Below, piece after piece: positions 1 through 64,000 of a DNA stretch of 64,000 nt. Origin of the DNA: Catajapyx aquilonaris (Eukaryota). Each line of letters opens with the position of its first letter. Within the stretch, counting starts at the first letter, position 1. A program made the position numbers and the translations under genes. The stretch is from assembly GCA_000934665.2 (NCBI GenBank), contig KZ538420.1:1-64000 (forward strand), given 5' to 3'. The notes under the pieces were generated by a model. That model was not told where the DNA came from, did no database searches, and saw only the letters and a list, made by a program, of their open reading frames with translations.

Positions 1-651
1 TAGGCTTTTGCACACGCGTACTAGGGTTGCATAGGAAAGTTCTACTATTATTCCTTGATTGTAGGGTCTCTAAACAGCCCATTACGCTACACTTTTTTAA
101 AAAAAAGTCCATACACTGTTCCCCAAAAATTGACGAAAAAGTACCAAAAAACGGAATTTTTTCCATAAAAAGGACCCTGGAAAACCACAGGTTCTATAAA
201 AGATTGACTTTAAACGCCATAGTGGCTTCAGACTAGACCCAGGTAACACCTACTGCCAGCAAAAACAAAATCCGAAACTTACAGTGGTTGCCAGACCTGG
301 AAATAGGCCAAAAAACGTCAATATTTTGAATTTTTCACATTTTTGGTCACCCTGACCCACTGCACATTTTGGGAGAGAAATCCTGGGCGTTTCCCAGCTA
401 CTTTGGGTCCTACTAACATGATGTGCATAGTGATTTCCGAGTAACACGCCGAAAGTTTTTTTTTGTTGCGCTGTGTTATCTGCCGATCCTGCAGCATTCT
501 AGAGAGTTTAAATTGCTTTTGATTTTGTGCTGGTGAGGTTCATTTCAAAATATTGCAGAGGGAATCAATCCACTTGTTATTAGAGCCTGGTTGAGTTTTT
601 AAGTAACAATCTGTACCACCCTACAGAGTTAGATGTTATTGGTGTGTGATA

Positions 652-1359
652 CAGGGTGATTGGAAAAGAATGTGCGGATTTAAAAATCCTATAACTCGAA
701 AACGTGTAGACATATCTAAACGATTTAAGTTTTAAAGCGCTAAGAAATGTCTAAAGTTTTGGTCTACCACAGTTTGTTTCGATGTGAGTTCCATTTGTAG
801 CTCGGAAAATGTAAATACTAAAATAATCGGTGTCGTGCCTAACCCGCTCAGACATGTCTGGCATTACCATTGCAATCTTATCCTGTAGGTGATGGAGATA
901 TATATTTTCACCATACGTGTATTTCCACAAAAAAAATCCATCGGGGTAAGATCTGGGTTTCTGGGGGGGATTAGGCATGGAGAAACTTCTCATTCAAGAC
1001 TTCGCACACTGGGAGGCTGAACAAATGAAACTTTTGTACGTCAGGTTAGTTTCATGGATGAGGCGACTTTTTTCTTTGCATCATCAAGAACAACGTTTGT
1101 GTCTCAAGATCCGAGATATCCAGCACCTACGGATTAGATCGCAGGGGTAACTCCAAATATGATTGAGGATGGTTTGGGACGAGACTGAATACTGTCTTTT
1201 TTAATCTGCCAAGAGACAAACTAAGCTCATGCTGAAAAAAACTAGGGTGAGGTCAAAACTCTAGACATTAGTTTTTCAAAACGTAAATCATTTAGATATG
1301 TCTCCAAGTGTTCGAGTTATAGGGTTTTTAAATCCGTGCATTCTGTTTGGATCACCCTG
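652..1359. mobile_element. Palindromic non-autonomous Tc1/mariner element made of two degenerate transposase 3' ends
   Basis: TA flanks at 650-651 and 1360-1361. Termini are CAGGGTGAT...ATCACCCTG and the arms are long and imperfect. The left arm (minus strand) reads PPRNPDLTPMDFF(fs)W...NGTHIE. The right arm (plus strand) reads DFF..IKNNV..TN.AHAE. Both resemble the SPDLxPxDFFLW C-terminal region of Tc1/mariner transposases. Confidence 0.85.
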
Positions 1360-4300
1360 TATTGAATCTACTGATTCCAAGCTCTAGAAGTTGCCATGTT
1401 ATTACATCATTGGTGTTGGCAAGGCCTTTCCTCCCCATTTCATCATCCATGTGATCATTTTCATATGCCAGACAATGACTTCTGGGACATTATCTGCCCC
1501 TGCTATGTGAACTGCAATTACGTGACAATTCTAAAGCCCAGGCAAGTTTTCATGGCAAATCCAGGTTTTACTTTCAAATCATGTGCCTTATATGCCACAA
1601 AAAATTCGACAAATAGATTCAACTTTTGGTATTGCAGTAAAATTTCACATATCCTGTACCTATAATTCTCAGCATCCTTTTTTTGCTGCCAAATTTTCAT
1701 TAACTTGAAAAAAAAATAAAAATTGACATGTCACACTTGTGTTTAGGAGGGAATTCCCATTGCGTAAACCAGAAATATCAATGTCCATGGATATGAAATG
1801 GTCCTAATTGGAAAGGACTTTGTGAATGCAAAATAACTGAAAGTAGTAAGCATATCTTGCTGAATAATGTCCAGTACTTCCAATTACTCAGTACAATGAG
1901 CTGTTATTGAAGTTTAAATGCCCTCTCCACTTCCAGCTAGAATAGATCATTTACTAGGGTTGGTGGTGTTGTGGTTTTTAGGAAACTGGAGCAAATGTAA
2001 TTATCAAACACTATATCTGTATGGCAGAACCTTTGCCAAAGATGAGAAGAATAGGCAAAACAATTGATTCAGCATCACATGCTCTTCAGCAAAATATTGT
2101 AATAGTCAAAATCATGACATTAGAAGTATACTATTATAATCTTTCTGACTAGTGAATGAAAAGCTCAGAGTTCATTCATAAATTTATTCAATGAGTGTGT
2201 TATTTTATACACTATAATACATGGATGAAAATGATGTGAAAGTTAAGGACTTAAGCTCACTGTCAGTGAAGAAGTAGGAAATGCATCATGTATATTAGCT
2301 TGGACTGCAAAGGACGTCATTGGACTGTTGAAGAATATTTAATATGAGGAAGTCTTGCAAAGCTCACGAGATACTGGAAACTCTTGGTAGCCCAACTAGT
2401 GTCTCTTTAAGATATCATAGCAAAGCTGAAAGTTCACAAAGGTGGTGCCCGTTAGATTGAAAAACTGGGAATTTTAAGCTGCAATCTATTTTGTTAGGTT
2501 CTTTTAAGATCAGGACTTCAGGAACACCATGCTTGTTAACATATGTTAAAGTCATGAGGAATTGACATGTCACTGCTCTCCAACAGGAAAAAGAAATTGT
2601 TGCAACAGGGGCCCAACACGGCTGGCATATCTGTCTGTCATGGAAGGCCATAACTGAATGATTTGCAGAGTTTTTAAACAGTTACTAGATCATAATGTAT
2701 TTGTGCCAAGATGGTATCTCCCAGTATGAAATATCAAAGTGACTGTTGCAGAGTAGAAAATTTCAGATATTTCATGATCTCGAGCAGAAATTACTCCCTA
2801 TATGTAATGGTCAATGTGTCTGTGACTACCTGATGAATGAAATCAGTACCAAGCCACATGTTACATTATTTTTGTATAGCATATGTTTCATGAGAGGGAT
2901 ACCAGAGATTGGCACTTATGGATACCTAGTAATTGCTACGTGACTATTATTGATGACAACAGAGAGCATTTGAATGGCTCTTCTGGTCATTGTGCCCCTT
3001 CACGAGGGAGGCATTTTGGCCACTGGAATGGTGGAAAGTGATTCTTAGGCTGGTCATTGAAAATCAGTCACAAATAGAGGTGTCACAAAATGGGGTAAAA
3101 TCATGTCCTCCGCTAGATGTTGTTCCTTGAGCTGCTTTGACTATATGTTTTGTCCCACACTCATCCTCCTATCTTTTTAAGATCACCTGAACACAGGGTG
3201 GTCTAAGTGGTGGGTTATGAAGCTACCCATTTGGATGTCAAATGCAATTTTGTCAGAATTGTAAATGCTTGGTGCCATAATTGGTGGACCACATCCTCTT
3301 GACCCCATCTGATTAATGATTTTCTTAAATTTTTGGCTTACCCTGCCACTACAGGCCATCCTGCAAATTCCCCCAGCATAGCATGTTGAGGCTTGTGATC
3401 CAGAAAGGATGCTCAATGTGCATTGCTTATTCGTGAGGCTTATTCTATGTTCGCATGACTAATTTATTTTTTTCATGATTGCAACCAGGAGTGACTTCCT
3501 TTTCTCTGTCTGAATCACAGCATTCTAGGAATGTAGCCTGGGGAAGTTACTTTTATGTGTGGAGAAGAGTGAACCCCTGTGTATGACCCCAAATCCTTGG
3601 TGTGCCTAAGAAGAAAACATACTCTGGATGATGTTCGTGTTTACGAAGTTGTCAACGTTCTGACAGGCACTGCATTTAACCTGCCTGTGTTGTCACAACA
3701 TTTCAGTACCATTAGGCAACATGTGTCAGGAACAATGTGCTACCAATTAATCACTAACATTTTAGTTGAGACCAGATGATGATGATGATTATGGATTGGA
3801 GGGAGGCAATCATGCATGTTCTTTATCATTGAAAGTGACATACACATAATGTTTTTGGCACGGACGATGTGATTTTTAGTGCGGTTGACAGCACCCTACT
3901 TTTCACACTGCATTTCAAGTTATTATATCATAAAAGTGAATATATATTTACAATTGGTACTAGATCAGTTGATTCAGGGAAATGCCACTGCAGCTGACAT
4001 GTTGACAGTGACAATTGTGAAACAAGAATCAGTGTCTTAACAAGTTTCTTGGGGAGAAGTGTTTCTATTGAGGTACAAGCTGTCTCTCCTTGTCATGAAT
4101 ATCTGGCTTGTACTGTTCTTGTCCGTCCATATTGATTCTATGTAGAAAATATCAGGAACTTGTTGGTAACACAGCCAGGCACCTTTCAACAGAAGAGTGA
4201 ATACATTAACATCTGGCCAAGTTATTTCATACAATGTTAATCTGACACAGCCTCCTTCAGAATGTTGACCCCTATGTACATAAAACTCCAGTGTATTTGA

Positions 4301-4982
4301 AACCATTATTTGTTGAGCATAATATATATATATATATAGATCTAATGCATGTTTTCTTATTAAGTGTAATATTGAATTTTTTGTATTGCACTGTGTTGGA
4401 ACTCGCGTAATTTGCATGCATTGTGGAAGTGACCAGTAATGTCTTACTGATGACCAGATGAAACTGCTGAAGTGAACTTTTTGACATGATCTGGTTGTGA
4501 CAAAAAGTAGTCTTATTTTTAGTGACATATTTTGGCATCAGGTTTCTTAGAGTAGTTAAGAGGATTTTGTTTAGGTTAGAGGAGAACCTAGATGCACGTA
4601 CAGTATGACCTTTGGCATGGTCAAGTGCGTGAAGAGAGAGGGACTCGCTGATGAACTGAAGTATTTTGCCTACCTAAGAGGCTGTTACAAGTATTACTTT
4701 GTGTGTGCTGTTGTTGAAGAAAGTTTTTTTTAGCAATATTACAAATAATTGCAAGCACAAGACATACTTTTCCCCCCAAATGATGAGATGAATAATTACA
4801 CTAACCTACTTATCATTTTAAAAATGCAATGAATTTTCCCAAACATGGTACATTTAATTAAGATGTGCTTCATGCACCATGGCTGCAGCAGTTTGCTAGG
4901 TTCCAGTTCTTTATGATTAATCATAACTTCAGATTGGAAATACTGATGTTTCACTTTCCTGTCACACAACAAAACTTATTAA

Positions 4983-5766
4983 CTCCTTAGCAACCAGTTA
5001 GGCCCAAACCACGTAGAACTTGACTTACGCCTACTCCAAAGATACGGACAAGATATTTTACCTAACAGCCATACTTACCAGATTTGGGAAAACACTATGA
5101 ATGTGTCTGGAACAATTTTACTCGTCTAGAAGTCCCTAAATTAATTACCAAAAAAGGGCTATAAAAACTTTAACTTGGAGTACTGCTGACCAACTGTTAG
5201 GCTGATTTAATTATGAAATGCGTGAAAATATGCTGAGTAACAACCTTGAGAACCATGCCAGAAGAATTTGCTGAAATCGTCGTCCTTTGCGAGAAATAAA
5301 TTAATTCTTATTTGCGACTTTCGAGCATTTCGGAAAACTCCCAAATTTATTTGCATCTCATGAAGTACAACGATTTCAGCAAATTCATCTCATACTCATT
5401 TGGGAGTTTTCCTAAGTGCCAGAAAGCCTCAAATTAGTATTAATGTATTTCTCGCAAAGTACAACGATTTCAGCAAATTCGTCTGGTGTGGTTCTCAAGG
5501 CTACTATTCTGCATATTTTCACGCATTTCGTGATTAAATCAGCCTAACGGTTGGTCGGCAGTACTCAAAGTTAAAGTTTTTATAGCCCTTTTTTGGTAAT
5601 CAATTTAGGGACTTCTAGACGAGTAAAATTGTTCCAGACACGTTCATAGTGTTTTCCCAGGTCTGGTAAGTACAGCTGTTATTATTGGTCAAATATCTTG
5701 TCCGTATCTTCGGAGTAGGCGTAAGCCGAAATCTACGTGGTTAGGGCCTATCTGGTAGCGAAGGGG
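4983..5766. mobile_element. Fold-back palindromic MITE, piggyBac-like ends
   Basis: TTAA at 4979-4982 and TTCA at 5767-5770. Termini are CTCCTTAGCAACCAG / CTGGTAGCGAAGGGG. Arms of ~360 bp pair around a loop at ~5347-5397. Confidence 0.85.
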
Positions 5767-5785
5767 TTCATGCGACTGTATAATT

Positions 5786-6034
5786 GAAGGGGTCGGTGCA
5801 ATACCGCCCTAACCCACCAAATGACACAAATTGAGTTAAGCACACTTCCATGTACTACACTCATGTATCTAATAAAATCCATTGAAATTGTGCAGTTTCT
5901 GCCATCGGTCACTGAGAAATCAAATGAAATAAGTCACATGGTATATGGGATGTATATGGCCTCTCAAACTTTCAACTGCAGTTTTCTCAAAATCAGGTTT
6001 GGGAGGGTTAGGGCAGTATTGCACCGACCCCTTC
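5786..6034. mobile_element. 249-bp MITE with AATT TSD (Sola-like)
   Basis: 30-bp TIR GAAGGGGTCGGTGCAATACCGCCCTAACCC with 1 mismatch; AATT on both sides. Confidence 0.8.
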
Positions 6035-6449
6035 AATTATGTAGTCGTGACAACTCGTAAGTGGGTGTGAACATCTGTGTAAAACCAATCTTACAACATT
6101 ATTTTGAATTCTGTAATTATGTAGTGACTGCATGCATAATAGGTTCATGTGTGCCTAGTTTGGTGCCAGTGTACTTATTCGTAATTGCACAGTGCCATTG
6201 ACAATGTACCTAATGTGATAGGTCACACTTTACCTGCTGCATGAGTAATGTGACACTGACTGCATATACATGGAACTAAAAGTCAGCCTACACCCTACAG
6301 TAGGATGATATCTAAGGAAGGCTGTTTTGTCCTTTGTATTCAAAGTGCCTACATAGTGCAGGCCCTACAGTAAACTAGTCATAATGATTGGTTCAGCTAA
6401 GGCAAATCAATCTGATTGGAGGCCTTGCTGATGGAACATGCACTGTGCA

Positions 6450-6826
6450 GCAGGGATGGTAGGAAGGAGGCTGTGGATGGGTCAGGGAGTGTACGGAACA
6501 GGATGGGGAGAAATATGGCATCATTCTATAAGCTCGGGAAATGGCTGACAAGGCAGTTGACATGCCACTGCATTATGACCATAGTAGAGTGTCCAGATCA
6601 TGGTGCACCTCATCGCACAGGACAAGGTGTGGAGGCTGCACAGGTCATGCAATATGAGGTAATGTTTGAGCTGCTCAAACTTTACCTCATATTGTATTGC
6701 ATGCCCTGTGCAGCCTCCACACCATATCCTGTCCATCTTCCCAGGATGGCCAAGGACTCTGCTTGGTGGCGCTATAGGGCTCAATCCCATGTATAATGTG
6801 GCTGAAGCTCCCTTCCTATATCCTGC
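6450..6826. repeat. Degenerate fold-back palindrome, probably an old MITE
   Basis: Core hairpin 6617-6732 centred on TTTGAGCTGCTCAAA. Outer arms GCAGGGATGGTAGGAAGGAG / CTCCCTTCCTATATCCTGC. Confidence 0.7.
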
Positions 6827-8579
6827 CTATGGCAGACAATTCTAGTCCCGTGTACATGCAGTCATATGTTACCTAACTGAGAAACAATTAGAAACTGAAG
6901 TAATTCAACTCTGTGGTTAAATTTGTGAAATTTATCAAAGGGAGTAGTGCAATTTTAATATATTTGGGGATTCAAAAGTTGCTTGACTTAGTATAAATGG
7001 GGAAACTCATATTCTTATTTGTACATTTATAAGTGTGAATGTTGAGGGAGGCCCAAGGGATAAGGTTCCAAAGCCAGTACTTCCCTGATTAACAATTTTC
7101 GAAATTGCCAGATTGGAAACATGTGCTAGTCATGTAACAAACTCTTTAAAAAATAAGATATTTTATAAAGGCTGTACCACTACCTGCAAAACAATGTAGA
7201 AAGACTGGTACATTCGCAACAGGGTTGTATGGAAATATCTGTACCAATTAAACAAGACAGTGATGATGTAATGTAGATTGGAATTACGAAAGTGGAGGAA
7301 ATGCACCCAAGTGGCACAATTATAGTAAAGTTTTGATTGCTTCACACATTATCTGACAAGTATGCTTCAAGATGAAAATGTGTAGTACACACCATTACAT
7401 CAAATCACAATTATGATGAACAATAGGCATTTAAAAACAGCTAGAGCTACAATCAAGGACCATTCTGCTGCTATGGTGAACACACCCTTGATCATTGTCA
7501 AAAGTGATTTCGATATGATTCTTTTAGATTCATGCCAGTCAGGAGCTCATTTTGTTATTGTCGAAAAGAACTAGTGTGAGCAACAATTTTGCTCCAATAT
7601 GATAAGCTGAACTTAGTGAATGGAGTACCAGAATTGTAATTAGAAATTGAATATTAATGCTCTGTAAGAGGCAAACATCGAATCCTGGGAAAAGTACACG
7701 AATTTTACGCTTACAGTAGTTGTTTCTGACAGGGATCATGTGTAGCACTCTTTTAGTTTCTTGTAGGTGGTACTGTGATAACTTCATATGGAACAGAGGG
7801 AAAGTGAAACACAGATAATATATTGTACCAGCATTGCCTAGGTAGTATCAGTTTATATTTATAATACATAATATGTCATGGTAGATGATAAAAATATATA
7901 CATATAATTCTACGCTTGGGTGTCACTTGTCGAAAACGTGAAGCCACCCTTGCCTGCATAATCATGTAGACTATGAGGCAAAGTCTTGCCTTTTGATTTT
8001 CGTATTGCTTTTTTAAAAACACCGAAATTGTTACTAATTTATTATAGATAGTTTTCATAGGTACTTGCTAATTCTTGTGCACACACACAAGGCATGAATA
8101 CTATGAAAGTATAATGTGAATAATGAGCTCATGCTGTCTTGGCAGAATACTTATTCTTATATTTTATGAAGTTTTGAGATTTTTGAGATGGTTAGTGTAG
8201 CCAAGTTGCTAATGTTCTTTGGACAATCAAGTGGTCTCATTTCTTTATATTTATAAAAGCTATTTTGAAATACCAATTTGTAGACTTTGTAAGCGAGTTC
8301 CAATTTATCAGTGCATCTTATTTGCCATGATTCCATAGTTCTTTCAAGATATGAATGTCTTACTATTGAAATGTAATGCGTATAGTTTTCATGTTCGTGT
8401 AAGTTTGAAGGGATGTCGAATCTGATTTCATAACATAATAAAATTCACTACATACCAATTTATTTCTTTATTTGTTTTTCTGGGGTGGCTGTGGGAAAAT
8501 ATTCCAGAAGTTAAGCGTTCTATATAAGAATATTGTGTAAATAGTAGTTAACCATATTCTCCGGGTTGATGGTATGGGA

Positions 8580-8770
8580 CAGTGGTTCCCAACCTGGGGG
8601 TCGAACCCTTTTCCAGGGGGTTGCGTGTGGCCGCGGTAATATTAATTTAAAAAATAATTACTAAAATGAAAAAAACAAAAAACAAATTTGTTATAGGAAA
8701 TTTCATCGCGGAGGTTTTTTTTTCCTTCAACAACTAACACTCGGGGTGATGGTGGGGGGAGGGGGGGGTT
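8580..8770. mobile_element. hAT-like MITE, left part (runs into an assembly gap)
   Basis: Begins CAGTGGTTCCCAACCTGGGGGTCG, like the copies at 17377 and 21755. The right end is not seen because of the N gap at 8771-8834. Confidence 0.6.
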
Positions 8771-11700
8771 NNNNNNNNNNNNNNNNNNNNNNNNNNNNNN
8801 NNNNNNNNNNNNNNNNNNNNNNNNNNNNNNNNNNGGGGCATCATCATAATTACCGACCTTAAAGGAGGTAAATTGTCTGAGAGCTTCCCTTTTAACCCAA
8901 CTGTCCACACTGATGAATTTGAAGCTGTTTTGAATGTGTTGAAATAATAGGCATAATATCAAGGGTATTGCTGGATGGCATATACTTGGAACCATCTACT
9001 ATTGATTGCCCTTCACTTATGCAAGAAACTTAAAATTTGACAACAGGCCTGTTTTAGATACATTGATTATGATACCAGTTGATCCAATCACTTATTAGGA
9101 GACCACAGCTGTCAAAACGTAATGTTTCTAAATATCGATAATGCAATGACTGCCTCAAGCAGAAACTGGATGACTGAAGGCAAAGAGAGGAGTGGGGATG
9201 AGTTAGGATTATAGGTGGGGAATGGGGGAGTTGGAACAGCTTTTTTTATCAGATGTGTCAAGTAATTTATAATACTGTACTTATTGCTTATTAAATACCC
9301 ATACATTTTCGATGCCAAAAGCCAATTGCATCAGGTTCCGGTAAATTTAAGATTTTTTTTTGTCACACCAAGGATATTTCCCAATATTGTGGAGCACCTA
9401 AGCGAAAGTACACACTACATTAAACCTAAGATTGAATTAAATCAATCACATCCATCATGGAAATGGAATAAAATCATTTGAGTCATCATTGAGAGACAGG
9501 GTACATGTTCATTTAAAAGAAAATGTAGCAGGACTAAAGGTATTTTCACAGCCAGAGGTAGTTTACTCTGTGGATAGTACCTCATTTGATGCATTCTGAA
9601 ATGATAATTTTACAGCAATGACAGATATTTCTCATTTTATGGAAAGTAACGATTTTGTGCATATAGATAGTATAGTGTCCTTTCACTCAAGTGCTTCACA
9701 AGTTTTCTTCACAAGTATTACTATTTTGCATGTTATGGGGTCCTCTGTATCTGTGTAACTTTGTCATATTTGGATTGTATAATAGAATTTCCTCTGCATT
9801 CTGTGTGTGTATTGATTATCAAGAAATACAGTGTACGAGAGTCTTGATAATCCAACCCAAATGGAACCGAGGCATGACCTTATTACTGAACGTTTTGGTT
9901 ATACAGAAAGAGGTAACAGAGAGCTGGGGGGCAATCAACAGCCCCTTAAATCATGATGCAGTGTAATGGCTGCTTAAACTCGGTTGTAGGGGCCTTATAG
10001 CAGCAGCCTTTTAACCTGTGCTAATTAAAAACCCAATAGCAGAGTACCCTATCTGTCTGAAGACATTTCCACATATTTCCTCGCTACAAATCTTAATTTT
10101 GTGCATACTCTAAGTTAGGGCTATTCAATTGGTGGACCGCGGTCCGGATCCAGACTGCGACGCAATTTTGTCCGGACTGCAACGATATACAGGACAGTTT
10201 GAAATAGCATTATAAATTACTAATTCGTGATTTTTTGAAAAAAGTGCTACCAATTTCATCAATCTCCCACGTTCACATAAGCTCGTGTGACCTTGAACCC
10301 CAACAAAAATTTCGTCTGCGCTGGGCTTGCTCCCCGCCCTTTATGGCTTGTTCACCTAGTGCTTATGAAATCTGGCCCCCTCTGAAATTTTTTCTGCCTG
10401 GGCGCCTGTACAGGACATCATAAAGGGTGAAGATGTCTTAATTATGTCCTGTCTTGATAGGCCCTTCTACCCTTGCTGCACATGTTTCTATTTTCAAAAA
10501 TGAACCTTGTGGAACAGGATAAAATCCATATCTTGCCTTGGGGGGGGGGGGTGAGGGGGGATGTCTGGACCTTCAATTTCCCAGGAAATGTAAATACTGC
10601 ACCTTCTGATGAACTTGTTGCATAGCCCTGCTCGAAGTATTAAATTGTTAATTAGTCTACAGGGAAACTAACACTGGCGGACAGAACTATTGACAAAATA
10701 TATTTTAATAAATGAAATGCCCTCTAACTGAACAATTAATTTTAAGTGCCTCATTTAGAATATGGGATACCTAAGTGCAGAGAAGTTGGTTGCAACAGAA
10801 GTAGTGGTAGTGGGAGGATTGTGAAACAATGCGCCATCAGTTTTACATTATCTGGCTATGTTGGCACAAAAAGGTATTTCGGATTACAAAAGGGTGGATT
10901 ATTGACACTTGACTGTAAGTCTGACATTAAACTCGTTGTTGAATAGTTGTTGTAAGCGAGTTGATGTGTGTGAATTATACTTGTGGCCTGATTTGCCTGA
11001 ACTTTTACTGCCAGAGATTTTACTTCGAATGCATGTGTGTGTGTGCTTGTTACATTTGGACAAAATATAAGCTATATTCTCTACTAGGAAGGAGTTAATG
11101 ACATTGGCAAATTGTGGTTATGTTGATGCCAATAAAATTTCATCTCTGTACGTTGCTGGCAAATGGTTGCTTTGTCGAATGGGACATGAATCAGCAGAAA
11201 TAATGTGTCGGTATAATTGTGGACTCACATGATAACATACAGTAACACAAACTGCCAACAGTCTTTGGCTCATTCCAAAGTTGTGATTGCCTAACAACAC
11301 TCCATTTGCTAAAAAATGAGGAGGGACAAATTGTTGAACCGTTATCTTGCTCTTTCTAAACTCAGAAGTCAGTAGCATTAATCATGGTTCTCAGGGAGGA
11401 TAAAAAGGGAAATATGTTTCTTCAGAGACCTAAATTTTCAAATACTACGGTATGTTTTTGGGGAATAAGAGTGACATGAAGTCTGACACCATCCTAGATC
11501 AGACAAACAATGTTAAATCATGTCATGGGAAAAGCATGTGTTTTATTTCCCCCCCTCAAGGCTGTTTATAAAATTTGTAAGGTCCATGTACAGTGTGTTC
11601 CAGCTGAAACTATTGTAGTGGTTAGTGATTTTTTTGTCACTGACTTTTGAACTAACTTTTGAATACCTACTTTTACTCATTCAAGATATTAGGCCAAATT

Positions 11701-12241
11701 GAATAGTCAACGATTTTAATTGCAATGCACCACCATCCCACTAATTGGTTTTATAATTTGAATTTTTGGGATGGATTTGAGGGACAGGGACATCCCACAA
11801 AGGCATATGATGCCATTTCTTCTGGGGAAATCAAGATACAGTTCTGAGGTCAGAGTCTAGTAACCCTGTTCTTGTTTTTCATTACGTATATGCATCCAAC
11901 TCATCCCTGGGTTCAACCCTGATTTGCTCTCAATCCAGAGTTACTAAACTCTGTGATTTCAGCAGTCATTATGTATACATGTCTCAGAAGGATTTCCATC
12001 CCGAAGTAGTTACATGAATACTGTGGATGCTCAAAATGTAATTTCTGAGTGCCTGAGGTCAGTAGTGAAATTGGCAGCTGGCAACAAAATGGTCCCAGCC
12101 ACAACCTATGAAATCATGCACCAGTGCCAAAAAGTAGTGGGGTTATGTAATGTTCCCTTGGAAAAAAATCCTGTAAAATTATAATTTTGATGAGTTGTGT
12201 TTAGGGGAAATATTAACAAAATCCTGCATTTTTTATGTATA

Positions 12242-12980
12242 CAGGGTGGCTGAAAAGTTCCACATAAATGGGGAAGTCTGCAGTTTGCTTTGTAATTATG
12301 TTTTGTCTTTATGCAGGTGAACCCTGTTGACCACTGACGAGCGTGTGGAACTCACTCTTCTCTGTGAATGGGAAGGCTACACCCAGAGATGTTGCAGTGA
12401 AATTTAATTGAATGCACCTGGAGAAAGAGCCCATAGAGCAAAGCAATTGGGAGCAGATTGAGCCAAAAATTCTGGACCACAGGGTGTGTAGCAGATGTAC
12501 CCTGATCAGGACGGCCCAACACATCAGCCAAGGTGGAGGAAACGGTCCTGGCAAGGGTGTGTGTGAGCCTGAAGACTATGAGGGTGAAATTTGTGCTTCT
12601 TTACGATGCGCTTAATGGTTGTCCACAGAAGGCCCTGTTCCAAGCTTGTTCAGCGTATGGATTTCTTTGAGCTCATGCACATTTTCCCAGGATCATTTCC
12701 TCCACCTCGGCTGATGTGCTGGGCATATCTGCTACACTCCCTGTGGTCCGGAATTTTTGGAGTGAGCTGCTCCAAGTGTTATGTGCTGTGGGCTCTTTCT
12801 CTGGTTACCTTAGATTAAATTCTGCTGCAATGTCTGTGGGTGTAGCCTTTGCGTCCACAGAGGAGAGTGAGTTCCACATGCTCGTCAGTTGCCAACATGG
12901 TTCACCTTTTGAAAGACAAAACACCATTACAAAGCAAATCACAGACTCCCTCATTAATGCAGGACTTTTCAGCCACCCTG
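12242..12980. mobile_element. Palindromic non-autonomous Tc1/mariner element made of two degenerate transposase 5' ends
   Basis: TA flanks at 12240-12241 and 12981-12982. Termini are CAGGGTGGCTGAAAAGT...ACTTTTCAGCCACCCTG. Each arm reads inward as a transposase N-terminus: MLATDEHVELTLLC...KFRTTGSVAD on the right arm, ...SGRP on the left arm. Confidence 0.85.
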
Positions 12981-13641
12981 TATTCCGAAACCTGTGAAGT
13001 AGTGTAGATCTTGCAACTCACAATAAGTGAATAAAATTGCCATCACAGTAGAGTCTCAATTATCCTGACATCCTACTGATATTTACTGAGTTGTGGTGTG
13101 CATGTCTGGATGCTGCTTATTACTCCCATCACTGCCTTAGGTAATTTACCTGTGAGTGATTCATGAGTAATAAGCTTGATTGTACACTGCCCTTCCAATT
13201 CCCATAACGTTAGATTGTTTTCACTCCTGCTCCCTCTTCTTCCCTATTATCAGGACTTTGGATTACCTTAATGCCTTTCAATCCTTCTTAGTCCAAATAA
13301 TTGAGACTGTGCTGCATTATATATCAAAATTCAAGCAAGTGTGTGCCATATTTTTCATTTATGATACCCTCTGCCTCAGAACTTGAATCTGAAACAGTCG
13401 TCTCTAGTAGATACAAAACATTATAATTATTATAATAATTAGGCAAATTCACTCTGGGTTTGATAGAAAATGTATGACTTTGAAGCAGCCTGATCAGGAT
13501 GGAACAATGTGGTTTATTCCCTGCCATATATGTTTTTCTTGCTGGGTGTTTGCGTGTCTTTGCAGCTCAGTAGCTGATAACAATCTTAGTGTTTAACATG
13601 TGCACATACAAATGCTGTCTTACTGAACACGCTGTAATTAA

Positions 13642-14481
13642 CCCTTTGTCTCCTGTGGCCATTTTGGTTGCATTGTAATGCAACCAAACAAAATATTTTT
13701 TTAAATTCATTGGTATAACCCCAATGGAAATTTCTTTCACCATAGAAACTAGAAGAGTTACCTATGGCTATGTTCATGAGTATTTATGCCACTTGCGTGA
13801 TATTTTTAATGGCACGTCATAGGCCAAAGGTCTCATTCATTGTAAACAAACATTTACTGCATGAATTTAAATACGCATAGCTCCCTACCACATATTTCCC
13901 GGTAAGTGGACGTGCAGCTGAAAACCATTGAAAAATTCTCGAAATTCTGCAACTTACTTTTTTCCGGAGGGAAAATCTGAACGATTTATCAAGGGTAGGC
14001 AAACTCGCCATTTCGGTCGTAAAAAGTGTCCTGGCTCCTAATTGGCCGGGCTGTCTGCTCCGAGCTCTAGGTGGTGCCCACTTGCCACCTGAGCCACCTT
14101 TTCTGGTGGCTCACATTACCTCTGTTTAAACTAGACATTTAAAACAATTTTAACATACACTTAATGTTTTCCTAATTGTTTTATCAGAGGGAGTGAGCAA
14201 TCATGTAGAATTATCTTGGATTATTATGAGGGATGGAAGCCACCTAAAAATAATGGCGTAGATGTCGCAATACGATGATGGCACCTTTTCGTGCATAGCA
14301 TAGGAGGCGGTACATGGCTCGCTCAAGATGCAACTCGGGTTTGTATGTCTCGGAGGCTTCAGCCCCATCTTGTGCATGAATTGAGAGCGAAACCAATGGT
14401 GCCAGATCCAGTGATTTTCACCTAGGGCGCTATTTGTAAACCCCCACCCAAAGAATGTATAATCCAGCGGGAGACGAAGGG
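13642..14481. mobile_element. Non-autonomous piggyBac-like element
   Basis: TTAA TSDs at 13638-13641 and 14482-14485. TIRs are CCCTTTGTCTCC / GGAGACGAAGGG. Confidence 0.75.
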
Positions 14482-15498
14482 TTAAGTCAAATTTTCTGGC
14501 ATATTAGTCAGTCATGTGCTTGTTTTGACAGGTTGGTTTTCTTTCTTTTTGATACTGATATCATGACCTCAGTTTCCTGGTTGCATTGGTTTTGGTGGAT
14601 GCTGAACACAACTTTCTTTTTAATAGAATGTTCACTGTTAGACCGGGCCCAAGCTAGGCAATCTCCAACCATTCTGTCCCAAGAAAAGTTGCAAATCACC
14701 TGCACGCTGCAGCCATACATCACAGTGCTTATTTCAAGCATTGCTTGAAACTTGTTGCTGCAACTTTTCAACCCTACGTTGCATTGCATAGTTTGTGCCC
14801 ATCTTACATTTTTGACTTCCATAATTTTTGAACTAAAATTTCAACACATAAAGCTCTGTGCATTGGATTTATTCCTAACCATTTTATATGATGACATATT
14901 ATAGCTCACGTATTTGTGGTTACTAAGCCTTCTAGGCCTTCATGGTTAAATTGGTAACAGCTATGATGTACTTCCCATACCGTTCACATGTGATGGCGTT
15001 ACATGTCATTAATACTGTTAAGTGGTTTTTGAACATTCAGTGCTCTACTAATTAATCCTGTTGTGTATTGTTTCGTTCTTAGTACCGATGAACATACACA
15101 ACTTAATACGATCAAGGGTGATGTGGTGAAGCACTTTGGGGACATAATGTAGGATGAGTAGGCCCTTCACCTCAAGAATTGATAGGCAGATTTGCTCAAA
15201 CTTGGAGTATAGAAGTTGTAAGTTAGAACCTAAACGCTAACGCATTCTTTGCTTAGCAGGAATGGGCTTCCTTCAGACACTTCACCACTAGCCCAGGTAA
15301 CAGTAGGCACGGATGTTCCTTAACACCTTTGTCATGCCTTGTATTGCTATCTCATTGAGTAGCAGTACGGGTGAGTTTGATGTGATGTTAATCTGTGATG
15401 TCAGTGTAACTTATACTGTTAGGTACAATATATGGTTTTCTTTTACATGACATTGTTATTATTGCCACAAGAATTGACCCAATATATGTAGACCGTAT

Positions 15499-15743
15499 GA
15501 AATCCTCACGGGAAGAACGATCCAGGTCCACTTTTTGTCAAAAATTAGTTACATATCTCGGAAGATAGTTTCACTGGTGTAGAATATGGTTTGGTCTTGG
15601 TTGTCGAGTAATGATCACAGTCCACTACAGAAGGCCCCGAAAGTGGGATTTACAGTAGGACATTATGGGCCTTCGAAATTTGAAATTGAAATATCTCAGT
15701 TTCACATGAGGTGGACCTTGATCATTCTTTCCCCAAGGTCTTC
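15499..15743. mobile_element. ~245-bp MITE, same family as 61722-61971
   Basis: TIR of the type GAAGACCTxGGGGAAGAATGATCAAGGTCCA. The interior is collinear with the 61722-61971 copy. Confidence 0.75.
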
Positions 15744-15744
15744 A

Positions 15745-15981
15745 TAGTGTTTTTCCAAGTAGTGGGGTCCTTTTAGTTATCGGAACTTTCACCCACTTTG
15801 TGTAGCTTTTTGAGCCCCAACCAAGGTGCCCAATTATTTCCAGGAGTGGTTGAATATAGCAGCTGGTGATATAATAGGAATGGTTGGGAACATCAATTGT
15901 GTTGGGAAAAAGGTATACAAAAATTATGTCTTGGGGCAAAAGGTTTGATCACTAAAAGGACCCCACTATTGGGAACAAATA
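15745..15981. mobile_element. Short TIR element (MITE) abutting the previous one
   Basis: TAGTGGGGTCCTTTTAGT near 15760 pairs with ACTAAAAGGACCCCACTA near 15951-15968, with imperfect extension on both sides. Confidence 0.6.
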
Positions 15982-16313
15982 TGCACTTGGATAATTTCCT
16001 TATAGACTTATTGTAGCAGTAATAGTGGCATTGTTTGCTGGAGGAGTATTTGTGTGCCAGTACTCACTAGATGCTGCATGTAGGTAGGCCCATAGTTCTG
16101 CCATCCCAAGGAGAAGCAACCTGTCGCCAAAACTAGTAAGGGTGAAGGTTCCGTGCATGCCCTGCACAATTTCCCCCTGGGTGTTTCTCCTTGGGACGGC
16201 AGAGTTGTACCAATACCAACCCTACTGTTTTAAAAACCACCAATGTGGTACATTTCATAAGTGTAGTGTGTTATGACAGTCAAGAAGTTATGCCATTTTG
16301 CCGCCATTCGATG

Positions 16314-16636
16314 CAGGGGGTGCTCCATATCCGCGTGAGATTGGTTCCAGAACCTTCCTCAGACACCAAATTCCGTGGATGCTCAAGTAAATGGCAGAGT
16401 ATATGCATACAGCCTACACACATCCTATATATTTGAAATCATCTCTAGATCACTTATCTAATACAATGTAAATAGTTGTTATACTGTATTGTAGTGCTCA
16501 GAACTTGGCAAATTCAAGTTTTGCTTTTTGAAAATTCGTGTTTTTTTTGTTGGTGGTGGTTTTTAAAAAATATATTCGATCCTTGCTTGGTTGAATCTGG
16601 GGATACGATACCCACTATTCCGGTACCAAATAGCTG
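16314..16636 (+). mobile_element. Tigger/pogo-type MITE resembling mammalian MER2/MER2B
   Basis: Collinear blocks ATTGGTTCCAG, GGATGCTCAAGT, AAATCATCTCTAGAT, CTAATACAATGTAAATAGTTGTTATACTGTATTG, GGCAAATTCAAGTTTTGCTTTTTG and TTCGATCC..TTGGTTGAATC match the MER2/MER2B consensus as I recall it. TIRs are decayed. Confidence 0.75.
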
Positions 16637-17376
16637 AGCCATGTCCAAAAATTCAAACCAGCAGTTAGTGCCTGCAATTTTACTTGCATTGTGATGCTGG
16701 ATATCAAGCAATAACGACTAATTCAGACCACAGTCAGCAATCATTTGGGTAGTAATTTGACTTGGGGTGTACCCTCAGCAATATGAAACTGAATGGGCTT
16801 TATATTACTGTGCAAGATTCTTGAAATAGGCACACTTCAAAATATTATGAAATTGAAACATCTGCAGTTGATGTGGCATGCAGGTTGAATGAGAACCATT
16901 TCAATACTTTATGAACTGGACTATGCCTTAAATGTGCCTTATGATAATACGGCTGACACAAAGAGGCAACTATAAGAAGTGGATCCTTTATTTTAAACTG
17001 TATATGTTAGATACCAAACAACTTGATTGTAGTGGTAGGTCATCTATAGTGCCTGTGAAGCTGAAATATGTCGCAGGAAATTATTATTGTTTTCGTACAA
17101 ATGGGATATTCTCCTGTGGAGAATCCATCTCTGCAACATGTGCAATTCATGCAGACAGGAAGATAAGTACTATTACACTGGGCATTGGCAGATAAAATAT
17201 GGGGGGCTTTATGTTTGCGTAACGGTGTCGCAAGAACCATGTGAATTGTATTTTACGTATATGAATGTTACGAATGCCTTCTTGACATTTTCTGCATGAA
17301 CGGTGTCATGTTTTTCATGTTTATGACTATAAGTAAAATATATGGCACCTGCATAGAAATGGTAGATAATGTAGAC

Positions 17377-17603
17377 CCATGGTTCCCCACCTGGGTGCAG
17401 GGCATGAGAGGGTTTCAGGTGGTGGAGAGGCCATGAGAAATAAATTTAAAAATTTAACATTCTTACTCCTTTAGTGTATAATTTACTATAACATGATTTA
17501 TTCTGAACAACAGCAAGTAATTAGGTTGGAATAACATTATCATTTATTACTTTATTTGAATGGGGAGTGGGGTTGGTTAAAGTGAAGGGGTTGGGAACCA
17601 CTG
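17377..17603. mobile_element. hAT (Charlie-like) MITE
   Basis: Perfect 8-bp TSD ATGTAGAC at 17369-17376 and 17604-17611. TIRs are CCATGGTTCCCCACC / GGTTGGGAACCACTG. Confidence 0.85.
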
Positions 17604-19536
17604 ATGTAGACTTATCATATATCGTAAATGATGCTGATATATCTCCACTTTTGCCATGCAAATTGTTGTTACTGCTGCTTGTCTATATATATAATTCTCC
17701 TAAAGTGTACTTATTAGAGTAGCTCACTAATAGCAATAAATCAAATGACAATGATAATTATTGGATAGTGCCCAGTGCCAATTTAGGGCAGCCTGGTAGC
17801 CTTCATTCCATTGACTTTTCCCACTCAACCATATTGGGACATCTGACACATCATTTTTATTAGCCTTTTCCAGCGCACGTTTTTCGACCTTTTCGTATAA
17901 TACGTGGATGTCATAAGTAAGAGAAGATGACTGGAAGGGGAGGGGCAAGTGCAATGACTCAAACAGCCAGTTTAGTTCTCCCTGTTGTTAGTTGCCATAA
18001 TTTCCTCCCAAGATGAAGCTGGAGAGGCCTCATCTCCTTACAAATGAGTAAAGGGACAAACCTGGAACTGAATGGGATCTTTCTATTCCTGAACATGAGC
18101 TTCTCATATACCACTCATTCTCAGATAATTACCAGAAGCCAATAGTGGGGTCCAAGAAAATGTGCCTTTGTAAATGATGAAGATCATATGTAGTACTGTA
18201 CAGCCACTGCATTTGCTTTTTTCCTGCAATATCACTAATTTATGGATAGTAATTTTTCCAGAATGGATGTGGTCCAGGATCATTTTTGCCAGAAACATCC
18301 ACAATTTTTAGTGGAGTTGTTTTTAATGTAATAAGAAAAAGTGAAACTCAGTTTTGTGCCATTTATTCTAGTATTGTGAAAATCTGCATTTGAAATTTGG
18401 ACACTTTAACAATTTTTAAATTGATGCAGGAGGAGCCAAGAACCTGAAATAAATTTTATTTTAGTACTTACAACAATGATAGGTGGTGACTGATTTTTAG
18501 ACGTGTCGATTGTTCACTAAAACTGTAATTTAAGAAATTATTGTCCCAAAATAATTGCTCCCCATTTTTATTACCCCATTTGAAGGGGTGCAACCTCTTT
18601 AACAGTAATTTATTTCATGAAATAGCTAGTGTTAGTAAACAACATTTTACTTGAAAATTGGGCGTTATCCAAAATTGCTAGAAAAAAATAAAAATAAAAA
18701 TAAAAATATATTCCGAGCAGTGGTGTATGAATTAGCATACGTGTACTCTTCATGTTGCATCACCCAGTGCATAGAATATGCTACATCGGGCAGTGATTGG
18801 TAGTACTGAAATGCATTGCCATAATTCACATACGATGTGTTATTACAAAGATGATTTTGATATGATTCCATATGTGCAAGATAACCTGACTCCAGAATTG
18901 TCTTGAATTTTTCTTATTGGTGACTGAATATGAATGACGTGCAACTCATCTGACAACTCAGGCATGGAACTTAACCCGATTAGTAGTAACAGTTTCCTTT
19001 GATGGTATGTGATGTGAGTGGTGTAACCATGTGATGTATATTGCATGTGTGGTGCATTATTGCTATCCCCCTAAGTCATATCCTGTACCGATTAGTTTCC
19101 ACTGCAGTCCTACGACTGTTCTTCCAGCTTTTCTCTTCCCTTTACCACTCGTGGCAGTGATTCATCAAGTGTACAGTAGTTCATTGTGTTGGTGTGTGGG
19201 TGATGCAGCATATGCTGGACAGGATAGGGGCTTGTTACATGAACCTTTGGTCAACAGATTAAGAATTTTAGACAGCAGTATTTCGGAGCAAACATAAAGA
19301 GAGCTTTGATGAGAATCAATTGTTGATTGTCCTATCCTTGCTAGCATTGCTGCTGCTGCTGCTGTGTGGTAATATTTCTTCCTCTGTTGACTGGAGGTTT
19401 GCAGGGCACTGGATCGGTTTGCTGGTGTAGTTGAATGAGGAAATGTCAATTGTGGGATGATTGTTTTCGTGTTCAGCGTATTTAGCTGTGACGAAACCCA
19501 GTGGCCTGATGTGACAAGCCTCTGTCTTCTCCACAG

Positions 19537-19669
19537 TTTTCACCCCGTCGCTGGAGAGATGGATTACACTGATCTGATCAGTAGTGTAGAACTGGCCATG
19601 GATGAAGTACCTACTGACTTTGGCAGCATCAACGTTTTAGACCTGATTCAGACCTACAAAACCGAATAA
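19537..19669 (+). CDS. Probable last coding exon of an unidentified gene (FHPVAGEMDYTDLISSVELAMDEVPTDFGSINVLDLIQTYKTE*)
   Basis: Strong acceptor TCTGTCTTCTCCACAG| ending at 19536, protein-like codon usage and a TAA stop. It is followed by ~4.4 kb of UTR-like sequence ending near AATAAA at 24073. Upstream exons were not found in the window. Confidence 0.55.
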
Positions 19670-21754
19670 ACTTCTGCTCGAGTGGATCGATGTCTTCGAG
19701 GATGAGAACATAAGGTACTGTATGGATGGCGTGATAGTTGGGGAGCAACAGGACCAGTGTACGTCTGGCTGACTGAGTGACTGCTGTGCACATGTGACCA
19801 TTAGTTGTGGTGTAGGCCTTGGTTGTAGGTGTCTCCCCATCCAGTACTATACTCAGTGTCTTGTAGGTTTCTTGGTACCTTTTTGTCAGTTTGGCAGGGG
19901 TTCTTGTGAGTGTGTGTGTACAGTGACTTCTTAATTGGAAGATTGCCTGCTGTGCTCCAACATGAATTATGGTTAATTAATGAACATGTGCTCTTTGTGT
20001 GCCCAGACTCAAATGATGTGCGAGTTACGCAGACTCCAGATGATGTGGCCCATATGAGCAGGGCAATCTAATCTACAGACGACGTGTGTCAAAATAAGAG
20101 GCAACGCTCTCCTGAAGAACCTTTGCTGCTACCGGTGGCATGCCTCTTAGAGATAACCTACCTGTTAATAGGTACTTGACGAGGGAAAGCAACATTGAAA
20201 CATTGTACAATACATGTACAGCACCCTTGATGTGTTTCCCGATCTTGTTCAGCAAAAAAATGTGCAATTATTTTAGATCGTGCTGATGTGCCATACTTTC
20301 GAGTTCAAATTATGAGTCGAGAGTGACGAGGGATGATTGATGATTGAATTTATTCGCACCATACTTATCACTAAAAAGAGGCCACCTTTGGCGACCAGTC
20401 AAAACAAAATTTGACAAGAAAGTTGCTCTCGTCACTTGCATGACTCGTCTAGAATAGGCCTCTAGCAAATAATTGATTCTGTGTATCTAACTTGTGTCAA
20501 GTGTTGGCTTTTCACAAATGCCTTTTCACACCATCACAAATGTGTTATCAGAATTACCTAGAAGGTATTGTTTGATGCTAGTGGAATAATCACTGGTATG
20601 TGAATTGATCAAAAGTAGATCAAATTGTTATAGTGGGATGGAATTTAGTCCCCAGAGCCAAAGGAACCTACAGGTGCTTTAGTGAAGTGGAAATGTAGGA
20701 TGTGTGTGACATTTAAATTGTCATACACAGTTCAAGCACAGCCTACTTGAAAACACCAATAAACTCGCAATTTTCTGACAGCATTTTTGGAATCAGCATA
20801 ATAGTGACCTAATTTGTGTGTGATTGTCAAAAACACCTTTCTTGAATGATGCTTCCATGGAGGATTCTGTTGATTGGTGCACAAGCAACCCCACATAGGC
20901 ACGTGCTACCTCACCAAGGCACCCAGGTCCCCTTGATATGTTTTCTTCTTTTTTCTTATATACTTTATTTTGGAACATTTTGTGCTAGATCTTGTTAACT
21001 TTTAATAGCTACATACAGTGTAGCTTTTGTTGTTTGGAAGAAGGAAATATTATGGGTATAGTAAAAAAGAGTAAGTGGAATTCTTGCTGCAAATGTTCAC
21101 TGCAAAAATTATGGGCCCGGTTTTTCATCACACCATTATGCTGCTTTTAGTAGGCTTCTTCTATTAGATTCCTTGATGTAGAAGCCCACTAATAGCCAAC
21201 TAAGAGTGAGACCAGAAACAGGCCCTGTATTGTCGGATCAATTGACCACTGTATTTCTGTGTTGCTGCTGTTTCCAAAAGCTTACCAAAACCTTTTTTTC
21301 CTCCTTATACTTAGACATGCTTGCTGGTTACAAGTATAACACTGGCTCTGAACACCTAGTTAGGCTCTCTGTTCATCTTCCATCACTACATCATCCATCT
21401 CTGTCCTGTCTTAAGAGAATTTCTGTGATAGTTCATGAGAACGTCCCACTGTGTAACTTACTGATGAACATTACTGCTCTGCTAGTCCGCTTCCCCAGTC
21501 CATCAGACTATTTTCCTTGTATACCACATGTTAATTTTCAGGTGCAGTTTTTGTTAGCAAATTTTCCAACTTAACTGCTTTATTTAGCAGTTACAAAAAT
21601 ATTAGCTACTAATAATAGGGGGAGGCATATTTTTAAAAAGCACTGTGGCATTGTCTAACCTGCAGTTAATTGCATCAACTGTTAAATGGTTAAAGTGGAT
21701 CAAGTCTTAAGTGTGGAAATTCATTTCAATTCAAGCTTGGATGAATGCTTATAC

Positions 21755-22052
21755 CAGTGGTTTCCAACCCGGGGGGTGGGGGGGGTGGGGGGGGGGGNNN
21801 NNNNNNNNNNNNNNNNNNNNNNNNNAGAGAGAGAGAGAGAGAGAGAGGTCACAGGCAGGGTCGCGAGCCTTGGTTCAACATTTTTTTTTTGCAATTTCTG
21901 TGTCAATTGAACCATTTTTGCAGCCGTACAGAGTATATGTTTAAGGGGGCAGTTGTAGGGGGGCCGGGGGAGGGGGGGAAGGTGGGGGGGCTTTGCACAT
22001 TTATGGTAACAAGTTTAGGGGGTCACAGTTGGTAAAAGGTTGGAAACCACTG
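21755..22052. mobile_element. hAT-like MITE with internal G-tracts and (GA)n
   Basis: TIRs are CAGTGGTTTCCAACC / GGTTGGAAACCACTG. The 8-bp flanks GCTTATAC / GTTTATTA match only partially. Confidence 0.8.
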
Positions 22053-23110
22053 GTTTATTATTATACTGAACCCAACATGACAGGAGCTGATATACCGGTA
22101 TTTATACATCCTAAAAGTAACTGTTCAAAATAACTGCGTAATAAACAGCAGCTTATAATAGTGGAAAGACTGTGGCTGCTAATGTTCAGTCCAATTAGTG
22201 AATGAATATAATTTATGACCTGCCTAGTACATATACTTATTTGCAATTATCCCATGTCCATGGGTGGTGGTTGTGTTTGATGGTATTGAAATATTTTTTT
22301 CTGCCATAATTGTTACATATCAATCCTAGTGCCCAGTTTTTCTGTGCTACTTGCATACAATTTTTTTTTTTTACCTTGTATGCTAAAGTGAAATTTTAAG
22401 TGCAATACAGGTGTGATAATTGTAGGAGATATATGTAACTGGCAGGTACTAATTGGTTTGTATGATTCACCAATTCGACTTACAGTCTTGTTAGCAGTTA
22501 CTTTGTTGTTGTATTGTATCGTGCTTAAAAATCCAGCTCAAATCGCTTTCTAGGCTGATGAAATGAAAATGCCATATATGACTGGGGTAACAGAGGGTCC
22601 ACATATACTGCTAAAAAAACAGGGGACTAAAGGCCAAAACACAATAAGATTTTGCGGCAGCATCAAGCGGCAAACGCCTGCCCCGCCAATTGTTATTAAT
22701 TATTGGCAATAATAAATATAAATAATAAATATGCCGCAAAGCGCGCCGTTTGCCGGGCGTTTTTTTTTTTGTGAAATGGCCTTTACTTTGTTATGTAACA
22801 GATATGGAGGGAATATTTTAATACAATCAAAAAGTAACTACCTACTATAAAAATGTTGCAGAGGCTCATTTTCATTTGCTCCTGTCTCCTTGTACAACTT
22901 GTATAAAACCTGACCATTACAAGCACTAGGACCTTATGACAATACATATTCCTTCAATGTAATCCAGTTGTCTGTAGGATGCAGCAAAATATGTCTACAG
23001 AATGGCATACGCTGTCTGATCTGATTTGTTTATGTTGCCTACTTGCTGGTATTCTCACCAATTGAGTATAAAATTATGTACCATTGCATGTGTGATTGAC
23101 TGGTGGGGTG

Positions 23111-23157
23111 GTATCATCAGTTGAAAAAGAACTCTTTTCTTTTTCAACTGATGATAC
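23111..23157. repeat. Perfect 21-bp stem hairpin
   Basis: GTATCATCAGTTGAAAAAGAA-ctctt-TTCTTTTTCAACTGATGATAC. Confidence 0.85.
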
Positions 23158-24072
23158 TTCCACTGCAAGGTAAGCTTAGATGATGTATACAGTACATCAG
23201 TGAATTGCATTGAGGGAATATGTGCAGTCAAGGAAAAAGGAGTAGATTTTCAACAAAATCATTAAAATCAATTGTGCCTTGCTATGATTAAGGTAGTACC
23301 CTAATGTCCTTTCCAACCATATCAGATGTTTCTATTTCTCTGTCCATTCCTTTTTGTTGCATTTTGTTCTTACGTGTGAGTTTAGTTTTACAAAGGAGAC
23401 CAGAGCTTGGAACACTGTTATTATGCTTGAATGATGAACATCACCTTCATGTTTTAGACAATCTTAGTGCGTAAGATTTCTGTTAATGACAACATTTATT
23501 GTCACTTCTTCATCACTGAAAATACTCAGTTTCTTCCTCACTTATCTTTATGCTGTCAATAAGTGTGGGAAAACCAGTTGGCTTTGAACTAGCAAACTGG
23601 AAAGGTCCAAAAACTTACGTGCATAATAGTAGAGATTCCAAGTTGTGGTACTGCAGGTATTTTGTGGCAGTTGATCCGACTTGTCATGTACATTACCATA
23701 TACACAACAACACTGGTGACAATTGTTTGAAATGAGTGACTGCATCATATCCTTGCCTTTTCCAGGTGCCAGGTTGACTTATAATCTAATGTTTGTTTTG
23801 GTTCGTTTTCCCTCTGTACAATGGATATTTTGAGTAATTGTGTTTAGTATGTAGTACAAAGTTTATTGCTGTGGCAAATTTGGTATGGTGCTAACTGGAT
23901 TTTGTTTTAAGTCTGCCGTTGCCGAAACTTCATGTTGAACATGTCAGGCATAGCATGACCATGCATTATTTTTTGGTTATTGTTTAGGTAAGGTTTCAAA
24001 TGCTGTTCAACGAATTGAGAAGTTTCTCTATTAGCTCCATGGTATATGCAGTTTGTGCCTGCAAATTAATGC

Positions 24073-24078
24073 AATAAA
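24073..24078 (+). terminator. Putative polyadenylation signal of the unidentified plus-strand gene
   Basis: AATAAA followed by GT/T-rich sequence, at the end of the UTR-like region. Confidence 0.35.
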
Positions 24079-24425
24079 AGTTATTTCTCAGTGTTTCCTT
24101 CATTACTTTGATTCATTTCTAGTTTACCCATATTGATATAGGGATGGGCAGTGGAAATTCATACCTCTTGGACAACATTTTTTTCAACATCTGTAATATG
24201 TGACTATTATTGATAATACCATTTGCATGTAGCCTATACTGGATTATTTCACAACTAGACACTGAATAATAAAAAATAATGAATATTGAAAAATACTTTG
24301 TATGATATTACTGGCTTCTTGATCACCTCTGAACCACTGTTGTTTAATCTCAGGAAAACTCGTTCATACTTGGAGAGAGCCCATTGCTGGAAGGCTGATA
24401 CCACAGACTAAGGCATGGTCATAGA

Positions 24426-24768
24426 TTTTTTTTTTTTTTTTTTTTTTTGCATTACCCCATATCTACACATATATGGGGGGTGGATTACCACCATCGGGAT
24501 TATTTTTGGAGCGAGTCAAGATTTAATCTTGTTAGTATGCTCCAAGGTAATTAGGAGGGGATGTGCAAAGTGCGTGTGCGCGGGCGAGTAGTGGTCATTT
24601 TGTGAACTCCCCCGGGTGGCTTAGTCTATCGGAAATTGCCACCTGAAACGAAGCCAGAGATGGCCCAACTCTGCACGAAAGAAGGTGGGAACCCCGGGTG
24701 GGGATTGAACCCGGGACCTTAACTTCCGTGGGCGCGCGCGTTACCGCGGCGCCACTCCGTCTCCCTTT
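24426..24768 (-). mobile_element. Young tRNA-derived SINE
   Basis: A box TGGCGCCGCGG and B box GGTTCAATCCC on the minus strand, with a long poly(A) tail. Perfect 13-bp TSD GCATGGTCATAGA at 24413-24425 and 24769-24781. CpGs are intact. Confidence 0.9.
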
Positions 24769-24811
24769 GCATGGTCATAGAATACTAAGGTCTGGACACT
24801 CCCACCTACCC

Positions 24812-25101
24812 CCTGCCGGGGGGTTTTGCAGGAGGTGCTCACCTGAGAGCACCATGAGACCTTTCATGGAGCATTTATGTGGCGACCCTACCAGACTACG
24901 CTGAACTTTATAGGTAAAAAAGGGAAGCGCTACATTGGGGGACCCAACATGGTCCCCGGCGACCATGTTGGGCCCGTATGTAGGGCTTCCCTTTTGTACC
25001 TATAAAGTTCAGCGTAGTCCGGTAGGGTCGCCACATAAATGCTCCATGAAAGGTCTCATGGCGCTCTCAGGTGAGCACCTCCTGCAAAACGCCCCGGCAG
25101 G
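24812..25101. mobile_element. Near-perfect 290-bp fold-back palindrome (MITE-like)
   Basis: Arms of ~140 bp (CCTGCCGGGG...CCCAACATGGTC / GACCATGTTGGG...CCCCGGCAGG) around a 6-nt loop. Weaker pairing extends to ~24790 and ~25135. Confidence 0.8.
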
Positions 25102-25328
25102 CGATAAGATAAGAACGTAGGGGTAGTGTCCGGGGGCTGGACTAAGGCAAATGCCTCACATGCCCTTCAAATTTTTCTTTCTCTCCCTCTCCTACCTTTT
25201 CTCCTCCCCCTTCCCTAAATCCATCCATCTTGAAATCAGGTCTACATGAATTTTCAACCTGGCCAGAAGCGAGAATGTGGATTTAATCTTGCCCAGCTCC
25301 CCAGGGACTTGCTTGACTAGTGGATGTG

Positions 25329-25739
25329 ACCGAAGCAGTAGTGGTGTAGTGGATATGGTGTCCGACTGCTAATCGGGAGGTCCTGGGTTCGAATCCCGGA
25401 GGCCGGCGATCCTGACCTTGGTTTTCTGTGGTTTCCCAAGGTCGCTCCAGGAATAATTTCTGGGATCGTACCGTAAAATAGGCCACAGCCGCTTCCTTAA
25501 GTTCCCTGTCCTGGATGAGGTGCGGGTCAGGCGGGGGTTTCTGACCCGCATCTAGGGGATCATCTATGGCGAACGGACCCCCTGAGGGACTGCACACGAC
25601 CCCCAACCTGAGACATTGCACATGCACCAGTGTCCCCCCCTCCTATCCCTACCCTGTCCCTGCACGATAGTGGTAATCCACTCCCCTAAGAGAGCCCATG
25701 GCTCTAGCACGGGGTATATCTAAAAAAAATTTAAAAAAA
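25329..25739 (+). mobile_element. tRNA-derived SINE with Talua/Lm1-like central domain
   Basis: A box TGGTGTAGTGG and B box GGTTCGAATCCC. The body GTTTTCTGTGGTTTCCC..CTCCAGG..TAGGCCACAGCCGCTTCCTT resembles termite/orthopteran SINE cores (from memory). A-rich tail and a perfect 14-bp TSD GACTAGTGGATGTG at 25315-25328 and 25740-25753. Confidence 0.9.
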
Positions 25740-26453
25740 GACTAGTGGATGTGTAGTCCCAAGGTGGTGACCATTGAATTATTAAGGCACAGATTTCTGG
25801 ACCAACTGTATTTTTACTCGAAACATTTTCTTTTGTACATAGAAACAATATATAAACAGCTGTACATAAAAGTGTACTTCAATAAGGTAGAAGAAAGCAC
25901 CTGAAAATGCTCTCTCATCATTGGTTGTAGGCATGCAGTTGATCAAGGGATTCTCTTACACATAACAAAACTAACACCTTGTTCCCTTATTTCATTTGCA
26001 GTTAAGTTGGTAGCCCAGAACCAGCTGGTACAAGGCTTACAAAGCCATTTCAGTAATGAAGACTAGTTTTGTTCTTGTTTGCCTTTTCCTTCAGTCTTGA
26101 CCCAAGTGTCCAGTTGCACATAGTGCATTACTGTTCACAACACTTGAAAATATGGATATCTCTGGCTAATAAGGACCTGCAAAACAACATGTATAGTTTC
26201 ACCATTAAGTGGTATGAGTGTTTAATAGATACCAGGTGTGTCATAAGTAATTTAACATTTGTACTGGAGCAACTTGTACAGGGTCATGAACACCAGTTTT
26301 ACATATAAATATCCTTTCCCTTCACAAGTTTTCCAAAGTAAACTCGGCATGAAATTCATCTAGGCACTGCATTTACATGATCCATGCCAGACATCTTTTG
26401 AGACACCCGGTAACCTCCACTTCGCTTGCGCGATACCTTATTTTAACTATTTG

Positions 26454-29400
26454 TCACTCCTCTTTGACTGCGAGGAATATAGCTTGGGTTGCCCGTGAAA
26501 TTGAGGCTGAAAAGAGATGAAGAGATGACAAAATATTTTCTCGGGGATAAAATATTAGTGCAAACTCACCAATGGTGTTCTGATAGAGCTCTGGCTTCTT
26601 TTCCCACCAAACAAACAAGAAATACGCAGGGATTCCTGTTGCAGTAATTAAGATGCCCATCCCCACCTCCACGGGTCGAACATACAAGGGCAGAAATACG
26701 AGGAATGCGCAGATGAAGAAGAATGATATTGGCACAATGATGTTCACCTGCAACAACACTGAATCAGTGAACATCTTTGATTTGTGACACACGTCATCAA
26801 TCAACAGGTCTACCTTGATTGGTCTGTCCATGTCCGGCCTCTGATATCTCATCCAAAGAAGTCCCGCAATTGAACAAAGAATAAACATGGATTCGACAAA
26901 GCTGGAGTAGTCTATGAGTGAGTAAATGTCACTGGTGCTCAGCATTATCAGCGACAAGGTAGCCTGTAGAAATAAAGACATTTTTTGTAGGCACAATGGT
27001 TGATGGCTTATAATCAAACAGGAAGTAATCATGATAAAACCTGACAAAATATTGCTCATTGTCAAAGTAGTTCATTTGAATAAATTTAGATGCATTTATG
27101 CACACATGGGCGCAAGTGGAACAGGCTACTGTAACCTATACCATCTAATGATATGAATGCATACACAAAGGGTACAATAAAATTAAATAACCATAATGTC
27201 CAGCTCGCCTGGCCTGTCTCCCATGCGTAATAATATTTTCGCTTCAGCTCCACTTACACATACACTTAAGATAAGGCCAAGATATTTTACAAATAATAAC
27301 AGTTATACATTCATTCCCGACACAAAGTACATGTTGGAAACAATTTTCCTCTTCTAGAAGTCTCTAAATTAATTTCCAAAAATATCGCCGTAAAAACGTG
27401 CATTTCACGTACTACTGGCGAACTGTTAGGCTGATTTAATTATGAAATGTGTTAAAATATCCGGAATATCCACCCTGAGATACTATCGGGTTCAAATACT
27501 TTTGGCCACTTTATCCTGGTCTTGCACAGACCCCACGTTAAGGAGGTGTGTGTGTGTTAAGGGTGGCTTCAAGCTGAGGATAAAGTGGCCAAAAGTATTT
27601 GAACCCGATAGTACCTACATGACCAACTTGATCCAATCGTCGTACTTCACGAGAATTTTTGGAAGTTTTCAGAAGGGATAGGCAAGCCGCAGATAAGAAT
27701 TTATTTAATTCTCGCAAAGTGTTACAGTTGCAGCAAGTTGGTCTTGTAGGTGTCTCAGGGTGGATATTACAGATTTTTAACGTGTTTCAGAATTAAATCA
27801 GCCTAACAGTTCCCCGGCAGTACTTGAAATTCGCGTTTTTTCAGGGCGATCTTTTTGGAAATTAATTTAGGGGGGAGAACTAGATGATTAAAATTGTTTC
27901 TAACACATATATTGTGTAGACTGTAGAGCATGAACGTGTAAGTGTAGATATGTTATTATTGGTGAAATTTCTTGTCCTTATCTTCAGAGTACATGTGTTA
28001 GTTGCACAGAAGCAAATAAATAAATAAATAAATAAATAAAATTTATTATAATAATAATAATAATAAACGGGAGCTAGGCCCTGCGAGCTGGACAGCATTA
28101 ACATGTACAAAATCCAGGTTGAATTTTTAAGTACATCACCCAAGCAGTGGCTGAAAACGTTCCTTCACTATCACCCCTTAAAAACTTGAGCGGTAATATT
28201 TAATTTTATGTGTAAGTAATAGACAGTATTTGCTGCATAAAGTATGATCACAATCCAGTAAACTAGTACTTGTCTTAATGAAGGTGGCCATTTTTGTGTA
28301 ACCCATTTGCCTGGGAATAAAATAAAAATATCTTGTCAATAATCATAATTAAACTACAATGTAGAAAGCAATTTTCTGTTGGCAACCTCAAGATGAGGCT
28401 GTTTCATAGGCACTATCACTGAGCTATTGGTAGCATGGCAATCAGGGGAACAGACAAGAATCCAGCATGTTCCCTTTAATCATAAATGCAATATCTTGGC
28501 ACGTAAGAGAAGTGACTGTTCCTTGTTCCTACTGGGAGTCGAACCCAGGACCCACAGTTCTGAGAATGTGTGCTCTGCCACTGAGCTACAGGAATGAAGG
28601 CATCAACAATTCTCACTCTTTACTCTGTTAGTATCGCAAAACTAGCATGCAGTTAAAGTTTATGACAATTCACAGTGGTCTAATCTTATAGTACCATACT
28701 CATTGCATTCATAAATATCCAAGTACCATATGGAATGGCATTAACATTAATGCCATTTTGCAGATCTCTGGAAAGAAAACTGGCAGTGACAATGCAGTGT
28801 GCTGTTTATGTGCTTCAGCTATTTGAACCCTTTTTCTGGACAGTTGTGGTACACCTACCCTTTGGGGTAATAGTTTACTTACTGATACCATTTTTGATAA
28901 GTTATCATAGTAGTTGCCACATAGGACAGTTACTGCAACTGTCCAGGCTAGGGCCCCTAATTGACACGAATTAAGGAATGTGTCGTAGCATTACCAGGAA
29001 CACCAAGGCTGGGACAGGAGTGAGTCTCTTCACACTGATGTATGACAGCATGTCTGGGAATTGTCCTTGTCTGGCACCAACAAAGCACAGCCTGCAAGCC
29101 AGGATGAAACAGGTCAAGTTAGTGATCCTCCAGTTGCTGATGTCACACTCGCACCATCAATGGCACGACAGTAAATTAGTAAGGTCAGTGTTAAACCAAT
29201 GAGTGATGACGATGGATGTTGGTAGCATAATACATTAATAATTCCCGAAATTTGGGCGCATCATGCAATGCAATCTTTAGGGGCCATCCAATATAACACT
29301 TGTCGCTGGTGGCGATTATTTTCGTGACATTACGTAACGCTGGCCTAAACCACATTCCCCTTCGATCCCAGAGCTACCGGTTCGCATTTTTCCTATACAC

Positions 29401-32400
29401 TCAATTCGGGACAAAAACCAATGTGCTAATTGTTCCGGTTGTATTTTAATGTGTGTCCCCAAAGCCAAATCCACGTTGTTTACTATATTGAGCTGCATTT
29501 TATTATTCAACAAAATGTACCTCTGTGGTAGTCACCAGAGTTATGATTCAGTTAGGAACTTTAATTCGAACGTGCCAATTTACAAAAGAAGTTGTAAGTT
29601 ACTGTCTCTAGAGCATAAATTCAAATCAGTGATCCTGACAGTGTACTTGCAGAATGCTGCACATTAGAAGTGTACGTAGAGAATCAAATTTACTGTATGA
29701 AATGTTGCACTACTTGAATATTGTACAGGAACATACTGATTTCCTGCCAAAAGTTTTTACTTGGCCCTACGTACCAGACAGGCTATGATAGATGGCTGTG
29801 ATATAAAGTGGGATAGTGATGTAAATGTATTTCAATTTGGTGTGTTGTCCATAAATATGAGTGAAGGTAAAGCACAAAATGCGTGGATAGACCACCCAGG
29901 TCTGAATTAAAATCAGAAGTACCTCTGTTGCGTTAGATGTAACATTATTTGGAGTGACTACAGTACATGTGAAGGTTTACATGACATTTTAAAATCATCA
30001 GCTCTGCTATTGCAATTTTCTGTTTACCTGGGACTATGCTGTTCATGGCCTGGCTAGTTTTGTTTTTTAAAAATTTTCTCTGACTTCAACATTTGTGGAC
30101 TTCACGTTTTTTATATATATATATATATATTAAATCATAGACTGTCACTTACTGTGCCTGTCTTGGACACACCACATTTGTCGCCCTCTGTAACGAACAA
30201 CTTTCATTAGGCCTACATCACTGCATTCTTACAGGCATAAGTTATTTCGTATAGTTTGGCAACGTTCACTAAGGTGACTTTAGTAAGAATGTGTAGGCTA
30301 CACTTTTCGTATATTGATATCACTAGTCAATTTAGTATTGCACTGATTATTACATACCACATGAGGATCCGCATGTTCATAATTAGACATGACTCGTGTA
30401 AACATTTTTTTGCGGTGTATACGAACAGAGGGAGACGCAATTCACGAAAACAACAGAACGAAGAGGTTCTCCTGGAAATTATGCAACCGGAGGAAACTGC
30501 GACTTGTCGTGCAGGTTGCTCTGAACAGTTAGGATAATCTGGAAGAATTGTATTGCCTTGAAGCATGGCACAGTACAGTACACTCTAATTGTAGCTAGCC
30601 CCTCGGAAGCGACAGTTTCGAGAAATGTGACGCGAAGAATACAAGTTCAGGTTGCGACCGGCGTTACGCATCATAGGCCCAGCAGACATCCATTCCAAAA
30701 TAAATAAACGCAATTAACGTCCTACATACCTTGACGACGTCATAATGTGAACACAAAGGCCTCCCAGTGCAGACATCGCTACAAAAAGTGGCATCACCCA
30801 CGACATGACTCCGAGAATTCTTCCTCCGAATGTCTGCAACACAATAAATTACTATCAGCCTGACAAAAATCCAGCAATTACGACTAATGTCCCGATACTG
30901 ACCACAGCAATGGCGTCCGATGAGAGTAATTCATTAGGTGTTAGTACAGCCAGATATGCAATGTTGGCTAGCACATAGATGGTAGTCACTAGTGGTAGAG
31001 AAATGTAAATAGCTCGAGGCAGATTTCTGTAAAAATATATATATATATATATATATATAAAATCAAATGTTATCACTAGAAATTCACACACTCTTAGTTA
31101 CTGTCAATACTTACACATAAGGATTTTGGAGCTCTTCTGTCATAAAGTTGAGATAATTCCTGAGAAAATAGACGACAAAATTGAGTCAATCGTCACTTTT
31201 CGATAAAATCATTTTTCTCTGATTTTCAGTCAATGACTCAACATGTAAATTCACACAATCGACTCTTTCACTGATTGCAAGTTTCATTCCGATTGCAGTG
31301 AGTGGTAATGTCATAAAATTGATGCATTTTTGTGTGACCTTGGTAGACGTCAACTTACCAGCCAGCGTAAGAAAATATTCCTGAATAGAACGATACTGCA
31401 ATTTTCCCAGGCTCTGTTGCAGAACCCTCAAAAGCATTATGGAAATTCATATAGTTTCCTACGGGGAAATAAGCCACAAGTTAGAGTATAGTCACATACT
31501 ATCAGTACGCACACTTACCAGAGAACATGTAGCTAAGACCCGCAATTATGATAATTATGAGAGCACCTAATTTTGCAAACATGAAGCTGTCTTGCAATTT
31601 AGTCGTGTACTTCACATTGTAACAATTCAAGAACGTCAAAAAGCCTGTGAAAAAATCAACTGTTAGTGCATCCCATTCCCAGGTCTAAAACCAGCCTCTC
31701 CTTACATATGGCAGATCCTGCTAACAACCTGACTGCAGCATCAGGCACTTGGCAGCCTGGGAAAAATGGTTGTATCACATAGTTTGCGAATGTCAACGAC
31801 ATTATCGCGTTTGTAGTTGGCCTGGAAATAAAATAGTTTAAAATTAGAAAAAAATTCATGCATTGTGAAAATTTACATTTTAGAGTATTGGAATAACCAA
31901 GTACACTTGTGATAGTTCTGCGCAATAGCCTACGTGGGTAACTAGGGAGAAGGTGCGGGAAAAAAAATAGCAATGTGGCCTCCTACTCTTGACCCAGTTG
32001 TTGCCATTTGAGGTCATATTAACAAAAAATAAGGTTTTTGTTCCGATCTTTTCGGCACTTTATCGAAAAGTTCGGGCTGAATCATACACAACGTTGATTT
32101 ATTTTATGAGTAACGATCCTGATGAAAAATGTCGTGTCTGCATTGAAGACCTCCAAAAACTACGATTTATTGTTCGCGTGATGAGCTGTTAAGTCCCTGA
32201 ACAATGAAATCGATATCGACGCCTAAGGATTATATTGTCGTATGTCCACGTTTTAACAATGGACATACGACAATATAATCCTTAGGCGTCGATTATGATA
32301 ACACTGGACAACTCACGAATTATTTGGACACCACGGGTCCAAAACCAACCAGGCCATTTGTATTGTTTTTTTTTACATAAAAAAGAGCCTGACAAACTCC

Positions 32401-33940
32401 ATTGCTGCAATATTGAATTTATTTGTGCAATTACCAGTCAGTGCACATTATTTTATTAGCCCTATTAGCCCGATTAGCCCTGTTTCTGTGTGTTGGTTAA
32501 TTTCTTCACGAATCCAATATTATTGACACTAGTCCCGGATTCAAGGGCGACTGAAACTGTCCTTTCAGTAGTTCAAAGGGCAAGATGTTGTAACATTTTC
32601 TATACTAAAATGTAAATACAGAGGGTTCAATGTAAATAACTCGAAGAAATGTCACCTTGACTGAGATTGGGGAAAGGCGAGGAGACGAGTCCATTTACCT
32701 CGGTTTACAGTATTATTGCCGCGACGAGCAATCCTACACAAAATAAAAACCAAATCAAACTTAATTAGAATGTCTGTGAATTTGCTCTGGCTAAACGCCA
32801 GATGCTTGAGGAATAATTTGCTCTCAATATTCCCGTCATTTTTGTGCCACACAATCATGTTGCCACACATGTGCCACACAGTTGTCAGAAAACTGTCTCG
32901 ACAGCCCAGGTGCACTCAGTGTTATTATCCGTAAGACATGCCTCGAATTAATTTAATATAGTGGTACTTACACAAATATGAGATTGGCATCCCATAAGAA
33001 CAGGAATGCCGGCAATGGTCCAAACGCTTCCTTGATATAAGCGTAATCTCCGCCAGATTTTGGTATGGCCGTACCTAGTTCGGCGTAACAAAGTGCTCCG
33101 ACTGTCGATAAAAGTCCACAAAGTATCCACACAACCAGTGACAGTCCTACGGATCCTGCTTCTTTTATTACTCCTTTTGGTGTTACGAAAATTCCTGCAT
33201 GAAAAATATGACAGACATATTAGAATCTCCCCAATATGGTATTACCGTACATTCTGGATGAAACTTTTAATTGTTGTTGTGATATAGCTATACTACAGAC
33301 ACATAATGTGCAATACGGATGTTTCCAATCATATAGAGTTAAAAATAAAGTACGTGTCACTCATACACTTGATCTCAGCATCACAAGCAGACTAAATATT
33401 GTCACGGTCACAGGAAGTGATAATGACCGATGTACAGTAGGCTACCACTAAATACACACATCTTAATCTTTGATTTCGAAAATTCTCGATTGCATTGCAC
33501 CCTAGCTGGGTTGTTGACAATCAGGAAAATTTTGCAATATTATGCAGATAGTCGCCAATTTCATTTTGCGGCATAGTTCGTCACTTTCGAATGTCTAGTG
33601 AAGCAATATTATAATTTATAGTATGAACGACACCTGTCACTATTCTTTCCAAAAACATGTTTTGCTGCCCCGAGTCCGCCCACAACCCGAACTGTCCGAC
33701 AAATAAATTCACGCGACATTAGGTCCAAGTCAACACCCTGAACAAACACCAACAATGACGAAACCAAACCAGCACAAAAATAACTTTACATCAAGCACTT
33801 TCCTTACCCGATCCAATAATCGTTCCAATAATAATAGCCACCCCTTCCATCAATCCCAGCTCTTTCTTGAGCTGCACCAATTTGTTGCCCTCATCCTTGC
33901 ATGGATTCATCGGCTCCAACTCCTGCGATTGTTGCGGCAT
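26454..33940 (-). CDS. SLC7 L-type amino acid transporter light chain (LAT/xCT group, genderblind-like), 482 aa
   Basis: 12 GT-AG exons with consistent phases: 33808-33940, 32972-33194, 31706-31821, 31519-31644, 31359-31458, 31115-31159, 30903-31026, 30730-30833, 28995-29091, 26814-26963, 26570-26747, 26454-26506 (1449 nt). Motifs [30 protein letters not shown] (heavy-chain disulfide Cys), [27 protein letters not shown]. The genderblind assignment rests on remembered motifs (LWDA..IFVPTTNAIM). Confidence 0.95.
27197..28097. mobile_element. Fold-back palindromic MITE related to 4983-5766, inside an SLC7 intron
   Basis: Termini TGTCCAGCTCGC / GCGAGCTGGACA, with TTAA at 28098-28101. Shares TCTAGAAGTC.CTAAATTAATT and AACTGTTAGGCTGATTTAATTATGAAATG with the 4983 element. 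Contains an (AAAT)n/(AAT)n expansion. Confidence 0.75.
27483..27611. mobile_element. 129-bp Tc1/mariner-type MITE nested in the larger palindrome
   Basis: Perfect 35-bp TIR CTATCGGGTTCAAATACTTTTGGCCACTTTATCCT with TA on both sides. Confidence 0.85.
28519..28592 (-). mobile_element. Degenerate tRNA-derived SINE head
   Basis: Minus strand reads CCTGTAGCTCAGTGGCAGAGCAC...CCTGGGTTCGACTCCCAG, with A and B boxes. Confidence 0.55.
32215..32293. repeat. Perfect 34-bp stem hairpin (mini-MITE-like) in an SLC7 intron
   Basis: ATCGACGCCTAAGGATTATATTGTCGTATGTCCA, an 11-nt loop, then the exact reverse complement. Confidence 0.85.
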
Positions 33941-34460
33941 CGTCAATCTCTCCTTTGTTGGCACTTCCACAGCACAACACAACCTGCTGAGCAGAACGAA
34001 AAACAGTTCCAATGACAGTCACCTTATCCTCTAAAGATAGCCACTTCACGACCTTCGCAAACGCGCGCGAATCAACATTACTATGTACTGTACCACGCAG
34101 CCTCACAGCGGATACCAAACAGGTACACCAGCAACAGTTAAATTACGACTCCTAAGTGAGTCACATGTTGCAAATATAGCTAACTACTTCTTAAAAAAAT
34201 AGAGCGGTAAGGATCTTCACCTGAGGAGGACCCTCCACACTCAACATCCTCCACCGCACTACTGCACGGGATGTAAATAGAAAGTAGGTTGAAGCTTGCT
34301 TCCTATTTTGTGTTTGGGGTATTCTGCTCCTCACTCCATTGATGCTTTTGGGAATTACATGACGTAACTACACCACGCATGAATCTGAACAATGCAGGGT
34401 CTCAGTACTGTTCAATGTCATGAGACGGGCTTACGAATTTTATTGACAAACGAGTATAGC

Positions 34461-34513
<53 letters not shown>
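34461..34513. repeat. (TAT)n microsatellite
   Basis: About 17 perfect TAT units. Confidence 0.95.
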
Positions 34514-34514
<1 letters not shown>

Positions 34515-37500
34515 GCGCGATTTCTGGCGATTCGTTAGAACCTGTTATATGATGGTCCAAGGGCGAAAATAGTGAAAATTGGCGCAAACTAGGTACTAAA
34601 ACTACTGAATGTTCGGTGCATTGCGTCCATGGCATTTTCCCAATCGGTTGTCAAAATTCACTTGGTCAACATTGTCCATAAGGTGTTACGCTGTTAGTAA
34701 TGTCTTCTGAGAGCGTGATTGAGTCATTACTGATATAGACCTGGATGGTCATATCATCACTGGCGATATTTATTACTTCCGTTCTTGATAGACGTAATGG
34801 TTTTTGCCAACAAGTAATGGCCCAGGCGGGTGTGGAGCAGATGGACTTTGCTCCAGGAAAAGTTACAGAGGTCACTCAAAGGTTTGCGTACTGTGGTCCA
34901 CGCGCATGTCGACGAATAATGTGACATCACGTTACGGAATGCGATGGGTACCGATTTTTAAAGTTTCGGTTTACGACGCGGCCAGGTTCCAAAAATGAAA
35001 GCAGACCACAGTTATTTATAAAACCCCGCTTGCTGAGGGGCGAGACAGCGACCTTGAAATATATAATAAATGTCCAATGTTCCTTTCTTCTCCGGATTTC
35101 AAGAAGTTGAAAACTAACCTGAGAAAATTCGCACAGAACTTTGTCAATAGCCTAGCACGATTTGTTGGTTGCCACCATGTAAGGGACAGATGTGCACAGG
35201 CCATAAAGACTAAGTATGATCTTATATCATGTGGTTTTCCGGTATTGCTCTAATGTGAGTACTCTGGGGCAAGGTTACTCGTCCAGACGTTCACAAACAC
35301 TTTTATGGCGTTTGTTCCCATACATCGTAATCTAAAAAAGACATTAATTTTGCATTCTGGTCCAGTTTTCCTCATTCTATTCCCACGATCTTCGTGTCAA
35401 TTTTTGTCGCGTCATATTTATCACAGGAAATCGTCTGGCCTTTTGTGGCCTTAACGACATCGTTAAGGGAAGTTTTTGTCGCGCTAATGTAGATAAAAAA
35501 TAGTCTGAAAAAAGTATTATGATTATCCGCGAGATACTATATAATTATCTACTGTGTATAATACACTCGGATCTTCTCAAGCTATTGATTATCGATATTC
35601 TCAATTTGGGAATATGTTAACATTAATTAACTTTATTAGCAACACTGCCTTGTGGGAACATCCACGCGCCGAGGTGGTACAGGTAATAACCGGTCTGTTA
35701 CAACATTGTTATTGCGCGCTTATGCATTCAGGCAGTCATGTAAGTGTAAGTATTCTGATCACGCAGTTCACGTAGTATTATTCTGGAATAAATATATTAC
35801 AGGCTATCACATATTTTTATAATACGATTGCGTAAGATGTTGCTACAAGAAATGGGTGTAATCTAGGACCGTTTAGGTTATTTGGTGGACACAACTTTTT
35901 CATGTAGCCTATATGAGGACCACAATACAGTATGATTCTATGCATATTTCCGTTACATCCTCAGTGAATGGAAAATTGAGCGTATATATCACACGGTATA
36001 TCGCCACGCGCGGTTCCTGGCAATACCTCGTGTAAGCCAGGATATGAACTTGGATTTGAGACGGATTATCTTTCGTATGTCAAGGACAGGTGTCTTGCGT
36101 CAGTATGACTTCCTTCCTCGTTTGACATTGCTCAAGTAATTGTGTCACTGTCAGGTGTTTCATAGCATGTTATGTAGGCCAATCCATATGTGACGTGCGT
36201 CATTAGATGCTACAATTCGACGAATTATTGAGATTTCGTGCGTGTTTTTCCTGCTCCTGCACATCACTGCCCACTTCTTATAGGATCAGTGGTGGAAATG
36301 AAAATCGTCATGCACCAGGGCGCAAATTGTGCCTTTTAGGCAAAGAGCCAAACGAATCAGGCCTCTTTCACTGGGGTCAGGTCCAAGGAATATTGCTTCC
36401 AGTTTTACGCAATTGGAAGCAAGGAAAACCAGTATTCCAAGACAAATGATACGATTGATGATTCGACCAGTCGCAGTCCTCCGAATTTGGCCATTATAAG
36501 GTAGTATTCGCTATCCCAAATCATAAGGCAGAAACAGGCAGAAACCATCCACCACCCTATCTGAATGCGATCCACTACGGATCACCCACCGCGATGACTG
36601 AGGGCGATAAGATTCTTGGAAAGACGTGGCGTTGTCATATACGCGTATGCCAAGATGATAATTTCATTTTAGAAATTTACAGATTTTCATCATTCCTGGA
36701 GCTCATATAAGTTATATCTAAGAATAGACTACTAGAATCACAGCAGAAACGTCAGGACGCAAAGCAGCAGAAAAATACGCACAATTTCCTCAGAATGTCA
36801 GCATCATTTATTGACATAATAAGAATTTTTCTCTTGGAGTGTCAATGAATGGAATACCATTATAGCGACGTTTTCTTAATTTAGTTTTTATCAATATTGT
36901 ATGGATAATTAATTTCGAGTCATCTCTTGATCGTTTGTCTGTAGATTGAGTCCCGAGAGTAAAAATACTGTATACAGATACGGCGCGAAACCCAGAGAAG
37001 TCTCTGGTACAGTACAGCCTGGTGCTCACATAACTTATTACTTATTACTTATGCAGTTTCATTGGCCATCCAATTATTACTGACGATTTTTATCACTTCC
37101 CCTACATACGCGTATTTACTTCATAAAACAACTTATTAAGCCTAGAAACATAACGCGCAGCTGTGATTCTACAGCCTTTTTTGGTCCATCGCTATTGTGA
37201 GAACGTATCACCTTGTAACGAGTGCGTTGCCCATCAAAATGAATTCACCCATAACTTCTCCGTGTGATATCGCCGGTAATATTTATAGCCTCGAGGATAC
37301 TAAAAAATTTAACGCTCATTGTAATATTAGCTAGTAATATTTCAATTAAATGCCTGATAACTCTCCACAATTTTAAACACATCACAGCAATCTGGTAGGA
37401 TTCACTGAATTGCCCTGTGTCAAGCTCAGTGACCCCGTTCCTTCATCGATTAATTCTGTAAAGTGTTTCTATCTGAACCGAAAAAGTCTAACACTGCGCG

Positions 37501-40500
37501 CAGGTATCCCTTGAACATATCGCTAGTAGCTTCTCATCAATGATAATATTAACATGTAGTGTCATTTTGATATTATGCATCCTACCGGTATGATTCGGAC
37601 ATTTGATATACCGCAATGCACAAGCATGGAAATGTTCCACGGTGTTCCACAGTGTTCCACGGGCTAACTTGGGTTATAATTATTATAGAGGTCAAGTACC
37701 TGTTATCACTTTACAGGTTATTGCTATTGGTGTACCGGTACTCAAACATTACATAGAAACTGATAGTAAATCGCCTAATATATTGAACAAAACTGACACC
37801 GAGCAGTATTGCACCAATTTGACGTCCATGCCATGCCCCATGAATCACCCAACCAACATCGTCGTAAACCCCCTCCGACATATCGATTACACCCCCGAAA
37901 TGCCGGCTCCACGTGAAGTAGGCTATCCCCAAAAATCCTGCAGCCACAACCACGTGGTCCCCGCATCGACGCTGAAACACCACCTGGCGTTCCCACCTTA
38001 AAACCTTTCCAACCCTAACAATATTGCTCTCACCTGATCACTCTCCTGTTGGCCCTCTGGAGCTTCAATGTTTCCTTCCGATTCCCAGCACGAAGGGCAC
38101 TCAACTGGCCTGACTCCAGCCAGAGATCGGGTGTTACGTAGGTGTGTTCCCTACGAGGGGGTGGGAGGAACTACAACGCGTCAACTGAATCTACTCCCTG
38201 CCTGCCTTGGCTTGTCTGACAGTATGCGCAGACTCGACCGATTCTGAGTCGAAGCGCTGGGATTTTGCGATAGAGGCGCCTGAGGTGGCGCCTGACCTTC
38301 AATCACTCATTCTACTAATATTATGATAGTAACGCACATGGTAGCTTACTACGCATTTTGGTTACATGTATTGACCGGATAGGCGATCAGCGGTGGTTAC
38401 ATTTCCCGCAACCGTTTTCCCGCAACCGTTACATTTCCCGCAACCGACGGAGAAAGTTGCATCATCCTTATCACTATTACGGTAAGCGAAATACTGCCAT
38501 CTTCAGGGCGACTGCGGTTCTGGGACGAATGCCCGTGGCAATGGCCGTAATTGCTACCAGACCAATGTGTCATTAGGTCTATCGGGGGAAAGTAGTGTGT
38601 TGTAGATAGGCGAATTGCATTAGTTGACTGTATATTCCCCGACCTACCTTATGGCTGGAACTTTCAGATAAGATGGGGTAAAGGGCTGGTTGCGGCTCTG
38701 TTTAGTGAGATAAGTTGACAAATTGATGGTTGACCCCTAGACTATATTCAGATTTGTGGTCATGCTGATGCAGAACATGCAGAAGTCCAAGGTTTCGGAA
38801 CAAAAAAAAATTGTCGTGTAGATGACTTTATCGTCCCTTTAGCGGTCTTCAACCTCTTTGCGGTCGCGGAACTTTCTTTGCAATAGGCTACATTACTGGT
38901 ATCCATGCCATTAAACCATGTGCCATTTTAATTTACAAACCGCACTCTTACGGCATGGTATTACATCTGCTCTGCATTCATGTACGCACATAAGAAAGCA
39001 GGCAGAAAATAAGTAGTGGTACGGAAGTGGACCTAATGAGATGCTTGACCTTGCAGTCTACTGGTCGAGAGTAATACTTGACTGAGTAATTCTTGGCAGC
39101 TGCAATCTCAGTTCGGGTTCTGCAATGAGCCTGTTACTATACTTTCGTGAATATCTTTTAAATAGTAGAATATCGATGTAAATATAAACTAAATATATTG
39201 CCTTACTGTAGGTTATGCGAAGGACAGGTAATGTCAGAGAGAACAAGTCCGTTCATTTCAACGTCATTATTTGTCAGGAAATCATGTAGTGTAGGAAAAC
39301 AGCGAATTTTTCAAATGCATAATTTTTGAGTTGTAGTCTGGGCAAGAAAGAATCGATCTAGTTTGTACCATCAGAAACGGTAGTGCATATTCAGCTCGTT
39401 GATTTTATTGAAAACGTCAGGAAGGTATACGCTAATATTTACAGCCTTTTGTCTGACAATCAGGATGACAGTTAAAAGGATGATCCACAAAGAGCAGCAA
39501 AATTTCTGACCGCAATATGAACACACGAGTCAACACCATTCCTCTTGAGCACAATCATATGGCAAATTATGACAGCTACAAAAACCTCCCCACCTGCTGG
39601 AAATGTCTACAATACTAACAAGTCCAACATGTGCACTTGAGCTCTGAGGTCAAGGTTCACGATTAACTTTATTCAAAATACTATTGTTCATATATGGCTG
39701 TGACTTTTTGTTAATGATATATTCTCACTCAGAATTTGAAAATAAATATGGCCTGCTGGGCATTGAAATGCGGACTAATAAATCAGCTGTTAACCAAAAT
39801 GTCTCGAGAGTTCTGTGGAACACTGAGATTTTGCTATCATTGTAGAAAAAGAAAAATGGGATAAGAGGCTAGTCATTCTCTGGTGCCTCTGATTAATATA
39901 CAGTTCATTTTTTGTCATGCATCTCACAAGTCAGTGAGATCAGTAGGCTATGAGAAGTCACTTTTTGGCTAGTATCGACTAATATTTCCAGATTATCTGT
40001 TATCGCAAGCGTTCTGCATGATGTAAGTCACTTTTTATCCTTAAGGGATATGGGAATGAGCTTACCTGGCACTACTATTGTTCAGTTCTAAAATTGTCTT
40101 AGATTACGTCGGAGAGAGATTTAAAATGCACATAAAGGTGAGGAATAACTGAATTTGTTAAGGACTGAAAAGGAAGGAAGAGACGAACTCAAAACGCAAA
40201 TCTTAAAATACACTGGGAAGGTCTAATGTATTCATTGCTATAGTGTATAGTACTTCATTTTGTTACACGGAAAAAAATTATATCTGATCAGGACTGGAAC
40301 CCAATACCACTTATCTATAATCAGCAAGTTTGCATTTGGTCACGAGACTAACAGTATACTACAGATGCAGCGATACTTCGGTGACACCAAACTTATTGTT
40401 ACAGTACTGCATACAATATTTTGATTATGTTGGATCACGTTATACGATAAGACCTTTTTCTCATGGAAAACGGCGACACCCCGTCTCACGATTGTATTGT

Positions 40501-41195
40501 ATTATCTGAAATTGGTGTTGTTATACTAGCAATATGTCTGAGAAGCTATCTTGCATGATGCCTGTTTTCACTTCTGATTTATGTATTGCAGGAGAAATTA
40601 TTTTTCATAGCATAGCGACACAGCAGCTGTACTGTGTTCTATTATCTTCTTCCGACTATGGCAAAACATGGCCAATTATTTGGCTGTTTTGTTTGATTCA
40701 CCAGATGAAATACAGGCAAAATTCCCAGCCACAGCCGTTTTCAGTGGAATTACAACATTTGTACTATAATACACAAATGGAAGAAATCCTGCACGATACC
40801 TTTCTAATCCACCAGTAAATTCTTCGTTTACATTTACAGAAGAAGTACATTAAGATATATACTGGTACTCATATTCTCGAGTAGTAGTGCTGTATACAGT
40901 ACCTCGGTATTTTATACAATTCGTTTCTGTGAATCTCATATTCATCCTCGGCAAACTGATCAACGCAGACTAGCTTAAGTATACTTGAGTGGCCCAAGGG
41001 AATGGCGGTTTATATATGCTAGAGTGTATAGTTACATCTACTGTAGCTTACAATGTCGCTATAAACGAGGTGGTTATAGACAGACTGACACTGGTAAACC
41101 ATGCTGTGAAAATAATGCAAAAAATATCTCACACTTGCCATACCCTCCTCTTGGCACACAAGACAACACGCAAACTGGACATCAGAGAAAAAGGG

Positions 41196-43142
41196 TCAGA
41201 CTGTACTGGAGTAATTATTCGTGTCATAATTTTCCATGGTGGTGAAAGTTCCAGTTGTCACGCTATTCTTCTTGAGTGAATTTCTTGACTCCGCGATTTT
41301 CAAGAGAGCACTCTTGCTGGCTCGAAGTTCCGAAAAAGTCTGCTCAGTGACTGCGCTGGAGGCTTCTCCACCAGAATGACAAATGTCGGGCTGTTGCTTC
41401 TTCAGCAAAGGTCCTTCTACCCCTTCTTCGTTGGCCACCAGGAGAGTGTCCCGATTGTGCTTTCCTAATAGAGTTTCCCTGCTGTGTTGCTGAAGACGTC
41501 GCTCCATCCCTGGGATCACTTTAACCATGTCTTCGATGCTTGTGAATCTCTGGAGATAAGCTGTGACGCACATGAGGGCGCTGAGCTCGGACATGACGAA
41601 GGCTGTCAGAGCTGCCATGAAGGACCAGCCGTACTGATAGCTAAAGAGCTGCATGTCTCGTTCCTTGTCAATTCGTGGCCAGTAATAAAACTCGTCGTTC
41701 AGAACAGAGACGAACACTACTAGGCCTCCACCCAGTGAGAGACCTGGAAATAAGCCCAGAGCAGCAATCATGCAGAAACCCTAATTTTTAAAAATAAAGA
41801 CTATCTAATCACTAACTTCGGACCTAGACTGTACAAAATAAAACAAAAAATGTATGTACTAGCATGTACCATATACAGGAGGAAAACTATGTACTCGTTA
41901 TGAAGCTTATAAGTTAGTCAGTGATTTGCTAGAAATTTTGAGATATGTCAACAGTCATATAATTATTTTTCTCTTGCATTAGCAAAGGCAGAAGTATATA
42001 TGTAATTTTGCAACCCACCTCCTAATATATACATGCCGCAAGCAAGAAGAGTTTTTTGATCTTCATTGAAATGTCCAGCCACTGTCAAGATTGTAGCGGT
42101 GATGACTAAGATCACGCTAACAATCTCAAACGGCGTTGATAATCTGCAACAAACAATAGACAAGGAAAGTAAATTAGTCTCTCTTGAAGCTTGATTTCTG
42201 CTGGTACGCAAATACACAGTAGACTATAATTATGAAAGTGGCAATGAATCCACGATATCAGACACCAGAACTTCTTTTTAGATTGTAGTTATTTCTGATT
42301 TGGTTGACGAAATCGTGGAAGAAGAGGTCAGACATGATTACAGTTACAGTATGTGTCATGCAATCAGGGCAAAATGTGCAAATGAGAAAATGTTTGCCTC
42401 TTGGAATATTCCAGAATGGGCCAAAATTGCTCTTGTTTCAGTCACAAGTGCTGCACTTTGATCACCTTTTGTACTGAGCACTAATTATTATCCCAGAGGT
42501 TCCAATCCCTCCCGGTATTCCCTCCAAGTCGAACCAAACACATCGTAATTTTTAGCAGCCCTTTTGACTGCATCTGGTTTCATTACGGCACAAAAACCAT
42601 GAAAAATAAGCTTCATCCCCAGAGAGATTGATTTTTTTCTTACCTCACACGATTCACAAAGGCAGGTGTGAATTCAACAGGAACACGGATGCGCAAATCC
42701 TTGGCACAGAGATTCTTGGTGACGAAATAATTTATACTGGCACAGGGTGACACAGGAACGCCTAAAATGTAATAAAAGCAGCATTTAAGTTGCACAAATA
42801 CAATATTCCATATTTGTATTCTAGGAGCCGTATAAAGGCAAATTAAGGGAAACATTCCTATACAAAATCCGATATTTTCCCTTAATTTTTGTTCATACAA
42901 CCGTTGTACGACTTACTATAATTGAATGCCAATGATTTGTTGATGAAGGGGCAAACCTTCCAGAGTCCAATCCGGAAGGTAACTGGTAAAGCCTTCCCTT
43001 CGTAATGAGGGAGGAGGACAGGCTCTGTGATATCCACCCACGAGTTGGTGAGAACAGACACCAAGAGGATAGCCAAAGACACGGATCCCCAAAGAACGCT
43101 GATTTGAGATGCACGAGAGCTGGAGGGGCAGCAGGGTGCCAT
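41196..43142 (-). CDS. TARP/stargazin (CACNG)-like PMP22/claudin-superfamily tetraspan protein, 338 aa
   Basis: Exons 42917-43142, 42644-42761, 42019-42143 and 41196-41743 have consistent phases (1017 nt). There is an in-frame stop just upstream of the ATG. W..GLWKVC..C loop signature, four hydrophobic segments, YQYGWSF before TM4, and a long tail ending -SSTV (class I PDZ-binding motif). Confidence 0.85.
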
Positions 43143-43684
43143 GGGTCAGGAGGCATGGGTGGCACTCTGGTTGCCGTTCAATTCTTGCAGTCCAGGTTCT
43201 ACATTCCAGAGATCTTGTCGTTGTCGTTGTTGGTGTGGATGTCCAGGATTTCGGCGGCCTTTCTTTCAGCTACCTCTTCCAGCTCTTCCACTGACACAGC
43301 CTTTCATTCAAGTTCACTTGATTATCTTAAAGGAACAAGTGGTACGAGTTGGTTATGACATTTTGTAACGGACATAACAAGTTTATCTCAAATGGGTTTG
43401 GTGTCGCCCCCAGATATCTTAAATGGCTCCAGTTTTAGATTCTTTGAACATCATTAACATTCATGATCTTCACCCATTGAATTATGTCTACTTTGTACAT
43501 AAATAATATGATTTTTTGCAATTACAGATGCTTCTCAGGAAGACTACCTGGGAGTGGGAAGTATCCAGAAGGAAAGGGGTCAAACATGGCTCAGATCATT
43601 TGAAAAACGTTTCAGGAAATAAAATGCCCCAAAACGCATTTGGATCCATTTTGGTGATTCCTATTCAAACTCTCAGTTTCATTC

Positions 43685-43926
43685 GAAGAAGTGAAATGCA
43701 GAACGATCAGAGCCACATTTGGTCGAAACTGACAATGAGTTAGGCATTGTGTCATATGGTCATTGACGCGCGTTATGTTCCGATTGCCATATCAGTTTTA
43801 TGATGCTGACGTAATATTACACCCACCATATATGCTGCACCGTATGCTGTAATAGTCTTCATATATCAAACCCGTCAATTCCTAAATTATTCCAATGAGA
43901 CTGCTCGTTCTGCATTTCACGTCTCC
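43685..43926. mobile_element. ~242-bp MITE
   Basis: TIRs are GAAGAAGTGAAATGCAGAACGATCAG / CTGCTCGTTCTGCATTTCACGTCTCC, with ATTC / ATTT flanks. Confidence 0.6.
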
Positions 43927-45555
43927 ATTTTCATTCTTTCAGAGATGTCATTACACAAAGGCAGAGGTGCACTTTACGACGCAGAATCTGGGCCCTACTG
44001 AGGCTATAGACCTCTACAAGAGCAGGAATTACACCTCTTTGTAAATACTGTACGTGTACCTGTTGAACCGAAGCTAACATCGGCAAACGAAATGGCAGTA
44101 ACTACTTCAAAGAGAGGACATAACTTTATACTGACATTATTTTTCATCATCCACCTCAAAGACGCGGGTATACCTAGGCAGGTTTATAATAATCGGACTT
44201 TTTTTTCCGCTTCAAGTGCGTCCATTGTCGACGCACATGCAACCGACAATAAGGAAAAATTTCAGTTGACGATATTACTGTGATATGTATCACGCTAATT
44301 TAAAAATTGTGCATTCCATGCAACATTCAAGTAAGCATATAGAACAAAATATCTTCGGAATCAACAAACAGCTGGTTTTAATCCGACGACATATTGCTCC
44401 TGACACCAGATATTGCAGCACCAATCACACATTCCTGACCAAAAGTGCCGAAAATGACACTCGATTCTCAGCCAACGACCTGGTCCCATCAACTGTAGCA
44501 CATATAGCCTAAGCCTCTATTTGCGCATGTTCTACTGAAGGGTGGAAACACACCACTTTTATATGTTCAATATCGCACATCGCCGAGAGGAAAGTCCGGC
44601 AACTCGTGCGTCTGAATTCAAGAACCTATATGATGCCACAAGACAATAAAACCAATTTATCTTACCGTTGCTAATAATGTCTCCCATTAAATCTGGGGAC
44701 CCCTAGGAAGTGTCCTCCAGCTGGAGCACAGTATCTGCTGACACAGAGGCGGCAGGGTGCAGCAGCATATATCCAGGTTCCAGTGTGCGCCATGGCTGGT
44801 CTTGTTTGGCTCTGGCGCCGAATCCGATAACCAAGCTCCGGGTAGGGGGTGAGCTGGGCGGGGCTCGAGTGAAGGGGGGGGGGGGGNNNNNNNNNNNNNN
44901 NNGGGGGGGGGTCTATAGGCTTCTCCAAATTTTCACCACGGCTATTGAGACGGAGCTTTTGGTGGTATAATAATTTGAGGGTGTCCTGGAACATTCAATA
45001 TCTTTACCTGAAAGATATTAATATTTGAACTGAATTTTTTATTATACAGAGCTCATGATGTTCAATTATGATATGTCAGGTTGTATAATATGTCCAAACA
45101 TATTCATACTTTTAAACGTATGGATCGATCTTTTCCGGGGGAGAGAGAGAGAGAAAAAAAAGTGAAGTCTGTTACACCCAGGTTTGGGGGTGGGGATTTG
45201 GGGGATGGAGAAGGGAGGTGACTGTGGCAGGGTTCCTTTCCCCCGTCCTCCCCCCTTGTTCCGCTGCGGCTGGCTATAGACTATGAATTTGAACATTTAG
45301 GTGAAATGACACGTCGAAAGCCTATAATTTAGGTGAAGTGATATTTTCATTTCATTTAGTCTGCCTGAAGACGAACTTTTTTATTTTCTTGCAGAAAGGG
45401 TAATACCCTTGAATAATGTATTTTAGAAATAATGGCATCAACTTTATCATACATTATGTGGAGTGTTTCATTTGATATGGCCTAGACAACAAAACTACGT
45501 ACAACATTCATCTGAAATTATGCTAATAAACATAAATTAACCCTAAGGAGAGTGC

Positions 45556-47423
45556 TCAATTGTTCCAGATGATATTTTGTAGTTGCGCCGGAGCCTTATG
45601 GCCTGCGTAACAAATAGAGGCGACAAACGTAAGAATAGCTGCTGTCCAACCCGATAGCAAGATCAAAAACGGAAGGGTGAATTTTGCTAGAGGCCTTTCT
45701 TCTGTTGTGTTGGCAGCAGCAGTTCTCCGTCCTAAAGCAGCCGTTTCCTCCGAGAAACGTCTTTCCCAGAAAGCAAAAAGTGCGCCTTGCTGCAGACGAA
45801 AGATGACACGTTCAAATGTTCCAATGAATGGAGCTCCTTTTGGAGCAGCCAACGCTCCCCACATCGGAAACTTGGTCTCGCTTGCCACTCGGAGCAACCT
45901 AAAAGGAGTTAGTGCTAAGTCGAGTTAACATTTTTTCCATCACCTGGATGCTGCTAGATATAGTGCACTAACCTGTTTCCATGTCGATCGACATATCGGC
46001 TGCCTTGTTCCTCGAAGAGAGTAGTGTCTGTTATGCAAGCTATTCCAGAAGATATGGCAGCCTCGTAACAACTGTCCCACTTGGGAAAGATGAGTACCTC
46101 CGGATGTATCTGACCTATGGTCTTGTTCAGCAATGCCCAACTTACTGACACTATTCCCACCTGCATGTCTGATGCAGCCAGTGCTTCAAAAGAATTGAGC
46201 ACTGGATCTTGAGGAGGCAGGATCAAATAGCCTACCAAAAGACTCTTGTATGAGTTGCAGACAATGAGTGTCAAACAGTACCAAGTAGCTATGAGGAGTG
46301 GGCACTTCCTCTCAGATTTGGGTATGGTGATGTCTTGTTGCAGGAGCGAACGTATGGTGCCCATCACACTCCTGTCCATCGCAGTCCAGTGATTCAGGCC
46401 ATTGTTAGTCAGCCCATCGCTCATCCGGAGTATCATGTAAGTGATCAATGTGTAGCACAAGACAGAAGCGGTCAGCAAGCACCATATCTTCACCTTAAAG
46501 GGCCTGAGTAGATTTTCCCACCTGAATCTGCATTGAGGCTGAGCAGTCGCAAAGGTTAGTTCTCCGGAGTTAATAGGTGCGGTGAAGTCCAACATTGTCC
46601 AACGGTCTTGTGTTGTGGCAATACCAACCGCGCAGTCACCACGTCCCGATAGTAAGTCTTCCACTATGCCGTTTCTGGTCGCGTTGGAGTAAGAACCGTC
46701 CGGTTTGCAAGATGAGCAAAAGTCGATGGTCCAATTGAAATTCAGAGTGCGTCCCATGCAGTATACTAGTTCGTAAAGGGCATCACCAGACAGCCCCTGA
46801 GAGCGGAGTTGATCCACCATTTCCATGGAGACGTGATCAAAGTAGGGGAAACGCAATAGCTGGCCACCAAAATCCCAAGTAAAATCCGGGAAAAGGTTTC
46901 TCTCAAGTTTGGCCACTGCGTCTTTCTCTTTGCAATAGAGACAATGTGTGGTGAAAGAGGTGTCTTGGTCGAGTCCAAGCTTGAACTTGATCCGTCGTAC
47001 AGACGGTGCAAAAAAGAACCTGGACGTGTTACCGCCTTCTCTATCCCAAAACACAAAGTAGTCGTGCTCCTGTCGGAAAGGACCCATTTGTCTTGACAGA
47101 GAGACTACCTCCTTCAGCTTTCTTTCTGTCGATATGATGAGGTGGCAGTTGTCGTGATTGCCTCTTTGCTTGGCCGGGACTGCCATTTGGAGAGTTGGAA
47201 CCTTGGCCGTGGTAGATGATATCACATAGGTAGAGTTCATGTTTCGAAGTAGAGAGATAAGGCCATTAGGTAGCACTTGATAGTCGTGCGAAACTAGGAC
47301 TGTGCTGAAGGGAAAGTGATTCAGTATTAGCGGGAGTAGTGATTTCGACACAGATTCTTCCGATAAAGGCGCAGGCACTACGTTACACACAAGCAGGTAC
47401 ACTATAAAGATTTGGGTGTGCAT
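45556..47423 (-). CDS. Divergent ionotropic receptor (IR, iGluR-related chemoreceptor), 597 aa
   Basis: Exons 45973-47423 and 45556-45898 are separated by a 74-bp GT-AG intron and the phase is consistent. Signal-peptide-like N-terminus, S1 GIVEDLLSGRGD...DRWTMLDFT, LLRPF..W before M1, pore SLLQQ, M3 SYKSLLVGYL, S2 LQQGALF.FW, then M4. Confidence 0.9.
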
Positions 47424-49501
47424 TGTGGGAGCCAACTTCTTGTATGTCCATCAGAAACGAAATCAGTGAGAATATGGTACAAACAGAGTGCGTAGAGAAT
47501 ATAAAGAAGTTTTTCAATACGTGTCTCCGGCAAAAAGGCTGAAAGGATGGCAGCAGATTTTCAATTTACTATAGTAATTATAGTTGTGCAAGAGGCAGAC
47601 AGTTACAGCACAAAAGGCGGACTTCCTGAGTGCAACGCAGTACTGGCTTAATGGACAGATGACAGGTCTGACAAATGTGAAATACTCTCTATGCTGGTAT
47701 GGTTGGTTAGTTCATGGGTCATGCTTTGTGGCTCTGAGGAACCAATAGGATTTACCCTACATGCACTACTGCTCATATTTTATTTCCAGTGGCAAAAATA
47801 CAGGGCTTCATCTCGTTAGAAAAATATGATTCATTTGACAGAATCGACAGAAGTGTTTGGAATTAGTTCTTTATATAGCCTTACTGAGAACTGTGCATCA
47901 TGACCTGGCTGTCTTACAATCACAGTGCAGACTATTGGAAAGCTACACTTCCATAACACTGCTTAAATTATTTTGGTCGTATTTCCACCGTGATATCTTC
48001 CGAGGCATCCTAATCCATTTACCCACTTCTGTCAATAAAGTCATTTTGCCTTAAAATGACAGGAAGAATAAGCTTCATTCTCACTGAGGCTAGCCATTTT
48101 TTGGGGGAAAAGTTTCACTTTGTCAGATATTATCAGCAATAATCACTATTGTATTGTAAATTATTACGATTCAAGATTAAACCGATCTTTGATTACGTCA
48201 TTTAAGCACTTAAAGTTGCTGTTCCTCTCCATCGGTTACCTTCAGGTTTAGAAACAGAAAATATTAGCAGAAAGTAATAGATCGTTAAATTGAAATAATC
48301 ATTGTTGACCATTCCATGTAAGAGAGTCTATATCTTGAAAGAAGGAAGTTCAACCCTTACCCTCAGATGCCAGCGATTGCAATTTCGTCATATTCGTAAC
48401 TTACCCATTCTAAGCTTGATAGTTTATTTCAATGCAGGGCCTTCCCTCGACCTCATATGTATATGCAGTATAGCTTTTATACACAGTAACATCTTGCTCC
48501 GGCAATGACACACCGAGAACAACAACAACTGCTTGTCAAATGCGCAGCATATTCATGGCAAAACTTTGCATAACATACTTACCGTATATTAAGATCTGTC
48601 AGCTGGAACACGTAACTATAACATGCGCATTGTAGATAGAGTTGAGTTTGTGTAGGTCGTAGGCAGTGCGTGTTCCAAGCCGCTTTTTTCATAGCATTTG
48701 CTATTGAGCGTGTTTTTAAAGAAAGGTACGGGGGAGGTACCTCATTATGTAAGCGAGGGTGTGGCATCATCCTGTGTACAGCAAGAGCAATTCAGGAAAA
48801 TTAATTTAGCACGAATGCTACTACCATTTTTCCATATTTGCGAGGGATGTTTAGAGAGTTGCCTATCCCGATATCGTAGCAGAAGTGTGAGCAGAAGGTA
48901 CTGACCATCAATCAAGAAGAGATTCCAGCAAGTTGTTGGGAGATAATAAGTCTTTAAAATAATAAGGTATGTAGTAATAATTTTGTATCTTATTATATAC
49001 ATGTTGTGTTTTCCCCCAAAAGGACCAATAGCCAGTAGTCCATCATGGGGTTACGAAAATTAAAAATAATTTAAAAAAATAAATAGTATATGATTTGTGT
49101 TCATTTCCATTTACAAGTAGAGGGGTGCACCAAATTAAAGCTATATAATATTATAATGCTAATAGTAGTGAACAGTATGACGAAAAACCGACTACTGTGC
49201 GGTAAAATTTTACGCTATACGCAATAATGCAAGATATCCTTTTATGGAAATACTCGTATATGTTTTTCCGCTATAATTCAACCTTGATGGTATTGGCCTC
49301 ATGCAAGTGTGAAATACTTGATTCAAAATTGCGGGAGAAAGCCAATAATAATTTCACTGTAAGTTATATGCCAAGGCTTTAGTTTGCAAAGACTGTATAC
49401 ACCTGTGAAGTCTGTACTCTGCATTCAACAAATCGGGGCATCAGGAAGGTTCACTGTGCTGGGGTTGATTTTTCATGCATGAACTCATACCAGGATGTAC
49501 T

Positions 49502-49598
49502 ATATCGCTCAAAAACATAGAGACTATTTTGCATTTGATTCAAGTGCAAGCTGCACTTGAGTCAAATGCAAAATCGTCTCTATGTTTTTGAGCGATAT
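49502..49598. repeat. 97-bp near-perfect hairpin
   Basis: ATATCGCTCAAAAACATAGAGAC...GTGCA-agc-TGCAC...GTCTCTATGTTTTTGAGCGATAT, with two mismatches. Confidence 0.85.
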
Positions 49599-49881
49599 GC
49601 AGTAAGTACTATAGAATGTAAGTTATTCCTTGTTTGTGATTGCAGATTTTTAAATTATTATAGCAAACTATACTCTTTAGCTATCTGAGATGGACTCTAT
49701 AGACTCTCATGTGATTTTATATTATCTGACCATTTTAGTTATATAATAGGCCAATTTACTGATATGGCTTTTTGTTCCCTATGACTATTCAAATAGCATT
49801 TAATGGTATAACTGATACATTACAATAATTATTCTCTTACATAGAAATATTAGCCATAGACCACAACAACCGTAAAATGTA

Positions 49882-50426
49882 CAGGTATACCCGTTTTACA
49901 TAGTTAATTGGTTCCAGCAAAATGCGGCCTAAAGTGAAAAGGCGTAAAACGAAACAAAATTATAATGGAAGTAAATGAGATACCTTGTAGATTCCAAGAT
50001 TTCAAAAAAAAAAATCGCTCAGACGGTACTTAAATTGCTGTTTTTAATGCGGAACATTTGAAACATTTATCATGCACATTTATGGGAGGTTCCAGCTTCC
50101 AGGTTTGGGTCATCGGGATCTGAGGCCTCTTTAAGAATATTGCAGTAGACGTAGGGTATTTAACAGACTTCGAAGAGTACCGAGACCAACAATACGGTGC
50201 TCTATGTTTATCGATAGACCCCTCCACAAGGCACCACGGAAAACAAAAAAGAGCATTATAATTATGGCCGTGTGTTTGAACTGAGAAATGTTGCAGTGAT
50301 GTGGTTATGATCGGATTGTGTTGTTATCGTACAATTTTTCAAAAATGTTCAAGTAAATTGTTTTAAAACATCAATTTTCAAACCGGCGCGGCATAAAATG
50401 GAGCAATGTAAAACGGGTACCCATTG
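49882..50426. mobile_element. pogo/Tigger-like MITE
   Basis: TA flanks. TIRs are CAGGTATACCCGTTTTACAT / ATGTAAAACGGGTACCCATTG. Confidence 0.6.
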
Positions 50427-52323
50427 TATTCCTCATTATACCTGCTAACATGTCCTCACAGGTATTGTGCAAGTAGGCTATAGGCCTATACTACTGTAGG
50501 CTACATCACGTCATTAATTTTTAATCATTGTGCAGTTGCGGTCTTGATACGTATATGAATGATTTGAACATGTAGCACCAAAAATCGATAATCACTACGG
50601 GGACTCCTCAATTTGAGCACACTGTATTCATGGGCATTGGCCGGCATTGGCCAGCTACACTTGTTGCACCAAGGCTACTGATGCAACATTGTAACTTACA
50701 ATTACGGGCCCGTGATGTCAGTGACATCTTCTAGCTGCAATTTAGAACCGTTAGGACCCATAATTATACTGATTTCAAAAGTGATTCCACCAAAAATCAT
50801 CCCTGATGCTCCAATATGCTGGGAGGAGGGGGTATGTTAAAAAATGGAAAATACTGTAGGTCTATAATTATATATACTATAATTGAAAATGACAATCATG
50901 TTGTTCATCTTCTCTACACACTCTGATTACAGCATATTCCGTAAAGGGTTTCAACCCTTCGCAAAATGAAGTCCATTTTTTTACAATAATTGGGGAGTGG
51001 TTTTTGAAAATTCAGAATTAAATAATATATAGAATTGGAAAACACACTATGTCGCAATGAAAATGACTAGGAATTTATGAATTTCTTGAACACGCCACAG
51101 TGATCCTGGAATATTCGCCAAACTGGGTTGGTAGGCTATTTTTCTGGTTACGAATGCAAATCAGTATACTGGGTGTCACGAAACAGAATGAAGCGACAGG
51201 AACGGAACGGGACTCGTTTATTTGACCCTTCTTCTAGGTCATATTAACTTATTACTTCAATGAGCTACTGTAGGCTACGTGATTGTGACGGACAGCTCGT
51301 GTAGGCTTATGCAACGGCTGCCACTGTCAATTTTGTACTGTGAGAAGCTATATAGCAGAGTGAAGAGTCGATTGTGAGAAAGTCAAGTTTGTGTTGCATG
51401 CTTATTGCTGGGGTCCTCTTGCTTTAGACAGCAGTTAGTGAGCATGGAAAAATAACTTGAATTTTGCTTTTGATAAAAGAGAAAAGCCTGATCGTAACCA
51501 TGATCGTAACGCACTATAAGTAGTGCTGGAGGAAGTTTTTGTTGCGGTGAGTGGTGCTTATTTAGGTCTGATGAAAATCGTCATTTCATTCTTGGCTTAT
51601 GTGGTCGGTGAAAGTATTTCGCATGAGGCAATATTCTACGCCGTCTGTGAATATCCAAGATAACAAAAATGTCGGTATCCTGTGCAAAGAGAGTTCACTT
51701 TTGGAAAATTGACACTTAACAGGTGCTTCGCTGGAAACACATTGAGGTTACGATATTTAGACTTAGAGTAGGCCTATATGTGACACCTTACTAGATGAGG
51801 CACACATACGATATCTAAAAATGAATAAGATATTCATAAAATAATTAAGCCATATATTGATTTTAATTAAGAATTTTTAATTAATTGTGCCGTGAATATA
51901 ATTATGCGAATGACCATTGTCAGCTAGGATCGTGGTCAGGATCATGTGAAAGTGTTTTTATTCTTCTGAATAATCTATCAGTAGAGATTGCTGGGATCAC
52001 GTCCATTAAAAATGATAATGTTTTAATTATAAGCTCGATTTGTTTTCATCGCAACTAGAAATTTTCCTTCATTTGTAAAGAAGGGAAATCCAAAATAGGC
52101 CAGCAGTAGCTAATACTATAGGCCTAATATAATTTATTATTCCCGGCCTCGTACGCCAAAAAAAAAAAGAGAGCGAATAACCCCTATTCATCAACACATC
52201 TGCCGTGGTGTGTATATACATACGTAAAATCGTATTTATCCAGTGTAAAATACACCGACGCTTAGAAATAATTTTGTAACACCAGCTCTGAAATTCTCTC
52301 ACGCAAACATCGCAAGATAGATA

Positions 52324-53173
52324 CCGTAAAATGGGGTGAATAGGGACATTTTTTTTTGGTTTTGTGTGTGTGCGTGCTGTTGCTGTATAATTAGGGTGTA
52401 CTGTATATTTAAAACTATGATATCTTTGATCATTAGTCTTATTTTGTGTTTTAAGACGTGTTTGATGGCCAAAAATGGTTACAAATTATTATATCACACC
52501 TATTTGGTAGTTGTAGCCTATTTAAAATTGCATAGGCAATAGAAATAATGTCCTAGCACTGAAAGCTACAGGTCTACCCTATAGGGTTTGGACCTTAACC
52601 CAAAAATACGGCATATTTTCCCAATTCAAATTATTATTGTTAAAATGCTATAACCTTTTTTTTAAAAAACCAATGTTCCCATTCTCCCCACTGCTGCAAA
52701 AAACGCAAGTTTTTACAAAAAATCGCAGGAATTTTCAAAGTTCAGCAATTTTAAGTTTAGAGATCTCAAATGACTTAGCACTATAAACACCACTGCATTC
52801 CACTGTGTATTCACCAAAGCGAACCTAACCACCAGACTGAATCACACCAAGCAGTTTGTATAGGCTTTTAAAAAAAATACGCCAAATCATGCCAATGAAC
52901 AAGTACCGTACGTATTTTTTTAGAAGTTATGTCTACGGCAATTCATAGAGAACGAACTTTCCTTCACTCATGCTATAACCAGAGAACGATCTGACGTCAT
53001 CCTCCATTGTTGCTGTTTGTTGACACTGTTTACTCATATGGTTCTGTGAGGTTATTTCCATGGAAACCTGCTCAATAAATCAGATCGTTCTCTCATTTTC
53101 CGTACATTATTTAGACATTTTTCAATTTTTTTTACGCCTAATTTAATTGTCTCTATTCACCCCCATTTTGAGG
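52324..53173. mobile_element. pogo-like MITE upstream of the SEC14L start codon
   Basis: TA flanks. TIRs are CCGTAAAATGGGGTGAATAGGGACA / TGTCTCTATTCACCCCCATTTTGAGG. Contains a nested 14-bp inverted repeat at 52981-52994 and 53080-53093. Confidence 0.7.
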
Positions 53174-53508
53174 TACTGTGCCACCTTTTCTCTCCATCTA
53201 TCTCCATCTATTTATCTGTATAATTATCTTCTAATTTGAGCCAGATAGGCATAGTTGGTTATAGTTTTTCCGACTACAAAATCTGGAGCTGTACCAGCTG
53301 TTGGAGCCTAACGCCTGAGGCCACTCCAGTGTTGCCACATTTCTCCTCCCTCCTACCCCAATCGCGCAGTGAGCGCTCTCTAGTCGGGGCTCAGCCGAGC
53401 CGCTACCAGCAGGAAGGGAGGTCGACTTGTACCTTACATCCCAGCCTTCGGACTTGGTACCGCCCGTACAGTGCCCGGGTGTAGCCTTGACGCCCGGCCC
53501 CAGTGTAA

Positions 53509-62390
<8,882 letters not shown>

Positions 62391-62846
62391 GTAAGAGACG
62401 TGAATTTAAGTAGTGGTCATACTGATTAGTTAGCCACATGGGGTAAGCTAGCAAAGTACTTGTACAATGCAATGGTATGAAATGACAACACAGTCATCAA
62501 TGTGAGGCCCTTTTCAAATAGAAGGGTGTATGTGAACTCATCTGCCAACATGATATGAATAGTAGGGGGTGTGTATGGAAGAAGCATGGCATGGGTACGA
62601 AAGGCCAGCGCTGATGTTGATGTCGACAATTTCTCTCCTGACAAGCTTGGATACCCCTGTGCATGCCTGCATCACTGGTTGCTGGGGCAGGCTCTTGCAC
62701 TACCAGACAGTTGCTCAACATGCCTGGCCTGACAACCAGAGATGCAGGCATGTATGGGGATATCTGCCATGACAGTTGCCCTTTAATGTTATATGCTTCT
62801 CATGTTGATTCTGACCTCTGCTGAAAAGGAAGTTAGCCTTATGCAT

Positions 62847-63445
62847 CTCACAAGGGAAGCGTAAGTGTTGTCCGTGGAGTTTCTGAATGAAACTTGGCAC
62901 AATAATATAGGCAGGTAAGTTATTAAAGAAAATGCAAACAATTGAGGTGGATGCCCACAAGGTCAAAAGTTATGACCTCTAGAACTCACAAGGGACACTT
63001 TCCAAGGTCTCACCGATTTTCTTGAAATTCAGTACATTGGTAGGCCAGCCCAAGGGATGAAAAATGCACCTAAAGTGACCTGCTCAAAATGACCCAGTGA
63101 CCCCTTTTTGGGGGCTACCAATTCACTGAATTTCAAGAAAATGGGTGAGTTTTCGGCATTTAAGAGTTGAACTCTGCCCCCCAAAAAGGGGTCACCGGGT
63201 CATTTTGAGCAGATCACCTTAGGGGCGTTTTTCATCCCTTGGGGTGGCCTACCAATGTACCGAATTTCAAGAAAATCGGTGAGACCTTGGAAAGTGTCCC
63301 TTGTGAGTTTTAGAGGTCATAACTTTTGACCTTGTGGGCATCCGCCTAAATTGTTTGCATTTTCTTTAATAACTTACCTGCCTATGTTATTGTCCCAAGT
63401 TTCATTCAGAAACTCCACGGACAACACTTACACTGCCCTTGTCAG
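62847..63445. mobile_element. ~600-bp fold-back palindromic element with CTCACAAGGG termini
   Basis: Arms of ~270 bp are near-identical. Termini are CTCACAAGGG / CCCTTGTCAG, and the same motif recurs internally near 62984 and 63298. Confidence 0.85.
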
Positions 63446-63798
63446 ATATTTTAAAATTATTTAGACAATTACATTTTATTGGCTTCTCTTGGGGGCAGGG
63501 GTCATGTTATGCCACTGTTTTTATGCACTTGGATGAAAGTGTAATACATTTGTGTATCTACATTATACTTGCACATTTTATCGACGTATAATGTGTCAAT
63601 ATCAATTACACATTCACAAAATGGGCATTCTCTCAGTCAGTAGAAAGATTTTTGCCACATATTGCTTTTTTCCATGATTGACACTTTGCTTAATGCCATC
63701 GCTATTCATTTCTCATTGTTCAGTTTTATTAGACCTTGATTATAATTTTATGTGCACACTCACCTTCTTTCATAATGTTTTTAATGATTGACCACATA

Positions 63799-64000
63799 CG
63801 AGGTGCTACCCAAAAGTTTCTGAAACAATTTTTTTCTGAAAACTTACGTTACCATAAACCTTATTTCCCTCTATCACCTTCGAAGTACTCCCCTTTGAAA
63901 CATAGATACTGATCCCAGTGCTCTTCTCACAATTGGAATGCATTGTGAAGTCATTTTTTCGTAGGGCTCTCAGCACTGTCTGTGATTCTTCGTGGATCTG
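63799..64000 (-). mobile_element. mariner transposon 3' end (degenerate, cut by the window edge)
   Basis: TA followed by TIR CGAGGTGCTACCCAAAAGTTTC. The minus strand encodes the mariner C-terminal motif GEYFEGD. Confidence 0.75.

What the first reader, a model, noticed from the sequence alone, without database searches (positions are those of the whole stretch)
16314..16636. Mammalian MER2-like Tigger MITE embedded in an arthropod genome: horizontal-transfer candidate
Seen: a ~320-bp non-coding element whose blocks run in the same order as the MER2/MER2B consensus as I remember it, including CTAATACAATGTAAATAGTTGTTATACTGTATTG and AAATCATCTCTAGAT. Known: MER2 is a eutherian TcMar-Tigger MITE, and other mammalian DNA transposons (SPIN, OC1) have been shared horizontally with insects. 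Inference: interior, non-TIR nucleotide similarity this strong is unlikely to survive vertical descent from the bilaterian ancestor, so transfer of the parent element is likely. The copy looks decayed and sits in native CpG-poor DNA, which argues against simple contamination.
Basis: partly seen in the sequence, partly recalled or inferred. Interest (0 to 1): 0.75.

Follow-up and report, generated by a model that had tools for sequence, protein, structure and literature searches.

The report
Decayed MER2-type transposon relic in arthropod
A single worn-out copy, about 310 bases long, of a small cut-and-paste transposon related to a family abundant in mammals sits in native DNA of an arthropod genome; this fits the known habit of such elements to move between distant animals, but one copy cannot prove a transfer.

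Summary
Window 16314-~16623 is non-coding and collinear with a TA-flanked ~345-bp transposon copy in a human lncRNA probe printed in PMC6578592. That this copy is "MER2" rests on my recall.

By-eye alignment gives 51/75 ungapped matches at the 5' end, a near-identical ~39-nt core, and 33/50 at the 3' end. The best chance values inside the window are 35/75 and 27/50. Four exact shared blocks occur once each in 64 kb, in the same order.

The host is an arthropod. The 13-kb contig holding the element shares a ~250-bp MITE with the contig carrying an arthropod SEC14-like gene, so the flanks look native. The copy is decayed: no detectable TIR pair, only a TG/TA remnant of a target duplication, no second copy and no transposase in the window.

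Horizontal transfer is the most reasonable explanation for ~70% non-coding identity across phyla, but it was not tested. Tigger elements and Eutheria-arthropod Tigger transfer are already published (PMC9219625). Verdict: a new member of a known kind, of modest interest.

The parts
16314..16623 (+). Whole non-autonomous element, about 310 bp. The 5' end is firm and the 3' end is uncertain (16604 to 16623).
   Evidence: Collinear by eye with the human copy printed in PMC6578592. Single copy in the window. No Pfam family on the overlapping ORF 16146-16433.
16314..16388 (+). 5' terminal and subterminal block, starting with CAG.
   Evidence: 51/75 ungapped identity to the human copy from the same CAG terminus (by eye). 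The window-internal chance maximum is 35/75. It contains exact shared blocks at 16339 (15 nt) and 16376 (12 nt), each unique in the window.
16389..16457 (+). 5' internal region, with an exact 10-nt shared block at 16438.
   Evidence: By eye, 44 matches over window 16389-16447 with three small gaps relative to the human copy, then 4/10 over 16448-16457. The block is unique in the window.
16458..16496 (+).
   Evidence: By eye, 35 of 39 window bases are identical to the human copy, with five gaps. The human copy carries an extra 11 nt here.
16497..16554 (+). Middle stretch with T- and A-runs; homology not traceable by eye.
   Evidence: Length is similar to the corresponding stretch of the human copy, but I could find no convincing alignment.
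16555..16604 (+). 3' subterminal block.
   Evidence: 33/50 ungapped identity to the human copy (by eye). The chance maximum is 27/50. The exact 11-nt shared block at 16587 is unique in the window.
16605..16623 (+). Presumed remnant of the 3' terminal inverted repeat; heavily decayed or partly deleted.
   Evidence: No significant inverted match to the 5' end: score 14, and 158 of 300 shuffles score as high or higher. Both the window copy and the human copy end in CGG followed by TA (by eye).
16312..16313 (.). Candidate 5' half of a TA target-site duplication; now reads TG.
   Evidence: Read directly from the sequence.
16624..16625 (.). Candidate 3' half of a TA target-site duplication; reads TA.
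   Evidence: Read directly from the sequence. It depends on the uncertain 3' end.

Best explanation
The segment is a genuine, old, dead copy of a miniature non-autonomous cut-and-paste transposon of the pogo/Tigger group. It is of the same sequence family, or a sister family, as the mammalian element known as MER2.

Inferred mechanism, from established knowledge of Tc1/mariner/pogo elements: a Tigger-type transposase encoded elsewhere bound the terminal inverted repeats, excised the short element and inserted it at a TA dinucleotide in this arthropod's genome. Since then the copy has mutated freely. It has lost its 3' inverted repeat and most of its target duplication, and it now does nothing.

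Non-coding DNA cannot stay about 70% alike by vertical descent since arthropods and mammals split. The resemblance therefore implies that the parent transposon lineage spread horizontally among animals at some time. That spread need not have been directly between a mammal and this arthropod, and its direction is unknown.
For: Shown:
- Collinear similarity to a real human copy over about 233 of about 310 nt, from the same CAG terminus. By eye: 51/75 at the 5' end, 35 of 39 in the core and 33/50 at the 3' end. Chance maxima are 35/75 and 27/50.
- Four exact shared blocks, each unique in the window and in the same order.
- No coding capacity: 0 of 129 ORFs of 75 aa or more in the window match a transposase family.
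- Arthropod host.
- The element's contig shares a ~250-bp TIR-bearing MITE with the contig carrying an arthropod gene: 78.8% over 255 nt, E 1e-53.
- Tetranucleotide profiles of the four contigs correlate at 0.94-0.97, and flank CpG o/e is 0.31-0.39.
- Homology begins exactly at a transposon terminus, and the flank next to it does not resemble the human copy's flank (by eye). This is what an insertion gives and what a stray contaminant fragment would not.
- Four runs each hold 93-97% of the sampled 31-mers of 15300-17700. They come from one sample, which may be the source of this DNA.

From the literature:
- MER2 and MER2B are listed as human Mariner/Tc1-class DNA transposons (PMC5753468, named section read).
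- Tigger elements occur in 155 arthropod species, and Eutheria-arthropod transfers are claimed (PMC9219625, results section read).
- Arthropod and cnidarian Tiggers have TIRs of a similar type, CAGTC...TTATCCGCGG (its Table S1).
Against: - The reference is one diverged human copy aligned by eye, not a family consensus or profile.
- The label MER2 is recalled.
- There is only one copy in 64 kb, and the genome could not be searched, so family status in this host is unknown.
- The copy has no detectable TIR pair, and the target duplication is only TG/TA.
- The 13-kb contig holding it lies between scaffold gaps and carries no recognised arthropod exon.
- Its CpG o/e of 0.35 is the lowest of the four contigs.
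- About 30% divergence from a human copy is, by my recall, also roughly what two old mammalian copies show to each other. The divergence alone therefore does not separate a native copy from mammalian DNA.
- Motif scans found no relatives in three public collections: 0 loci in each of 6 scans.
Confidence: 0.65

Rival explanations
1. Mammalian DNA in the assembly. The element, or the whole 13-kb contig between the scaffold gaps, comes from a mammal (laboratory, host or prey DNA) and was joined to arthropod sequence by assembly or scaffolding.
For: - Contig 8835-21797 is bounded by N runs.
- It has no recognised arthropod exon.
- It has the lowest CpG o/e of the four contigs, 0.35.
- The element's distance from a human copy is in the range I recall for mammalian copies among themselves.
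Against: - A ~250-bp MITE 570 bp upstream of the element has a second copy inside the contig with the arthropod SEC14-like gene.
- The tetranucleotide profile of the contig correlates at 0.94-0.97 with the others.
- No SRP/Alu-type or other SINE-type match was found in the contig at Rfam gathering thresholds. No reverse-transcriptase ORF was found.
- Similarity to the human copy starts exactly at the transposon end, and the flanks differ (by eye).
- Each of four runs holds 93-97% of the 31-mers of a 2.4-kb stretch across both junctions, though all four are from one sample.
Confidence: 0.12
2. The family is native to arthropods and the resemblance to mammals reflects only shared terminal transposase-binding sites. 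That is, a generic Tigger-type MITE with no specific link to MER2.
For: - Tigger TIRs of a similar type occur in a leafhopper, a termite and a sea anemone (PMC9219625 Table S1).
- Tigger is widespread in arthropods.
- About 58 nt in the middle of the element could not be aligned to the human copy.
Against: - The best-conserved part is interior: 35 of 39 bases at 16458-16496, about 145 nt from the end.
- Exact blocks at 16376 and 16438 also lie outside any 20-30-nt TIR.
- Order and spacing of blocks follow the human copy along about 290 nt.
Confidence: 0.13
3. Vertical retention of an ancient functional (exapted) non-coding element, conserved since the bilaterian ancestor.
For: Highly conserved domains inside some mobile elements have been reported across metazoans. 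I saw only the search listing and abstracts of PMC6887750 and PMC5804259.
Against: - The similarity covers a whole transposon from its CAG terminus, at about 70% with indels. It is not one sharply conserved island.
- Nothing in the surroundings suggests a regulatory role, and the nearest recognised exon is about 10 kb away.
- No such conserved domain is known to me for MER2 (recall).
Confidence: 0.03
4. Chance or low-complexity resemblance.
For: The region is AT-rich and contains T- and A-runs.
Against: - 51/75 and 33/50 observed, against chance maxima of 35/75 and 27/50 in about 128,000 comparisons.
- The four exact blocks are expected 0.0001 to 0.2 times each in the window, yet all occur within about 260 nt in the right order.
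Confidence: 0.01

Closest known systems
MER2 / MER2B, human non-autonomous Mariner/Tc1-class (TcMar-Tigger) DNA transposons of Repbase
   Same: - Similar size (about 310 against about 345 bp).
- Same CAG terminus.
- Same order of sequence blocks along the element.
- About 72% identity over the alignable 233 nt to one human copy (by eye).
- Non-coding, with a TA-type insertion-site remnant.
   Different: - Found in an arthropod.
- About 13 nt shorter in the 5' half, and lacks an 11-nt stretch in the core.
- The middle ~58 nt is not alignable.
- The 3' inverted repeat is lost.
- Copy number in the host is unknown.
- The consensus itself was never compared, because no Dfam or Repbase was at hand. 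That the human copy is MER2 is recalled.
Arthropod Tigger elements (Diaby et al. 2022, PMC9219625), for example those of Homalodisca vitripennis and Cryptotermes secundus
   Same: - Arthropod hosts.
- TA target sites.
- TIRs of the type CAGTC...(T)TATCCGCGG resemble the window's 5' end (Table S1; by eye, 14 of 24 positions to the Homalodisca TIR).
   Different: - Those are 2.5-2.7-kb autonomous elements known from their transposases.
- Only their 18-24-nt TIR motifs could be compared.
- Their internal non-coding parts were not available. The motif search of that paper's supplement found 0 occurrences.
Cross-phylum transfers of DNA transposons between tetrapods and insects (SPIN, OC1 and others involving Rhodnius prolixus)
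   Same: The same kind of inference: a non-coding transposon sequence far too similar between phyla for vertical descent.
   Different: - Those cases rest on many copies, consensus sequences above 95% identity and patchy distributions (recalled, not read here).
- Here there is one copy at about 70% identity to one human copy, and no distribution data.

Membership tests
MER2/MER2B (Repbase/Dfam family) | Significant nucleotide match to the family consensus or profile over most of its length | not testable with these tools
   No Dfam or Repbase was available, and recalled sequence may not be used. As a proxy I aligned one printed human copy by eye: 51/75, 35 of 39 and 33/50. The family name of that copy is recalled.
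MER2/MER2B (Repbase/Dfam family) | Terminal inverted repeats beginning CAG | tested here: inconclusive
   The 5' terminus is kept (CAG at 16314; 51/75 to the human copy). Within the window copy no TIR pair is detectable: score 14 against a shuffle mean of 13.7, with 158 of 300 shuffles as high or higher. The repeat finder found none either.
MER2/MER2B (Repbase/Dfam family) | TA target-site duplication | tested here: inconclusive
   TG before 16314 and TA after 16623. The 3' end is uncertain.
MER2/MER2B (Repbase/Dfam family) | Non-coding, shorter than the autonomous element | tested here: met
   About 310 bp. The overlapping ORF 16146-16433 has no Pfam family.
MITE family resident in this genome | Many dispersed copies with shared ends | not testable with these tools
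   No genome is held. There is one copy in the 64-kb window. There were 0 loci in each of 6 collection scans.
pogo/Tigger group | Autonomous partner encoding a CENP-B-type DNA-binding domain and a DDE_1 transposase | not testable with these tools
   None among 129 ORFs of 75 aa or more in the window. The rest of the genome is not available.
Horizontal transposon transfer | Element divergence far below neutral divergence of the hosts | tested here: inconclusive
   About 70% identity in non-coding DNA between an arthropod copy and a human copy (by eye). This exceeds anything expected after vertical descent between phyla (established knowledge). No host synonymous divergence or consensus-to-consensus distance was computed.
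Horizontal transposon transfer | Patchy taxonomic distribution and phylogenetic incongruence | not tested
   No eukaryote genome collection was at hand.
Horizontal transposon transfer | Contamination excluded by reads or PCR across both junctions | not testable with these tools
There is indirect support only: a shared native MITE, and 31-mer shares of 0.93-0.97 in four runs of one sample.

The most novel reading that the evidence does not exclude
The arthropod copy descends from the same internal-deletion derivative as mammalian MER2, not from an independent deletion of a related Tigger. In that case the miniature element itself, together with its autonomous partner, crossed between an arthropod lineage and early placental mammals. 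Arthropods of this group would then be a candidate donor or vector for the Cretaceous Tigger/MER2 invasion of mammalian genomes.
Probability: 0.2. Interest if true: 0.6.

Novelty: new member of a known kind. Interest (0 to 1): 0.35.

Why it matters
If confirmed genome-wide, this would place a close relative of one of the classic mammalian DNA-transposon fossils in an arthropod. That would give a concrete lineage in which to look for the still-unknown source of the Tigger/MER2 wave that entered early placental mammals.

It would also add a non-autonomous element to the mostly transposase-based catalogue of Tigger transfers.

As it stands it is one decayed copy, and cross-phylum spread of Tc1/mariner/pogo elements, Tigger included, is already an accepted phenomenon. 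The finding extends a known pattern rather than changing it.

Tried and rejected
- **Whole genome:** none is held.
- **Earlier notes of this scan:** nothing on this genome or sequence. Word searches gave only unrelated or generic pogo-MITE notes.
- **Motif-pair scans:** 0 loci in viral, metagenome and prokaryote-genome collections. I ran 6 scans using two patterns. These collections are poor in animal DNA, so this says little.
- **Motif searches in supplements** of PMC9219625, PMC7386202 and PMC7325037: 0 occurrences.
- **Old papers** that may print the MER2 or Tigger consensus (PMC330213; PMC39958, an id I recalled): not held.
- **Rfam on 16200-16750:** one chance-level match, E = 2.
- **iGluR-like ORF** used for taxon placement: no homologue at E <= 0.001.
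- **Protein atlas on an SLC7 exon:** Chordata and Arthropoda clusters tied at 0.96, so it was uninformative.
- **Not attempted:** BLAST of the element against the phage, plasmid and E. coli collections, because these cannot hold the family. I also made no computed alignment to the printed human copy, because sequence from a paper may not be typed into a tool. All identities to it are hand counts.

Full report
**What is there.** Window 16314-16636 was read directly.
- It has no tandem repeats.
- It has no Rfam match above chance (one hit at E = 2).
- The only ORF over it (16146-16433) matches no Pfam family.
- A BLASTN of 16251-16700 against the whole window found only itself. All other hits were 27 nt or shorter with E of 0.08 or more. 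It is therefore a single copy in 64 kb.

**Is it really like the mammalian element?** No Dfam or Repbase is at hand, and recalled sequence may not be used, so I looked for a real reference.
- Full-text searches with short motifs from the element found one paper holding several of them. PMC6578592 prints in its Table S2 a FISH probe for a human lncRNA (I saw that passage only).
- That probe contains a TA-flanked element of about 345 bp with CAG...CGG ends. The paper does not name it.
- Sequence from a paper may not be typed into a tool, so I aligned it to the window by eye and counted by hand.

The hand counts are:
| Window region | Result |
|---|---|
| 16314-16388 | 51 of 75 ungapped, starting at the same CAG |
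| First 134 nt | about 95 matches, with three small gaps (the window copy is about 13 nt shorter) |
| 16458-16496 | 35 of 39 window bases identical, with five gaps (the human copy has 11 extra nt) |
| 16555-16604 | 33 of 50 ungapped |
| 16497-16554 | about 58 nt that I could not align |

Overall this is about 167 matches over the 233 alignable window bases.

**Controls.**
- Sliding the same two window blocks over the whole window on both strands (about 128,000 ungapped comparisons each) gave maxima of 35/75 and 27/50.
- Four exact blocks shared with the human copy (15, 12, 10 and 11 nt) occur once each in the window, at 16339, 16376, 16438 and 16587. From base composition they are expected 0.0001 to 0.2 times each.
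- The blocks follow the order seen in the human copy. The first spacing is identical at 37 nt. The later spacings are 62 against 75 nt and 149 against 157 nt.
- Leaving out the two exact 5' blocks that anchored the search, 24 of the remaining 48 positions still match, against about a quarter expected.
- The resemblance is therefore real and reaches far inside the termini.

**State of the copy.**
- The first 100 nt and the reverse complement of the last 120 nt give a local alignment score of 14, no better than shuffles (mean 13.7; 158 of 300 as high or higher).
- The repeat finder reports no terminal pair.
- The bases before 16314 are TG.
- If the element ends at 16623, where the window and human copies both read CGG, the next two bases are TA.
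- The copy is thus a decayed relic with a firm 5' end and an uncertain 3' end.

**Whose genome?** No whole genome is held. Two conserved exons place the window in an arthropod.
- An SLC7 amino-acid transporter exon (32971-33219, minus strand) has its best-identity named hits in arthropods, mostly crustaceans and insects, at up to 87%.
- A SEC14-like/"real-time" exon (59479-59784) has arthropod hits at up to 95% over 40% of the query.
- A single-exon iGluR-like ORF (45957-47450) fits weakly but has no homologue at E <= 0.001.
- Window CpG o/e is 0.54. I did not try to go below phylum.

**Is the element in native DNA?** The window is a scaffold with N runs at 8771-8834, 21798-21825 and 44887-44902. 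The element lies on a 13-kb contig (8835-21797) with no recognised exon, so contamination had to be considered.

Evidence against contamination:
- A 255-nt repeat at 15496-15744, 570 bp upstream of the element, matches 61719-61972 at 78.8% identity (E 1e-53). The alignment shows inverted ends of about 29 nt, so it is a resident MITE.
- The second copy of that MITE lies on the gap-free contig that carries the arthropod SEC14-like exons.
- Tetranucleotide profiles of the four contigs correlate at 0.94-0.97.
- The contig has no SRP/Alu-type match and no reverse-transcriptase ORF.
- Similarity to the human copy begins exactly at the transposon end, and the adjoining flanks are unlike each other. 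An insertion produces this. A stray fragment would not.
- Four sequencing runs each hold 93-97% of the sampled 31-mers of 15300-17700. They are from one sample, which may be the source of the assembly.

Evidence for contamination:
- The contig's CpG o/e of 0.35 is the lowest in the window.
- By recall, about 30% divergence is also what two old mammalian copies show to each other.

I put contamination at about 0.12.

**What it is and how it worked.** The best reading is a dead, non-autonomous pogo/Tigger-type transposon.
- It was moved in trans by a Tigger-type transposase that recognises the terminal inverted repeats and inserts at TA. This is established knowledge of the group, inferred here and not shown.
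- No transposase is in the window: 0 of 129 ORFs of 75 aa or more.
- It has no evident present function.

**Comparison with what is known.**
- MER2 and MER2B are listed among human Mariner/Tc1-class DNA transposons (PMC5753468, DNA-transposon section read).
- MER2 and several Tiggers are dated near the divergence of mammalian orders (PMC1914374, passages seen).
- Tigger elements are far from mammal-specific. Diaby et al. (PMC9219625; results section, supplementary tree and Table S1 read in part) report them in 155 arthropod species and claim transfers between Eutheria and arthropods. Their supplementary tree lists an arthropod group directly after the block of mammalian tigA1-labelled rows.
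- Their Table S1 lists arthropod and cnidarian Tiggers whose TIRs (CAGTC...TTATCCGCGG) resemble the window's 5' end. This comparison is at TIR level only and by eye.
- Dupeyron et al. (PMC7325037, passages seen) stress that Tiggers are polyphyletic and patchily distributed.

An arthropod relative of a mammalian Tigger-derived element is thus consistent with published patterns. What is new is the specific, interior, nucleotide-level link of a miniature element to the MER2 type.

**On horizontal transfer.** Vertical descent cannot keep non-coding DNA about 70% alike between phyla. If the copy is native, horizontal spread of the parent lineage at some time is the reasonable inference.
- Its direction, date and directness are unknown.
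- None of the standard tests was possible here. These are many copies and a consensus, distance against host synonymous divergence, a patchy distribution, and read-verified junctions.

**Verdict.** The segment is a real, decayed MER2-type miniature transposon in apparently native arthropod DNA (confidence about 0.65). Transfer is plausible but untested. This is a new member of a known kind, with interest 0.35.

The boldest reading not excluded is that the same deletion derivative as MER2 moved between arthropods and early placentals, which would point to a donor or vector lineage. I give that reading a probability of about 0.2.

Noticed in passing
window 15496-15744 and 61719-61972: Two copies of a resident MITE of about 250 bp, 78.8% identical over 255 nt, with inverted ends of about 29 nt. 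One copy lies 570 bp upstream of the element. The other lies within the SEC14-like gene region.
   Followed up: partly
window 12239-12983: A stretch of about 745 bp that matches its own reverse complement at 72% (E 1e-115). It is a long palindrome or foldback-type repeat of unknown family.
   Followed up: no
window 45957-47450 (-): A 498-codon open frame without introns, with weak ligand-gated ion channel matches (Lig_chan-Glu_bd, Lig_chan, both below Pfam cut-offs). It has no homologue at E <= 0.001 in the 5.8-billion-protein search. It is possibly a divergent ionotropic-receptor-type chemoreceptor gene.
   Followed up: partly
window 8835-21797 versus 21826-44886: CpG o/e differs strongly between contigs of the scaffold: 0.35-0.40 in the two gene-poor contigs, against 0.70 and 0.53 in the two gene-bearing ones.
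   Followed up: no
window 28524-28595 (-): A tRNA-like sequence (Rfam tRNA, 43.8 bits) lying within the span of the SLC7 transporter gene's exons. It may be a tRNA gene or a tRNA-derived SINE head.
   Followed up: no
window 26457-33219 (-), 41199-41780 (-), 58917-61577 (+): Host genes in the window: an SLC7-type amino-acid transporter with several exons, a claudin/PMP22-like terminal exon, and a SEC14-like/real-time gene with CRAL-TRIO exons.
   Followed up: partly
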